Below are positions 1-64,000 of a DNA stretch of 64,000 nucleotides, piece after piece. Source of the DNA: an uncultured Acidobacteriota bacterium (GTDB lineage: Bacteria; Acidobacteriota; UBA6911); NCBI GenBank assembly GCA_963827655.1, contig CAWHCF010000042.1:1-64000 (forward strand). Reading direction: 5' to 3'. Under the pieces are notes generated by a model. That model had not been told where the DNA came from and made no database searches. It saw nothing but the letters and a program-made list of their open reading frames with translations. Position numbers and translations under genes: made by a program. Each line of letters opens with the position of its first letter. Position 1 is the first letter of the stretch.

Positions 1-994
1 GCGCGCAAGCTTGCGCCGGGTGTTGCGGCAGCTTGCTGCCGCCGCGTGACTCGGAGGTGAGGTCGGCGAGCACCTGAGGGTAGTACTTTGGTGCCCCCCC
101 GCCTGGGCGGATGCGCCCACTCAGATCCCTTCCCAATTGGTCCTATCCGCCTATCAAGAATGGTCGCCTGCGCCGATGCACCGTCGGTGGCAACCATCTA
201 GAATGTTCCTTCGGAACGGTCGCTAGAGTTGACATAACGACTAATTCGCCGAAGTAGAGGGGTACAGTAAGCGGGCCTCGAATCGAAGTGCAGTTTATTT
301 CACCTCATAGGTGCGTCATCCTGAAAGAAAAATGGCGCGCTGCCTCATTACCAGTTTCGGGGACTCAAATTGATTCTGGTTGACGACGCACTGATCCGTC
401 GTCTTGAAGGATCGCCTGTCTTCAGAACATTGACGGGACTCTATCCGGTTCGGAGGGCTCATGCCAGATGATCGGACGTGGACGAAGTTCAGACACAATC
501 AGCCTAGCTTCGATGCTGTCGCCGCTGAGCGGGCACGCAAGGGAGAGGTTGTGCCGAGGCACAGGTACACCAATGGTTGTGTACACCTGGTGCTGGGGGC
601 TGGAGCCTTCATCTTGATTTTCACTATCCTGGCCGGAGCGTTGACCGCATTAGTCACCCAATAGAGAACCCAACCATACCTGCATTGTATGCCTCGAACA
701 AGCGACCTGCCTCGAACACGAAGCGGAGCTGGTGGGACACCACCTCGCGGCCTGGTCGGTTCAGATGTTAAGGTAACTCTGGAAATCGCAGCCGAAATTC
801 CGGTCGGCGCCCCGGGGGAACGTAGTCCGCACCGTGACCGAAAACGCGCGGACGCTGAAGTTTACGACCCACGGTTTCGAGACCGAATAGTTTTCTTCGC
901 GTCTTCGTGGTTACTTGCGACTTTCACGAACCGTCCGTCGCCGACCGGGCCGATGGCGGATTGTAAGGTGTATCCGCTGCATCCACGCCTGTGA

Positions 995-2356
995 TCAGTG
1001 GCACGGTTGCAGTGGAGACCGGTGAAGCTTGGCAAAAGCATTCCGGTGCAGGTCGCGGAGCACCTCTATCAAGATCGGCTTGGCCACCTCCCAGTCATCG
1101 ATACGGCCGGGCGTTCCTGTGGTCTTGAATCGGGCCGGTTGCACATTCCACTGGGAGGGAGCGTTCTCATTCTGGTCGAGGCCAAAACCGATCTTGGGTC
1201 GCGCGCTGTCGCGGCTGGCAGCCGGCCAGTAGCGGTCCGCGGTGGACGAAAACAGCCAGACCGGGAAATTCGAGCACAGCCCGCCATCCACAAACTCGAA
1301 GTTGCTGCCCCGCGGCTGGAACACGAAGGGAATGCTCATGGACCGCCGCACCGCTTCGGCGACTTCCATGGTGGGATGCTGCACGGAGTTATAGATCTCC
1401 ATCTGTCCCGTTTCCAGATTCGTCCCGATCATCGCCAGCGGAATCTTCAGATCGCTGAAATACACCCGCCGGTTGGCGTCATTGAACAGCTTTTGCCCGA
1501 ACAACCGGCGGAGTGTGTTCAGGCATTCCTGACCTTCGAATAGCGACCCTTCAAACAAGAACTGCGTAATCAGCGTCTCTAGCGGCTCGTTCATCGCTAC
1601 CGCCATCCAGACGGTGTCGGCGAATTGCGTGCGAAACGGCGCGGTGGCCGCGACTATCGGAACCAAGTCGCCGACCTGAGGAGGAGTGCGAGGATACCCG
1701 GAGGCCGTCAGGGCGGCGCCCAGCGCGGTTTTCAGCGGGTCAGTTTGATTGCCCGGTACCCTGCCGAACAATTCGCGGATCGTCAGATCACCAAGCACCG
1801 GCACATTCTTGAGACCGAAGTCCAGCACCCCATCCACCAGGCCATCGACAAGCTCAGTGCGCGATTTGATGGGCAAAGAAATCTTTGCGACTTCATCTAT
1901 CACCGTGCCCTTCACCACATTCCACAGCAGCGTTGAACGCCTGGCCTGGGTGCTGACTTGCGTGGGTGAGGGAACGTCGAGAAACGACATGAAGTCAATG
2001 GGCTGGTCAATCGCCGCCGGCAGCGTCGATGGCCGGGTCGTTGGCGTAAACGCCGAGCAGAGCCACTGGATCTCCGGGGGGGTAAAGCCGCCGGCAATCA
2101 TCGCGGCCGTGATCGATCCGGTCGAATTGCCTGCCACCCGTGCGAAGCCGATGGCATTATCATGCAGCACGCGAAGAGCGCCCACATATGCGGTACCCAA
2201 TGCGCCACCACCCTGGAACACGCCGTCAACCATGTGGCGTGGAGCCACAGAGGGTTTGTAGCTGGTTTGCGATTTTCGGATCGCGGCGGCCGACGGATGT
2301 GCAGCAATACGAAACGGGCGGCCCGCAAGGTTAGTGAAAGCTGGGTTTCGGCTCAT
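995..2356 (-). CDS. Patatin-like phospholipase (3' end possibly truncated or frameshifted)
   Basis: GGGALG oxyanion motif, GNSTG nucleophile elbow, RSMSIPFVF and FVDGG motifs. ATG at 2356 is preceded by GGAGGGG. Confidence 0.85.
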   Translation of the reverse strand: MSRNPAFTNLAGRPFRIAAHPSAAAIRKSQTSYKPSVAPRHMVDGVFQGGGALGTAYVGALRVLHDNAIGFARVAGNSTGSITAAMIAGGFTPPEIQWLCSAFTPTTRPSTLPAAIDQPIDFMSFLDVPSPTQVSTQARRSTLLWNVVKGTVIDEVAKISLPIKSRTELVDGLVDGVLDFGLKNVPVLGDLTIRELFGRVPGNQTDPLKTALGAALTASGYPRTPPQVGDLVPIVAATAPFRTQFADTVWMAVAMNEPLETLITQFLFEGSLFEGQECLNTLRRLFGQKLFNDANRRVYFSDLKIPLAMIGTNLETGQMEIYNSVQHPTMEVAEAVRRSMSIPFVFQPRGSNFEFVDGGLCSNFPVWLFSSTADRYWPAASRDSARPKIGFGLDQNENAPSQWNVQPARFKTTGTPGRIDDWEVAKPILIEVLRDLHRNAFAKLHRSPLQPCH

Positions 2357-2503
2357 TTCCCCTCCATCAAAACTCAAAATGTTGTGAGATCTGTATTCTG
2401 CTGCAGAGATGACGGGGCCGGAGTCTACCCTTGTGCGCCGGAAAATTCCATCTGAAAGAAGCCTGGAGGCAACGGGAATCCCGTTCGCGGGCTTCAAGTA
2501 CCA

Positions 2504-2980
2504 TCACCCTGAAAACAAGCGGGGATCAATCTCAATGGCCGATGGCGGACCGATACTGATCTTGGGAAATAACGGATGCTTCGGATTCAGCAGGAGGTTC
2601 CTTTCCATCGGAACGATGACCGAAGGAACCGACACAACCACGTGCTGACCTTCAATCATCCACTTCGTTCCCATCTCCTGGGTTGACTTGGGCCAGGGAA
2701 TTTCCTTCCAGTTCTTTGGGAGGTCTGAGTCCCGGGCTTCGAATCGGGGCACCGTTTCCGGCACATCAGCCCAACGGTATTCAAGGTTCAGCCGGGTGAG
2801 ATCTGCAACCTCCGGGTCAAAGTGAACGAAAAATTCCAGCAGACAAAGGGATAGCGTAGAGCAGGTGTACACCATCGCGGTTCCGGGAAGGTTCCAGCGC
2901 GCGCCGGTGATTCTGGCCCCTTCGCCCGTGAATGCCGTGTCCCGCCGCCGCTTGCGGTAGAGGCGGTAGACCCGCATCAA
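2504..2980 (-). CDS. RES-domain toxin (NAD+ phosphorylase family)
   Basis: AFTGEGARITGARWN...Y..STLSL..LEF.VH...VPSVIVP.ERN.LLNP.H signature; overlaps the antitoxin stop. Confidence 0.92.
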   Translation of the reverse strand: MMRVYRLYRKRRRDTAFTGEGARITGARWNLPGTAMVYTCSTLSLCLLEFFVHFDPEVADLTRLNLEYRWADVPETVPRFEARDSDLPKNWKEIPWPKSTQEMGTKWMIEGQHVVVSVPSVIVPMERNLLLNPKHPLFPKISIGPPSAIEIDPRLFSG

Positions 2981-3411
2981 CTCAGGTCGCCCCAGTCGAT
3001 GTGACTGAGGAGAGCCTCAACCCGCCTGGCGCCCAGGTCGGTGCTGACATACTGGAGCGGTGGAGAGCCACCCAAAGCGCGGTTAGGGTGACGTAACCAG
3101 GCCATGGCATTCTCTTCGCCGCCCAGCACATCGATCGCCTGAGACGTCACGCGTAGCAGCCGCGACAAGCGATCAGATTCGTCGGACCGAAGCCGTTTCT
3201 GAGATTTTCGGCGAATGAGGGTTCGCGGATGAATATCAATCGCCTGGGACAGCTCGCTGTCGGAAAGATGAAGCCGCCGCTTCACTGCTTCCAGGGCGCG
3301 ATACGGCAGCCCTTCTTGAAGCGAAAGTACCAGTTCCTTCTCGGAAGAGACGCGGCGGCCGAGCACTCGCGCCCCGCCGAGCAGGTCAATGACTGTGGCT
3401 GCCGTTTTCAT
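2977..3411 (-). CDS. Xre/MbcA/ParS-type antitoxin
   Basis: GLPY..L, HTH region RTLIRRK, ESDRL.R and WL..PN.ALGG..PL; lies directly upstream of the RES toxin. Confidence 0.92.
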   Translation of the reverse strand: MKTAATVIDLLGGARVLGRRVSSEKELVLSLQEGLPYRALEAVKRRLHLSDSELSQAIDIHPRTLIRRKSQKRLRSDESDRLSRLLRVTSQAIDVLGGEENAMAWLRHPNRALGGSPPLQYVSTDLGARRVEALLSHIDWGDLS

Positions 3412-3425
3412 GAGGTCCTCGATAA

Positions 3426-3458
3426 GACAATTGTCACTACCTCACTATGCCATTTGTC
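3426..3458. promoter_or_regulatory. Putative autoregulatory operator of the Xre-RES module
   Basis: Palindrome GACAATTGTC (3426-3435) and a degenerate copy GCCATTTGTC (3449-3458) just upstream of the antitoxin start. Confidence 0.45.
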
Positions 3459-3600
3459 GGTATGCGATTCAAGCGAGCGGAACAAAAGACTAACCACAAA
3501 GACGCGAAGGCACGAAGAGTCCTTTGACGTCTCATTCGTGCGCTGTAGTATCATTCAAGGGTAGCGCCGCTTTGGCAACGAATCGCACACGGAGACTCCA

Positions 3601-4908
3601 ATGAAATCGTTTTCTACTCTATTCCTGGTAGTCGTTTGCGCCTGCACGGCGCTTGCCCAGGAACGTCCGCGAGCATTCACGGGCGCGCAGATCATACCTG
3701 TCTCAGGCCAGCCCATTCCGAGCGGTGTGCTTGTCGTCCAACGCGGCAAGATCGTCGCAGTTGGCCCCTCTGGCTCGACCAGCATCCCAGCGGATGCAGA
3801 ACGAGTTGACGTTACGGGAAAGGTCATAATGCCCGGCCTGATCGATACTCACAGCCATATCGGAGGAGGCTCGGGCGCTGACGGGTCAGCTCCGCTTCAA
3901 CCGGATGTGCGCTTGCTCGACTCGTTCGATCCCCGGGACACAAGCCTGAAGCGCGCTCGAGCCGGAGGGTTGACCACCGTCAACGTAATGCCGGGTTCGG
4001 GACATCTGCTCAGCGGCCAGACTCTTTACCTCAAGCTCCGCAACGCAACGATCATCGATGACCTGCTGATCCGCGACGCGCAGGGCACAATCGCCGGCGG
4101 CATCAAGATGGCTAACGGTACCAACTCCGTGCGCGCCGGCAGCGCGGGTCCATTCCCTGGAACAAGGTCGAAGTCGGCAGCTTTGCAACGCGAGATGTTC
4201 ATCAAGGCGCAAGCCTATCGGGACAAGATTCAAAAGGCACAGGGCGACAAGGAGAAGATGCCGGCGCGCGACCTCGCCCTGGAAGCTCTGGCGGATGTTC
4301 TCGACGGCAAGCGGGTTGTCCAGTTTCATAGCCACCGGCAGGACGACATCCTGACGGTCCTCCGTCTTTCAAAAGAGTTCGGGTTCCGCGTTGTGCTGCA
4401 GCATGTTTCTGAAGGTTGGAAAGTCGCGCAGGAAATCGCCAAGGCCGGCGTGCCGTGCTCGATCATCAACGTCGACGCGCCCGGCGGAAAGATCGAGACC
4501 ATCAACCTGTCCCTTGAAAACGCAAAGATACTCGATAGCGCGGGAGCACTTGTCGGGTTTCACACTGACGACTACATCACCGACTCGCGCCTCTTTCTCA
4601 GATCGGCAGCGCTGGCAGTTCGCGCCGGCCTATCGCGCGAGAAAGCGCTTTACGGACTGACCATGGCTGGGGCGCGAATGCTGGATCTTTCGCCTCGCAT
4701 CGGTTCGCTCGAAACGGGAAAGGACGCAGATTTCATCGTTCTTTCAGGTGATCCATTGAGTGTTTACACCAAAGTGCTCGAAACGTGGGTTGAGGGCGTG
4801 AGAGTCTTCGATCGAAGCCGCCCGGAAGATCTCCTGTACGCCGTCGGGGGCTATGGCGCCGGCCGTGACGGCCAGCACATGCACGAAGAGGAAGGAGAGT
4901 GGAAATGA
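3601..4908 (+). CDS. Secreted amidohydrolase-family protein
   Basis: Signal peptide, PGLIDTHSH metal motif, GSLETGKDAD C-terminus. Confidence 0.9.
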   Translation: MKSFSTLFLVVVCACTALAQERPRAFTGAQIIPVSGQPIPSGVLVVQRGKIVAVGPSGSTSIPADAERVDVTGKVIMPGLIDTHSHIGGGSGADGSAPLQPDVRLLDSFDPRDTSLKRARAGGLTTVNVMPGSGHLLSGQTLYLKLRNATIIDDLLIRDAQGTIAGGIKMANGTNSVRAGSAGPFPGTRSKSAALQREMFIKAQAYRDKIQKAQGDKEKMPARDLALEALADVLDGKRVVQFHSHRQDDILTVLRLSKEFGFRVVLQHVSEGWKVAQEIAKAGVPCSIINVDAPGGKIETINLSLENAKILDSAGALVGFHTDDYITDSRLFLRSAALAVRAGLSREKALYGLTMAGARMLDLSPRIGSLETGKDADFIVLSGDPLSVYTKVLETWVEGVRVFDRSRPEDLLYAVGGYGAGRDGQHMHEEEGEWK

Positions 4909-6125
4909 TCAAGCGCTTCTCTCTGCTGCTCCTGGTTCCCGTCATTTGCATTGCAACCAGCAATCTCCTCGCTCAGGTGGCTGTGCGCGCCGAGACCATC
5001 TACACGATGTCCGGTGAGCCGATCAGGAATGGTGTGATACTCATACGTGACGGCAAGATAGAACGCGTCGGGTCCGCGGCCGCGGCCGTCATTCCCTCGC
5101 AATACCGCATTCTCACGGCAAAGGTCGTCACTCCGGGACTCATCGATGCGCACACTGTCGTCGGCCTGGCGGGATATCTCAATCAGCCGCAAGATCAGGA
5201 TCAACTCGAGACGTCGGCGGCGATACAACCTGAGCTGCGAGCAATCGACTCGTACAACTCGCGTGAAAAACTGGTTGAATACCTGCGCAGCTTCGGCGTG
5301 ACAACTATTCATACGGGACACGGTCCCGGGGCGCTGGTCTCCGGACAGACGATGGTCGTCAAGACAGTCGAAGGTGGAGGGGACGAGGCCGTCCTTGTGC
5401 CCGAGTCGATGGTCGCGGTGACGCTTGGCAATGCCGGTCTCGCCGGTGCAGGGCGGACGCCGGGCACGAGATCGAAATCGATCGCGCTCTTGCGTGCAGA
5501 GCTCATCAAAGCGCAGGAGTATCAGACCAAGATGGACTCGTCGCCGGCAGATAAAAAGCCGGATCGCAGCCTGAGGTCGGACACGCTCGGACGCGTCATC
5601 AAACGCGAAATCCCCCTGCTCGTCACCGCCAACCGTGCGACTGATATTCTGGCTGCGTTGCGCCTCGCGAAAGAGTTCAATATCCGGATCGTTCTCGATG
5701 GGGCTGCCGATGCTTATCTGCTGATCGACCAGATAAAGGCGGCAGGAGTTCCGGTGATCGTGCACGCAACCATGGCTCGGGCCCGAGGCGAAACAGAGAA
5801 TCTGACGGTCGAGAACGCGTCCATCCTCACCAAGGCCGGGATTCCCGTGGCGCTTCAGAGCGGCTACGAAAGCTACGTGCCCAAGACGCGAGTGGTACTG
5901 TTTGAGGCAGGCGTTGCGGCAGCTAATGGTCTATCCTTTGAACAGTCTCTGGACACCGTAACGATGGGCGCGGCGAAAATCCTCGGCATCGCGAACCGCG
6001 TCGGATCGATCGAAGCCGGCAAAGATGGTGACCTCGCGCTCTTTGACGGAGATCCGTTTGAATATACGTCCCACGTCGTTGGAGTCGTGATCAACGGGCA
6101 GATAGTCAGCCAGGAAGTGAAATGA
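4905..6125 (+). CDS. Secreted amidohydrolase-family protein (paralogue, ATGA-coupled)
   Basis: Signal peptide, PGLIDAHT, GSIEAGKDGDL. Confidence 0.9.
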   Translation: MIKRFSLLLLVPVICIATSNLLAQVAVRAETIYTMSGEPIRNGVILIRDGKIERVGSAAAAVIPSQYRILTAKVVTPGLIDAHTVVGLAGYLNQPQDQDQLETSAAIQPELRAIDSYNSREKLVEYLRSFGVTTIHTGHGPGALVSGQTMVVKTVEGGGDEAVLVPESMVAVTLGNAGLAGAGRTPGTRSKSIALLRAELIKAQEYQTKMDSSPADKKPDRSLRSDTLGRVIKREIPLLVTANRATDILAALRLAKEFNIRIVLDGAADAYLLIDQIKAAGVPVIVHATMARARGETENLTVENASILTKAGIPVALQSGYESYVPKTRVVLFEAGVAAANGLSFEQSLDTVTMGAAKILGIANRVGSIEAGKDGDLALFDGDPFEYTSHVVGVVINGQIVSQEVK

Positions 6126-6165
6126 AGTCTAACCACGAAGACACGAAGACACGAGAAACAACGCC

Positions 6166-7807
6166 TCATTTCAATTTTCCTTCCTGGAGCAATACAACCC
6201 AGTCCTGCTGATCGGGCGGTCTGTAGTGAAACGGCATCGCCCCGTTCGGCTTCGAAAGATCCGTAAACTCACCCGTCCGTGGATTGAACTGGCGCGCCGT
6301 GTAATGGCCCCCTTCCAGCGTTAATTCCATTGAGTCCGCCAGACCGCGTGCGTAAAGCACGTACTGCTTTCCCGGCTGAGCAAGGCACCAGTAGGTGGCA
6401 ACAGGAGGAATCGTTCGCTCGAATTCCTTGGCCTCCGCGCCTCGCGGAGTGTTGCACCGGATCAGCTCATCGTGCGGTTCCAGTTTCCAATATTCCATCC
6501 CGGTGAAAAGGCGCTGGATCAGGCCAATCTGCCGCTCCCAATCCTTGTTCTTCGAGGCATTGAGATCGAATGGCCCAGGGTCGCGGTGCCCTCCAAAGTA
6601 GGTTGTCCCGAAACCCGTCACGACGTAAGCGCCAGCCATCACGATGTCCCAGGTCGCGTTGCGAATGGCGGCCAGGCTCGTGCTGTTGTCCTTGTCAGGC
6701 GTCCCGTCGCCGTTTTGATCGCGCAGGTGGTAGCCATATTCGGAATTGACCACCGGCTTATTGAAGCGGCGGGATTCCAGAGCTCGGACGTGCAGGTCAT
6801 GATAGTTCTGCTGATAGTCGCCGAACGACATCCATGCCGCGTCGTTGAACTCGCGCGTGCTACCGTGCGGAGTCATCGGGTGAATGCCCATCATGCGCCC
6901 CTGCGGGTTGGCTGCGCTGAGGGCGTTTCCAATCTCGATGAATTCCTTCTTCAACTCCGCTTCAGTGCTGGGCCGCGTCCTCACTTCGCCATGCCATTCG
7001 CCGGAGACCAGGAAGTAAACATCGTACGCGCCATAACGGGCCGCAACATAGCGGGCGTAACGTTTGCGGGCTTCGAGGCCGGGAAACATCCGCCAGGCAA
7101 ACGGTTCCTGCTTTCGTTTGTCGGCCCACGCCACGGCCAGGCCGACCACAATGCCTTTGCTGTTGGCATAAGCAATCCGCTGGTCCACCTGCTGCCAATA
7201 TCCTGGATTCAGTTTCTCGGCGGATAGATCGATCCAGGGTTTGCCGCCAGAATTGCCATCCCCGACCTCGCTCAGCATCATGCAATGGATGACGTTGAAA
7301 CCCTGTGCCGCCCGAGCATCCAGGTAGCGCAGCGCCCCAACCCCATCGTACTTTTCCTCCCGGCTGTCGTGAAAAAACGCCCAGGCCGTGTCGCCCATGA
7401 ACCAGAATCGTGAGCCATCCTGTCGCTCGAAGTGGTAAGGAGAATCTCGCATGGGACGAATAGTTCCCTTCCGCTTGGATCTCGCTGCCGTGAAAGCGCC
7501 TGCTTTCCCGTTCAGGCCCCCATCGCCGCTCTTGACTGTCCACTGCCACTTCCCCGGCTTGTCGGGCGAGAAACGCAACTTCCACAGCCGAGCCGCCATC
7601 CCAGAACAGCGGCAACATGCGCGTGGTCTTACCGTCCGGCTCGGTCAGGGTGGCAGTCGGCAATCAGTTCCTTGTAGGGATTAGTGTAGTTGCCTTCGGA
7701 TTTCAACGTGACTTCGTGCACGCTGAACATGGGAATATCAGCGCCGCGAATTGGGGCGTGAGCGTGACCCCGAGTGCCAATGTGACAAGTATTGCGGCCG
7801 GTTTCAT
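6166..7807 (-). CDS. DUF5060/DUF4038 (apiosidase-like) putative glycoside hydrolase; about 3 frameshifts in the 5' part
   Basis: Joined frames give a signal peptide, NPY...FWDGG..WKLRFSP..G.W.W, FWFMGDTAW and KPVVNSEYGY. Confidence 0.75.
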
Positions 7808-7868
7808 TTTCATCTGGCTTCCTGACCACCACAAAGACGCCAAGACACGAAGGAACACAAGATGCGTC

Positions 7869-10187
7869 TTAGCGGCTTCGCGGTTGAATTTGCTTCAGCT
7901 CGGCTGCGCGCCGGAAGTGCTGCTCGGCTTCACGCTTTTTTCCCTGACTCGCAAGCGCGGCGCCCAGGTTAAAATGCGCTACGGCAAGCTCGGGGCTCAG
8001 CTGGATTGCCCGCCGGTAGTGACGAATCGCGTCCTCAGTCTTTCCCGCAATGGCTAACATGTCCCCGAGGGCATTGTGCGCGTCGGCCCGATCCGGGTCG
8101 AGCCGGACGGCTTCCTCTAACTGGCCCCGCGCTTTCTCGAACATCTCCCTTTGGCCGAGCACAAGAGCGTAGTCATAGCGCGCGGCCGCATACTTCGGGT
8201 CTAACTGAATCGCCTTCTCGAAATGGTATTCCGCCGCGCGGAAATCGCCGCGGGCGGCAATCAGGTTGGCCAGGTTGGTATGGGCGGCCCCGAAATCGGG
8301 CTGCACCCGGATGGCAGCCCTGAACGCGGTTTCCGCCGCAGCTCGATCGCCGAGCTCCGACAGGCTTCCTCCGAGATTGTTGTAGGCCTGAGGCATATCG
8401 GGATCGAGCTTGACCACCTTCTGCAACGCCGTCACGGCATCAGCGACTCGCCCTTGCCTGCGGTATACCAGGGCCAGATCATTCAGCATCGTGGCATCTT
8501 GCGGCGTGAGCCGAGTCGCGCCTTCAAGCACTTCCACTGCTCGAGACAGCTGGCCCGCCTTTGCCAGCGCTACCCCCAGCTTGTGCTGAGCCGGCCGAAA
8601 GTCAGGCTTCAGCCCAAGCGCCCGTTGGTATAAAGAAATTGCCTTCTCGCCCTGGCCGCTCTCGGAGTAAGCCTCGGCCAAATCAAAATAGAATTCCGGC
8701 TGTTCCGGCCGGTGCTTTTCAATCGCCGCCTCGAGAAGCGCGACCCCTTTCTTCAAGTTGGTCTTCTGCTTCACCTGAGCCACAGCCACGTACAGCTCGC
8801 GGTCGGCGACGGAAGGGAGTTGCGGCGGGTAGTACAGGACAACTTCTCCCTTGTAGCCGGTCTGTTCCGTTTCACGTCTCTCCTCGAGCGGCGCGAGCAG
8901 ATCAACTGCCGGCTTACGCCGTTGGATGTAGTGATCGGTCATGACGACGTGCACCACATCTTCGGTGCGCCGCTTGGGCATATGGCAGCCCAGACAATCG
9001 CGAGATTTGGTGTGACGTCCCGCGGCTACCAGCTTGTCGAGCGGCGCGCCATGACATCCCTGACAGACGCCCACGTAGTGCCTGGTCGCGCGCTCGCCCC
9101 GCGGCACATCGTGAGGATCGTGGCAGGTGGTGCAAGTCAGAGAGCCGGCCGATTTCTGAAAACAGGCCGATTTGCGCAGGCGATAGGCCTGATGGGCGAT
9201 TTCGAACTTGTCGTCATGACCGGTCCCCTGCGCGTGGTCGAAATGCAGCATGTAGCCGGCCAGCGGCTCACCCGGACGGTAGGAAAAAACCCCGCGGTCG
9301 TATCGCGTGATGGAATAAGGAAGGCGGAAGCTGGTCGATTCGAGATGACATTGCATGCAGACTTCCAGACGCCTCTCGGGATCCAGGCGCGCCGGGTTGA
9401 CGATCGAGCCTCGTATCGTTTCTACTGTCGCATCCTCCGCCTGGGCGGCCTGAGTGTGGCCGCGTCCCGGTCCGTGGCAGCGCTGGCAGTCAATCCCTTC
9501 CCGGATCTCTCCGCTGAAGACCGGCTCCATCCCACTGGCATCGGAACCCGGTGCGATGGCCGGATAGCCGTTGTGGCAAAACATGCAGCCGAACGTGATC
9601 CTGCGTCGAAAATCCTGATGATCCGGACGGTCGTAGCCCGGATTCATTCCCCAGTGCCCCCCTTTTTCGCTGTACCAGGCGACCGGAAGTTCCACGATCT
9701 TCCCGTCCTCCGTTCTGTGGAGGTAGGTTCGAGCGTGATTGCCCGATCCGATTACGAAGTGAATCTCTTTCTCGACGACGTTGGTCTCCTTGCCGTCGAA
9801 ATCGGCTTGATGCCGGCGCTGATAGTATTTCCCATCCCGCTGAACCATCGTGTAATGACGATCGGAAGCGGGGTGATAAAAGGTCCGCCCATAATCCTCG
9901 ACGGTGTTGGCTGGACGCGGTCGAGACAATGATCTACCCATTCCGGTCTGCCGGTAGGTCTTGTCGATCTCAGGATGACAGGCGGCGCAGACTGCGGAAT
10001 CGATGTAGCCGGCGTCGGTCCCGCCGAACTGGAGGCGGGGTTCACTCGACCGGTTCCCGGGGATATCGGGTCCTCGCCGGTCCCGCGCATGAAAATGAAA
10101 AATCACGACGCCGGCTAACAGTCCCGCGACAGACACTCCCAGCAGCCATTTCCAATGCCTGCCCACAGGGCCAGCTGTCCAATTCAT
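7869..10187 (-). CDS. Multihaem cytochrome c (7 CxxCH) with C-terminal TPR repeats
   Basis: CAACH, CMFCH, CQRCH, CMQCH, CTTCH, CQGCH, CLGCH; N-terminal TM helix; C-terminal TPR array. Confidence 0.88.
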   Translation of the reverse strand: MNWTAGPVGRHWKWLLGVSVAGLLAGVVIFHFHARDRRGPDIPGNRSSEPRLQFGGTDAGYIDSAVCAACHPEIDKTYRQTGMGRSLSRPRPANTVEDYGRTFYHPASDRHYTMVQRDGKYYQRRHQADFDGKETNVVEKEIHFVIGSGNHARTYLHRTEDGKIVELPVAWYSEKGGHWGMNPGYDRPDHQDFRRRITFGCMFCHNGYPAIAPGSDASGMEPVFSGEIREGIDCQRCHGPGRGHTQAAQAEDATVETIRGSIVNPARLDPERRLEVCMQCHLESTSFRLPYSITRYDRGVFSYRPGEPLAGYMLHFDHAQGTGHDDKFEIAHQAYRLRKSACFQKSAGSLTCTTCHDPHDVPRGERATRHYVGVCQGCHGAPLDKLVAAGRHTKSRDCLGCHMPKRRTEDVVHVVMTDHYIQRRKPAVDLLAPLEERRETEQTGYKGEVVLYYPPQLPSVADRELYVAVAQVKQKTNLKKGVALLEAAIEKHRPEQPEFYFDLAEAYSESGQGEKAISLYQRALGLKPDFRPAQHKLGVALAKAGQLSRAVEVLEGATRLTPQDATMLNDLALVYRRQGRVADAVTALQKVVKLDPDMPQAYNNLGGSLSELGDRAAAETAFRAAIRVQPDFGAAHTNLANLIAARGDFRAAEYHFEKAIQLDPKYAAARYDYALVLGQREMFEKARGQLEEAVRLDPDRADAHNALGDMLAIAGKTEDAIRHYRRAIQLSPELAVAHFNLGAALASQGKKREAEQHFRRAAELKQIQPRSR

Positions 10188-10349
10188 CGATCCAGGGCGT
10201 CCTAACCACGAAGACACGAAGACACAAAGAAACGCCAAGAACTTTTGTGCTATAGTACATCATCTTACATTGTGGTCCGATGACCAACCCGCGAGAGAAG
10301 TTCACGCATTCTCCCTTCCAGGTTCAGGTGCCTTCAACAAGGAGGAAGC

Positions 10350-13300
10350 ATGGTTCGCCAACTGCGAGTTTCATCTTTGGTAATCTTGACGGCGTTTGTG
10401 TTGGTCGGTGCAATCCAGGCTCAGGTCACCACGGCAACGTTCTATGGAATCGTCAATGACCCGTCGGGCGCCGTCGTTCCCGGCGCCGACGTCACTCTGA
10501 CCAACGAGAACACGAGTGCCACGCTGAAATCGATCACCGATGTTCAAGGTGAATTCGTCTTCAACTTCGTGCCTGCCGGCCGTTATACGTTGAAGATCGC
10601 GCTCACGGGTTTCAAGAGTCTGGAAAGCAAGAGTATGGAACTGGGCGCGGCGCAAAACGTGCGTCAGACCTTCACGCTTCAGGTGGGCGAGGTGACGGAG
10701 TCGGTCACCGTCTCGGGAGAGAGCCCTCTGGTCAATACGGCGGCTGCCGAGCAGCGCGAGAGTTTTTCGCGCCTGCAGGTGACGGAACTTCCGCTCGCCC
10801 GCCGCAACTTCTCCAATGTCCTGCGACTCGGCACCGGCGTCACGACCGGCGGGTCCGGACAGGTGAGGCTCAACGGCGCGGGGAGGAGCGGAACCAAGGT
10901 AACCCTGGATGGGACGAGCGCGGACTCCAACCCCGAGGCTCCGGGCACGTCGATGTACCAGTCCTTCAACCTGATCGATGTCATGAGCATCGAAGCCATC
11001 GCCGAGGTGCAGACGACAAAAGGAATCGTGGCCGCCGAGTACGGACATGTGCTGACGGGCAACGTCAACTTGATCAGCCGGTCGGGAACCAACGATTGGC
11101 ATGGAAGCTTGTTCGAGAATTTTCAGGCGGAAGAATTGAATGCCCGAGTTCAAACGGCAGCCACACGCCCTCCTTTGACCTTCAATCAGTTTGGCGGGTC
11201 AATCGGCGGGCCGATTCGCAGAGACAAGATTTTCGTGTTTGGAGCCTACGAAGGCTATCGCGAATCCGCCATGGAGGTGGTGCAAGGCGACGTTCCCACC
11301 CAGCGGATCAGAAACGCCGCCATTGCGGCGGTTCCTGACTACAAATTGTTCTTTGACACACTCCCCCTTCCCAACCAGCCGCACGATCCCAATGGCATCA
11401 TCGGCCGTTTCATAGGCTCGGGCTCTCGAACTCGCGGCGAGAATCACGCGGTCATCAAGGGGGATGTGCGTTTGTTAGGGAACGGGAACCTGGCGGCCAC
11501 TTACCGGCGCGGTCGGCCCACCCAGACCACGCCGCGGGTTTCGGCGATCAACTTTCGCGGATGGGAAGGAGAAACGGAGGCATTGACGGTTACATTTGTC
11601 AACGCGTTCTCCTCCGGCTGGATGGGCGAGACGCGCTACGGACTCAACTACAACTTCATAAACCGGGTCGACGGCTTTTTCGAGATCAAAGATCCCAAAG
11701 TCGAGGAGAAGTATGTAGGAGGCCGGCGAATCCCCGATATCGGGGGGCTCGGTTTCGGAAGCGGCGGCGGTGAACTGGTCCAATACGGAAAATCACCTTC
11801 GTGGACGTTCGAACAGAAGTTTGCCCGGATCTCCGGCAAGCATTCATTCAAGTTCGGGGGCATCTATTCCCATCGCGGCGGCGGCCGTTCCGATGTTGAG
11901 AACCCCCAGGTGGCCTATGCCAACGAGGCGGAATTTCTCGCCAACATCCCGAGCAGCGTCACGATTACCTTCGGCGTCAATCCGTATACTTCAAGCAGCT
12001 ACGAGTTCGGTTTCTTTCTCCAGGATGACTGGCGGCTCAGTCCCAAGCTGGTACTCAATCTCGGGATCCGCTATGACTACTTCTCGATATTCAACGCCAA
12101 ACCTGTGAGCCCGGAAAATCCCGCTGCTCTGTATAACCTCGACGGCCTGCAGGACGCAGGGAACTTTATCTTTGGTCCCTTGCGCGACGTCGAAAAGCCG
12201 TTCGAACCCGATCCGGTGAATATCGCTCCCAGATTCGGCTTCGCCTACAACCCGGATGGCCGGGGCACCAGCGTGATCCGGGGCGGATTCGGGATGATGT
12301 ACAGTCCCCTGATCTGGGCGACGTTCAATAATGCCGTGGGAAACACGCCGACGATTCCCTTCCGCCGTCAGTTCAGCCGGGCGGAAGCCGCTGCGCTCGG
12401 TCTGCGCTATCCGGTTTATAACGAGGACATGGTAACCCTGGTGGACCGCCTGGGCAGGATCTCCATTGCCGACTTGTTTGAACCCGACTATCTGCACGCG
12501 CCCTACACGATGAACATGTATCTTGGAATACAACGCGCGCTGACGGGATCCCTGATGATGGAGACGGCCTTCGTGGGAAACCGCGGAGTGAAGTTGTTCA
12601 TGTACCGAAGGTTCAACCAGGTCAATCGCGTCACCGGACTCCGGCCCAATCCGGACCTGGGATTTGAAGGTAATTATCTGGACAGCTCGCAGCAGAGTTT
12701 CTACTCCTCCTGGCAGACGTCGCTGCGCAAGCGATACTCGAAGAATCTGGCGGGAGATATCCATTACACCTGGGGCAAGGCGCTTTCTTACACCGGCGGT
12801 GACAATGCGGCTCCCTTTAACGATGACGCCGATAACTCGATCCAGGATTTTTATGATGTGAAGAGTAATCGCGGCCCCTCGATCGGGGACACAACCCACG
12901 TCTTCAGCGCCGACTGGGTCTATGACCTGCCCAGGTTCGCAAACGGGAACGGGCTGGTCCGAAACATTCTCGGAGGCTGGCAAATGAGCGGAATCTTCCG
13001 TGCTCAAAGCGGCGGCGCCTTCAGCGTAAGCCAGAGGAGCCCGGGTGGGCCCGCCAGCCGGCCGGACCTGATTGATCCGGAGAACGCGGTCCTCTCCGAT
13101 TACCGGCAAACCCTGCTTTATCTGAATCGGGCTGCTTTCGCCCGGGTGCCGCTGAGCGCGGGGTCGATTCCGATAAGGCCCGGTTCGGCCGGGCACAACG
13201 CTTTCCGGGGACCGGGCTCCTGGGTTCTGGACTTTTCGTTCGGCAAGAATTTTGCCATCACCGAACAGCTCAGGTTTCAGCTCAGGGCGGACATGTTCAA

Positions 13301-13421
13301 TTCTCTCAATCACACCAACCTCGGAGGGCCTACCACGGACATCGACAATGTGAATTTCGGGAGGATCTTCGGCACCGGAGGCGCCCGAACGATTCAGATG
13401 AACGCGCGGCTCAGCTTTTAG
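10350..13421 (+). CDS. TonB-dependent receptor with N-terminal carboxypeptidase-regulatory-like domain (Oar-like)
   Basis: G.V.DPSGAVVPGA.VTL, QDDWR...LNLGIRYD, C-terminal RLSF. Confidence 0.92.
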   Translation: MVRQLRVSSLVILTAFVLVGAIQAQVTTATFYGIVNDPSGAVVPGADVTLTNENTSATLKSITDVQGEFVFNFVPAGRYTLKIALTGFKSLESKSMELGAAQNVRQTFTLQVGEVTESVTVSGESPLVNTAAAEQRESFSRLQVTELPLARRNFSNVLRLGTGVTTGGSGQVRLNGAGRSGTKVTLDGTSADSNPEAPGTSMYQSFNLIDVMSIEAIAEVQTTKGIVAAEYGHVLTGNVNLISRSGTNDWHGSLFENFQAEELNARVQTAATRPPLTFNQFGGSIGGPIRRDKIFVFGAYEGYRESAMEVVQGDVPTQRIRNAAIAAVPDYKLFFDTLPLPNQPHDPNGIIGRFIGSGSRTRGENHAVIKGDVRLLGNGNLAATYRRGRPTQTTPRVSAINFRGWEGETEALTVTFVNAFSSGWMGETRYGLNYNFINRVDGFFEIKDPKVEEKYVGGRRIPDIGGLGFGSGGGELVQYGKSPSWTFEQKFARISGKHSFKFGGIYSHRGGGRSDVENPQVAYANEAEFLANIPSSVTITFGVNPYTSSSYEFGFFLQDDWRLSPKLVLNLGIRYDYFSIFNAKPVSPENPAALYNLDGLQDAGNFIFGPLRDVEKPFEPDPVNIAPRFGFAYNPDGRGTSVIRGGFGMMYSPLIWATFNNAVGNTPTIPFRRQFSRAEAAALGLRYPVYNEDMVTLVDRLGRISIADLFEPDYLHAPYTMNMYLGIQRALTGSLMMETAFVGNRGVKLFMYRRFNQVNRVTGLRPNPDLGFEGNYLDSSQQSFYSSWQTSLRKRYSKNLAGDIHYTWGKALSYTGGDNAAPFNDDADNSIQDFYDVKSNRGPSIGDTTHVFSADWVYDLPRFANGNGLVRNILGGWQMSGIFRAQSGGAFSVSQRSPGGPASRPDLIDPENAVLSDYRQTLLYLNRAAFARVPLSAGSIPIRPGSAGHNAFRGPGSWVLDFSFGKNFAITEQLRFQLRADMFNSLNHTNLGGPTTDIDNVNFGRIFGTGGARTIQMNARLSF

Positions 13422-13480
13422 GATGCAAAAAAAATACCACCAAGACTCAAAGACACGAAGAAACACGAAGAATCTTTGGG

Positions 13481-14545
13481 TTAACCAAGAGCGGCTGCAA
13501 CGGCCGCGCCTACTTCTTCAGTTCGAGCGCTGCCGCCGAGGTCCGGTGTCAGCGGCTTTCCTGCCGAAAGAATCCGGACCACGCTCGACTCCAACTGCTG
13601 CGAGGCGTCCGGTTCGCCCAGGAACTCCAGCATCATCGCGCCCGCAAGAATGGTTGCGAGGGGGTTGGCAATTCCCTTCCCTGAGATGTCGGGGGCCGAG
13701 CCATGAACCGGCTCGAACATTGAGGGATGAGACTTCTCCGGGTTCAGATTGGCGCTGGGAGCCAATCCGAGACTCCCGGTGATCATGGCGGTCATGTCGG
13801 TGAGAATATCTCCGAAAAGATTTGAGGCGACGATCACGTCGAAGGTCTCGGGCGCCGGATCAGATCCATGCAGGCCGCGTCGACCAGGAGCGATTCCGTA
13901 ACGATGTCGGGGAAATCCCGTGATACCTCCGCAAAGACTCGATCCCAAAACGCCATGCTGAATCCCTGCGCGTTCGACTTGGTCACCGAAGTCAGCCGGC
14001 GCTTCTTGTTGCGCCGCCGGGCCAGCTCGAAAGCAAAGCGAATGACCCTTTCGGTTCCTCTTCGGGTAAAGACGGCGGTCTGGATGGCTACTTCATCGGC
14101 CGAGCCGGTGTAAACGTTTCCTCCGACCTGAGAGTATTCGCCCTCAGTATTTTCGCGCACGACGACCAGGTCGATCTCACCCGCCTTTTTCCCGGACAAC
14201 GGAGAGGAAGCGCCTGGATAGAGAACGGACGGGCGCACGCAGGCGTACTGGTCAAAGCCGCGACGGATGGGCAACAGCAGCCCGTTCAACGTGACATTGT
14301 CCTGCAGGCGGGGATGGCCCACGGCGCCCAGGTAAATCGAATCAAACCGGCCCAGCTGATCCAACCCATCGGCCGGCATCATGGAACCATTCTGGAAATA
14401 GTACTCGGAGCCCCAGGGAAAATGATTCCATTTCAAGGCGAAAGCCGAACCGCTCTCCCGCGGCATCAAGGACTCGCATTCCGACCGGAATGACTTCCTT
14501 CCCTATGCCGTCTCCTGCGATGACGGCCACCCGATATGTTTTCAT
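13481..14545 (-). CDS. Tartrate/D-malate dehydrogenase-like (isocitrate/isopropylmalate dehydrogenase family); 2 frameshifts
   Basis: [36 protein letters not shown] and [12 protein letters not shown], split over three frames. Confidence 0.88.
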
Positions 14546-14616
14546 ATGGCTTTCCTTCCACGCTTGAAGTTGTGGAGAGAGTTTCCAGGGTCGAACAACC
14601 GCAACAGCCGACCACG

Positions 14617-14690
14617 GCCACGTGCACGACCACGTCAACGTGGACGTTGACGTGCACGTGAGCGTGGACGTGGTCGTGTGGTGTGGTCGT
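14617..14690. repeat. CACGTN-hexamer palindromic repeat, copy 1
   Basis: Core CACGTCAACGTGGACGTTGACGTG at 14631-14654 inside a hexamer-periodic tract. Confidence 0.7.
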
Positions 14691-14719
14691 GGCGCAGGCC
14701 ACAGCGTGTTGCGGCTTGT

Positions 14720-17700
14720 TCACCACCGAAGCCGCAGCGTCATCTCAATGATGCGAGGTCCCGCCTTTTCGTTGTCCTGATTGATGGTGCGGGCGTCGGT
14801 GATCTCGCCGGCGCGCGCCACCGAGATGTCGGTACGCGGGAACTGGAAGTGGGGCGTATTGAAAAGGTTCGATATTCCGGCGACATATTCCACCGTCAGC
14901 CGTTCCGTGGCGCGGAACTTCTTGACCATACTCAGATGCTGCAGGGTGTTGCCCGGACCTTCCAGGATATTGATGCCGGCGTTCCCGAACTGGCCGAGCC
15001 CGGGAACTCGAAATGCCGAAGGATCAAACCACAGCTCGACACGGCGGTCGCCGGCCGGAAGATTGCCGTCGGCCAACCGGTCGGGCAGCCCGCCGGTAGT
15101 ATTGGTATTCGACGGATCGGCGCCCGAGAACACGGGCGAGAAGAAGGGACCCGACTTGAAGAAGGTGAGGCTCACGATTTCCCATCCGCCCACGATCTGG
15201 TCCAGATACCCGGGCGCGTCGGAAAGATAGCGACGGCCACGGCCAAACGGCAGCGAGATCAGGGCGTTGAAAACGAATTTCTGGCGCGCCAGTTGTTCGC
15301 GGTTCCAGTGCAGGTGATCGTAGGGGTTTTCGAGGTTGAGGAAATTCGACACGTTCGACTGCAGCGTGTAGTGCGCGTCGAACGTGAAGGCTCCGGCCCT
15401 TTTCTGCACTTCCAGTTGAAAGCCGTCATAATTGCTCGCTCCGTCCTCCTGAACGTAGGTGGTCCCTACAAACTGGGGGTAGGGACGGCGATCCTGGGTA
15501 AACCGATCCAGGCTCGGGCGCGGCTTGTTGACATTGAGCGCATAGTTCAGCCCCCGGCTGCGCGACCCGATATACGAAACCCTCACTCCGAAATCCCGGA
15601 TCTGGCGCTCGACGCTCAGGTTGAACTGGTGAATCGACCCATGACTGGTCTGCAGCGGAAATCCACGGACGCTCTGCGAGGGTATCGAAGCCGAAGCCAG
15701 GCTGGTTGGAAATGGATTGGGGAAGGCAAAGCGCGGAACGCCGTTTTCAATCGCGTTGAAGTAGGTCTCGGCGATCTCGAACGGGCCACCGGACTGCAGG
15801 CGATCGAAATAGCCGACGTGTTCGGTGAACACGCCGTAGCCTCCTCGCAAAACGGTGTCGCGACCGAGACGGTAAGCAAAGCCCAGTCGAGGCCGGAAGT
15901 TGCCCAGGTCGGAATCGGGCTCCACTTCTCCGGTGACGATCTTGATATTGGCGGGATAGAGCGGGCTGACGGAGCTGAGCGCCTCCTCGGGCACGACTAC
16001 ATTGCCGGTCGCCGGGTCCCAGCTGTACTGGAGTCCGTCTTCGTAATAAGGCGCCGAGAAATAGTCCCAGCGCAGCCCGTAGTCGAGGGTGAGCTTTGCG
16101 CTCAATTTGAAGGTGTCCATCACATACAGACCGTGCTCGTAGCCGATCTGGGTCCGGTCGAGGCGCGGATCGAGGCGAATGCTGCGGTCCGGGAGCCCAA
16201 GCAGGAAGTCGGCATAGGGATGGCCCGTCAAGCTGCCATTGAATCGGAAGTCGCCGTAAGTGCCGGTATTGATCAGACTGGCGAAGCGGCCGACCCGCTT
16301 GAAGTCCCCGCCGAATTTCCAGACGTGCCGCCCCTTCGACCAGGTCAGCGACTCGGAGAAGATGAAGCTATGATCATCCTGGAGTACGCCCCCCGGATTG
16401 GTCTCGAGAAAGCTGAACCCGGTGATTTCCATTCTCGGAAAGCCCATGGCTTGCAGGTTTCCGGGATTGACCCCCTGAAGCCCGATCTCCTGGACCACCT
16501 GATCGCCGCGGCGCGGCGTGAAACCATCGATTTCGGTGCCGTCTTCGACGGAGTCCCACATCCAGCCGAAGCGGAAGGTGTTGACCAGCGTGGGGGAGAA
16601 GACGTGTGTGTCCGAGATCACCGTGCCGCGATGCCAGCGGACGCGGGTCTAGTCGAAGCCCGGCAGATTGCGCTTGAGGACGTACGGCGTGTAGCGACGG
16701 ATGTAGCGGCCGTAGATCGAATTCTTCGAGGAGATGTTGTGATCGATCCGGAACATCGGGTAGTCGGCCCGGAACAGGTCGTCCGGATACGGGTGCTCGA
16801 ACCCGAGATTGTTGACCAGGGTATCAGGATCACCCAGGTTCGGGTCCGGAATATAGAGCTGCTGCACTTTCTGGCTGAGCGGATTGAACCGCGACGCGGG
16901 CACGATATTCCCGGCGAATGGCTGATTGGTCAGCGGGTCCCTCACCGCTGAGGTAACCTGGGTGAAGTCTCCCTGGCGCATCCTCTGAGTAGGCACGGTC
17001 CCGCGGTTGAAGGAGCCGGCCGGCAGCTTCTGATGGAAGTAGGAGACGTAGAAGAAGGTGCGGTTGGGGAAAATTGGCCCGGAAACGTCCGCGTGCGCCT
17101 TGTGTTCAATGAGGACGGGCTTGCGTGGCTCAAAAAAATTGCGGGCGTTCAGCGCCGAGTTGAAGTGCGAATAGAACGCCGTCCCATGGAATGCGTTGTC
17201 GCCGCGTTTGGACACCATGTTGAAGTTCGCGACCCGGGCCTGGTCGGCCCGATTGTTGACCGCGACGACGGTGAGCTCGGTGAAGTCCATCATGTTGTTG
17301 ATCAGGTTCACGGTCCCGTCATTGGTCCAGACGCCGTCCATTCCCTCGGCAACCTGAGTCGAGGCCTGTCCCGCAATCCGCAGCGCGTAAGTTCCCATGG
17401 TGCTGTCGGTGGTGGGCAAGGTTGCCATCAATGCCTGCGGGTAGTAAGTCCGCACCATCGGGCTCGCGTCGAACAGCTTCTGGGTGAAGCCGGTCGAGAT
17501 CTCGGCCGTGTCGGTCGTGATTACGGCGCGTCCGGCCTCGACCGTGATCTGCTCGGCGACTTGTCCGACGTCGAGCCGGATGTCCATGCGCCGGATCTGT
17601 GTTCCCTCGAGCGCGATGTTGTCGGCCACATGCGTTTTGAAGCCGGTCAAGTTCGGCTCGCAGCCGGTAGGTGCCCGGCTTGAGGTCCGGCATTTCGAAG

Positions 17701-17898
17701 TTTCCGTTATTGTCCGATATGGCCGACCGCGCCAGCACATTCGTGGCGATGTCGGTCAGGGTCACTTCGACGCCGGGCACGACCAGACCACTCGGATCCG
17801 TGATGGTGCCCGCGCATCGTAGAGAGCGAAGTCTGCGCCGGAAGCGCAGCGGATAAAAACAGAGACAGAATGGGTAGCAATCTCGAGATTCGATGCAT
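14720..17898 (-). CDS. TonB-dependent receptor (Oar-like); several frameshifts
   Basis: Signal peptide MHRISRLL, carboxypeptidase-like N-domain, LDYGLRWDY, C-terminal LRLRW; split over 4 frames. Confidence 0.85.
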
Positions 17899-17969
17899 AC
17901 TTCCCTCCTGTTGGTGTTTCTTCGTGTCTTTGTGTCCTAGTGGTATTTGTTTCGCAGTGCCAACCGCAC

Positions 17970-19274
17970 TCACTGTTGTGTCCGCCCCGCAGCCAGTTCT
18001 CGAAGCGCCTGCACGACGTTGTCGACCTGCGCAAACGTGTTGTAATAGTGCGTGGAGAACCGGATCTGCTGGCTCCCTCCCGGCACGTACGTGTCGTATT
18101 TCTGCCGGAGGTATTCTTTGATCCGCTGTCCCGCTACCCCCTCGATCCCGATGCTCGTGATCCCGGCCGACATTGCGGGATCCATGGGCGTGTGCAGGCG
18201 AACCCCGGGGATCTCGGTCGACTTGCGGCGCAGGTACGCGCCCAGTCCGCGCGTGCGCTGCTCGATGCGCTGCCGGCCCACGGCGATTTGAAAGTCGAGC
18301 GTGTCCTCCAGCGCGGCCACGACCGGCCAGGGCCGCCGGCCGAAGGCTTCGTACTTGCGCGCTCCTCTGGGGGGATCTCTCCACAGGCCGATATTGGGCC
18401 AGACTCGATCTTGAACGTCTTCCTTGACGAACAGAAGGCCCGATCCGGCCGGGCCGGCCAGCCATTTGTGCGCATTGCAAGCATAGCCGTCCACACCCCA
18501 ATCCTTCAGGCTGAACTGGATCATCCCGATGCTGTGGGCGCCATCGACGAAGCACAGGACGCCCTTGCTGTGCGCCAGCTGCGCCAGTTCTTTGGCCGGA
18601 AGCAAACAGCCGGTGCTCGGGAGCGGATTGGCGAAATGGATGACGCGAGTCCGCTGGGTCAGCTCACGCTCGAAAGCTGCCACGATGCTCTCAGGGTTCT
18701 TGGGCGGGATGGGGAACTTGACTTCCTTCACCACCAGGCCGTAGCGCTTGGCCTGCCTCATCCAGGTTTCGCGATTGCTGGCGTGTTCGAAGGCGGTGAT
18801 CAGGATCTCGTCTCCCTGGCGCAGATCCAGGCCCTGGCACAAGGTTGTGTTTCCCTCGGTGGTGTTGCGCGTAATCGCGAGCTCATCGGCCGAGACCCCG
18901 AGAAACGAGGCGGCCTTCATCCGTATCTCATCGACGCGGTCCTGAAAAATCTGGCTGTTTTCGTTCGGGTTGACTGCCATCAAGCGCCAGTATTCGGTCA
19001 TCGCATCATAAACCGGTTTCGGTGTGGGTCCGAGTGTGCCGGTATTCATGTAGGCCAGTCCTTCTTCCAGCATGAATTTCTTGCGCACCTTCTCCCAGTA
19101 CCCGCCGTCGTCACGCCAGTTCTCGCGCCCGGGTTCCGGAGCATCACGCAGAGTGCTGAGCGCTTGCGCAAAGAGGCCCTTCACCTGGGTAAGGGTGGTC
19201 ACCGCAGCGGCGGATCCGCCCGCAAGCCTGCAAAAAAAGCTGCGCCGCGAGACTTCAGATGCAGAGGGGTTCAT
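17970..19274 (-). CDS. Tat-exported class V aminotransferase (cysteine desulfurase/isopenicillin N epimerase-like)
   Basis: SRRSFF Tat motif, YMNTGTLG, VDGAH, CNAHKWL (PLP lysine); GAGGAGG RBS. Confidence 0.88.
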   Translation of the reverse strand: MNPSASEVSRRSFFCRLAGGSAAAVTTLTQVKGLFAQALSTLRDAPEPGRENWRDDGGYWEKVRKKFMLEEGLAYMNTGTLGPTPKPVYDAMTEYWRLMAVNPNENSQIFQDRVDEIRMKAASFLGVSADELAITRNTTEGNTTLCQGLDLRQGDEILITAFEHASNRETWMRQAKRYGLVVKEVKFPIPPKNPESIVAAFERELTQRTRVIHFANPLPSTGCLLPAKELAQLAHSKGVLCFVDGAHSIGMIQFSLKDWGVDGYACNAHKWLAGPAGSGLLFVKEDVQDRVWPNIGLWRDPPRGARKYEAFGRRPWPVVAALEDTLDFQIAVGRQRIEQRTRGLGAYLRRKSTEIPGVRLHTPMDPAMSAGITSIGIEGVAGQRIKEYLRQKYDTYVPGGSQQIRFSTHYYNTFAQVDNVVQALRELAAGRTQQ

Positions 19275-19412
19275 GGCCGGCCTCCTCATAGAACGTGATC
19301 TTGGGGGATTATAGAACAAATACCACCAAGACAAGACAACAGAAACGGCCGCGGAGCTATCAGCTGACACTGGAAAGAGCGGCCCAATGCCGCACACGGA
19401 TAAAAAGCCGAG

Positions 19413-19470
19413 CACGATCACGTGCACGTCAACGTGGACGTTGACGTGTCGTGCGCGTAGTCGTGGTCGG
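19413..19470. repeat. CACGTN-hexamer palindromic repeat, copy 2
   Basis: Identical 24-bp core at 19425-19448. Confidence 0.7.
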
Positions 19471-19575
19471 GTGCTGCGGGTAGTTCGAGAAAAATACGAA
19501 GACGCCTGGAAAGACAAACAGGATCTTTTGGTATACCATGGGTACAATTTCGATCCTTCGATCCGGGAGGTACCC

Positions 19576-22500
19576 ATGCTTGGAAGAAAGTGGGCTTTCC
19601 CCACCATCCTCTCCGTCGTTCTTGCTTTCCCATCGACCGGCGCGACCCAGACAACGAGCGCAACACTACTCGGAACCGTCCGGGATGCTACGGGCGCGGT
19701 TGTGCCCAACGTCCAGGTAACGGCGCGAAATGTGCTCACGTCTTTCACACGAAGCGCCACTACAGACGCGAACGGGAGCTACATCATTCCCAACCTGCCC
19801 GTGGGCCCTTATTCGATTGCGGCCGAATGTCAGGGATTTCGGCGCTTCGTCCAGGAAGGAGTCACGCTCTCGGTCAACGAAAACGCCCGGCTGGATATTT
19901 CACTCCAGGTCGGCGTGGTGGCGGAGAGCGTCACCGTTACTGCTCAGACTCCAGGGGTCGACACCCGATCCTCGACCATCGGCGAGGTCGTCGATCAGAC
20001 GCGGATTCAAGAACTGCCGTTGAATGGCCGCAACGCGGTCGCCCTGGCGCGCGTGGTCCCGGGAGTGATCAGCGTTTCGGCTCCCACGGTTGTCACCAAC
20101 GGACGCAACGGCCCCGATATCACCGTTGCGGGCGGAAGGGATACCCAGAACGAGTTTCGCTTCGATGGCACCTCGCACCAGAATCTGACTCACAATTCGG
20201 CCCTCAACTTTCCGTCGCCCGACGCCCTGCAGGAATTCAAGGTCCTGACCAGCAGTTTCTCGGCCGAGTACGGCCGCAATGCCGGAGGCGTCGTCCTTGC
20301 GATCACTCGCGCCGGGACCAACGAATTCCACGGCGCAGTCTGGGAGTTTCTGCGCAACAAGGCGCTGAACGCGAGAAACTTCTTCTCCGTGGACAAGCCT
20401 GACCTGAAACAAAACCAGTTTGGCTTTACCTTCGGCGGACCGGTTATCCGCAGCCGGACATTCTTCTTTGGTTCGTACCAGGGGACCAGGATTCGAGAGA
20501 CTTCCCTGTACGCGACCGCCCTCCCGCCCAGCGTGGCCGAACGGTCAGGAGATTTTTCGGCATCCGCCCGAAGACCGAGGGACCCCCTCACCAGTCAGCC
20601 GTTTCCCAATGGCCAGATTCCCTCCCAGCGGTTCGATGCGGTGGCGGTAAAGTTATTGGACCGATACGTTCCGCTGCCGAACACACCCGACGGCCGCTGG
20701 GTTGCTCTGGTCTCTCGCCCCACGGACAGCGACCAGTATCTCGGGCGCGTCGATCACAACATCAGCAGCGCAAACACCGTGAATCTCCGTTTTTTCCGTG
20801 AAAAGAGCAACGTGGTCACGCAGCTCGGCAATGTCTCTCCGTACGCTCCAAACCGGGAAGCGCTCCAGGTGGACAACTGGTCTCTACACGACACTCATTC
20901 ATTCAGTCCATCCCTTCTGAACGAGCTGCACCTCGGCATCAACCGGGTCGACACCCGCGTCCGCAGTCTCGACGACACCCAGCTATCGGATTTAGGAGCC
21001 ATTCTGCCGGGAGTCACTCCGCCGCAGCTCTCCAACATCACCGTGGACGGATTCTTTTCGCTCGATTCCGGCCTGAACTACATCGAGCACGGCAACATCT
21101 ACCAGATCGGCGACAGCGCCAGCTGGTTCCGGGGCAAGCACTCCGTGAAGTTCGGAGGCGAATATCAACGCACGGAAATGATCAATCGAGCCTCGACGGC
21201 AACCAACGGTTATTTCCGCTTCGACGGCTCGATCACAGATAACGCATTCGCCGACCTTCTGATTGGCAAACCGCGCAGTCTCGACCAGGCGAGCCCTTAT
21301 GACCGGGTAGTAAAGGGCTACAACTTTTATCTTTTCATCCAGGATGACTATCGCGTCTCCCCCAGGATCACGCTCAATCTGGGGCTCCGTTTTGAATTGG
21401 TCCGGCCTTATCACCATGTCCACGACTGGACCAACACGTATCGTGAAGGGCAGACGTCCACGGTGACACCGGCGGCTCCTCCAGGCATGGTCTTCCCGGG
21501 CGACGCCGGCATCAGCCGCGGCCTTGTCCCGGTGGACAAGAACAACTTTGCTCCACGTCTGGGGCTGGCCTGGGATCCCCGCGGAGACGGGAATCTGAGC
21601 ATCCGGGCAGCCTACGGGCTGTTCTACGAAGATTTCCGCTCCGACATCTGGACCTACCCGGCGGTCAATCAACCCTTCGTCATTCGGGAATTCATCAACA
21701 ACCCGTTCAGCCTGACCGATCCGTATCAGGGCCGCACCAGCCCGTTCCCTTATGTCTACACGCCTGGCGGGGCCAGATTCAGTTTTCCGATGGGTTTGTT
21801 TACCGTGCCCGCGCCCGTGCTCACTCTGCCCTATGTCCATCAAATGAGCCTCAGCGTCGAGCGCGCGCTCCCCGGCGCCATGGTCGTCAAGGCGGGTTAC
21901 GTGGGGAAACTCGCGCACAATCTCCTGCGGATGGTGCAGAAAAACCCGGCGGTTTACATTCCGGGGCAGTCCACGACCGCCAACACCGATAGTCGCAGGA
22001 TACTGATGCCCGGCATCTACACCAGCTTCCGCGAGGTCGCGACCAACTCCAATGCCGCCTATCACTCCTTGCAATTCTCGGTGAACCGGCGTTTCTCAAA
22101 TGGGCTGACTTTCCTGACTGCCTACACTCTGGGAAAGCTCCTGGACTACTATTCGGCCCAGAATCTCGGGACGACCCCGCAGGATCCATTGGATCACCGC
22201 GCCGATCGGGCTCGCTCGGACGAAGACCGGACTCACGTACTGACCGGCTCCTTCGTTTACGAGATCCCGGCCTGGAAACAACAACAAGGTTTTCTCGGCA
22301 AGGTTTTCGGCGGGTGGGAGGTTTCGGGCATTGTGAGCCTGGCGAGCGGACTACCCGTCTGGGTGCGCAGCGACCGGGATAATTCGCTTACCGGGGTCGG
22401 CTTTGACCGTCCGGACCTCGTGGGCGACCCGGTCCGATCGCATTCCAGCCGCGACGACATGATCGCTCAGTTCTTCAACACCAGCGCCTTCGTGCCCAAT

Positions 22501-22755
22501 CAACCCGGGCGCTATGGCAATGCCGCGCGCAATCTTTTCAGCGGGCCCGCGCACTCGAGTACCGACCTCGCAATTTCGAAGAACTTTCTGATATCCGAGG
22601 GAACGAAGCTTCAGTTCCGGACGGAATTCTTCAACACCTGGAACCAGGTCAACTTTGGCGCGCCCGAGGCGCGACTCGCCAATCGTAACTTCGGCCGGAT
22701 CCTGTCCGCCGGCAGCCCGCGGATCCTTCAGTTCGCGCTCAAGTACATGTTTTAA
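19576..22755 (+). CDS. TonB-dependent receptor (Oar-like)
   Basis: GTVRDATGAVVP, LPLNGRN, FSAEYGR, QDDYR, C-terminal KYMF; GGAGG RBS. Confidence 0.92.
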   Translation: MLGRKWAFPTILSVVLAFPSTGATQTTSATLLGTVRDATGAVVPNVQVTARNVLTSFTRSATTDANGSYIIPNLPVGPYSIAAECQGFRRFVQEGVTLSVNENARLDISLQVGVVAESVTVTAQTPGVDTRSSTIGEVVDQTRIQELPLNGRNAVALARVVPGVISVSAPTVVTNGRNGPDITVAGGRDTQNEFRFDGTSHQNLTHNSALNFPSPDALQEFKVLTSSFSAEYGRNAGGVVLAITRAGTNEFHGAVWEFLRNKALNARNFFSVDKPDLKQNQFGFTFGGPVIRSRTFFFGSYQGTRIRETSLYATALPPSVAERSGDFSASARRPRDPLTSQPFPNGQIPSQRFDAVAVKLLDRYVPLPNTPDGRWVALVSRPTDSDQYLGRVDHNISSANTVNLRFFREKSNVVTQLGNVSPYAPNREALQVDNWSLHDTHSFSPSLLNELHLGINRVDTRVRSLDDTQLSDLGAILPGVTPPQLSNITVDGFFSLDSGLNYIEHGNIYQIGDSASWFRGKHSVKFGGEYQRTEMINRASTATNGYFRFDGSITDNAFADLLIGKPRSLDQASPYDRVVKGYNFYLFIQDDYRVSPRITLNLGLRFELVRPYHHVHDWTNTYREGQTSTVTPAAPPGMVFPGDAGISRGLVPVDKNNFAPRLGLAWDPRGDGNLSIRAAYGLFYEDFRSDIWTYPAVNQPFVIREFINNPFSLTDPYQGRTSPFPYVYTPGGARFSFPMGLFTVPAPVLTLPYVHQMSLSVERALPGAMVVKAGYVGKLAHNLLRMVQKNPAVYIPGQSTTANTDSRRILMPGIYTSFREVATNSNAAYHSLQFSVNRRFSNGLTFLTAYTLGKLLDYYSAQNLGTTPQDPLDHRADRARSDEDRTHVLTGSFVYEIPAWKQQQGFLGKVFGGWEVSGIVSLASGLPVWVRSDRDNSLTGVGFDRPDLVGDPVRSHSSRDDMIAQFFNTSAFVPNQPGRYGNAARNLFSGPAHSSTDLAISKNFLISEGTKLQFRTEFFNTWNQVNFGAPEARLANRNFGRILSAGSPRILQFALKYMF

Positions 22756-22810
22756 TTTGTTTGTTGCTTGGTGTTTCTTCGAGTCTTCGTGTCTTCGTGG
22801 TTGCTTTTTG

Positions 22811-25237
22811 TTAGAACTCGAACTGCAGGCCGCCAAGCGCGGTGGCCCCTGGGGTCCGAAAGCCGTTTTCGTAATAGTCGCGGTTGAAGAGATTCTCCAC
22901 CTTACCGTAGAGCCGGATGCCCTTCAGATCCGAAAGCGGTATACGGTAGCTTGTCACCACGTCGGCCTTCGCGATGCCGTCGAACTCATAGGCTCGGCTG
23001 GCAAAGGTGATTGGATCGAAGACCGGGGCCAGGTAGCTGCTGGACACGGCCAGGTCGAAGTTCACAAAAAGACGTCGTCCGATGCGCTGTGTGGCAATCA
23101 TGGAAAACTGGTGATCGGGTATGGCAAAGGATCGGATGATCCCGGGAACAACGGGCACACGCTGATCCGCGTTGGTGTAGGTGTAGGCGATCCCCAGGTC
23201 GAGGCTGCGGGCTGGTGTCGTTGACAGGCTCCATTCAAGTCCGCGAGCAAGGCCGCCCTGGTTGTTGCGGTATCCTCCGAACCTTCCGAATGGATCGGTT
23301 ACCGGACTGATGGCGCCGGAAAAATCAAAAATGATGACCTCCTGAAGCCGTGTGTAAAAGTAAGTTGTCGAAGTGCGCAACCGGTTGTCGAAGAGTGTCT
23401 GATCGATCCCCGCATCAAATGCAATGGAACGGTCCGGACGCAGCCGCGGATCTCCGAAGATAGAATAGCCAAAACTCCCAAAAGAGGTGCCAAAGCGCTC
23501 GTAGAGGGAAGGCGCGCGATAACCGTTGCCGACGTGGCCGCGGAGCTTGGTTCCCGTCTTCCGGAAAAAGTACGCGATCGAGCCGTCTCCGGTGTAGGCG
23601 TTGGGCGGCGCTGCGAAGTCGGGACCCGGGTACGGCGACGATCCTGCGGGAACAAACTCCGGGCGGTCGAGCGAGAAAAACTGGGTGCGGAAAGACAGTA
23701 GAAGCTGGAGCCGATCGTCAAGCAGTCGCGACTGGTCCTGCACGAACAACGCGTTGCTGCGCTGAGTCACGTCGACCGAGGAGTTGGTCGCCGGATTCAC
23801 CGGAAAGGATCGGTTTCGATAGTTCTCGCTCTCGAATTCGTACCCTGCGTCGACGGAGTGAAGCGATCCTATCCGAAGGTTCGTCCGCGCGTTGAGTGTG
23901 TGGATCACCCCGATGGTGTCGGTGCGGGTGTTGCCGGCAGGCTGAGAGGAGACACCGCCCGGTCCATCCAGAAATGACCGATCGGTGTTCAACCCCTGGT
24001 AAGTAACCGTGTAACCAAAGTTCTCGGTTGGACGCGACGCGAAGAATAGCGCGCCGCTGAAGAAGTGTCCGTCGCGGGTCCAGTCCGGATTGTTGGCCGC
24101 CGGGATAAAATTGGCTCCGCCCACGTTCAGCCCCGATATCGGCACGCCGCTCTCATACCGTTGCAGCTCGTCGATCGAGAGTGGGACGGCGGTTATGATC
24201 CCCGAGGGGGGAAGGGTGCCCAGGGTCTGGGGACTGGTATTGAGCTTCTGGTACGAGTGCGCGGCATAGACCCGTCCGGACAGCGTTGCTGTGGGAGAAA
24301 GTCGAAAGCCGATGCGTCCCTGGCCGTTCGTTTTCCGGGCGGCATCATCGCCGTCAATACCATCCGTGACATTCAAGTGGGCTGCGCCGGCGCTGTACTG
24401 AATCCGGTCCCCTTGTGATCCGCCGGCGGCCCGCATGCTTCCCCGAAATAGACCGAGGGAGCCTCCTTCGGCGAGCGCACTGCCGCGCAGGCGACCGCCA
24501 CCTTCGTCCGTGACAATATTGATTACGCCCCCGATCGCATTCGACCCATAGAGGGACGAGCCGGAACCACGCAGCACCTCCAGTCGATCGATGTCTGTGA
24601 CAATAAAGTCGGAGAGAAACCCGGAGGCATCACCCTGGGGCGCGCCGACGTCGCGAAATCGGAGCCCGTCGATCAGGACGGCCGTGTCTTCGTTGCGCAG
24701 GCCGCGTGTCTTGACCGAGACGAATGCGCCGGGACCACCCAGCTGCTGCACCCGCAAGCCCGGAACATGCCGCAGCGCCTCCGGAATAGCGAATTCATCA
24801 CGCTCCTCGAGCTCTTCCTGCCGCACTACCGTGATGGCCTTGGAGACCTCGTCGGCGGATTGGGGCGCCTGGGCGGCAGTGACAACAATATCCTGGCGAA
24901 CACCCTGGAGCTGGAGCGAAATATCAAGAGTCGCCTCCTCGGCTCGCCCGACCCGCGCCGGCTTTCCTGTCGTGGTTGCAAAGCCGGGAGCTTGAGCCTC
25001 GACCAGGTAGTCGCCTGAAACAAGTCGATCGAAGCGATAGGATCCCTCGGCATTGGTCGTCACGCTCATGCGCGTGCCGGTTGACCTCGCGTAGAGAGTG
25101 ACGATTGCGCCAGGCACCCCGAGACCCTGAGGATCCACTACCCGGCCGGCGATGCTGGCGCCGGTCTGGGCTTCCAGCGGCGCAACAGTCAAAAGAATAA
25201 AGGCAAACAATACGGCTGTCCTTTCGTTCCTGCGCAT
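22811..25237 (-). CDS. btuB: BtuB-like TonB-dependent cobalamin receptor
   Basis: Plug motif IDRLEVLRGSGSSLYGSNAIGGVINI, C-terminal ENLFNRDY...FEF; cobalamin riboswitches upstream. Confidence 0.8.
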   Translation of the reverse strand: MRRNERTAVLFAFILLTVAPLEAQTGASIAGRVVDPQGLGVPGAIVTLYARSTGTRMSVTTNAEGSYRFDRLVSGDYLVEAQAPGFATTTGKPARVGRAEEATLDISLQLQGVRQDIVVTAAQAPQSADEVSKAITVVRQEELEERDEFAIPEALRHVPGLRVQQLGGPGAFVSVKTRGLRNEDTAVLIDGLRFRDVGAPQGDASGFLSDFIVTDIDRLEVLRGSGSSLYGSNAIGGVINIVTDEGGGRLRGSALAEGGSLGLFRGSMRAAGGSQGDRIQYSAGAAHLNVTDGIDGDDAARKTNGQGRIGFRLSPTATLSGRVYAAHSYQKLNTSPQTLGTLPPSGIITAVPLSIDELQRYESGVPISGLNVGGANFIPAANNPDWTRDGHFFSGALFFASRPTENFGYTVTYQGLNTDRSFLDGPGGVSSQPAGNTRTDTIGVIHTLNARTNLRIGSLHSVDAGYEFESENYRNRSFPVNPATNSSVDVTQRSNALFVQDQSRLLDDRLQLLLSFRTQFFSLDRPEFVPAGSSPYPGPDFAAPPNAYTGDGSIAYFFRKTGTKLRGHVGNGYRAPSLYERFGTSFGSFGYSIFGDPRLRPDRSIAFDAGIDQTLFDNRLRTSTTYFYTRLQEVIIFDFSGAISPVTDPFGRFGGYRNNQGGLARGLEWSLSTTPARSLDLGIAYTYTNADQRVPVVPGIIRSFAIPDHQFSMIATQRIGRRLFVNFDLAVSSSYLAPVFDPITFASRAYEFDGIAKADVVTSYRIPLSDLKGIRLYGKVENLFNRDYYENGFRTPGATALGGLQFEF

Positions 25238-25282
25238 CTTCGATATCCTTTTCTCCTCCCCAGCGGAGGATAGAAAGACACT

Positions 25283-25500
25283 TCGGAGGCCGGTTTCCTG
25301 ACTCACGGCCGCTGAATCTTGAACGTGGCGTAAGGCTGCCGGTCAGATCCAGTTTGCGCACTCCGGTCGGCGTGCGCCTCATCCTACTCTCCGCCGCCTT
25401 CCCATCCCTCGGGACAGTGGCCCTTCGAAGCGGATTTCGTTGCCGTTCACAGTTGCGTGGGCAGTGGCGGCATCACACCGCTCTTCCCGCACACCTCCGA
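25283..25500 (-). ncRNA. Cobalamin riboswitch (gene-proximal)
   Basis: Minus strand reads GGGAAgagCGGTGtgatgCCG...GCAACTGT...GCCACTG...GGGAAGG...GAGTCAGGAAACCGGCC (B12 box); P1 is TCGGAGG/CCTCCGA. Confidence 0.85.
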
Positions 25501-25694
25501 TGTATCAGGTTGTTGGTGACTCATTGCCGTGGCGCCTGGCGCCGCAAAAGGCATTCCGAGATTCTAACGAGCAGCAGCCCGCGCGCGATTCGGATGAGGA
25601 CGATTGGGAAAGGCAGGAAAGGGAGACCGGCCAAGGCCGGTCGCCAACGCCCGACACCCACCGCTCTCATGCGAAGCGTGGCGTGAGCACTGCG

Positions 25695-25877
25695 CGTCCG
25701 AGGCAGGTCTCCTGACTTGCAGGTCACTGCGGAGCTGGCGACCTTCCCGTTCCAGTTGGAAGGAACAGTGGCTTAGAACTTGTGCCAGCGCGCTCGCTGC
25801 TTACAGTGGCGCGACCGTGCGGGCTTTTCACCCGCTTCCCTTTTCACTCGCCCGTTCAAGACGAGCACCTCGGGACG
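25695..25877 (-). ncRNA. Cobalamin (AdoCbl) riboswitch (distal)
   Basis: Minus strand reads AAAAGGGAAGCGGGTGAAAAGCCCGC...CGCCACTGT...GCCACTG...GGGAAGG...AAGTCAGGAGACCTGCC. Confidence 0.92.
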
Positions 25878-26284
25878 GATGACGAAGTATCATAGCGGGA
25901 TGACTCAGGTCAAGCTTTTCAGTTGGACCAGCGATTCAAAGAGTGCTCTGGCCGAGAACGAAGATGGGAAAGAGGCGGGCAAGGGGCCGACCGGACGTAG
26001 CCCGGCGGTGAGAGGCTGTCTCAAAACCTCCCGAGACATTTGTGCGGACGGGCTATCAAGCCCGTCCGGTCTTCCGAGAGGGCAATGAGCTTGTTATGGC
26101 TAAGTCCTTCGATAGTGTTACTTGCGACGGGCCAATGGCCCGTCGCCACAGGAGGCTCGGAAAGTGTCTCGGCCAATCGGCGAGGTCGCTGCTGAGTTTT
26201 GCGACGGTAACGCCGCACCACAAAAACCAAGAACTGGCGGCCAATTGAGAGCGGTTCGCTGAATTTTTTCAGACCTTTTCCGGC

Positions 26285-27093
<809 letters not shown>

Positions 27094-27514
27094 AAGTTTT
27101 TTTCTTGGGTTGATTTTGCGCGAGCATTCGCGCCTGCAATTCCAGCGGACGATTACAATTCCCCCACGCAACCTACTGATTTGACTCGCGGACTACAGAA
27201 TTCCACGGCCCCTGATCGTATCGAGCGCCCGTGTGGCCCATAACTGTAAAGATTGACAGGTATCTGGAAACTGACAGGAGCCGGAAACGAAGCGCTATTC
27301 CCCTATGGCTTTCGTCGCGTCTTGGCCTCTTGGCGGCGGATTTTTTCGCTTGACAATGGCGGCAACGGGGAACAGCATCCGTTCATCACGGGCGGTTTCG
27401 AGATTAAGGCTCATGCACACCGAGGAGACGTCCGTCCCACGGCAGTTCAAGCCCTCAGAAGATTCGCGAAGTAAAGGTCGAAACAATCTGCTTTTAACTC
27501 TACGGAGGTAATCC

Positions 27515-30500
27515 ATGGATGCCGAAATCCGAACGTTTTCAAAAGGCACTCTATTGAAATTGGCCGCGGCAGTAACCGCCCTGGTCGTCCTCGCGTCCGG
27601 TTCGCCGTTGTTGGCGCAATCGACTACGGGGAGCCTGGCCGGCGTCGTGCGGGATGTCAGCGGTTCCGTCGTCCCGGACGCCACTGTGACGGTTCGAAAC
27701 ATTGCGACCGGTTTCACACAAACCATGCCGACGGAAGCAGGCGGGGCATTTCTATTCCCGGTCTTGCCGGTTGGAGACTATGAGCTGCGCGTGGAAAAGC
27801 CGGGCTTCCAGTCCTATGTTCAGGCCGGTATTCGATTAAGCGTGGATCGCGCCGCCAGCCAGAACGTGACTTTGCAGGTCGGTCAGGTGACAGAACAGGT
27901 CACAGTGCAGGCCGAGGCCGAGCTGGTAACTACGCGCACGGCAACTGCCGGCCAGCTGGTCGACGAGAAGCGGATCGTGGAACTGCCGCTGAACGGCCGA
28001 AGACCGGAACGGCTGATCTACCTGGCGGCGGGAACCGTGGACCTGGGACGCAACTCCTGCCAGATCTGCGGCCACGGCGGAGTCTATCCCGGCGAGGAGA
28101 CAGCCGGAGTGAACGGAGCGGGGATTTACCAGGTCAACTTTCAGCTCGATGCGACCAGTCACAACGACACCTATATCAATGTCAGCCTCCCCTTCCCCAA
28201 TCCCGATTCGGTCCAGGAGTTCAACCTTCAATCCAGCAATTTTACGGCCGAATACGGCAATGCCGGCGGCGGGATCGTCAACATCGTGACCAAATCCGGC
28301 ACCAACGATATTCATGGCAGCGCGTTCTATTTCCTCCGAAACGGAGCGCTGAACGCCCGCCAGTTCTTCGCGCCGGAGCAGGATGCGCTTAAGCGCAACC
28401 AGTACGGCGGCAGCGCCGGAGGGCCGATCGTAAAAGACAAGCTGTTCTATTTCGGGACTTATCAAGGCACGCAGCTGCGCAACACTCCGGCAGGACGCAT
28501 CTCGTTCGTTCCCACGGCAGCCGAGCGGAACGGAGACTTCTCGTCAACTCCAACACAATTGATTGATCCTGTTAGCAGGCAGCCCCTTCCCAATAATCAG
28601 ATCCCCGCCAGCCGGATCAACCCGGTTTCGAAATTCTTTCTCAACCGGATCCCGCTGCCCAATGGTCCAGGCAGGCAGCTGACCTTCCCCGGAACTCCTA
28701 TTGTCCAGGACGAGAATCAGTTCATGATCAAGTCCGACTACACGACCGGCAAGCATCAGCTCAGCGGGCGCTACTACTTCACCGACTTCGACGCGCCCCC
28801 GTTCGTGGGACCGGACAACATCCTGGCTGCGAACATCGGCCGGTAATGCCGTCCGGGTACAGAACGTCTCGATCAATCACACCCTGGCGCACTCGCCCAC
28901 GCTCTTGATCAACAGCACTTTCGGCATGAACCGGCAACGAGGCGGCTCGCTCTCGAGCGCCGATTTTGGCTTTGCCGACGCAGGTGCCAAAGTCCTCGGC
29001 CCGGAGAGCGTCGAGGAACTCAATTCGCCGCCCGAGCTGATCGTGTCCGTCACGGATGGATTCAGCATCAGCACCAACCACCTGGGGGACTTTGATCGCG
29101 GTGATTTCACCGTGCGCGAGGTCGTGACCAAAATTTCGGGCCGCCACGAGCTTCGCTTTGGCGGCGAGGCGGTGAATGTCCGCAACCATATCATCAATAC
29201 CTTCCAGATGGCCGGCAACTTCACCTTCAACGGCCAGTTGTCCGGAAACGGACTGGCGGACTTCATGTTTGGCCGGTCTTCGCAATTCCGCCAGGGGGGC
29301 GGCGAATTCAAGGACCTGCTTGGGACACGATGGGGATTCTTCGTCCAGGACAACTGGCAGGTCAGCTCCAGGCTCACGCTCAATCTTGGCTTACGCTGGG
29401 ATCCCTACCTGCCTTATTTTGATCGAGAGGGCCGGGTCGTCTGTTTCCAGCCCGCCACGACTCAACGATCCGTCCGTTATCCGAATGCGCCGCTGGGTTT
29501 CTTGTACGGCGGCGAAGATAGTGATCCGGGCTGTCCCCAGGGGGGATCGGAAAGCAACTGGTGGAATCTCGGTCCGAGATTCGGCCTGGCCTACCGGCTG
29601 ACCCAGGACGGCAAGACCAGCCTCAGATTCGGCGGCGGCATTTACTACACGCCGATTCAGACGAGCAACATGAACCCCTATACCAACATCGCTCCCTTCG
29701 CCGGAACCTTCACGCTGACGGATGTCTCCTTCGATGACCCGTACGGAAGCGGAAGCCAGGCTATGGCGAATCCTTTTCCCGACAATTTTGGGCCGGATGT
29801 GCCGGGTCCCGATTTTGTGTTCGCGCCCATCAACGACATCCGGGCGTACTTTACCAAGGACTACCGGATTCCGCAGCTCGCCACCTGGAGCCTGCGGATC
29901 GAGCGCCAGATCGGCAAGGACTGGGTCGCCAGCGTCGCCTACCTCGGCAACAAGGGCACCTATCTCCAGCTGGGCACCCAGGAGAATCCGGCCATCTTCG
30001 GACCGGGCGCGACGGTCGGCAATACTCAGGCACGGCGCGTGTATCCGAATTTCGGACCCGTAGCCCGGACCGACGCAGCTGCCAACTCCAGTTTCCACGC
30101 GTTCCAGTGGAACCTGGAGAAGCGCCTCAGTTACGGCCTATCTGTCCTGGCCAATTATACGTGGTCGAAGACGATGGATAACGCTCGATGGCTCGGATCC
30201 TTACAACAGGCGGCGTGGATGGGGCCTGTCAGGGTTTGACATTCCACACAATTTTAAATTTTCGAATATCTTCGACATACCCCGAATGAATCTGAACGGA
30301 GTCGCCAGCGCATTCCTGAACGGCTGGCAGGTGAATTCCATCTTCACCTGGCAGAGCGGTTTCCCGTTCGGCGTCGGCAGCGGCAGGGACAACTCCTTCA
30401 GCGGAGTGAACGGGGATCGAGCGGATTACCTGGGTGGCGGCTCGGCCCAGCTCAGCTCAGACCGCCCCCGCGGCGAGCAGGTCTTGCAATGGTTCGACAC

Positions 30501-30780
30501 TTCCAAATTCACGGTCAACGCTTTAGGGACGTTCGGGAACAGTGGAAGGAACATTCTGCGTGGCCCCAAGTATATGACAACGGACTTTGGGCTGCTGAAG
30601 AGCACGCTCGTGAAGGAAGGATTGAGCGTGCAGTTCCGGGCCGAGTTCTTCAACCTTTTCAACAACGTCAATTTCCGCTTGCCGAACAGCAACATATCTT
30701 CCGCCCAGGTGGGCCGGATCACCGCGGTGGTGGACGATAACCAACGCATCATACAATTCGGCCTGAAAATCCTGTTCTGA
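27515..30780 (+). CDS. TonB-dependent receptor (Oar-like); 2 frameshifts
   Basis: ORFs 27515-28846, 28905-30239 and 30286-30780 join into one receptor ending QFGLKILF. Confidence 0.87.
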
Positions 30781-30844
30781 TTCCTCCTGCCCGTCGTTCT
30801 CTCGCGTCTTGGCGGTGGTTTCGTTTTCATGCAACCACCGCCAA

Positions 30845-31077
30845 GGGTTCGCGCAGAAATAAGTTCGCATTCTGCTGCAGGCCCCCAGGCCCGCTGGCGA
30901 GGCGCGAGCGACGATGCGTACCCGATGCGGTACGTGAGGAGCGAGCAACAAAGCCAGCGGGCCTGCGGGCCGCAGCCCGAAGGGGCGCGATCCTCACCGT
31001 GCTTAGCGAACAGAAACCGGTTCATGATTGACCACCGACTCTCGCGCCAGAATGTGAAGTTATTTTTGCGCGAGCCC
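30845..31077. mobile_element. MITE-like element A (~233 bp) with imperfect terminal inverted repeats
   Basis: Left end GGGTTCGCGCAGAAATAAGTTCGCATTCTG, right end CAGAATGTGAAGTTATTTTTGCGCGAGCCC; the same ends occur at 36002-36128. Confidence 0.65.
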
Positions 31078-31100
31078 TAAGACGCAAAGACAAACCTGAA

Positions 31101-33653
31101 ATGCATGTGAGAAGCTTCTTTCTCCTGGGTTGCGTCTTCCTGGCTGCAGTCTTCTCCGCCTGGGCGCAAGGACCACCTTATTCTGCTTCGAAACATGGCG
31201 GGACCTACATGTTCAACTTCTACCTCCCGCCCGCGCCCAGCACCACCCCGTGGGCTCCGAGCTGGTCTCCCGACGGGAAATGGATCGCGGTCGCGATGCA
31301 TGGATCGATCTGGAAGGTGGACCCCGAAAACGGTGAGGCGTCAGAGCTGACCTACGACAAACGCTATCATTCTTCACCGGACTGCTCCCCCGACGGCCGC
31401 TGGATCGTCTACACGGCCGACGATAACGGGGGCACGATTCAACTCGAGATCTTGAATGTCCAAACCGGCCAGTCGCGCTCCCTGACGTCTGACGGGCATA
31501 TCTACGCCGATCCCGTCTTCTCGCCGGATGGAAGCAAGCTTGCCTACGTCAGCACAAAACCGAACGGCTATTTCAACATTTACCTTCGCCCTATACGGGA
31601 CGGTCAGTGGTCAGGCGAAGAGATTGCGCTGACGCAAGACAATAACTACGGAAAGGATCGCCCCTATTTCGGCGCGTGGGACATGCATACTCAACCTGCA
31701 TGGACGCCCGATGGAGCCGAGATCATCTTGGTTTCCAACCGGAATGTTACGCTAGGTTCGGGCGACATATGGCGCATGCCGGCCGAGCCGCTCGGAGTCT
31801 TGAAAGCGAAGTCCATCTTGAAGGAGCAGACACTCTATCGGACCCGGCCCGACGTATCGATCGACGGCAAACGGATTATTTACTCTTCGACCCGCGGCGC
31901 TGCCGACGAATATAGCCATCTCTACATCATTCCCGCTGCCGGAGGCGAACCATACAAAATGACCTTCGGCTCCTACGACGACTTTCATCCCCGCTGGTCT
32001 CCGGATGGTGAATGGATTGCCTACATCTCCAATCGCGGCGGCCTGCCGCAGTTGTGGCTGCTGGAAACTTATGGCGGAGCCCAGAAGCGAATCGACATCA
32101 AGGCGCGTCGCTGGAAACGGCCGATGGGCCGGATCCAGGTGCGGGTGGAGGACGAACGCACCGGCAAGCCGACCGCTGCACGAATCTACGGGGTGGGCTC
32201 CGACGGAAAGTTTTACGCTCCGGCAGACGCCTACTCGAGAATAGCCGCTCCTCGAATGATTCGCCGTGTGGGGGAGCATGTGTTCCATACCGGCGGAGAA
32301 TTCACCGCGGAAGTTCCGACGGGCAGGATGACGATCGAAGCCGTGAAGGGCTTCGAATACTGGCCCGCCGCTCAGGACATCGAGGTGAAGGAGGGTGAGG
32401 TTTCGACCGCAGTCCTCCGGTTGAAGCCGATGATCGATATGGGCGGTAAGGGCTGGTATAGCGGCTCAACCCACGCTCACATGAACTATGGAGGAAACCT
32501 GCGCAATACCCTGGAGAACATGATGATGATGGCGCGGGCCGAAGACCTCGACATCGTCAACGTGCTGGTCGCTAACAAGGACAATCGGATCCTGGATCGG
32601 GAACACTTTGTTCCCGGCGGCGGAGCGCATCCGGTTTCAAAGAATGATCGTGATCTGGTCGTAATCGTGGGCGAAGAGTACCGCCCTCTTTTCTGGGGCC
32701 ACACCTTCTTTATCGGGTTGCGCACTCACCTGATCTCACCCTTCACGACCGGCTACGAGGGGACCGCCCTTGAAAGCCTGTATCCCAGCAACACCGACAT
32801 GTTTCGAAAAGCCAGGGCTCAGGGGGCTGTGACAGGATACGTTCATGCCTTCGGTGGCGAGGGCGACCCGCTCGAAGGCAGTCTGGGAGGGGCGAAGGGC
32901 TTTCCGGTCGATGCGGCGCTTGGCACTATTGACGCGGTGGAATGGTCGTCATCCTCTCGTGCGACACTTCGGGTATGGCACCACGCCCTGAACAATGACC
33001 TCCGTATCGCTCCTGTCGGTGGAGAGGACGCAAACACCAGTCTGCACCGACATACACTGATAGGAAGTGTTCGGACCTACGCTTATCTCGGATCGAACTT
33101 CACGGCTTCGGAGTGGCTCGATTCAATCAGAGCCGGACGCACGTTCTTCACCAATGGTCCCCTGCTCGAGTTTCGCATCAATCAAAGCACCCCGGGAGAA
33201 ACCTTGCAGCTGCCGCCAGGAGGCGGAACAGTGAGGCTGGAAGCGAAGGTCTGGTCCACCGTTCCTTTGACGAAGATTCTGATTTACCATAACGGCAAGG
33301 TCTGGAAAGAGCTCCCTCCAAACAGCGATCGCACCAGTGCGAATTTCCAGCAGGAAGCAGTTGTTTCTGAAAGCGGCTGGTATGTCCTCGCCGCCGAGGG
33401 AAGCCCGGCGAACTCTCGCGCCGATCCTTCCTACCCGCAGGCCGTAACCAACGCGATCCGGGTTCAGGTCGGCGACCAGAAGATCCGCAGCCGGGCATCG
33501 GCAGAATACTTCATGCGCTGGATCGACAAGCTGCGCGGGATGGCAAAAGCATGGGTTGGCTGGAGGTCCGAGGCGGAAACAAGTCACGTTCTAGGCCAGC
33601 TGGACGAAGCCAGAGGCATTTACGAGCGGCTCGCGCGGGAGGCGGAACGTTAG
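31101..33653 (+). CDS. TolB-like PD40 repeat protein fused to a PHP-type (CehA/McbA-like) metallohydrolase
   Basis: Multiple P.WSPDG repeats; GWYSGSTHAH, GEEYR...GH, YVH and G..D motifs. Confidence 0.8.
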   Translation: MHVRSFFLLGCVFLAAVFSAWAQGPPYSASKHGGTYMFNFYLPPAPSTTPWAPSWSPDGKWIAVAMHGSIWKVDPENGEASELTYDKRYHSSPDCSPDGRWIVYTADDNGGTIQLEILNVQTGQSRSLTSDGHIYADPVFSPDGSKLAYVSTKPNGYFNIYLRPIRDGQWSGEEIALTQDNNYGKDRPYFGAWDMHTQPAWTPDGAEIILVSNRNVTLGSGDIWRMPAEPLGVLKAKSILKEQTLYRTRPDVSIDGKRIIYSSTRGAADEYSHLYIIPAAGGEPYKMTFGSYDDFHPRWSPDGEWIAYISNRGGLPQLWLLETYGGAQKRIDIKARRWKRPMGRIQVRVEDERTGKPTAARIYGVGSDGKFYAPADAYSRIAAPRMIRRVGEHVFHTGGEFTAEVPTGRMTIEAVKGFEYWPAAQDIEVKEGEVSTAVLRLKPMIDMGGKGWYSGSTHAHMNYGGNLRNTLENMMMMARAEDLDIVNVLVANKDNRILDREHFVPGGGAHPVSKNDRDLVVIVGEEYRPLFWGHTFFIGLRTHLISPFTTGYEGTALESLYPSNTDMFRKARAQGAVTGYVHAFGGEGDPLEGSLGGAKGFPVDAALGTIDAVEWSSSSRATLRVWHHALNNDLRIAPVGGEDANTSLHRHTLIGSVRTYAYLGSNFTASEWLDSIRAGRTFFTNGPLLEFRINQSTPGETLQLPPGGGTVRLEAKVWSTVPLTKILIYHNGKVWKELPPNSDRTSANFQQEAVVSESGWYVLAAEGSPANSRADPSYPQAVTNAIRVQVGDQKIRSRASAEYFMRWIDKLRGMAKAWVGWRSEAETSHVLGQLDEARGIYERLAREAER

Positions 33654-33772
33654 CCGACAACAAATACCACTAAGACGCGAAGACACAAAGAAACACCAAG
33701 AATCAACAGTAAGCCTTCGGATATGCAAGCCGCCGATTTTCCTTCTATGCTGCCGCGCCATGAGGTCACCTT

Positions 33773-35190
33773 ATGCCAGGTAACAATCTTTCTTCTTCGT
33801 TGGGATGGTTCGAAAGGCTCGGGCTGGTGCTCGTCTGCCTGACCAGCCTGGAGGGACTTGTGTCAGGACAGGTGAAAGGAACGGCCACCTATCGCGAGCG
33901 CATGGCGATGCCGGCCAACGCGGTTTTCGAAGCTACTCTGGAAGATGTCTCAAAGGCGGATGCCAAGGCCGAAGTAATTGGACAGGCGCGCATCGAACAG
34001 CCCGGCAATCCGCCGATTCGGTTCGAAATCACGTACGACCCTTCACGTATTAGTTTCGAGCCACCGTTACGCCGTCAGGGCTCGGATCCTGGTTGGCGGC
34101 AAGCCGTTCTTCGCCACCGATCAGCATTACGCGGTGCTCACCGGTGGGAAGGGTAACGAAGTGGAGTTGCTGTTGCGCCGCGTAGGCTCCGCGGGAGGTT
34201 CGGGGTCGGGTGCTGGAGCTTTGGGGACCTTGCCTGCGACCTTCGCCGGCGATCTGCCCTGTGCCGATTGCCAGGGCATTCGACATCAGCTGGAGCTGTT
34301 TTCCGACCAGGCTTTCTTTCTGCGGATGACTTACCTGGGCAAGGGCGACAAGGCCGTCTTCGATGATATCGGCAGTTGGATCATTGCGAGCGATTCGCGC
34401 ACGCTGGTGCTCCACGGGGGCCGGGAGGCGCCGCTGAAGTTTGCCATCAAGGATGCCGGTACGCTTCGCAAGCTCGACCTCGAGGGGCGCGAGATTCCTT
34501 CGTCGCTGAATCACGATTTGAAAAGGACCCGGGACCTGCCACCACTGGAGCCGCGGCTGGCAATGCGCGGGATGTACAAATACTTCGCCGATAGCGGACG
34601 GTTTACCGAGTGTCTGACTCGCAAGAACCTGCCCGTGGCTATGGAGCAGGACAACGCCGCGCTGGAATCCGCCTACTCCAAGGCGCGGCGTCAGCCCGGC
34701 GAAGAGTTGCTGGTGAACCTGGAAGGGCGCGTGGCGCTTCGGCCCAAGATGGAAGGCCAGGGGCAGCAGCTCACTCTCGTGGTCGAGCGGTTCATTGGAG
34801 TCTGGCCCGGAGAAACTTGCGGGGCGCGATTTGCCACGGAGCCGCTGGAAAACACCTACTGGAAGCTGACTCGCCTGGGCGACACGTCAGTGACTGTGGC
34901 TCCGCAGCAGCGGGAACCGCATTTCATCCTCAATGCCCGAGACGCGGCGGGTCGGTGGATCGGGCGGCTGTAACCGGCTGATGGGCGGTTACGAGCTGAA
35001 TGGCGACGCGCTGACCTTCGGCCAGATGGCCGCTACGAGGATGGCCTGTCCGCAAGGGATGGACACCGAGAAGGCATTCCTGGACGCGCTGGGACAGGTC
35101 AAGAAATGGAAGATCGCAGGACAGCACCTCGAGTTATTTGACGCCGCCGGCAAGCTGGTGGCCCGTCTTGAAGCGCGTCACATGAAGTAA
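33773..35190 (+). CDS. YbaY-NlpE-META (HslJ) domain envelope protein; 2 frameshifts
   Basis: GTATYRERMA.P...LEDVS.AD (YbaY), GDLPCADCQGI (NlpE), G.GGCN...TRMAC (META). Confidence 0.82.
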
Positions 35191-35331
35191 CCAGATTACG
35201 GTAACAACCGAACCGACAACACGAATCTCGCCCGGCTTTGGCCACCAGTTCGGGGTTCTCGCCGTAAATCAGGTGCACGGCTCCATGCCGGGCCCCGTAG
35301 TACTAACCTGCGTCTTGACTGTCCGAGGGAC

Positions 35332-35345
35332 TACCATATATGGTA
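35332..35345. promoter_or_regulatory. Palindromic operator/promoter of the RHH-PIN module
   Basis: Perfect palindrome TACCATATATGGTA downstream of TTGACT (35315-35320), just before the antitoxin ATG. Confidence 0.55.
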
Positions 35346-35350
35346 ACCAC

Positions 35351-35591
35351 ATGAGACTCCTTCTAAAAACAACTCTCTATCTGCCCGAAGCCGACTATAG
35401 AAGGCTCAAGCTTCTGGCCCGTGCCAAGAAACGGTCGACGGCGGAGTTGCTGCGCGAGGCGATCGCCGAGTATGCAAACCGGCACGCCCCGCCGAGACTC
35501 CCGCGCAGCCTCGGCGCCGGCCGAAGCGGACGCGGGGACCTCAGCGAACGCGCCGAACAACTCCTGCACGGAATGGGGCGGCAGCCGGTGA
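35351..35591 (+). CDS. CopG/RHH antitoxin (VapB-like); reads in frame into the toxin in this sequence
   Basis: KTTLYLPE...LK..A....STAELLREAI and G.SGRGDLSERAE.LL. Confidence 0.8.
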
Positions 35592-36001
35592 TTGTCGCCG
35601 ACACCGGAGCGATTCTTGCCCTCATCGACGCAGACGACCATCACCACCACGCGTTGAGAGCGCTCTTCGAGGAGCAACCCGAGACTTGGATCCTGCCGTG
35701 GGCGGTGCTTCCAGAGGTCGATTATCTCCTCGCGACCCAGCTGGGACCGAAGGCAGAGCGACTCTTTGTTGCGGACCTGGCCGCTGGAACCTACAGGATC
35801 GAGTGGGGACACGACAGAGACTTCGAGCGGGCCCACGAGATCTCGACGCGCTATCGTGCTTTGAAGTTGGGGCTGGTCGACGCGAGCGTCATCGCAGTTG
35901 CGGAACGCCTCGGCGCCGGCGCTATTGCGACCCTCGACCTGCGGCACTTCGGTTCGGTTGCCATCAAGGGTCAGCCGAAACTCCTTCCCAGGGACCTTTA
36001 A
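35588..36001 (+). CDS. vapC: PIN-domain toxin (VapC-like)
   Basis: IVADTG.L.AL.D..D.HH, LPEVDY, LGLVDAS..A.AER, TLDLRHF. Confidence 0.88.
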   Translation: MIVADTGAILALIDADDHHHHALRALFEEQPETWILPWAVLPEVDYLLATQLGPKAERLFVADLAAGTYRIEWGHDRDFERAHEISTRYRALKLGLVDASVIAVAERLGAGAIATLDLRHFGSVAIKGQPKLLPRDL

Positions 36002-36128
36002 GGGCTGCGCAGAAAATAACTTCACATTCTGGCGCGAGAATCCGGGCATTTGAACCAAGTTTTCTGTTAGCTGCGCAGCCTGACAGCCTCGGGATCGCGT
36101 CTCTTCGAACTTATTTCTGCGCGATCCC
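36002..36128. mobile_element. MITE-like element B (~127 bp), inverted relative to A
   Basis: Left end GGGCTGCGCAGAAAATAACTTCACATTCTGGCGCGAG, right end CGAACTTATTTCTGCGCGATCCC; begins right after the vapC stop. Confidence 0.6.
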
Positions 36129-36187
36129 AAGGTCGCTGGTGTCTTCGCATCTTCGTGGACCAAGGTTGGAAGTCACGAAGACGGGGC

Positions 36188-37561
36188 TCAAATCGATTTC
36201 AGATACTCTATCAGGTCGTTCTTCTGGTCATTGGTCAATCGCAGCCGGAAGAAATTGTCGTAGTGCTCGACGACGTCGCGCAGGGTCGCAAAGCGGCCAT
36301 CGTGATAAAACCCACCCTTCGTGTGAGCCCACAGGCCTTTCAGCGGCGCCGTGCGGTAGCGTTCGTCCGGCGATCTCTTGGCTTGAAAATCGTCGATCCC
36401 GATCTCCGCTGCCGTGTGCATGTTCCAGCCAGGTTCGGTAAACAGCGGCGGCACGTGACAGGTTGCGCAGCGCGCGGCGCCCGTGAACACTGCTTCGCCG
36501 CGGGTGGCCGCGCGCCGGTCAAAACTCCCATCCGGTGGTTTAGGCGCAGGGATGGCGAGCTGATACAGATGCAAGGCCGCGAGTTTCGCCGTGATCAGAT
36601 CCGGGTTACCCCTGACATTGCCGAAACCGTTGCGCGCGGCAATCGGGAATTTCGCCCGATCGTTAAGTCGTGGATCATAAAAAGTCCCTTTGCCATGCAT
36701 CTCGAGATTGGAAACGAAGGCATTCCAGTGAGTGACACTGCCCCATCCCGTCCAGGTATGAAGGTTCACACCGGCCAGGCCGAAAGCGGGAGGAAGCAGC
36801 GTGGCCGCCGACTTGCCGCCCGGGCCAAACGCCTTTCCGTCGAGAACCAGCTCGGCATCGAATTTTCCCGGACCCCAGCTGTTGAGCACCGTTCGAATCG
36901 CTGGTTCAGGAATCCCAAGCACGTCCTCGAAAGGCTTCAGCGTGGGAGACAGAGCCACGATCGCGCCTATGTTCAGATCACGGTTAGGCCAACCATCCAG
37001 CCGGCGGCCTATGCTCGGAGCAAAGGAGTCATCCACGGTCGAGTGACACAGCGCGCATTGAATACCGAGCGAGTTGATTCTTCCCCCCCGAGAATTGCCC
37101 TCGACGCCGTCGAAGAAACCGGTGAGACCCACGACCGCGTTGAGGCGAAGAAGATCGAGGGTGACAGCAGGGTCTTCGAGATTGACCATGCCTCTCCTCA
37201 GAGCTTGAACGAGACTGGCGGGCAACACCGCCGCGTCGACCTTCAGCCCGACGGCCAGCGCCATCCTCGGGCTGACACCTTCCGCGATTCCGCCGTTGGC
37301 GGTTCCCGCCAGGGCTTGATGCAGTCGAAGCATGCCGCCCCAGAAATCTTCACTGCCGAAAGTGTCGAAGCGAAAAATCTGCCTCCCGTCGTTGAACGAC
37401 TTTGATGCGTAATCGATTATCTCCCCGTCGAAACCGGACCGGGGAGGCTCACCCTGAGAGAATGCGACAAACATTCCCGGAGGTTGAGGCGACCACAGAA
37501 AAGCGATAAGGCAGATCGCCATCGCTTTCGCCCAGAACAAGACTCTTCCTTTCGTGATCAT
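36188..37561 (-). CDS. Secreted di-haem cytochrome c protein (cytochrome c peroxidase-like C-terminus)
   Basis: CALCH and CATCH; RG..VF...CATCH.PP, YRT.PL.G, YHDGRFATL, LIEYLKSI. Confidence 0.78.
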   Translation of the reverse strand: MITKGRVLFWAKAMAICLIAFLWSPQPPGMFVAFSQGEPPRSGFDGEIIDYASKSFNDGRQIFRFDTFGSEDFWGGMLRLHQALAGTANGGIAEGVSPRMALAVGLKVDAAVLPASLVQALRRGMVNLEDPAVTLDLLRLNAVVGLTGFFDGVEGNSRGGRINSLGIQCALCHSTVDDSFAPSIGRRLDGWPNRDLNIGAIVALSPTLKPFEDVLGIPEPAIRTVLNSWGPGKFDAELVLDGKAFGPGGKSAATLLPPAFGLAGVNLHTWTGWGSVTHWNAFVSNLEMHGKGTFYDPRLNDRAKFPIAARNGFGNVRGNPDLITAKLAALHLYQLAIPAPKPPDGSFDRRAATRGEAVFTGAARCATCHVPPLFTEPGWNMHTAAEIGIDDFQAKRSPDERYRTAPLKGLWAHTKGGFYHDGRFATLRDVVEHYDNFFRLRLTNDQKNDLIEYLKSI

Positions 37562-37972
37562 AGACACGGCTCCCCCTTGAATCGTGATTAAAGAGTCCGG
37601 CGGAGATACGATCCTCCAGGGCGGAAGGTGCTGACTTCCCCGCCGGGCTCTCTCAACGGCTTCCCTTTTATGCATCAAGCAATTCTTCTTCCGGAGAGCC
37701 GGCGGGTATTCACCTTCCGCGAGGTGGTGACGCATTTCGCCGGTTTAATAGCGGTTTAGTAGTGCTGCTTGACTCGCCCGTTGAGCGGCTTCGACGAAGT
37801 CTGGCTGGATGCTGAAGCGGGGGAAAAAATCCCCGGAGAATGAAGAGATTCATAGCCTCTCTTCGCTTCCTCGCGCTGCGATCTGGTTCGATGCTTTCAA
37901 TCGAGGCTTGATCTTGAGCTGAAAACGAAAGATCATCGCGCGATCATTATTGAGCTTGGTAGAGAGGAGAGT

Positions 37973-38432
37973 ATGAAGATACGTCGAACAATAGCAGTGG
38001 GACTGGCAATGACTGGAGGTCTAATGGCAAGCGGAGCCCTATCGCAACAACCGGCCAAGAAGTTCTTGAACCTCGAGGGTTCAAAGCCGCCAGGCTATAC
38101 CCACGTCGTGACCTCGCGCCCGGGACGCATGATTTTCATCTCCGGTCAGGGAGGATCCGCACGCGACGGCAAGATGCCCTCGGATTTTTCGTCGCAGACG
38201 AAGAACACGTTTGAGAACATCGGACGTTGTCTTAGCCCTGGCAGGCGCGAAATTCGGCGACATTGTAAAGATCAACTACTTCGTCACGGATCTGTCGAAC
38301 ACAACCGAACTTCGACGCATTCGCGCCCAGTACCTGAATATGGACGCTCCCCCGGCCTCCACGTTGGTGCAGGCGGGGCTGGGTACTGGAATGCTGCTGG
38401 AAGTCGAAGCCGTTGCGATCGTGCCGGAGTGA
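37973..38432 (+). CDS. RidA/YjgF-family protein with signal peptide; 1 frameshift
   Basis: GYTHVV, IFISGQ, DIVKINYFV, PASTLV, LLEVEAVA. Confidence 0.82.
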
Positions 38433-38474
38433 ATAGAATCAACCACCAACAAAGAGACGCCACCACATCGAACC

Positions 38475-39732
38475 ATGAGAGCCTCTGTCTATTTTCCTGA
38501 TCATCTTTTCCGCCGCGGCCGCCGAACACCGCGGCACAGATTCCCACTGGTCCCGCTTCCGAGGTCCCAACGGCACCGGAATTTCGAACGACAAGCATGT
38601 GCCGGTTCAGTGGACGGACACGAAGGGAATTCTCTGGAAGACAGCTATTGCCGGGCTGGGAAACTCTTCCCCTGTGGTTTGGGGCAACCGGCTCTTTCTG
38701 CAGTCGGCCACTGAGGATGGCAAGGAGCGCCTGCTCTTGTGCGTGGATACAGCCAGCGGCAAGATCTTGTGGTCGCGAACGGTTCCCGGCTCGGCGGCGA
38801 CGATCAACCCCAGAAATACTCTCGCTTCATCGACTCCAGCGACCGATGGGACGCGCGTCTACGCCCTGTTCTGGGATGGCAGCGGCCTGTTGCTTCACTC
38901 CTACGATTTCAGCGGGAAGCTGGTGTGGAAGCGCGAAGTTGGAGCCTATGCCAGCCAGCACGGCGCCGGCGCTTCGCCGATTGTGTACCAGAACAAGGTC
39001 ATCATCTTAAACGATCAGGATGACTCGTCGCGCTTGATGGCCTTCGATACGGCGACCGGCCAGCTTGCCTGGGAAGTTCCCCGCCCGCGTTCCGTCAACG
39101 GCACCTGTTATTCCACGCCGTTCCTGCTGGAAGAAGCCGGCAAGCCGGCGGAAATGGTTGTAGCCAGCACCCCGGGACTCAGTGCCTATGAACCGGAGAC
39201 CGGACAAGAGTGCTGGAGCTGGACCTGGCCGTTTCCCGGCAAGCCTCTCCGCACAGTCGCCTCCGCGGTATACGGCGGCGGATTTATCTTCGCCGCGAGC
39301 GGCGACGGCGGTGGCGATCGACACATGATTGCCGTGCAACGAACGGGCAGCGGCACCACCGCGAAAGTCAGCCTGGCATGGGAAAGCAATCGACTGCCTT
39401 ACGTTCCCACGATGCTCACCTGGGGCGAACATCTCTACTGGGTCAACGACAGGGGTGTCGCGGGCTGCAACGTCGCCCGAACCGGCGAGACTGTCTGGAC
39501 GGAGCGGCTAGGCGGCAATGTCACCGCATCGCCCGTCCTGATCGACGGCAAGATCTATGCGGCCAATGAAGAGGGCGACGTCCATGTCTTTCTGGCTGAG
39601 CCAAAATTCAAGCTGTTGGCCACGAATCCGATCGGCGAACTTGTGAGATCGACTCCAGCCGTGGCCGACAATCGCCTGTTCATCCGTGGGCAGAAACACC
39701 TGATCTGCATCGGAGCGACCGCGGGCAAGTGA
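38475..39732 (+). CDS. PQQ-binding-like beta-propeller (BamB-like) protein; frameshifted 5' end
   Basis: W..FRGP.G.G in an upstream frame; WKT.I.G.G.SSPVV, ASSTPATDG, STPAVAD..LFIR. Confidence 0.82.
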
Positions 39733-39977
39733 GGGATCAACCGCCAGGACGGAGAAGCGCAAAGACCGGCTGCAACAGCCCAAAAGCGCTTGACACACCC
39801 AACGCGGGGTAGATAATCGGGCCATCGACTGTCCGGTACTGTTTCTCGCTGGAATTGAGGCATCGTGAGGCTCTTCTACGGTGCGGCGTCCAAACCGAAT
39901 CGACACCACTGAGAGCGCGAGGCACGCGACATCCAGTTCGCCCTGAGGTTAATCTTCTGATTACGAGGAACAGTCCT

Positions 39978-40829
39978 ATGAAAACAACGAGGAGAGAGAT
40001 GTTGACTACCATGATGGCGGGACCCGCGCTTTTGTCAACGTTGGCGCAGGATTCCGTCACAAAGTTCGTGCGATTTAGAAAGGGGAATTCCACGGCCTAT
40101 GGAGTTCTGGCCGGCGAGACCATTCGTGAGATCCAAGGCAACATCTTTGGCGCTTTCAAAGAGACCAGCACCCAGCACAAGCTCGCCGACGTGAAGCTTC
40201 TTCACGCCTGCGAGCCGCCCAAGGTTCTGGCCGTCGGGCTCAATTACAAGAGCCACCTGGGCGAGCGCAAACCACCGGCCAACCCCGAGATCTTCTACAA
40301 GCCCATCTCGTCGCTTCAGAATCCCGAGGATCCGATCGTGATTCCGAAAGGAGCCGCAAACGTCCACTACGAAGGCGAACTGGTGGTTGTGATCGGAAAG
40401 CGAGCGAATAGAGTTTCGGTATCCGAGGCCCGCAACGTGATTTTCGGTGTCTCATGCGGCAACGACGTTTCGGAACGCGACTGGCAGGGAGGGGCGCAGA
40501 AGGATCTCCAATGGTGGCGGGCAAAGGGCGCCGACACGTTTGCGCCCCTGGGGCCGGTGATCGTGCGCGGCGTTGACTACGGCAATCTGCTGCTCCAGAC
40601 GCGATTGAACGGCAAGGTCGTGCAGAAGCAGAGCACGTCCGACTTGCTGTTTGACTGTCCCACAATTGTCAGCTTTGTCAGCCAGTTTGTCACCCTCGTG
40701 CCGGGAGATGTGATCTACACCGGCACGCCCGGCAGCACCAGCAAGATGAACCCGGGGGATGTTGTGGAGGTGGAGATCGAGAACATCGGAATCCTTCGCA
40801 ACAAGATCGTTGCCGCCCCGTTGACCTGA
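39978..40829 (+). CDS. Fumarylacetoacetate hydrolase family protein with a Tat-like leader
   Basis: VGLNY..H, HYEGEL, NDVSERDWQ, W.RAKG.DTF, GDVI.TGTP; N-terminus TRREML. Confidence 0.9.
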   Translation: MKTTRREMLTTMMAGPALLSTLAQDSVTKFVRFRKGNSTAYGVLAGETIREIQGNIFGAFKETSTQHKLADVKLLHACEPPKVLAVGLNYKSHLGERKPPANPEIFYKPISSLQNPEDPIVIPKGAANVHYEGELVVVIGKRANRVSVSEARNVIFGVSCGNDVSERDWQGGAQKDLQWWRAKGADTFAPLGPVIVRGVDYGNLLLQTRLNGKVVQKQSTSDLLFDCPTIVSFVSQFVTLVPGDVIYTGTPGSTSKMNPGDVVEVEIENIGILRNKIVAAPLT

Positions 40830-40914
40830 TGATCGAAGGGATCGCTTTCACGCGAATACCACTAAGACTCAAAGACACGAAGAATCTTAGTGTCTTCGTG
40901 GTTAGAGCTGTCTA

Positions 40915-41433
40915 ATGGACCAGGAAGAGTTCAGGATTCTGGAAGCGCTGGATCTCGCAGTGAGATCCGAGGCGATCAGACCCAAAATCCAGGCGATCGT
41001 TGCGCGCGTCGAGCAGAAACTCCGAGAAAGCCTCGATGACGTGATGGCCTGGGAGCCGATCCCCCTCGACTTCTACACGGCTCCTCTCCCAGAGACCATC
41101 CGGTCGAGTTGGGTTTTCATTCTGCGTGCCAATACCACGACTGGGGCCGAGCGGCACCCCAACAGCCACCAGCGCATGGTGTCGTACCGGGGCTCCGGCG
41201 ATTTTCAGACCCGGCCAGCAGGCGATTGGTGTTCGCACCTGCTCACCAGTGACCCGACGGCGCCAATCGCCGAGCGGTGGATCTCGATTCCGCCGTATGT
41301 CTGGCACCAGGGGGTCGTACCCGGAGAGAACTGGGTCGTGGTGTCGTTTCAGACGGCTGCGGAGCACGAGTTGATCGAGGAACGGCCCGTGACGGAAGGC
41401 AAAGATGCCGTGCGCCAAAGAAAGTACGCTTAG
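40915..41433 (+). CDS. Hypothetical cupin-like protein
   Basis: ERHPNSHQ...IPP.VWH histidine motifs typical of cupins. Confidence 0.55.
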   Translation: MDQEEFRILEALDLAVRSEAIRPKIQAIVARVEQKLRESLDDVMAWEPIPLDFYTAPLPETIRSSWVFILRANTTTGAERHPNSHQRMVSYRGSGDFQTRPAGDWCSHLLTSDPTAPIAERWISIPPYVWHQGVVPGENWVVVSFQTAAEHELIEERPVTEGKDAVRQRKYA

Positions 41434-41745
41434 GAGAGCTAGCAGGCACGCGCACGCGGTCTGGCGCAGGAGAAGGTGGTTGTCGGGGCGCGCTATTCCG
41501 GTGTGCTTAAATCCCTAAAATGTTTGTAATTCAGACTATCAGATCGAACAATTGCGTACTTCCTCAGGCACCGGGAATTGCGCGAGAGAAGTTTTTCCGA
41601 AGCCTCAGCACCTGCGACTGACTGGCACAAATCGTGTACAAAACGCACTCGTAGTATAATGTCTTCTTCTTCAGTCGAGTAAGGACAGCCGATCTTCCTC
41701 TCACTCAGACCGGCAGACAATTTGACGCTCCAGTGAAGCCTTTTT

Positions 41746-43237
41746 ATGGGCCTAATACCGGGCTACGAGAGCGACATCTTCATCAGCTACGCTCACAACG
41801 ACAATCTCCCTGTCCTCGATCTCAGGTGGGTAGACTGGTTTCATGAAAACCTCGAGAACCTGCTGATCGACAAACTCGGAGAAAGGCCCGTCATATGGCG
41901 CGACAGGAGGATCGATCAAACCGACCTCATTGAGGGGCTTCTCGATTCACGCGTCAATTCCTCCGCCTTGATGCTGGCCATCGTTTCGCCGAGCTACCTC
42001 AAATCAAAGTGGTGCGGGTGGGAGCGCGAGAAGTTTGTTGAAAATGCGGAAAGGCGCGGCGGGCTGCGGGTGGCCAACAAGAGTCGCATCGTCAAAGTGG
42101 TCAAGACTTACATTGAGAGCGCCAGCCTTCCCGGAGAGCTTCAAGAGACGCTCGGCGGCGAATTCCTGCGCCACGACCAAGCCGCCGGGAAATACATCCA
42201 GCTTGATTGGCAATCCCCAGAGTACCGGCAAGAGCTGGAAGCACTCGCAGATAGCGTAAAGAGCCTGATTGAAGCCTTCAGGGATCACACGGTGGCAGCC
42301 GTCCCGCTTACAAGAGAGAAGACCGTCTACCTCGCGGAGACCGATTCCGAGTTGGAGACTGAGCGCAACGACATCAAACGCGAGTTTGAACAGAACGGTT
42401 ACCACATATTCCCGAGCGTTGATCTCCCTCTCAGAGTCCACTGCCACCGCCATTGAAGAGAAGGTGCGCGACTACCTCAAGTCCGCCCAGGTCTCCGTGC
42501 ACCTGCTCGGGGCGAACTACGGCTTTGTGCCGAATAAGGGAGCGGGCCGTTCTATCGTCCGCATACAGTACGAGCTCGCGCAGCAGCACGACTCTGGCCC
42601 GGCCTTCAAACAGGTCCTATGGATTCCGAAGGGGCTGGAGGAGAGCCAGGAAAGCGAGCCTGAGCAAAGAGAGTTCATCAGCCAACTGCTGGCCAGTTCA
42701 TCCGCCCTGCGTCGCGCCGAAGTGCTGCGCGGCGACATCGAGGAATTGAAGACTTACGTGCACAACTTGTTCAGGCCGACGCCCAAATCTGTGGTTAACC
42801 TCAAAGGTAATGGCAGCACGGCCAGCGTCTATTTGATCTGCGATAAGAATGATTACGAAGAAACGGGCGCGATCGAAGAGTACCTGACCGAGCAGCACTG
42901 CGAAGTCTTGCCGACACTGCTCGAAGGCGAGGCGGAACAGGTCACACAGTATCACCGCGACAGCCTGCTCGAATGCGACGCCTTTCTCGTCTACTACGGC
43001 CGTGCCAGTTACCCCTGGGCGCTGATGAAAAAACAGGAATTCCTCAAGCTGCCGGGCCTGGGGCGGTCGAAGCCTGTCGTCGCCAAAGCCTTTTACATCA
43101 GCGGCGAGGAGAATCCGCACAAACAGCGCTTCGCCAGCAGCGAGGCTATCGTGATCAAAAATTACGACGTATTCTCACCCGAATCGCTGACTCCGTTCCT
43201 CGAGCAAATCCGCCAAGTTAAGGGACTAACGGCATGA
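41746..43237 (+). CDS. TIR-domain protein with two further TIR/DUF4062-like domains; frameshift at ~42440
   Basis: DIFISYAHND, IWRD, SPSYLKSKWCGWE (catalytic Glu position); later VYLAE...SVHLLG..YG and VYLIC...DAFLVYYG...W segments. Confidence 0.82.
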
Positions 43238-46200
43238 TCGCCGAGAGCATTGAGAAACTGTCGAACGTCCACTCGTCCGAGAACCCTTTCCCCGGACTGC
43301 GTCCGTTCGAGCTTCACGAGAGCCATCTATTTTTCGGGCGCGAGGGGCAGAGCGAAAAGCTGCTGGCTAAACTCGAGGCCACGCGCTTCCTGGCAGTCGT
43401 CGGCACGTCGGGGAGCGGCAAATCGTCGCTCGTGCGCGCGGGGCTCGTGCCCGCGTTGTTGGGCGGGATGATGGTCAGCGCCGGATCTAACTGGCGCGTC
43501 GCCCTGCTGCGCCCGAGCAATGATCCGATCGGCAATCTGGCGCGGGCGCTTGAGCTCGCCCGAGGTCTTCGGCTCGGACATTTCGGAGAATGCGGAGAGC
43601 CAGGCACGGGTCGCTGAAGCGACGCTGCGGCGCGGCAATCTCGGGCTGGTCGAGGCCGTGCGGCTGGCATTGCAGACCGCGGACGAGAATCTGCTGGTGG
43701 TCGTCGATCAGTTCGAGGAATTGTTCAGGTTCGCGCGCGAGGCCGAGAGTACGCGCTACGAAAACGACGCGGCGGCTTTCGTTAAACTGCTGCTCGAACC
43801 CTCGCGCCAATACCAGTTGGAGCAGGAAGAACTGCGCCGGAAATTACAGTCCATCGAAGGCTTACTTCGGCACCAGAAGCTGAGTCACGAAGAAGCTCGT
43901 CGAGAGGAAGCTTCAGTCCGGGAAGAAGCCCGCAAGCGTGACGCTGAGAATTTACGTCGTGCTGACGATGCGGTCGGATTTTCTGGGCGATTGCGCGAAG
44001 TTCTGGGATTTGCCCGAAGCCGTCAACGAGAGCCAGTACCTGATCCCGCGCCTGACCCGCCATCAACTGCGCGAGGCTATCGCCGGCCCGGTCGCCGTCG
44101 GCGGCGGCCAGATCGCGCCCCGCTTAGTCAATCAATTGCTCAATGATATAGGCGATAACCAGGATCAGTTACCCGTGCTGCAACACGCGCTGATGCGGAC
44201 GTGGGGCGAATGCAAGCAACGGAAGCACGACCACGTAGCCGCACCCGGTGAAATTGATGTGTGCTGTTACGAAGCAATCGGCGGGATGAAGGAGGGGCTC
44301 TCCCGCCACGCCGGCGAAGCTTACAGCGAACTCGACGCGGCGTCATCAGAAGATCGCCGAAAGGATGTTCAAAGCTTTGACCGAGAGGGGTGAGGACAAC
44401 CGCGAAATTCGTCGCCCGGCGACACTTGGCGCGCTCGCCGCCATCGCGGATGCCGGCGAGGACGAGGTCAAAACAGTTATCGAAAAGTTTCGCCAACCGG
44501 GCCGGTCGTTCCTGATGCCGCCCGCCGGGACGCCGCTGCATTCTGACACCTTGATTGACATCTCGCACGAAAGCCTGATCCGCGTGTGGAAAATATTGCA
44601 GCAGTGGGTTAATGAAGAGGCCGAATCGGCGACCATCTACCGCCGGTTGGCTGAAACCGCGGCGCTGCACGGCAAAGGCGAAGCCGAACTGTTGGGCAAG
44701 CTCGATCTGAAGCCGGTGTTGAAATGGCGGAAGAAGAACGAGCCGAACCCGCATTGGGCCGCGCGATACGAATCCGGCCTGCGCTACAAATCGGACCTGC
44801 CGGCGGCGCTGGCCTTTCTCGAAGCGAGCAAAAAGAACCGCGCGGACGAGATTGCCGAGCGCCGGCGGAGCAGGAGGGAGAAGGCGGAGCAAGGCCAGCG
44901 CCAGTTGGCGCAGGCGCAGGCCCTGGCCGAAGCACAGTCTCAGGCGGCGGACGCCGAACGGCAAAAGGCAGAAGAGCAGACTAAAGCGGCAAGCCGATTA
45001 CGGCGCTTCCTGGCGGCATTGGTCGTTGCGGCTTTGTTGGCGCTCGTGGCTGCGGGCCTCGCTCTCTCGGCGTACCGCCGCGCCAATGCAGAAAAAGCCA
45101 ACGCGAACAGACAAAAGGAGATTGCCGAAAACAGAAGAGAGGCCGAGCAGCCAAAGGGATGCACTTGATCAAAAGACCATAGCCGAGGAGAAAGACAAAA
45201 GCCGAAGACGAGAGAGGCTGAAAGCACGCGACGCGCGGCAACAAACTGAGGCAGCGAACAACGCAACTAGAGAAACGGAACGGCAAAAGCAACTGGCTGA
45301 TAGCACAGCCTACATCGCAAATATGAATCTTTCTCGGTCTGAGTTCGAAAGAGGCAATCATCAAAGGGGGTTTGAGTTACTTGACGCATATCTGCCTGCA
45401 ACCAACGCAGCGCAAGATCAGAGTGGTTTGCGGAGCTTCTATTGGTATTACCTCTGGCGACAAAACAATAGGGATTACACGCTCACCGGGCATGGGGACT
45501 TCTGTCTTGTCAGTGGCGTTCGCGCCGGACGGGCGGACGCTGGCCAGTGCGAGTGGGGACAAGTCGGTGAAGCTGTGGGACGTGCAGAGCCGCAAGGAAG
45601 TGGCCACGCTCACCGGGCATGGGGCTGTTGTCATGTCAGTGGCGTTCGCGCCGGACGGGCGGACGCTGGCCAGTGCGCAGTGGGGACAAGTCGGTGAAGC
45701 TGTGGGACGTGCAGAGCCGCAAGGAAGTGGCCACGCTCACCGGGCATGGGAGCTTCTGTCAGGTCAGTGGCGTTCGCGCCGGACGGGCGGACGCTGGCCA
45801 GTGCGAGTGAGGACAAGTCGGTGAAGCTGTGGGACGTGCAGAGCCGCAAGGAAGCTGGCCACGCTCACCGGGCACGGGGCTGCTGTCAGGTCAGTGGCGT
45901 TCGCGCCGGACGGGCGGACGCTGGCCAGTGCGAGTTAGGACAAGTCGGTGAAGCTGTGGGACGTGCAGAGCCGCAAGGAAGTGGCCACGCTCACCGGGCA
46001 TGGGGCTTATGTCTATGTCAGTGGCGTTCGCGCCGGACGGGCGGACGCTGGCCAGTGCGAGTGCGGACAAGTCGGTGAAGCTGTGGGACGTGCAGAGCCG
46101 CAAGGAAGTGGCCACGCTCACCGGGCATGGGAATGCTGTCTGGTCAGTGGCGTTCGCGCCGGACGGGCGGACGCTGGCCAGTGCGAGTGGGGACAAGTCG

Positions 46201-47274
46201 GTGAAGCTGTGGGACGTGCAGAGCCGCAAGGAAGCTGGCCACGCTCACCGGGCATGCGGACTCATGTCTGGTCAGTGGCGTTCGCGCCGGACGGGCGGAC
46301 GCTGGCCAGTGCGAGTGGGGACAAGTCGGTGAAGCTGTGGGACGTGCAGAGCCGCAAGGAAGCTGGCCACGCTCACCGGGCATGGGGATGATGTCTGGTC
46401 AGTGGCGTTCGCGCCGGACGGGCGGACGCTGGCCAGTGCGAGTGCGGACAAGTCGGTGAAGCTGTGGGACGTGCAGAGCCGCAAGGAAGCTGGCCACGCT
46501 CACCGGGCATGGGGATGCTGTCTGGTCAGTGGCGTTCGCGCCGGACGGGCGGACGCTGGCCAGTGCGAGTGAGGACAAGTCGGTGAAGCTGTGGGACGTG
46601 CAGAGCCGCAAGGAAGCTGGCCACGCTCACCGGGCACGGGGATGATGTCATGGTCAGTGGCGTTCGCGCCGGACGGGCGGACGCTGGCCAGTGCGAGTGA
46701 TGACAAGTCGGTGAAGCTGTGGGACGTGCAGAGCCGCAAGGAAGTGGCCACGCTCACCGGGCACGGGGATTATGTCAGGTCAGTGGCGTTCGCGCCGGAC
46801 GGGCGGACGCTGGCCAGTGCGAGTGCTGACAAGTCGGTGAAGCTGTGGGACGTGCAGAGCCGCAAGGAAGCTGGCCACGCTCACCGGGCATGGGGATTCT
46901 GTCTGGTCAGTGGCGTTCGCGCCGGACGGGCGGACGCTGGCCAGTGCGAGTGAGGACAAGTCGGTGAAGCTGTGGGACGTGCAGAGCCGCAAGGAAGTGG
47001 CCACGCTCACCGGGCACGGGAGTGCTGTCAGGTCAGTGGCGTTCGCGCCGGACGGGCGGACGCTGGCCAGTGCGAGTGATGACAAGTCGGTGAAGCTGTG
47101 GGACGTGCAGAGCCGCAAGGAAGTGGCCACGCTCACCGGGCATGGGGCTCTGTCTTGTCAGTGGCGTTCGCGCCGGACGGGCGGACGCTGGCCAGTGCGA
47201 GTGCTGACAAGTCGGTGAAGCTGTGGGATGGAGCTACAGACAAAGACATTGAGGACTATAAACCGAGGAAATGA
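43234..47274 (+). CDS. nSTAND1 NTPase-TM-14xWD40 NLR-like receptor; many frameshifts in this sequence
   Basis: NPFPGLRPF...[54 protein letters not shown]; hydrophobic helix at ~45005-45075; WD40 array; ends [17 protein letters not shown]. Confidence 0.85.
45479..47229 (+). repeat. 14 tandem ~126-bp near-identical WD40-coding repeats
   Basis: Units start at about 45479, 45606, 45733, 45861, 45987, 46114, 46241, 46369, 46496, 46623, 46750, 46877, 47003 and 47129; consensus [42 protein letters not shown]. Confidence 0.97.
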
Positions 47275-47439
47275 GGCAAAAAGAGTCAGGAGTGGGCGCG
47301 GCCTTGGCAATGATCTACTGCGCTTTCATCCCACGTCCTTACCAAAAACTCCATGTGTCTCCCAGGATTCCTTTCAGCTCGCGGGCGCAGTTCTGGGATA
47401 TGTGGCTGGTGGTGCGGGACGCCGGGGCAATGCACAAGC

Positions 47440-47810
47440 GATGGCCGCGAGTGTTCACGAGGGCATTTCGTGAACAGTGTAGTGGGCCGACTACCCCACC
47501 AGGAAATCCATGTGATTCTGGATAACCTGAGCACCTGCAAACCCAAGGAAAACAGCTGGCTCTCTCGGCACACAAGAATGTTCATCTCCACTACACACCG
47601 ATCCACGCTTCCTGGCTCCGCCAGGTGGAGATTTGATTTAGCATCTTGAGTGGCCGCGCCCTTAGAGGAGCAAGCTTTATTCCACCTCGCCAAGTCCGGG
47701 AACCCATCGATCGATATGTCGAAGTCCACAACCAAGAGGCTACACCTTTTGAATGGCGTAAGAGATTGTTCATCAGAACCCACTCGCATAAATACTCTAG
47801 CGTTACTCAG
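47440..47810 (+). pseudogene. IS630-family transposase C-terminal remnant
   Basis: EIHVILDNLST.K...WL..H and LSGRALRGASF...I.RY...HN....PFEW, across frameshifts. Confidence 0.7.
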
Positions 47811-47833
47811 GTACTGGCCGTGTCCTCGAGAGA

Positions 47834-47984
47834 ATGCTCTTCGGTGTTACGGTGTTGCGCCCTCCGACACCCTCGCGTTTGCCAGTACGGCACTGGTTCT
47901 CGTTGCGGCAGCCATTGTCGCGAGTCTCATCCAAGCGTGGCCGCCGCCCGCGTCGATCGGGTCACTGCACTGCGCCTGGCGTGA
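47834..47984 (+). pseudogene. C-terminal remnant of a MacB/FtsX-type ABC permease
   Basis: YGVAPSDTLAF...ASLI..W and AARVD.VTALR, split over frames. Confidence 0.6.
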
Positions 47985-48383
47985 GGGCCCTCAAGGCTCG
48001 CTGGCCTGTTGCCTGACCCGAGTAAGGCTCAGCGCCAAAACCTGTTTCGCGGTTTCAGTAGGCACGCCAGGCTTCCTCAATGGCCTCGATAGATCGCAAG
48101 TAGCGCCGCAGGGTTTACTAATCGCAGTTCACTTGGACGTAGTAGGCGGCTTACCGGACAAGTGGCGATTCACGTGGTGGTCCCTTCTGACCCGCCCCTG
48201 CGGTTTGGACGATTTCCAGAACTTGAGTTTAAGTAGCTCGATAGATGCACGCTGAATAGGGTCGCGGAAGGTGGAAAGGCGAATGAATATGCCGGACGCA
48301 ATACTCCGGGTATCCGGGCGGCTCGCGCGGAACAGTTGAAACGCGGCGCCGGAGGTGCTACAAGTGGGTTTGTGAAAAACGGC

Positions 48384-51300
48384 ATGAGGTCCCGCGCGGC
48401 ACTCCACCTACTTACGGCCGGCCTCGTCTGGCTATCCTGGACCGGCTTCGGCCGCGCACTCGCTCCGGCGCAGAGTCCCGGTCAGGAGGTCAAGTTCAAC
48501 CGGGACATCCGGCCCATCCTCTCCGACACCTGCTTCCCCTGCCATGGTCCAGATAAGTCGAAACGAATAACGGAACTGCGCTTCGACACCGAAGCCGGCG
48601 CGTTTGCCGACCTCGGGAAGTATCGCGCAATTGTTCCCGGCGATCGGGCGAAGAGCGAGATGTTCCGGCGCATCAGCGCAGAGGACGATACCGTGCGGAT
48701 GCCACCCGTCCGTTCGGGGCGCCAGTTGACCCGAGCGCAGATCGAGCTGATCGGGCGCTGGATCGACCAGGGGGCGAAGTGGCAAAAACACTGGTCCTTC
48801 ATCCCGCCCGAACGGCCTGAACTTCCTCCGGTGCAGAACAAGAAGTGGGCGCGCAATGAGATCGATTCATTTGTGCTCGAACGACTCGAACGCGAAGGTC
48901 TCGCGCCGTCGGCTGAAGCCGATCCGACTACTCTGATTCGCCGGCTCACCCTGGATTTGACCGGCCTCCCACCCACGCCGTCAGAGGTCGAGGCCTTTCT
49001 TGCTGACGGCTCGAAAGACGCGTATGAGAAAGTGGTCGACCGCCTCTTGCAATCGCCTCGCTACGGCGAACGCATGGCGACGCGCTGGCTCGACGCCGCG
49101 CGCTATGCCGACACCAACGGTTACCAGAGCGACGGCGAACGATTCATGTGGCGCTGGCGCGACTGGGTGATTGATGCGTTCAACCGGAACATGCCTTTTG
49201 ACCGCTTCACCATCGAACAGATTGCCGGCGACATGCTTCCCCAGGCCACTCTCGAACAGAAGATCGCGACCGGCTTCAATCGCAACCACCGGGGAAATGG
49301 CGAGGGGGGCGTGATTCCGGAAGAGTATGCCGTCGAGTACGTGGTCGATCGGGTCGACACGACATTCACGGTCTGGCAGGGGCTCACCATGGGATGCGCC
49401 CGCTGCCACGACCACAAGTATGATCCGATCACCCAGAAGGAGTTCTATCAGGTTTACGCCTTCTTCAACAATATCCCTGAAAAAGGGAAGGCAGTGAAAT
49501 TCGGCAACTCTCCTCCCGTGATCAAGGCTCCCACACCGCAACAGCAGATCAAGCTCACGGAACTCGACCAGAAGCTGGCCGCCGCCCGGAGCGCTTTCAC
49601 CAGGCTCGAGCCGGAGCTGGTTGCGGCACAGACGCGATGGGAGAAGTCGCTTGACGCCAGCCGTCCAATCGATTGGGCTCCCGCTACCGACCTGTCGGCG
49701 CACTATCCCCTGGACGGAGATGCAGTGGATCATTGCCTCGATTCCAAGGGCAAGAAGCCTGGCGAGGGAAAGTTTGAAAACGGCCAACCGGCGTTTGTTC
49801 CCGGCCGAGTCGGGCAGGCCGGGAATTTTGACGGCCAGGGATTCATCAACGCAGGCGATGTAGCCGATTTCGGCTTTTACGACAAGTTCTCGCTCGGCGC
49901 GTGGATCCACCCCACGGGAGAACAGGGTGGCGCGGTACTGTCACGAATGACCGAAACCGACAGAGCCGAGGGATACAGTCTTTACCTGGAAAAGGACAGA
50001 ATCCAGCTGAACCTATCGAAGCGCTGGCTGGACGATTCACTACGCGTCGAGGCCGAGAGCCCATTGGCGCCCAACCGCTGGCATCACGTGATGGCGACCT
50101 ACGATGGCTCACGCGTGGCAACGGGCGTGAAGATCTACGTCAATGGAAAACTCCAGAACCTCAAGATCAACCTCGACGACCTGAACCAGTCGTTCAAGTC
50201 AAAGGAACCGTTTCGGATTGGCTCCCTGGGCGGGACTGACGGCCGTTTCCATGGCTACATCGACGACGTGCGGGTTTACAGCCGGGCCCTCTCGGATGAA
50301 GAAGTCGAAATGATCGCGACATCCGATTCCATCACCGCCATCGCCGCTCTTCCTCGGGATCAGCGGACCAAACGGCAGGCGACGAAGATCCACCGATATT
50401 TTCTGGAAGCGGCCGCACCGGAGGCGATCCGGCAAACGTGGCGCGATTTGGTGGCCGCTCGCGTCGAGCGCGAGCAGTTTTTCGAGACCATTCCCACGAC
50501 CATGGTCATGGAGGAAATGGCAACGCCACGCGAGACCGCGGTCCTGATTCGGGGCGCCTACGATAAACCCGGGCAGAAGGTGACCGCGGGCGTGCCGGTG
50601 AGTTTGGCGCCCCTCCCTGACGGCGTGAAAAACGACCGCCTCGCTCTGGCGCGATGGCTGGCCGATCCCTCGAACCCGCTCACTGCGCGAGTCGCAGTCA
50701 ATCGAAACTGGCAGATGTATTTCGGCACGGGCCTGGTGAAGACTGTCGACGACTTCGGCTCGCAGGGAGAATCGCCCAGCCACCCGGAACTTCTCGACTG
50801 GCTGGCCACGGAGTTCGTCCGGACCGGCTGGGACGTCAAGAAACTACAGAAGACCATCGTCACGAGCGCCACGTACCGCCAGGCTTCAAGGGTAACCCCG
50901 GCGCTGCTCCAGAAGGATCCAGAGAACCGGCTGCTGGCGCGCGGACCGAGGCTGCGTTTGGCGGCTGAGATAATTCGAGATCAGGCGCTGTCCGCGAGCG
51001 GGCTGCTGGTGGAGAAGATCGGCGGGCCCTCGGTCCGGCCTTACCAGCCCGCTGGACTGTGGAAGGAGCTCACCGGAGGTGAAGACTACAAGGCTGACCA
51101 CGGGGAAAACCTGTACCGGCGCAGCCTGTACACCTTCTGGAAGCGGACGATTCCTCCGCCGATGCTGACGACGTTTGACGCGCCGGCGCGCGAAACCTGC
51201 GTCGTGCGCGAGACACGGACGAACACCCCGCTCCAGGCGCTCAGCCTCATGAATGACGTGACGTACGTGGAGGCGGCGCGAGTGCTGGCTCAACGCGTCA

Positions 51301-51569
51301 TGAAAGAGGCTTCGACTCCCGCGGCACGCGTATCGCTCGCGTTCCGCCTGGTCACGGCTCGCCCGCCCCGCGACAGCGAGCTTAAAGTGATGCTCGAAGG
51401 GTTGGAGCATAACCTGGCCCAGTACCGGAGTGATAAAAGTGGGGCGTCAAAGCTGATTCGCGTGGGGGATTCGGCGCCGGACGAAAAGCTCGACCCGAGT
51501 GAACTGGCCGCCTACGCCGCCGTGGCAAGCTTGATCCTGAACCTCGACGAGACGGTCACGAAGGAATAG
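48384..51569 (+). CDS. Planctomycete cytochrome C / DUF1549 / LamG / DUF1553 (PSD1) protein
   Basis: [43 protein letters not shown], LamG insert, [18 protein letters not shown]. Confidence 0.9.
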
Positions 51570-51585
51570 GCCCGAGGAGCCAAGA

Positions 51586-53058
51586 ATGAGTCCGCTGCTT
51601 GAAAAACGGCTGCTGGTCACACGCCGGCATTTTTTTGGCCTTACCAGCCTCGGTCTTGGCACGGCGGCACTCGCGTCCTTGCTTAACCGGGATCTTCTGG
51701 CGGCACAGGGGCCGGGGACCGGTGACGGTGGAGCGCCGTCCGGCGGTCTTCCCGGGCTGCCCCATTTCGCGCCCAAAGCCAAACGTGTGATTTACCTGTT
51801 CCAGTCGGGCGCGCCGTCGCAAATGGACCTGTTCGACTACAAGGCCAAGCTCAAAGATTTTGCGGCTAAGGAGTTGCCTGACTCTATCAGGATGGGGCAG
51901 CGGTTGACCGGGATGACGGCAACCCAGTCGAGCTTCCCTGTCGCTCCCTCAATTTTCAAGTTCGCCCAGCACGGAGACTCCGGAGCCTGGGTCAGCGACC
52001 TGCTGCCGCATACAGCCCGGATCGTAGACCAGTTGAGCTTCATCAAGTCGATGCACACGGAGGCGATCAACCACGACCCGGCGATTACATTTTTTCAGAC
52101 CGGCGCGCAGCTGGCGGGCCGCCCGAGTATCGGCGCCTGGTTGTCCTACGGGCTTGGGAGCGACACTCATGATCTTCCTGGCTTTGTCGTCATGGTCTCG
52201 CAAGGATCTACTGGCGGAGATCAGCCACTCTACGACCGGCTCTGGGGGAGCGGTTTCCTCCCGACCAAGTATCAGGGGGTGAAGTTTCGATCAGTGGGTG
52301 ATCCGGTGCTCTATTTGTCGAACCCTCCGGGTCTCGGGGAGGGTACCCGGCGGCGAATGCTCGACGATCTGGCGAAAATGAATCAGTTGAAGCTTCAGGA
52401 GTTCGGAGATTCCGAAATTGCAACCCGCATCGCGCAGTACGAAATGGCGTTTCGCATGCAGACGTCAGTTCCGGAACTGACCGACCTGTCGAAGGAACCG
52501 GAGCAAGTCTTCGAACTCTATGGACCCGACTCAAAAAAACCGGGGACCTATGCCGCCAACTGCCTTCTGGCCCGCCGCCTTGCCGAGCGCGGTGTCCGTT
52601 TCATCCAGCTGTTTCATCGCGGTTGGGATCAGCACACGACCCTGCCCAAGGGGATCACGGCTCAGTGCCACGACACCGACCAGGCATCCGCCGCGCTTAT
52701 CCTGGACTTGAAGCAACGAGGCCTGCTCGACGACACGCTGGTTGTCTGGGGAGGGGAGTTTGGCCGAACCGTCTACTGCCAGGGTAAGCTCACGGCTGAC
52801 GATTACGGACGCGACCACCATCCACGCTGCTTCACCGTCTGGATGGCCGGCGGCGGCATCAAACCAGGCCTCAGCTACGGCGAAACCGATGACTACTGTT
52901 ACAACATCGTGCGCGATCCGGTCGACGTGCACGACCTGAATGCCACCATTCTGCATTGCCTGGGAATCGACCACACGAAGCTGACGTTCAAATATCAGGG
53001 ACGTCACCACCGGCTCACCGATGTGGGCGGACACATCGTCGATAAACTCCTGACCTAG
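51586..53058 (+). CDS. DUF1501 protein (Tat-exported)
   Basis: [50 protein letters not shown]. Confidence 0.92.
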
Positions 53059-53141
53059 CGCGTTTCTTATCTTGGAGTACTAGTGGCTTAGTGTGAGCGC
53101 GAACAAGAACTAACCTCCAAGACGCGAAGGCCCGAAGCAAG

Positions 53142-55505
53142 TCAGCGCAAGCTGAATGCCACGATCGTAGTCCCCGCGGCCATCGCAATGTACTGGTTGC
53201 CGTCCACCGTGTACGTCATTGGCCCCGCCTTCCAGCTCTGGCCGGTGTTGAAATGCCAGAGCAGTTTCCCGTTCGTCGCGTCCGCCGCGATAAAGGCGCC
53301 ACTACCGTCTCCATAGAATAACAGCCCGCCGGCTGTGGCCATGAGACCGCTGCCGAGAATCCCGCCTCCTACGTCCGGTATCTCCCAGGCGGTCTTTCCC
53401 GTTTGAATGTCGAGCGCTTTTAGAGACTTCCCCGCGCCATTCTCAACCGGAGCCCGGCGCGTGCCGCCGCCGTAGAACGACTTGCCTGCCTCCCACCACT
53501 GGTCGTTCTTGGTGTAAATGCTGCACGACTCCTCTGCAAACATGTAGAAGAGCCCGGTCATCGGGCTGAACGCCGTCGACGGCCAGTTGGTGGCCCCTGC
53601 GACCGCGGGACAGACGCGCCGGCCTTCCGGTGTCGGCTCATTGCCGGGCAAGAGCTTGGGACGGCCGTCAGGGCCGATGCCGCTCGCCCAGGTCAAATTC
53701 TTGACGAACGGTTCGGCCAGCAGGAACTTGCCCGTCAACCGGTCCAGCACGTAGAAAAAGCCGTTGCGGTTACCCTGAAGCAGCAGCTTGCGCTGCTGTC
53801 CGCGAAACATGGCGTCGACGAGCATCGGCGTCTCGGTCGCGTCCCAGTCGTGCAGGTCATTGGGCGTGAACTGGAAATACCACTTGAGCTTTCCCGTGCT
53901 CGGGTCGAGCGCCAGCACAGAGCAGCTGTAAAGGTTGTCGCCTTTGCGCTCGTCACCGTTGTAGTCGGGACAGGGATTGCCCGTGGGCCAGTAGAGCAGC
54001 TTCGCTTCCGGATCGTAGGTGCCTGTGAGCCACGTCGCGGCGCATCCATGATCGATGGCCCTGCCGCCCCACGTCTCTGACCCCGGCTCGCCCGGCGCGG
54101 GGACTGTCCAGAACCGCCAGGCGCGTTCGCCGGTCGAGGCTTTGTACGCATCCAGGAACCCGCGGACTCCTTCGTCTCCGCCGGAGACGCCGGAAATCAC
54201 CAGATCGTTGACCACCAGGGGCGCGCCGGTCGCTCCGTAATTCTGGCGAGAGTCGGCCATCTCGACGTCCCAGAGCAGCCGGCCGGTATTGCGGTGCAGC
54301 GCGATCAGGTGCGCGTTGTCCGTGACCATGAACACCCGGTCGCCAAGTATCGCCACGCCGCGGTTGATTCCACTGGCGGCATCGCCGGCCAGGCCTTTGG
54401 TGCGCGGGCGGCTGTAATGCCAGATCTCCCGGCCGCTACGCGCATCGAGAGCGAAGGCTTCATTGACTGAAGTGACGTACATGACGCCGTCGGCCACAAC
54501 AGGCGTGACCTGAAGAGCGCGTGGCGCTCCCTGAATCGAGAACATCCACCTGGGCGCGAGCTGCCGGACATTGCGCGTGTTGATCTGGTCGAGCGGGCTG
54601 AAGCGATTGCCGCTCAGGTTCCCGTGGTAGGTCGGCCAGGTGCCGGGCTTCGGCTGCGCTACGTCAGCAAATGGGATTCCAATTCCCATCTCGGCGGCGG
54701 CGACCGGGGCCTTGACGTCAGGTTCAGTCGTAAGACGGCTGAGATAGGCGATCAGGTCGCGCATCTCCGTCACGTTCGCCTCGACCTTCGGCATCACCGA
54801 CTTCTCGCGGACCACCTCGGCGACCTGATCTTTCAAGAGCAGGTGCATCTTTCCGTCGACGGCAAGGAGTTGCAGGTCAAAAGCGCTTTCGTTCTTTGCC
54901 AGGCCGCGGATGGTCTGGCCGTTGCGCAGGCGTACCGTGACAGCCCGTTCCGAGACCGTGGCTCCGCCGCGACCTCCGCGACCGCGCGAACCGGGAGCTG
55001 GTGGAGCAGCGCCGGGTTCACGGAGCGCCTGTTCGATCTGATCCGGCTTTCGATCGCGTCCGACATTGGAAAGGTCGGGGCCGACCACGCCGCCGCGGCC
55101 GCGCACCATGTGGCAACTCGTGCAGTTCCCTTTCCCGTTGAAGAACCGTTCACCCGCAGCGGCATCCCCGGGCGTGCCGCCGCTCGTCGCCGCGGCATCG
55201 GCGGCCGCCGGTTTCAGCGACATGACGTACGTCACGATCGACTCGAGTTCCGGATCAGATATCGGGAAAGGGGGCATGCCCCGGTCAGGAATGCCCTTCA
55301 GGATCAGGTCGCGGACCGCTTCTCTGGAAGCGGCGCGCGGTTGGGGCAGGTTGACGATATTGAACCCGCGTGCGCCGCCCGTTCCATCCTCGCCATGGCA
55401 ACTGGCGCAGCGGGCCTGGAACTGCCTTCTGCCGGATTCGTCGGTCTGGGCGTGTGCGCTGGCCCAGACCAATGCCGCGCAGATTATCAGTGTGGAGATT
55501 CGCAT
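53142..55505 (-). CDS. PQQ-type alcohol dehydrogenase-like beta-propeller with two N-terminal c-haem domains
   Basis: CASCH, CTSCH; WPTYHG...RFSPLDQIN, NRGVA, GNP.PD, GDNLY, HDWD, NRNGFFYVLDR, GATNW. Confidence 0.85.
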   Translation of the reverse strand: MRISTLIICAALVWASAHAQTDESGRRQFQARCASCHGEDGTGGARGFNIVNLPQPRAASREAVRDLILKGIPDRGMPPFPISDPELESIVTYVMSLKPAAADAAATSGGTPGDAAAGERFFNGKGNCTSCHMVRGRGGVVGPDLSNVGRDRKPDQIEQALREPGAAPPAPGSRGRGGRGGATVSERAVTVRLRNGQTIRGLAKNESAFDLQLLAVDGKMHLLLKDQVAEVVREKSVMPKVEANVTEMRDLIAYLSRLTTEPDVKAPVAAAEMGIGIPFADVAQPKPGTWPTYHGNLSGNRFSPLDQINTRNVRQLAPRWMFSIQGAPRALQVTPVVADGVMYVTSVNEAFALDARSGREIWHYSRPRTKGLAGDAASGINRGVAILGDRVFMVTDNAHLIALHRNTGRLLWDVEMADSRQNYGATGAPLVVNDLVISGVSGGDEGVRGFLDAYKASTGERAWRFWTVPAPGEPGSETWGGRAIDHGCAATWLTGTYDPEAKLLYWPTGNPCPDYNGDERKGDNLYSCSVLALDPSTGKLKWYFQFTPNDLHDWDATETPMLVDAMFRGQQRKLLLQGNRNGFFYVLDRLTGKFLLAEPFVKNLTWASGIGPDGRPKLLPGNEPTPEGRRVCPAVAGATNWPSTAFSPMTGLFYMFAEESCSIYTKNDQWWEAGKSFYGGGTRRAPVENGAGKSLKALDIQTGKTAWEIPDVGGGILGSGLMATAGGLLFYGDGSGAFIAADATNGKLLWHFNTGQSWKAGPMTYTVDGNQYIAMAAGTTIVAFSLR

Positions 55506-55668
55506 TGTTGTCAAGCCGCGGCTAGTTTATACCACGGCATAACGATTCTTGGTGTTTCTTCGCGTCTTCGTGTCTTCGTGGTATTTGTTTCGCACGAAAA
55601 AACGGTAAAGATTTTCTTGACCGCCTGGTCCCCTTCGCCATTATATCGTTGCGAGTGGGAGCAAACTT

Positions 55669-57808
55669 ATGCGTTCAAATCTAGCTTGGATTTCTCAGAG
55701 GCTGCTGGTTGCGCTATGTCTGATGGGAGCCCAACCGCTGCTGCTCGCCCAGGATCTCGACTTCACCGCCGGCCTGGACGAGTTCCGCGAACTGCGCAAC
55801 ATGCTCCGCGCCCATGTTCGACGGCTTGGGTTGGAGCACCTTGAAAAACGTCGCGAGGCTGTAGCGCGGTGGACGGCTTCAGACGTCAAGGCGCGCAAGG
55901 CATACGTGCGCGAGCGTCTGCAGGAGTCGCTGGGAGGGCCCTTCCCCGAGCGCACGCCCGCTCAACCCGCGCGTAACCGGCACCGTCGATCGCGGCGATT
56001 ACCGCATCGAGAAGATCGTTTTCGAAAGCCAGCCGTCCTTTTACGTGACCGCGAATTTATACGTACCGGCTCGCGGCCAGCCCCCCTTTCCCGCGGTTCT
56101 GTATCCGCTCGGCCATGAAGCCGGCGCGAAATCGCATCATGCCTGGCAGCAGATGCTCGGCTCGCTGGCCAAGCGCGGATACGTCGCGCTGGCGTGGGAC
56201 CCTGTTGGACAAGGCGAGCGCGTGCAGCTATGGGATCCTGAGGCCGGTGGACCCAAGCTCGCAAGCTCCACAACCGAGCACTCGATGCTGGGTATTCAAT
56301 GTCTTCTGACCGGTGACAATCTTGCTCGCTACACGATCTGGGACGGCATCCGGGCCCTCGACTATCTTCTGTCGCGCAAGGAAGTGGACCCGAATCGCAT
56401 AGCCGTCACCGGCAACTCCGGCGGCGGCACGCACACCGCGTACCTTGCGGCGCTGGAAGATCGCATTCATGTCGCCGCCCCATCCTGTTATCTGACCAAC
56501 TGGCGCCTGTTGCTCGAAACCCGCGGCCCGCAGGATGCCGAGCAGAACCTGCCGCCGTGGCTGGCAGCGGGTCTCGACCACGCCGACTTCGTGCACGCTT
56601 TCGCCGGCAAGCCTTACCTTATTCTGTCCGCGATCCGCGACTTCTTCGCAATTGCCGGGGCTCGGGAAACCTTCGCCGAGGCCAAGCGCGCCTATTCGCT
56701 CATCGGCGCCGCGGACAAGGTGGCGATGGCGGAGGCCGACGACGGTCACGGCTTCAGCCAGCCGCGACGCATCGCCGCGTACACCTGGTTTGATCAGTGG
56801 CTAAAGGGCAAGGCCGGCGAGGCCGCCGAGCCTGAGGTGCACATGGCTACTGAAGATGAACTGTTCTGCACCGAGTCCGGCCAGGTCAATGTCTCGCTCG
56901 GCGGCGAAACCGTGTTTAAACTGAACCGGCGGCGCGCCGACCAGTTCAGCAAGGCGCAGCCCGGCGGCGATCTGGCGGCCCACGTTCGCCGGCTCACCGG
57001 CTACCAGCAGCCGGAGGGTCCGGTGTCGGTGCGCAGTTATGGCGTGATCCGCCGCTCGGGCTACTCGATCGAGAAACTGGTTTACGATAGCGAGCCCGGC
57101 ATCGTCGTGCCGGCGTTGCTCTTTGCCCCCGAATCCGGCGGACCGAAAAAGCCGGCGGTTCTCTGGATTCACGCTCGCGGTAAATCAATCGACGCAGCAT
57201 CCGACGGCGACATCGTTCAGCTGGTTCGCGCCGGAGCCGTCGTCCTTGCCATTGACGCCCGCGGTTATGGCGAGACTCAGCTGGCCACACAACCCGAACG
57301 CATCGACTCGGTTCGAATGTTCGGCGACTTCTACAGCGCCATGACCGCGCTGCTGGTCGGCAAGACACTGGTCGGCATGCGCGCGCGGGACATCATCCGT
57401 GGCATCGACGTGCTGGCCGCTCGCCCGGAGGTTGACCCCCAACGAATCGCTGCTGCGGGCAAAGAAGGCGCCGCCGTGCCGCTGCTGCACGCGGCGGTCC
57501 TGGATCCCCGCATCCGCAAAGTCGCGCTCGAGCGCATGATCCTGTCGTACGCCGCCGTACTGGAGCGCCCGATTCACCGGCAAGTCTTTGAAAGCGTCGT
57601 TCGTGGCGTGATCCGCTCTTATGACTTGCCCGCGCTTGCCGCTGCGATCTCCCGGCCGGTCCTGATCATTGATGCAGTGGATTCAGTGGGCAACCTGGTC
57701 AAGCTGGAACGGGTCCGCAGCGAATACGGGAGCGCCGCCTCCGCGCAGATACAGAGACGTGGCATGAACCAGCCTGCGTCCTCGCTATTTGCCGACCTGA
57801 TCCAATAG
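55669..57808 (+). CDS. Acetylxylan-esterase-like alpha/beta hydrolase, two domains; frameshift at ~55960
   Basis: EK..FESQP...VTANLYVP, WD.IRALDYL.SR.EVD, TGNSGGG. Confidence 0.82.
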
Positions 57809-57860
57809 CCGTCGGCAAAAACAAAAGCCACCACAAAGACGCGAAGAAAACACTCTAAGG

Positions 57861-57888
57861 TTCGTTCGGGGACTTCGCCCCGAACGAA
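57861..57888. terminator. Hairpin between convergent genes (possible terminator)
   Basis: TTCGTTCGGGG-ACTTCG-CCCCGAACGAA, a perfect 11-bp stem. Confidence 0.5.
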
Positions 57889-57929
57889 AGGCCCCTTCTG
57901 AACGAAAACATGTTGGTTTGAACGTTTCG

Positions 57930-58430
57930 CTAAGCGCCTATTCCGACGACCTGGCTTCTCCGTTCAAGCAAAACAACGTCTCGCCAGATCCCATTCAGTT
58001 GACCAACGCGTTCGCGAGTTCCAATCTCCCGGAAGCCGCACCTCTTGTGCAAAGCGAGACTCGAGCGATTCTCCGGGAATATGCCGGCCTGCAACGTCCA
58101 TATCCCAAGTTTCTCCGACAGCGCTGCCAGTGCGTCAAGCAAAGCTCGTCCGATCTGTCGACCGCGATACCTGGCTCCCACGTAAATACTTACCTCTGCT
58201 ACACCGGAATATGCGGAACGGCTCGAGACCGGACTCAAGGCGGCCCATCCGAGAATGACATCGCCTGCTTTGGCGACCAATCGACAATTCGTCAGGTGGG
58301 TTGAATCCCATCGCTCCCAGGTTGGCGGTTCTGTCTCAAAGGTAGCATGACCGCTCGAAATCCCTTCGACGTAGATGGAACGTACCTGCGGCCAGTCGTC
58401 AGGTGTCATCGTGTCTATGATGTATTCCAT
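57930..58430 (-). CDS. GNAT N-acetyltransferase (phosphinothricin acetyltransferase/YncA-like)
   Basis: IY.EGI...ATFE, SSRSAYSGVAE.SIYV, RGR.IG, QAGIFPEN..S.ALH..CGF, WRDV.LLERRS. Confidence 0.92.
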   Translation of the reverse strand: MEYIIDTMTPDDWPQVRSIYVEGISSGHATFETEPPTWERWDSTHLTNCRLVAKAGDVILGWAALSPVSSRSAYSGVAEVSIYVGARYRGRQIGRALLDALAALSEKLGIWTLQAGIFPENRSSLALHKRCGFREIGTRERVGQLNGIWRDVVLLERRSQVVGIGA

Positions 58431-58609
58431 CCCCAGACTCAGTTTTCTTCGCGTCTTCGTGCCCTCGTGGTTAGCTGAAATACCACCAGGACGCAAAGAC
58501 ACCAAGAAATTCATTCGTTGCAATCGTCTTTTTTTCCGGCTAATGTTTGAGACTGTAAGTGTGCGGGGAGCTTCAAGATGGCTTGCGAGTTCCCCGTCCC
58601 CTCTGGCAA

Positions 58610-61105
<2,496 letters not shown>

Positions 61106-61115
61106 TTTTTTTACT

Positions 61116-62558
61116 ATGAATCCTACTCTACTCCAGACCCGCCGGCACTTCTTCTCCGACTGTGCGGTTGGCTTGGGCAAAATCGCTCTGGCTTCGCTAT
61201 TCTGCGGCCCGCAGGTGTTCGCCCAGGAGAAATCCAAGCTCTCAAACCCGCTGGCTCCGAAGAAGCCTCACTTCCCCCCGAAAGCCAAAAGCGTCATCTA
61301 TCTCTTCATGGCCGGCGCCCCGAGCCAGCTGGAATTGTTCGACTACAAACCGAAGCTGAATGAAATCGACGGACAGCCAATCCCCGACTCGTACATGAAG
61401 GGAAAGCGGTTTGCCTTCATGGACACGTTCGCCAAGGAAGTGCCTCGATTGCTCGGCACGCGCCGGAAATTCGCCCAGCATGGCAAGTGTGGCGCCTACG
61501 TCTCGGAATGCCTGCCGCACATCGCTACCGTGGTCGATGATCTGGCCATCGTGCGTTCCGTGTCGACCGAAGTTTTCAATCACGCGCCGGCCAAGGTGTT
61601 CGTCAATACGGGTTCGGCGCAGTTCGGACGCCCGAGCATGGGCGCCTGGATTACCTACGGGTTGGGAAGCGAGTCGCAGGATCTTCCGGGGTTCGTGGTA
61701 CTGCAGTCCGGCCCGCGCGGCCCGCGCGGCGGCGCGGCCAACTGGGGAAGCGGTTTTCTTCCCACCGCCTACCAGGGAGTTCCCTTCAGCTCCGTCGGCG
61801 ACCCGATTCTCAATCTGGCGAATCCCGCCGGAATAGATCCACGTCGTCAGGGTCAGGCCATCGAGGCGCTCCGGGATCTGAACCTGACTCGCCTGTCCGA
61901 AACCGGCGACTCCGAGATCGCCACACGAATCGCGTCTTATGAAATGGCCTACCGGATGCAGACCAGCGCCCCGGAATTGATGGATCTGTCGGGCGAAACC
62001 AAAGAAACGCTCGAACTGTACGGCGTGGAACCTGGGAAGACTTCCTTTGCCAATAATTGTCTGCTCGCGCGCCGCCTGGTGGAACGGGGCACGCGATTCA
62101 TTCAACTCTACCATGCAGACTGGGATCACCACGGCGGGCCCGGACAGGATCTTGACGGGAGTCTCGACAAGGTGTGCAAGGAAGTAGATCAGCCTGTTGC
62201 CGCGCTGATCAAGGATCTCAAGCAGCGCGGCCTTCTCGACCAGACGCTGGTGATCTGGGGTGGAGAATTCGGCCGCACCCCGATGGGCGAGAAGCGCGAG
62301 ACGACCGGCCGCAATCATCACATCGACGCCTATACCATGTTGATGGCCGGCGCCGGAATCAAACGGGGAATCACGATCGGCGCCAGCGATGAACTGGGTT
62401 TTTCTCCGGTCGAAGATCCAGTGCACATCCACGACTTACAGGCTACGCTTTTACACCTTCTTGGAATCGACCACCTGAAACTTACCTTTCGCTTCCAGGG
62501 GCGGGATTTCCGACTCACGGATGTCGCGGGCAAGGTCGTCACCAAGCTGCTTGCCTAG
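61116..62558 (+). CDS. DUF1501 protein (Tat-exported)
   Basis: [44 protein letters not shown]. Confidence 0.92.
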   Translation: MNPTLLQTRRHFFSDCAVGLGKIALASLFCGPQVFAQEKSKLSNPLAPKKPHFPPKAKSVIYLFMAGAPSQLELFDYKPKLNEIDGQPIPDSYMKGKRFAFMDTFAKEVPRLLGTRRKFAQHGKCGAYVSECLPHIATVVDDLAIVRSVSTEVFNHAPAKVFVNTGSAQFGRPSMGAWITYGLGSESQDLPGFVVLQSGPRGPRGGAANWGSGFLPTAYQGVPFSSVGDPILNLANPAGIDPRRQGQAIEALRDLNLTRLSETGDSEIATRIASYEMAYRMQTSAPELMDLSGETKETLELYGVEPGKTSFANNCLLARRLVERGTRFIQLYHADWDHHGGPGQDLDGSLDKVCKEVDQPVAALIKDLKQRGLLDQTLVIWGGEFGRTPMGEKRETTGRNHHIDAYTMLMAGAGIKRGITIGASDELGFSPVEDPVHIHDLQATLLHLLGIDHLKLTFRFQGRDFRLTDVAGKVVTKLLA

Positions 62559-62634
62559 CATCTCTCTCACCGCCAAGACACGAAGACACTAAGAAACGCT
62601 AAGAATCGTTGTACGTCAAGAGTAGAGGGTGAGG

Positions 62635-62785
62635 ATGCAGACAAAGTTGACCTTACGACTGGACGATGAACCGACGCGCGGGCACAACCGGCATCGTCAC
62701 GAGGGACCCTGCTGGTTTCGCAGAAGGGAGCTTGAGGATCTATTCACCGGACGAGTTGATGAGGATGGCTGAGGCTCTGCCGTAA
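62635..62785 (+). pseudogene. Collapsed toxin-antitoxin remnant: antitoxin N-terminus joined to a PIN toxin C-terminus
   Basis: MQTKLTLRLDDE (DUF6364/RHH-like start), then in another frame AGTTGIVTRDPAGF...IYSPDELM* (PIN-like tail). Confidence 0.55.
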
Positions 62786-62819
62786 TAACGGATCGCTAAC
62801 TACGAAGGGAAGCTCGATA

Positions 62820-63890
62820 ATGACGCTGAGCGCTAGAATTTCGATCGTCGCTCTCTTCGGCCTGGCGTTTGCCGGTGCCGGCGCCCAGTCTCCGAGAGTC
62901 GAGTGCATCGCCGGGAGTGGTGATGGCCCGCTGGGTGGCCCTGCCAGGACGGTCAAATTAATCGAGCCATTTGGCGTCGCCTTCGATAGGAGTGACAATG
63001 CCTATATCTGTGAGTACAAGGGGCAGCGCATCAGCAAGCTCGACAAGAGCGGCATTCTCAGCCTGTTCGCAGGCACCGGGAAGATAGCGTACGGCGGTGA
63101 TGGAGGTCCGGCCCGGGACGCGGCATTTAACGATCCCCACGGCCTGGTGATCGGAAGAGATCAGCAACTCTACGTTGCCGACACGCTCAATCACCGCATT
63201 CGAAAGATCGACCTCAAGACCGGCTCCGTCACAACCGTCGCCGGCACAGGCGAGCGTGGTTTTTCGGGCGATCGAGGTCCAGCCACCAAGGCCGCCTTCA
63301 ACGGGGTCTATGCGATTGACATCAACCGGGCTGCGGACAAGGTTTACGCAGCCGACCTGGAAAACCGTCGAATTCGCCTGGTGGATCTGAAGAGCGGCAT
63401 CGTGACGACCGTGGCGGGAAATGGCGACTCGGGCGTCCCGGCCGACGGGGCCGACGCGGCTCAGAGTCCGCTGGTTGATCCCCGCGCGGTCGCGGTCGAT
63501 TCGCGCGGTAATGTCTACATCCTGGAGCGTCGCGGACATGCGCTTCGCGTGGTCGACCCGCAAGGCAGAATCCGAACCCTGATTGGCCCGGCAACCGGCG
63601 ACCGTCCCGCCAGCGGGCCGAAGCTGAACGGCCCGAAACACCTCTGCGTGGATCTCAACGACAACGTGATCATCGCGGACGCTGAGAACAACCTCATCCG
63701 CCGATACACTCCCAAAGACGGGCAAACCGTGACTATCGCAGGGACTGGAGAAAAAGGGGATCTTCTGGTTCCCGACGACCCATTAAAGACCCAGCTGAGC
63801 CGCCCTCATGGGGTCTACGTTCATCGATCGGGGGCGCTGTACGTCTCCGACAGCTACAACCATCGCATCCTGAAGATCACCGGCTGGTAG
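62820..63890 (+). CDS. Secreted NHL-repeat beta-propeller protein
   Basis: Repeated YVADT.NHRIR.ID...TTVAGTG..G.SGDGGPA units. Confidence 0.9.
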   Translation: MTLSARISIVALFGLAFAGAGAQSPRVECIAGSGDGPLGGPARTVKLIEPFGVAFDRSDNAYICEYKGQRISKLDKSGILSLFAGTGKIAYGGDGGPARDAAFNDPHGLVIGRDQQLYVADTLNHRIRKIDLKTGSVTTVAGTGERGFSGDRGPATKAAFNGVYAIDINRAADKVYAADLENRRIRLVDLKSGIVTTVAGNGDSGVPADGADAAQSPLVDPRAVAVDSRGNVYILERRGHALRVVDPQGRIRTLIGPATGDRPASGPKLNGPKHLCVDLNDNVIIADAENNLIRRYTPKDGQTVTIAGTGEKGDLLVPDDPLKTQLSRPHGVYVHRSGALYVSDSYNHRILKITGW

Positions 63891-63931
63891 ACGCGAAGCG
63901 CGCCAAGTCAGCGACCCATAGCCTCTTTGAC

Positions 63932-63952
63932 GTGCATGCAAAACGCATGCAC
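63932..63952. promoter_or_regulatory. Inverted-repeat operator overlapping a probable promoter
   Basis: GTGCATGC-AAAAC-GCATGCAC overlapping TTGACG (-35-like) and CACAAT (-10-like). Confidence 0.55.
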
Positions 63953-63972
63953 AATTCGAACCGGAGTCCCAA

Positions 63973-64000
63973 ATGGCTATCCTGACAGTAAGGAACGTTC
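63973..64000 (+). CDS. Start of a probable FitA-like RHH antitoxin (cut by the window end)
   Basis: GGAG RBS then MAILTVRNV, a typical RHH beta-strand start; operator upstream; only 9 codons visible. Confidence 0.45.

Follow-up and report, generated by a model that had tools for sequence, protein, structure and literature searches.

Results

The window analysed here is a 64,000-nucleotide stretch of DNA from an uncultured Acidobacteriota bacterium. Positions 41746-47274 of its forward strand hold a TIR_2 gene and then a gene for an nSTAND1 NTPase, which continues into a single hydrophobic helix and 14 WD40 units (Table 1). The stop codon of the first gene (TGA, 43235-43237) and the start codon of the second (ATG, 43234-43236) overlap in the ATGA at 43234-43237, just as the initial annotation had described. 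That annotation was also correct that the locus lacks the intergenic repeat of this region (repeat families D3/D4/D8/D10), whose nearest copies lie at 40840 and 53095 with none in between. Its statement that IS630 and permease debris border the locus is weakly supported: two faint profile matches lie downstream of the array, and a Pfam search of the same interval (about 47455-47940) gave no match. The immediate neighbours of the module are metabolic genes. Elsewhere in the window, an outer-membrane barrel gene contains an in-frame TAG, and a housekeeping-type Iso_dh gene is frameshifted by a 1-base deletion.

Table 1. Features of the two-gene locus and its downstream border
Feature	Position	Strand	Evidence and remarks
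D1, TIR_2 / FxsC_Nterm-like TIR with WCxxE	41746..42285	+	Pfam, NCBIfam, conservation, fold match
D2, DUF4062-like, interrupted by extra base 42436/42437	42310..42781	+	DUF4062 profile, conservation, fold match
Frameshift 1, one extra base (AGA-G-TCC)	42436..42437	+	tblastn frame change 1 to 2
D3, third TIR/NDT-fold domain, predicted NTPase docking surface	42812..43237	+	Fold match, hhalign, complex model
NTPase segment 1, nSTAND1 profile 1-88, Walker A 43402-43425	43234..43547	+	
Frameshift 2, one extra base	43548..43549	+	Frame change 1 to 2; base omitted at 43548 in X1 (2 contigs) and X4
NTPase segment 2, profile 91-148, Walker B 43697-43720	43550..43942	+	
Frameshift 3, one extra base (GAC-G-C-TG)	43943..43946	+	Frame change 2 to 3; base omitted at 43944 in X4
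NTPase segment 3, profile 151-277	43947..44339	+	
Frameshift 4, one extra G	44339..44340	+	Frame change 3 to 1; base omitted at 44339 in X1 and X4
NTPase segment 4, profile 269-370, coiled coil, TM helix 45007-45075	44341..45130	+	
Frameshift 5, complex indel, post-TM linker	45131..45182	+	Window 5 letters shorter than X4 contig
WD40 array, stop 47272-47274	45478..47274	+	Tandem-repeat analysis; Pfam WD40 61-83 bits on open pieces
IS630 transposase remnant (weak)	47455..47571	+	NCBIfam NF033545, E 0.011, 15 bits, profile 208-247 of 299
ADOP permease C-terminal remnant (weak)	47848..47940	+	TIGR03434, E 0.054, profile 759-789 of 803

The product of the first gene (about 496 residues) comprises three TIR-fold domains, D1, D2 and D3. 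Pfam TIR_2 matches residues 11-104 of ORF 41746-42456 (E 8.6e-10, 39.6 bits, cut-off 28), and the expected WCxxE catalytic Glu is in place (motif W-C-G-W-E, Glu codon 42022-42024); C90 and E93 are conserved in 81/81 relatives. D1 also scores 44-53.7 bits against NCBIfam FxsC_Nterm, far under the equivalog cut-off of 130, and its fold, taken from a homologue model, resembles the SPARTA TIR (Z 13.1). D2 resembles DNPH1 (Z 12.2); the copy in the window reaches 16.9 bits against Pfam DUF4062, under the cut-off of 24.7, whereas its relatives score above that cut-off. At the catalytic-Glu position D2 has a Gln (Q274, codon 42566-42568) that is kept in 81/81 relatives and aligns with the catalytic E-Y Glu of two canonical DUF4062 domains. 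The fold of D3 is like the TIR of TIR-STING (Z 11.5), and hhalign matches D3 to D2 (P 6.9e-4). The description of this protein as a multi-TIR effector is overstated, as the catalytic Glu is present only in D1 and absent from the other two domains. The predicted enzyme of the system is likely the D1 TIR.

In the NTPase, four successive frames cover positions 1-370 of the 379 in the nSTAND1 profile, and both Walker motifs are intact. The match begins at residue 18, leaving no space for an N-terminal effector domain; the NTPase therefore has no effector of its own, as had been proposed, and the proposed order of a TM helix followed by WD40 repeats is likewise borne out. Each of the 57 complete relatives has one strongly hydrophobic segment of 19 residues and no second (within residues 472-639; Kyte-Doolittle mean 1.9-3.35), at the same place after the NTPase. 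The 15 residues before the helix hold a mean of 5.9 K+R, against 2.8 after it (n=65); the window's own helix has a small bias, with 5 before and 4 after. The sensor beyond the helix is WD40 in 37 of the 57, and in others TPR, TPR with murein endopeptidase M74, or a propeller with a ConA-like lectin. The conserved single helix and the charge bias suggest that the NTPase is probably a type II membrane receptor whose sensor, WD40 or other, lies outside the cytoplasm, hydropathy and charge being the basis of this topology.

The array consists of 13.8-14 tandem WD40 units (45478-47228/47282) that are 95% alike and 125-128 nt long. Substitutions between units fall only in two patches, which together comprise 11 of the 126 columns; the units are hypervariable at a few codons. 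High internal conservation is also a property of fungal HET-E/NWD-type WD40 arrays, which the present units resemble in their identity and in the clustering of their substitutions; the protein here is bacterial, membrane-anchored and of another NTPase clade. At 126 nt, only 3 of 13 units keep the frame; the 13 contain 11 one-base insertions and 1 deletion, and one insertion (GAAG-C-TGG) is common to 6 of them.

The pairing of the two genes is conserved, which the initial annotation had put forward as a check. From 129 relatives of the TIR protein in one-genome-per-species contigs, 80 loci were retained. In 75 of these an nSTAND1 gene on the same strand follows the TIR gene directly, in 3 it lies upstream, and in the remaining 2 the contig stops 2 or 53 bases past the TIR gene; linkage is therefore found in 78/78 informative loci. 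Further, a natural fusion, P0175 (972 aa), joins a TIR module (2-484) to nSTAND1 (504-921, 332 bits). Many family members have fused Ser/Thr kinase domains, and a fusion to a CHAT protease also occurs. The module occurs in Acidobacteriota, Verrucomicrobiota, Pseudomonadota, Bacteroidota and the SAR202 cluster, and a search of 40 relatives found it in none.

A structure prediction of the complex, also suggested at the outset, gave a score of 0.76 for the TIR protein and NTPase against 0.00 for the best control, and passed a mark that is reached by 58/80 solved complexes and 2/110 mismatched pairs. The runs had at least 87% of contacts in common, with partner pLDDT of at least 80. The modelled interface places NTPase residues 2-48, 73-87 and 274-307 against TIR-protein residues 315-340 and 366-463, the latter stretch belonging to D3. 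The model thus supports binding of the TIR protein to the NTPase, with D3 looking like the docking domain.

As assembled, 2 frames are needed to read the TIR gene and 5 to read the NTPase gene up to the array. The repeat array has 12 indels, and outside it the two genes carry one complex indel and 4 insertions of a single base, an extent that the initial annotation played down. In contigs from four soil-metagenome studies (90-99% alike), all four single-base sites are one base shorter; at the first, the base is omitted in 3/3 covering runs (42436 in X1, 42437 in X2 and X3). None of the four simple events lies in a homopolymer; each is a +1 insertion, and one falls exactly on a polymorphic base: at 42436/7, the window carries both alleles of its relatives, TCC and GCC. 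Strain differences from X1 are dominated by transitions (114/183), whereas each extra base makes a G-C or G-T pair; a mechanism in which both alleles were kept is thus evident at one site only. The NTPase keeps 66/66 invariant and 129/133 conserved columns, and not one of 629 codons is a stop; the TIR protein has the fewest private changes (10/317) among five close relatives (others 15-39). The coding sequence is without sign of relaxed constraint. Across this assembly, frames are broken in 11/13 tandem arrays of at least 80% unit identity and in 3/9 below 80%.

Discussion

The locus represents one instance of a conserved, widespread bacterial two-gene module, closest to the nSTAND1 conflict systems and the TIR-FC/FxsC dyads. 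Its novelty is lower than had been claimed: nSTAND1-TIR conflict systems are already published, as are, going by the portions of the sources at hand, dyads in which a fused active and inactive TIR precedes an NTPase, type II receptor-like forms among them. The available text on nSTAND1 conflict systems (Kaur, Burroughs, Iyer, Aravind, eLife 2021, PMC8195603; Pfam PF20703) describes the same NTPase clade, with TIR among the listed effector partners and variable C-terminal sensor repeats. Those systems are described with N-terminal EADs or fused effectors, whereas the NTPase here lacks an N-terminal domain and is set apart from its sensor by a TM helix, and the effector is encoded separately as a three-domain protein. 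PADLOC 2.0 had no STAND, Avs or NLR model matching the NTPase module; its matches were weak ThsB and P-loop, and HEAT-ARM_XIII on the WD40 part.

The TIR-ParA and FxsC-FxsT dyads, as excerpts of their description have it (bioRxiv 10.64898/2026.10.19.760177), similarly place an active TIR, fused with inactive ones, upstream of an NTPase with a variable sensor, and a "receptor-like" subtype spans the membrane once in type II orientation, its sensor being extracellular. The module here differs in having three TIR-fold domains, the middle one DUF4062-like, an FxsC_Nterm match far under the cut-off of 130, no ParA domain (nSTAND1 begins at residue 18), and a TM helix that comes after a STAND and not a ParA module. 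D2 is like the DUF4062/NIR NADase defence proteins (PsAvs2-DUF4062, Swarozyc, Vulcan, Vesta, Evangelion) in fold and motifs. According to the parts of three 2026 bioRxiv preprints at hand, however, those proteins need Glu where D2 has Gln, and an E-to-Q change cost mutants their defence or NADase activity; the STAND here is also nSTAND1, not NACHT or Avs2 type, and has a TM helix. The human proteins TEP1, NWD1 and NWD2 (DUF4062-NACHT-WD40) follow a similar logic, but in one gene rather than two. Avs and bNACHT share a STAND NTPase, repeat sensor and NADase-type effector, and oligomerisation would be expected here too; unlike this locus, they combine effector and STAND module in one polypeptide, and their sensors are cytosolic.

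Are the genes alive? The initial annotation had held that frameshifts, if real, would mark a pseudogene, and they are real in the assembly. The copy could be a recently functional module that gained several inactivating insertions and whose array was then homogenised with frameshifted units. A 3.4-kb unique region with five frame changes, the scarcity of in-frame array units, and an insertion shared by 6/13 units, as expected from gene conversion after inactivation, accord with such decay, and about 5 indels to about 85 substitutions is compatible with neutral decay and not in itself excessive for neutral sequence about 2.5% diverged. Real decay also lies nearby (the IS630 and permease fragments, the barrel gene with its in-frame stop), both genes are broken as assembled, and the best public run contains only 0.21 of sampled words. 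We nevertheless consider a pseudogene rather unlikely, given the stop-free NTPase codons with every invariant column kept, the few private changes in the TIR protein, the uniform +1 events, and the frameshift in a housekeeping-type gene as well. Because relatives lack the unique-region insertions, constraint is not relaxed, and other high-identity arrays are mostly broken too, we are fairly confident that the frameshifts are consensus artefacts, most likely long-read metagenome errors at strain-variable and repeated positions. Both genes are probably intact in the cell.

The proposal of a two-component NLR-like system stands as to the TIR and STAND pair, given linkage, fusion and binding model, but the receptor appears to be transmembrane, not a cytosolic NLR. 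If the helix did not span the membrane, the ligand sensed by the WD40 propellers would be intracellular, as for Apaf-1 or Avs; WD40/TPR-sensor STAND proteins are usually cytosolic, in the portions of the literature considered (PMC13581612, PMC7159879), and the window's own charge bias is small. We find this decidedly unlikely in view of the hydrophobic segment in every complete relative, the family-wide charge bias, and the murein endopeptidase or lectin domain beyond the helix in some members. The module might instead serve envelope or environmental signalling rather than immunity or cell death, its TIR folds being scaffolds or makers of a regulatory signalling nucleotide. Its metabolic neighbours, the Ser/Thr kinase fusions, the loss of the catalytic Glu from two TIR folds, and an NTPase without a catalogued defence-family match (the sole strong PADLOC match being to the WD40 repeats) would fit. 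This role is unlikely, however, as the Glu of D1 is invariant, the sensor is freely exchanged among relatives, the WD40 units are hypervariable at a few codons, the module occurs in several phyla and was not found in the 40 relatives searched, and a CHAT protease fusion exists; the available text of two studies counts such traits as hallmarks of conflict systems (PMC8195603, PMC7159879).

Taken whole, the explanation that we favour, with reasonable but limited confidence, is a conserved two-gene module of a TIR protein and a membrane nSTAND1 NTPase whose frameshifts in this copy are probably artefactual. In such a module, the cytoplasmic NTPase would be anchored as a type II membrane protein, holding the TIR protein on its N-terminal face via D3 and exposing its sensor to the periplasm or cell exterior. 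Binding of an external ligand may then drive NTP-dependent oligomerisation inside, bringing D1 TIR domains together to cleave NAD+. In a putative immune role, this cleavage would lead to growth arrest, cell death or a signal.

A conserved gene pair

The module found in this window, a TIR gene followed by an nSTAND1 NTPase gene, is real and conserved. The initial annotation had described a TIR protein retaining the catalytic Glu of a WCxxE motif; the motif occurs here as WCGWE, and the TIR_2 domain (PF13676) is matched with E 8.6e-10 and 39.6 bits (cut-off 28). The overlap of the two genes as ATGA is likewise as first described. The nSTAND1 match (PF20703) begins at residue 18 of the NTPase, which therefore has no N-terminal effector domain of its own, again in agreement with that description. 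This match covers profile positions 1-370 of 379 in four successive frames, with pieces of 103.9, 25.3, 112.7 and 58.5 bits (cut-off 27.1) at profile positions 1-88, 91-148, 151-277 and 269-370. The window NTPase is 79% identical to that of L016, an intact orthologous gene pair. The predicted transmembrane helix and the 14 WD40 repeats reported earlier are also present. The WD40 units are near-identical (95% matches), with substitutions in only 11 columns, located at 52-68 and 116-118.

Coordinates of the module and of other features in the window and in the genome to which it belongs
Feature	Position	Strand	Remark
TIR gene	start 41746, stop TGA 43235-43237	+	TIR_2 domain at start
Glu codon of WCGWE	42022-42024	+	in TIR gene
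NTPase gene start ATG	43234-43236	+	overlaps TIR gene TGA as ATGA
Walker A GTSGSGKS	43402-43425	+	intact; invariant in 47 relatives
Walker B VVVDQFEE	43697-43720	+	intact; invariant in 47 relatives
23-residue hydrophobic helix	45007-45075	+	precedes charged linker, then WD40 array
WD40 tandem array	45478-47228	+	13.8-14 units, after charged linker
Intergenic repeat, forward copies	3475, 6114, 7825, 10187, 13418, 19315, 33648, 40840, 53095, 57812, 62551	forward	
Intergenic repeat, reverse copies	17911, 22768, 55549	reverse	
RES-domain toxin ORF	2504-2977	-	likely toxin-antitoxin gene
Iso_dh gene	13481-14469	-	two frames, Pfam profile 31-231 and 229-348
Outer-membrane beta-barrel gene (OMP_b-brl_4)	14720-17740	-	in-frame TAG near 16630 (…GFD*TRV…)
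ORF matching both RHH_1 and PIN	35273-35998	+	likely toxin-antitoxin gene
Paralogous gene sets	48336-53058 and 58559-62558		71-75% DNA identity over repeat families D5, D7, D9
nSTAND1 genes elsewhere in the genome	C36:15496-16973, C36:27874-29402	-	12 kb apart; each split in two frames
Tandem arrays elsewhere in the genome (examples)	C13:53560-55365, C41:92242-93630, C52:182636-183681		C13 array with period 128

Linkage of the two genes was assessed with one genome per species, which yielded 129 relatives, and 80 loci were retained. At 75 of the 80 loci the nSTAND1 gene lies downstream on the same strand, its start at most a few tens of bases from the stop of the TIR gene; at three (L049, L054 and L058) it lies upstream of the TIR gene. 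At the other two the NTPase gene is out of view because the contig ends 2 or 53 bases past the TIR gene. The genes are thus linked at 78 of 78 informative loci. The hosts are mainly Acidobacteriota and Verrucomicrobiota, with some Pseudomonadota, Bacteroidota and Desulfobacterota and one member of SAR202. A word-index search returned 47 relatives of the C-terminal part of the TIR protein; the intact protein has about 496 residues, with TIR_2 present and DUF4062 often so. A profile of the protein, searched against 1.84 billion representatives, matched 3074 clusters (50% identity) at E <= 1e-30. The best 150 of these 3074 matches all had E below 3e-148, and ten longer proteins from among them were scanned with Pfam. 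One, P0175, is a direct fusion of the three-domain TIR module to nSTAND1. In the other nine longer proteins the additional domains are Ser/Thr kinase, CHAT protease, LRR or TIR. Such additions (Ser/Thr kinase, CHAT, LRR or TIR_2) were seen in P0072, P0096, P0114, P0173, P0178, P0058, P0125 and P0164.

A word-index search for longer, fused forms of P0002, the homologue chosen for modelling, gave none, which is weak evidence; the fusion P0175 came from the profile search. A scan of metagenome contigs yielded no relatives of P0002. The locus is single-copy, with no second copy of its DNA or of the TIR protein in its own genome, and the C-terminal part of the TIR protein was found in none of 40 relatives of that genome searched.

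Three predicted domains in the TIR protein

P0002 was modelled with AlphaFold2 (mean pLDDT 73.8), and the model has three alpha/beta domains, each of which was compared separately with VIA-align. D1 (residues 6-180) resembles the TIR domains of SPARTA and of plants; the SPARTA TIR 8spo_A aligns with residues 8-177 (Z 13.1, rmsd 2.7, 137 aligned). D2 (189-345) has Z scores of 12.2 to 11.3 with DNPH1, CMP N-glycosidases and a TIR. For D3 (356-496), the TIR of TIR-STING gave Z 11.5 and a deoxyribosyltransferase gave Z 11.1. The model thus suggests three TIR-fold domains. In hhalign comparisons D1 matched neither D2 nor D3 significantly (P 0.18 and 0.26) and D3 matched D2 marginally (probability 27%, P 6.9e-4); therefore, the assignment rests on structure and not on sequence. 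A Foldseek search with the whole model had given weak and mixed matches (TMq 0.13-0.23), in which TIR chains reached a probability of 1.00 but over a single domain, and it was replaced by the VIA-align ranges.

Each domain retains a distinct set of residues in 81 sequences. C90 and E93 of D1 are invariant, as are H252, Q274 and W292 of D2 and Y362 and D369 of D3; W424 of D3 is present in 80 of the 81. The DUF4062 profile (PF13271) scores 16.9 bits in the window, against a cut-off of 24.7 that relatives exceed (46.6 in P0051 and 41.2 in P0125), and PF13271 is precomputed for many of the matches. The catalytic Glu of the S-x-T-E-x-E-Y region is absent from D2, where Gln stands in 81 of 81 sequences; in two canonical DUF4062 domains from the same genome, the residue aligned with Q274 is the Glu of the E-Y pair. 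The accessible portions of 2026 bioRxiv preprints report that the Glu of this DUF4062 region is catalytic and that Glu-to-Gln mutants lose defence or NADase activity. Therefore, D2 most likely has no catalytic activity, which leaves D1 as the candidate enzyme. A ThsB match to the window's TIR piece is weak (21.7 bits, E 2.3e-5), and intact P0002 has none at E <= 0.001.

A putative membrane receptor and its partner

The initial annotation had inferred an NLR-like system; a cytosolic receptor of that kind is not supported in this family. Exactly one strongly hydrophobic 19-residue segment, within residues 472-639, occurs in 57 of 57 complete NTPases, and a single one is likewise found in eight incomplete NTPases that reach that far. 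The 15 residues before the segment contain on average 5.9 Lys and Arg, versus 2.8 in the 15 residues after it (n = 65), which is the pattern expected of an N-in, C-out anchor. Because the NTPase needs NTP and its predicted partner carries no export signal, we infer that the sensor should lie outside the cytoplasm. WD40 propellers follow the helix in 37 of the 57 NTPases; the other post-helix regions comprise TPRs, TPRs with a murein endopeptidase (M74), a propeller with a ConA-like lectin, DUF2914, or nothing recognisable.

Binding of the TIR protein to the NTPase is supported by a model of the complex, built from residues 1-500 of the L016 NTPase and the whole L016 TIR protein with a 47-row alignment for each. 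Three runs each scored 0.76, whereas the best of three controls scored 0.00. Among 80 solved complexes 58 reach this level, as do 2 among 110 mismatched pairs; these counts are only a rough guide here, since alignments made for this analysis were used. The runs had at least 87% of contacts in common, with a partner pLDDT of at least 80. The TIR protein contributes residues 315-340 and 366-463 to the predicted interface, from the end of D2 and from D3, with the conserved H403 and W424 among them; the NTPase contributes its conserved N-terminus and residues 274-307. The P0175 fusion connects the same two ends by a linker of about 20 residues. The core idea of the initial annotation, a TIR protein activated in trans by a STAND receptor, draws support from the gene linkage, the fusion and the complex model.

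Broken reading frames in the window copy

As assembled, the window copy is broken. A tblastn comparison with L016 placed a change from frame 1 to 2 at 42430-42437 in the TIR gene. In the NTPase gene the frame changes from 1 to 2 near 43548, from 2 to 3 at 43943-4, from 3 to 1 at 44339-40, and from 1 to 2 between 44841 and 45182; five frames precede the array, and no continuous single frame exists. The WD40 array has a period of 127 nt, not the 126 of the relatives' arrays. Its units range from 125 to 128 nt, with 126 nt in three of 13, and these 13 hold 11 one-base insertions and one deletion in total; the insertion GAAG-C-TGG is repeated in six. A comparison of the insertion sites by eye revealed no convincing common sequence motif, such as a methylation motif.

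The cause is most likely assembly error, and we consider it probable that the frameshifts are a consensus artefact. The window was compared over 41700-45450, in the parts that contigs cover, with Logan contigs of four soil-metagenome runs (X1-X4), each run from a different study; none of the runs is the source sample, and the best contains 0.21 of the sampled words. At each single-base site, contigs 90-99% alike lack exactly one base of the window, namely 42436 (X1) or 42437 (X2, X3), 43548 (X1 twice, X4), 43944 (X4) and 44339 (X1, X4); therefore, close relatives are in frame at these sites. An X4 contig is 5 letters longer than the window at 45131-45156. P0048 is an intact protein of 496 residues with 88.7% identity to the window's TIR protein. 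At the first site the two gap placements imply the alleles AGA-TCC and AGA-GCC, and the window's AGAGTCC contains both letters; Ser and Ala both occur at this residue in relatives.

That the copy is instead a true pseudogene seems to us rather improbable, even though the number of indels by itself fits neutral decay at about 2.5% divergence. Drift long enough for five indels should relax constraint, and the window's genes show no such relaxation, which counts against decay. With each break translated as X, the NTPase retains all 66 invariant columns, and of the 133 columns that are at least 90% conserved it retains 129, where intact family members miss 1-13 (median 5); its 629 codons contain no stop. 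Among five close relatives the TIR protein of the window has the fewest private changes (10 of 317, versus 15, 21, 22 and 39). The adjoining transposase and permease debris would suit a decaying locus, as would the in-frame TAG in the outer-membrane barrel gene of the window and the nature of the extra letters, which are G-C or G-T pairs, whereas transitions prevail among strain differences. Breakage is, however, widespread in this genome, where the open frame falls well short of the span in 11 of the 13 long tandem arrays with at least 80% unit identity, and three of the nine below 80% are broken (22 arrays, counted whether or not coding). The Iso_dh gene also carries a one-base deletion.

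Surroundings of the locus and other features of the genome

Downstream of the NTPase gene, the reported IS630 and permease debris amounts to weak matches, one to an IS630 transposase (E 0.011) and one to an ADOP permease (E 0.054). The absence from the locus of the window's common intergenic repeat holds, as the last copy before it is at 40840 and the next at 53095. The repeats are about 45 nt long and share the core ACCACnAAGACnCGAAGACACnAAG; the family follows many genes and has more than 12 copies in the window. Among the products of the gene set at 48336-53058 is a 1077-aa PSCyt1/PSCyt2/PSD1 protein that carries a Laminin_G_3 domain.

The split Iso_dh (isocitrate/isopropylmalate dehydrogenase) gene, in which one G is apparently missing in CCGGAG, points either to indel errors or to another broken gene of the window. 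The TAG in the OMP_b-brl_4 gene is a true nonsense mutation or else results from a substitution error. The C13 array, with 14.4 copies, has the unit size and copy number of the window's WD40 array. Both nSTAND1 genes on contig C36 are split at a similar profile position (133-150) and shift opposite to the window's, which rules out that all frameshifts genome-wide are +1. Codon positions of strain differences were also examined and set aside; a hand count of 40 listed of 321 gave 20 third, 14 first and 6 second positions, a sample too small and mixed with paralogous contigs.

Relation to known systems

Several components of the module are in print, as far as the accessible portions of the cited works extend, and its novelty is less than had been claimed. 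nSTAND1 has been named as a STAND clade of conflict systems with partners that include TIR (PMC8195603), and a 2026 census of 589 STAND clades mentions WD40 sensors (PMC13581612). Work from 2026 established DUF4062 as a TIR-like NADase in Avs2, Swarozyc, Vulcan, Vesta and Evangelion; in human TEP1 and NWD proteins it stands beside NACHT and WD40. Also close is an October 2026 preprint on TIR-ParA dyads (bioRxiv 10.64898/2026.10.19.760177). In its accessible portion, an active TIR, called TIR-FC (FxsC), is joined to an inactive one and encoded upstream of a ParA protein; the ParA can be grafted onto nSTAND1, or can take the form of a type II receptor with one transmembrane segment and its sensor outside the cell. 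Judged from that portion, the module has the same two-gene logic. D1 matches FxsC_Nterm with 53.7 bits in P0002 and 44.0 bits in the window (profile 4-177 of 182), far below the equivalog cut-off of 130. In contrast to the TIR-ParA / FxsC-FxsT dyads, the module lacks a ParA domain, with none among its Pfam or NCBIfam matches and nSTAND1 running from residue 18; further, its predicted transmembrane segment comes after the STAND, and the middle one of the three domains in its TIR protein is DUF4062-like.

Unlike Avs, the NTPase has no fused N-terminal effector. No catalogued Avs model of PADLOC 2.0 matched, the matches being weak ones to P-loops (mad3, mad8, AbiLi) and one to HEAT-ARM_XIII on the WD40 part. 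The check for a catalogued system proposed initially thus found none for the module in PADLOC 2.0. Full-text literature searches returned no description or experimental test of this architecture, which the supplements of PMC8195603, PMC13581612 and the ParA preprint may list.

Implications

The module is probably a conflict or immunity system. A more specific reading, which we regard as speculative and rather doubtful, is that it represents a bacterial analogue of Toll-like signalling, assembled from other components, with a surface non-self sensor. The WD40 sensor, hypervariable and exposed on the surface, would detect non-self outside the cell; candidate ligands are parts of adsorbing phages, proteins of competitors or markers of kin. 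The signal would cross the membrane via the STAND NTPase to a pre-docked TIR enzyme. The DUF4062 domain, with its Gln substitution, could bind a nucleotide and thereby restrain or amplify the response. Receptor diversity within populations would arise as units of the 95%-identical array are shuffled.

Fast-evolving, repeated immune loci gather consensus indels in long-read MAGs of this kind, and such loci are therefore under-called as pseudogenes. The module itself is common, with its 3074 clusters, and spans at least five bacterial phyla. Its invariant Glu-to-Gln DUF4062 domain appears to be a natural pseudo-enzyme in a family only lately shown to be NADases. If the predicted topology is true, STAND/NLR-type switches would reach beyond cytosolic sensing to sensing across the membrane, and the family would possess a defined docking domain by which a TIR enzyme is supplied in trans.

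Follow-up and report, generated by a model that had tools for sequence, protein, structure and literature searches.

A near-identical 14-unit WD40 array behind an nSTAND1 NTPase in a probable soil acidobacterium, with frame breaks at its variable codons

The window that we analysed, the whole stretch of 64,000 nucleotides, carried on its forward strand a gene with a TIR_2 domain and directly downstream of it the pieces of a receptor gene, in which an nSTAND1 NTPase and a hydrophobic helix are followed by a tandem array of WD40 repeats. The features were as follows:

41746..43237, forward strand: TIR_2 gene, its middle part DUF4062-like (TIR-like), interrupted by a +1 near 42438; about 497 aa when read through
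43234..45477, forward strand: first two thirds of the receptor, comprising the nSTAND1 NTPase (P-loop GTSGSGKS) and a helical linker
45010..45066, forward strand: hydrophobic transmembrane-like helix between NTPase and repeats, preceded by an Arg/Lys-rich stretch
45478..47229, forward strand: WD40 array of 14 head-to-tail units, nominally 126 nt (42 aa)
47230..47274, forward strand: C-terminal tail of 14 protein letters ending in TGA, read in the WD40 frame of unit 14
47353..47649, forward strand: possible decayed IS630-family transposase fragment, given as context and outside the system

The upstream gene matched TIR_2 in Pfam (E 8.6e-10) and, weakly and under the cut-off, DUF4062 (E 0.0072); no NTPase domain was matched by Pfam in this protein. 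Aligned with the intact homologue of the relative L020, it runs in frame 2 as far as 42429 and continues in frame 3 at 42434, with a single-base gap at 42438. Its end at 43237 overlaps the receptor start at 43234. The reading frame of the receptor is broken as well, by +1 insertions near 43549, 43945 and 44340 and a further break between about 45130 and 45233, which makes at least five breaks in the two genes ahead of the array. The nSTAND1 domain (PF20703), directly 5' of the array on the same strand, is split over four ORF pieces covering positions 1-88, 92-148, 152-277 and 282-370 of 379, three of which scored above the 27.1-bit cut-off (103.9, 112 and 47.5 bits) and the fourth 24.8 bits. 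The roughly 3.4 kb of unique coding sequence held these five frameshifts and zero nonsense codons, and about 25 long intact ORFs were found in the remainder of the window. Over its 19 residues the helix at 45010-45066 averaged 2.8 on the Kyte-Doolittle scale, which measures hydropathy only and does not predict topology; a comparable hydrophobic segment (1.87-3.35) lay at the matching place in all nine relatives checked, and 64 of the 120 best-matching WD40-array proteins showed a transmembrane-like helix about 100 residues ahead of the first blade. Downstream of the array, the match of 47353..47649 to NF033545 was far too weak to name the fragment (E 0.0083, 15.6 bits vs a cut-off of 100), and 47286-48255 gave no Pfam match. 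Contigs of the runs X1 and X4 differed by indels at 47486, 47493 and 47569 within this transposase-like fragment.

The 14-unit array described in the first-pass annotation is real: Tandem Repeats Finder reported a single array at 45478-47228 (13.8 copies, 95% matches, score 3037, period 127), and an anchor search delimited its units by 14 anchors. PF00400 matched an in-frame piece at 46910-47140 (Pfam, E 1.1e-23), the best match to a solved structure was 2YMU (E 3.1e-178, 14 matched stretches), and the 14 blades probably form two 7-bladed propellers. Among the 94 constant columns only one varied, a GAC/GAT difference in the last unit, and the main silent polymorphism was CAC in four and CAT in ten units. 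The near-identity of the units even at synonymous sites held up, the silent differences being CAT/CAC, the one GAC/GAT and, at x4, GCG/GCT.

Column counts also agreed with the four variable codons of the first pass, x1, x2 and x3 in GH-G-x1-x2-V-x3-S and x4 in S-x4-D; the codon in E-[V/L]-A is probably a fifth variable site. Third positions were nearly fixed, as had been noted: T at x1 and at x2 and G at x3 in each of the eight readable units, with nine G and four T at x4. At x1 and x2 T is the last letter of all nine codon types, which is not chance, since the product of T-ending usage is 1.2e-6 (expectation taken from 15,497 codons in the long ORFs of the window itself). By hand count at least 15 changes fell on the eight first and second positions of the four codons vs 3 on 42 third positions, and single-step differences between alleles fell at codon positions 1 and 2. 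Under the sequence rule of PMC3419727, whose pattern (V/L/I)-R1-R2-(V/L/I) was taken from the available part of that paper, x2, x3 and x4 correspond to the WD40 top-face hotspots R1-2, R1 and D-1. The codons of these predicted top-face contacts and of R1-3 (x1) carry many amino-acid-changing alleles that lie single steps apart. The earlier list of alleles covered seven of the eight readable units and none of the six broken ones, and what it gave as 'tag' is a stop codon in the frame of unit 4.

In all seven acidobacterial relatives examined for the gene pair (L020, L021, L024, L025, L026, L028 and L029) the TIR gene was kept together with an intact nSTAND1-WD40 ORF of 1237-1413 aa; TIR_2 was found in 7/7 and DUF4062 was above the cut-off in 3 of 6 tested. 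Self-identity at a lag of 42 residues had a median of 0.64 and a maximum of 0.94 in the 120 best protein matches. Five of seven stacked homologous arrays had 14 units, and those stacked in register (P0007, P0032, P0073 and P0070) varied most at matching positions. Variation between units is therefore the norm of the family, because intact homologues from other assemblies differ at matching positions.

The frame of the array itself was broken by 12 one-nucleotide insertions, one deletion and one TAG, the in-frame stop of unit 4, and the ORF list of the window contained no ORF >150 aa across it. Units were in order 127, 127, 128, 126, 127, 127, 128, 127, 127, 127, 127, 126 and 126 nt long; the 126-bp unit of the first-pass annotation, which had missed the frame breaks, is found in only 3 of these 13 full units, and the period is 127. 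The variable block measured 13 nt, not 12, in units 1, 3, 5, 7 and 10. In unit 14 it was 11 nt long, unit 2 had an additional C ahead of AGT, and units 3, 6, 7, 8, 9 and 11 carried GAAGCTGGC in place of GAAGTGGC, with an extra C. All 13 indels were located in one of three places (variable block, x4 block, E-V/L-A codon) that together make up about 21 of 126 nt (p 8e-11 vs uniform placement; p 1e-6 for the 7 non-tail indels). Insertions of one base accounted for 12/13 array indels and for 4/4 net indels relative to L020 in the unique part. In four of the five 13-nt blocks the added base turned the codon into a merge of two alleles that are intact in other units (GACT = GAT + GCT; AGCT = AGT + GCT; ATGG = ATG + TGG), vs 89/320 random insertions (0.28) under the null, a modestly significant excess (p about 0.02). 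An alternative coding of the array was rejected. A period of 127 nt permits no read-through; of the unit's frames, the second is open and the third is closed by a TGA in each unit, and reverse-strand ORFs reach at most 118 aa. The extra C in six units could also be a single real mutation spread via gene conversion.

On indirect evidence, we consider it probable that consensus errors of the metagenome assembly, and not biology, account for the roughly 20 frame breaks of the window. Where two alleles differ by one base, the consensus would carry both bases, and the merged alleles may come from neighbouring units or from co-occurring strains. Short-read contigs from soil-metagenome runs of four studies, 90-99% alike, showed frame-restoring differences at 5/5 breaks among the positions listed (43548, 45131-45233, 45498, 46015 and 47148), omitting one base at 43548 and adding five letters at 45131-45156. 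The Logan contigs of X1-X4 left the array's middle (about 45640-46700) almost without cover and are uninformative there either way. A second WD40 array of the assembly (C13:53560-55365) showed the merge pattern too, with an extra base in its x1 codon and with CGTG in place of the CTG or GTG of intact units. Repeats alone do not corrupt the assembly, because other near-identical tandem arrays were without indels (C41:92242-93630, period 285, 97% matches, 0% indels). No DNA-level paralogues of 41746-43237 or 43234-45477 were found in the assembly, and contamination from an in-genome paralogue was therefore rejected as the source of the frameshifts in the unique part. Since there is no paralogue to contaminate this consensus, a strain mixture must be assumed, which counts against the error reading. 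The 90-99% alike contigs may represent other strains with intact genes, the source copy being dead.

The first-pass annotation had also raised the concern that the array might be a collapsed or over-polished artefact. This was borne out in part: the array is real, but its consensus appears corrupted exactly at the hypervariable codons, so that the assignment of alleles to units and the distinction of between-unit from between-strain differences are untrustworthy.

A true pseudogene appears unlikely, though not far-fetched. The TIR plus nSTAND1-WD40 operon would be dead in the source strain and gathering frameshifts, with unequal recombination keeping the constant parts identical and having spread the frameshifted GAAGCTGGC unit type to six units. 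Such decay would fit at least 18 frame breaks and one TAG over 5.5 kb between intact neighbouring genes, the further nSTAND1 genes of the genome that are split too (twice on C36, and on C35), and the adjoining decayed transposase-like fragment, itself a weak match. Bacterial propellers of the WRAP type (WD40-family recently amplified propeller) are reported in the available part of PMC9218822 as commonly disrupted by frameshifts and in-frame stops, which is interpreted there as rapid gene turnover, and the prior for a real pseudogene therefore rises; likewise, WD repeats of Podospora pseudogenes are described as kept intact by concerted evolution with active loci (PMC1805685, in part). Several results nevertheless speak against decay: 13/13 array indels fall at variable sites (p about 1e-10), the inserted bases recreate existing allele pairs, there is one nonsense codon vs 18 frameshifts, the C13 array has a matching merge pattern, and near-identical short-read contigs are without the breaks. 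Natural bacterial gene decay is deletion-biased, whereas insertions outnumber deletions here by 16 to 1.

Rather improbable is the possibility that the array is real but much of its hypervariability between units stems from co-assembled strains or misplaced reads, in which case the order of units, the placing of alleles and perhaps the copy number would be wrong. The two-allele merges at 12 consensus sites and the many 90-99% alike soil-contig variants across the locus, with 271 other-letter places of which 40 were listed individually, are consistent with it, and the available parts of PMC9218822 and PMC12222747 warn of the difficulty of assembling such arrays. Set against this are the intact homologues of other assemblies, whose 14 units differ at matching positions, and the number of 14 units itself, which is usual for the family (5/7 stacked arrays and 2YMU).

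We regard it as very improbable that the insertions are real and the footprint of an error-prone, site-directed process rewriting top-face codons in vivo, for which mismatch-provoked repair of heteroduplexes during constant unit-to-unit gene conversion would be a candidate. If true, the receptor would be self-diversifying, with many copies in the population out of frame for a time. Indels that coincide with variable codons in two separate arrays of one genome would be expected from such a process and equally from a mixed-allele consensus.

The targeted diversification suggested by the first-pass annotation fared worst. BLAST with a two-unit query found the unit at the array locus only within the 8.18-Mb assembly (90% complete), the next best match being the C13 array (66-67% identical), which leaves the suggested donor pool empty as far as this assembly shows. 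Among 41 genomes (G000, the source assembly, and 40 relatives) it occurred only in G000, with chance matches of 27-71 nt elsewhere, and an exact 30-mer scan of JGI metagenome contigs led to four loci on three contigs, all unrelated WD40 genes (best match 80% over 105 nt). The array contig had no reverse transcriptase; RVT_1 matches were found only on C22 and C49, and the stronger one, on C22, belongs to a group II intron maturase (TIGR04416, 309.8 bits), near which neither a 100-nt repeat nor, within 8 kb, a template-like repeat >37 nt was found. Adenines of the constant parts (e.g. in GACAAG and GTGAAG) never vary, which excludes adenine-specific mutagenesis by a diversity-generating retroelement (DGR) across the unit, and a DGR target was rejected on these grounds together with the missing second unit copy and template repeat. 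A dedicated mutagenic mechanism on the four codons, DGR-like or new, with the indels as by-products, would fit the changing first and second and fixed third codon positions and the indels at variable codons in two arrays, but is the least credible explanation given these searches and the ascription of the codon pattern in fungi and Nostoc to selection on point mutations (PMC1805685, PMC9218822, both in part).

With the breaks read as consensus errors, the locus itself is a poor copy of an ordinary example of a known immune-receptor-like gene type. By analogy, we think it reasonably likely that the array serves as the C-terminal, ligand-sensing domain in a STAND receptor of NLR-like kind, composed of the nSTAND1 NTPase, the hydrophobic helix and 14 WD40 blades, with a putative NADase gene (TIR/DUF4062-like) directly 5'. 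The units may have been homogenised by recent amplification and/or by unequal recombination and gene conversion between 126-nt units, and diversifying selection would retain variants solely at the binding surface. A ligand bound to the top face of the propeller would permit NTP-dependent oligomerisation, as in Apaf-1, Avs and fungal HNWD, and the oligomer would activate the TIR-type effector. Roles in defence, as NADase effector and in oligomerisation are proposed here entirely by analogy, as protection from phage by ligand-triggered oligomerisation and effector activation is described for antiviral STAND (Avs/bNACHT-like) defence in the available parts of PMC13581612 and PMC10907252.

The locus adds a probably acidobacterial example from soil to the known STAND receptors with near-identical WD40 blades, and its biological weight is small. 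Near-identical WD40 arrays are, moreover, traps for metagenome consensus callers: the errors hit precisely the informative codons, and therefore allele catalogues, dN/dS values and counts of 'disrupted propellers' from metagenome-assembled genomes may be inflated. Should the helix ahead of the blades cross the membrane, the variable sensor would point to the outside, which would change the presumed targets of the receptor.

Near-identical bacterial WD40 arrays with variable hotspots, neighbouring TIR genes and common disruptions have already been described (PMC9218822, PMC5587647, as far as available), and judged by its sequence the locus belongs to this class of highly repetitive ('WRAP'/HIC) propellers. 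The reference WRAP is Npun_R6612 of Nostoc punctiforme (PDB 2YMU; available parts of PMC9218822 and PMC6805158, through which the work of Dunin-Horkawicz et al. 2014 is cited here). Shared with it are almost identical 42-residue blades, 14 of them in the unreliable assembled copy, which follow a STAND NTPase C-terminally, an adjoining TIR gene on the upstream side, nearly no synonymous differences between blades, relatives often disrupted by frameshifts or stops, and variation of the 2YMU blades at the residue aligned with x3 (R/W/N). Differences concern the host, here probably an acidobacterium and not a cyanobacterium; the NTPase, here of the Pfam nSTAND1 type and separated from the propellers by a hydrophobic helix; the upstream partner, in WRAP a second STAND ATPase with N-terminal TIR and here a TIR protein without a Pfam NTPase domain; and the variable alleles, which are far more numerous than the 10 point mutations quoted for Npun_R6612. 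The Highly-Repetitive (HR) prokaryotic WD40 proteins of Hu et al. 2017 (PMC5587647, available part) are likewise similar, with internal identity >0.7 and diversity explicitly concentrated at predicted top-face hotspots; that survey was made at protein level on UniProt entries, and the array copy studied here would be missed because it has no intact ORF.

DNA-level homogenised WD40 repeats are also known from the HNWD genes of Podospora anserina (HET-D, HET-E, HET-R), which resemble the locus in the double propeller, probable here, and in the need of long reads for accurate assembly (PMC1805685, PMC12222747, both in part). Their four hypervariable codons form two pairs, each flanking a conserved residue (7/9 in the d-a loop, 25/27 in the b-c turn), and x2, x3 and x4 correspond to codons 7, 9 and 25 (PMC1805685, available part), whereas codon 27 is a constant Lys here and x1 (R1-3) varies instead. 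The HET-D/HET-E analogy drawn in the first pass is therefore sound for positions but not for the family: HNWD proteins are single polypeptides that begin with a HET domain and carry a NACHT NTPase, and the locus, with its nSTAND1 NTPase, gave no Pfam match to NACHT or HET at E up to 0.01. RIP is not known to exist in bacteria. As the unit is absent from other loci of the genome, there is no multi-locus repeat pool either, unlike in HNWD.

In the available defence-STAND literature we found no experimentally tested member with the exact architecture of this locus. Its effector is encoded on a separate polypeptide, unlike in those systems, and its sensor may lie across the membrane. What the locus shares with defence STAND NTPases that carry WD40 sensors and TIR-like NADase effectors (PMC13581612, in part) is a tripartite logic of effector, NTPase and sensor, with a TIR/DUF4062-like effector gene in both (PMC13174449 for DUF4062; PMC8195603 for nSTAND1).

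The window carried a single WD40 array, preceded on the same strand by genes for a TIR_2 protein and an nSTAND1 NTPase:

41746-43237, strand of the array, upstream: TIR_2 protein (Pfam; DUF4062 match sub-threshold)
Upstream of the array, strand of the array: nSTAND1 NTPase in four overlapping ORF pieces, together spanning profile positions 1-370 of 379 (Pfam)
45010-45066: hydrophobic helix of 19-23 residues between NTPase and repeats (hydropathy)
45478-47228: WD40 array, 13.8 copies, 95% matches, score 3037, period 127 (Tandem Repeats Finder)

Cutting the array at a fixed 15-nt anchor gave 14 units, the number given in the first-pass annotation. The unit length of 126 bp assumed there did not hold, as the period was 127 and the 13 spacings were 127, 127, 128, 126, 127, 127, 128, 127, 127, 127, 127, 126 and 126 nt, only three of them multiples of three. 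Each unit contains four variable codons, x1 to x3 in GH-G-x1-x2-V-x3-S and x4 in S-x4-D. Segmentation by constant blocks showed that the variable block GGG-[x1 x2 GTC x3]-TCA comprised 13 nt in units 1, 3, 5, 7 and 10 and 11 nt in unit 14. An extra C preceded AGT in unit 2, units 3, 6, 7, 8, 9 and 11 had GAAGCTGGC in place of the GAAGTGGC of the other units, and the x4 codon of unit 4 was TAG. This amounted to 12 insertions, one deletion and one stop, and no ORF of more than 150 aa was found across the array.

Outside these sites the units were nearly identical. Only one of 94 constant columns varied, with CAT/CAC (10:4) as the main silent polymorphism. Among the eight units with a readable block we counted four codons for four residues at x1, five for five at x2 and three for three at x3, while x4 showed six codons among 13 units. 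Third positions were fixed as T, T and G in x1 to x3 and were G or T in x4, so that the near-identity, confined variation and fixed third positions noticed earlier were confirmed. The alleles share a common origin, their differences being confined to first and second positions, because the chance of all nine x1/x2 codon types ending in T is about 1e-6 under the codon usage of 25 long window ORFs. By our count there were about 15 changes at eight first- and second-position sites versus three at 42 silent sites; such an excess is expected where diversifying selection acts on a homogenised array. CAT and CAC each occurred with both tail types, which hints at shuffling but could be an artefact. 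The homogeneity may have arisen either by recent amplification, as the WRAP authors hold, or by concerted evolution, as proposed for HNWD genes; the window copy itself is corrupted.

The reading frame was also broken upstream. Compared with the intact proteins of the acidobacterial locus L020, the window showed one frame change in the TIR gene (~42430) and three in the NTPase (~43550, 43940 and 44340), and a global DNA alignment (78% identity) placed net single-base insertions in the window at 42438, 43549, 43945 and 44340. One more shift is required between 45130 and 45478. Some 25 long ORFs were open elsewhere in the window. Two groups of adjacent ORFs, each on one strand and with coding-like GC3, overlapped in different frames, at 28728-30236 and 30064-30777, and at 33978-34970, 34894-35187 and 35186-35998; these overlaps may be further frame breaks. 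Downstream of the array, 47286-48255 lacked a coding-like ORF, differed from soil-metagenome contigs by several indels and matched an IS630 transposase once, below threshold (E 0.0083); it may be a decayed insertion sequence.

Further repeats and nSTAND1 genes were found in the source assembly G000:

C13:53560-55365, minus strand: second WD40 array, ~14 units (TRF period 128, 82% matches, 5% indels)
C36:15667-16910, C36:28045-29339 and C35:95821-96529: nSTAND1 genes whose NTPase domain is divided between two ORFs, in one case with a TGA

Five lines of evidence argue that the frame breaks of the array and its upstream genes are probably consensus errors. All 13 array indels fell within about 21 of 126 nt, where units differ (uniform placement p ~1e-10; 1e-6 for the seven outside the tail site), and 16 of the 17 located indels were +1 insertions. 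In four of the five 13-nt blocks the affected codon merged two alleles intact elsewhere, as in GACT, AGCT and ATGG (null rate 0.28, p ~0.02), and GAAGCTGGC would be the expected product of a GTG/CTG pair. The C13 array, the only other one in the assembly with comparable internal identity, was likewise frameshift-ridden and spread over all three frames. Its extra bases lay at the same sites as in the window, namely in the x1 codon and at the homologous E-V/L codon, which read CGTG where its own in-frame units had GTG or CTG; the gene upstream of it was also fragmented. Finally, Logan contigs 90-99% alike, from four soil-metagenome runs of four studies, carried frame-restoring indels at every break among the listed differences. 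Contigs of runs X1 and X2 omitted one base at 43548, and those of X4 omitted one each at 45498 and 46015. Contigs of X2 added five letters at 45131-45156 and replaced 43 nt by 76 at 45189-45233, a net +38 that is the shift required to bring NTPase and WD40 into one frame, and two X2 contigs had an added T at 47148. Contigs across 42438 (records 2, 16 and 24) and 44340 (record 12) showed one gap each somewhere along their length.

We hold a true pseudogene to be less likely than consensus errors, but several points speak against the error reading. Other near-identical tandem arrays of the assembly are free of indels, about half of the roughly eight nSTAND1 genes of G000 (four) look split (copies on C41 and C23 are intact), and disrupted WRAP propellers are reportedly common, which has been interpreted as rapid turnover (PMC9218822). 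A single mutation spread by conversion could account for the extra C in six units. Consensus errors must moreover assume a strain mixture, because the assembly contains no paralogue of the unique parts.

The targeted diversification mechanism suggested earlier found no backing. No second copy of the unit that could act as donor was found in the 8.18-Mb, 90% complete G000 assembly, nor was the unit found in any other of the 41 genomes searched or in a JGI contig scan. Adenines of its constant part were never variable. The search for a reverse transcriptase did yield RVT_1 matches on contigs C22 and C49, the strong one being:

C22:191426-193617: group II intron reverse transcriptase/maturase ORF, 413 aa (TIGR04416, 309.8 bits)

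This ORF is bracketed by 35-nt inverted repeats (94% identical), and no template-like repeat was found within 8 kb of it.

The nearest relatives among species genomes were loci of acidobacterial MAGs, the best being L020 (86% identity over the query fragment). All seven acidobacterial loci examined encoded a TIR_2 protein (497-563 aa; DUF4062 over cut-off missing in four) followed by one intact nSTAND1-WD40 ORF (1237-1413 aa). In Bacteroidota loci L033-L048 (Cytophagales, Cyclobacteriaceae) a HEAT-repeat protein of ~1050 aa took the place of the TIR gene, with a weak C-terminal cyclic-nucleotide-binding match in L033 (E 2.2e-4, below cut-off), and in L044 a DUF4062 protein stood there instead. 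Two in-frame units as protein query gave 7717 matches at E <=1e-10 among 8000 candidates scored. The best 120, skewed to consensus-like repeats through candidate selection, were mostly STAND- or kinase-linked WD40 proteins of cyanobacteria, actinobacteria, Acidobacteriota and others, with a median lag-42 self-identity of 0.64 (maximum 0.94). Five of seven stacked arrays of relatives had 14 units, and P0007, P0032, P0073 and P0070, stacked in register, varied most at GH-x-x-x-V-x-S and S-x-D, like the window array.

The helix at 45010-45066 is transmembrane-like and preceded by an Arg/Lys-rich stretch. A comparable NTPase-WD40 helix occurred in all nine relatives checked, and 64 of the best 120 matches had one at most 250 residues before the first blade. 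Should this helix, predicted from hydropathy, cross the membrane N-in, the variable propellers would be extracytoplasmic. No description of such a helix was found in those parts of the literature that our search covered.

Alongside the observed domain order, conserved gene pair, near-identical units and variable-codon positions, we propose a mechanism by analogy. As in named WD40 families, the top faces would bind a ligand, which may license NTP-dependent oligomerisation of the nSTAND1 module as in Apaf-1 and Avs proteins (PMC7159879, PMC13581612). Oligomerisation would activate the putative NADase of TIR/DUF4062 type encoded upstream; a 2026 preprint describes DUF4062 as a TIR-like NADase (PMC13174449).

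The window array belongs to an already published class, and its consensus is unreliable. Near-identical bacterial WD40 arrays on STAND NTPases, their TIR neighbours, missing synonymous differences and frequent disruption have been reported (PMC9218822), as have hotspot-site diversity in highly repetitive prokaryotic WD40s (PMC5587647) and the difficulty of assembling such arrays (PMC12222747). The best solved structure was 2YMU (E 3.1e-178, with 14 stretches matched), the WRAP domain with 14 blades from Nostoc punctiforme Npun_R6612; its blades vary at the residue aligned with x3. We mapped the variable residues by alignment to 2YMU and by a published sequence rule, in which the (V/L/I)-R1-R2-(V/L/I) fingerprint starts strand a and D-1 precedes the tetrad Asp (PMC3419727). 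Under this rule x1 is predicted as R1-3, x2 as R1-2, x3 as R1 and x4 as D-1; R1-2, R1 and D-1 reportedly protrude at the top face and make most contacts in 29 complexes (PMC3419727). The likeness to HET-D/HET-E also held at the level of aligned positions, as x2, x3 and x4 line up with codons 7, 9 and 25 of the HNWD repeat of Podospora, located in the d-a loop and b-c turn (PMC1805685).
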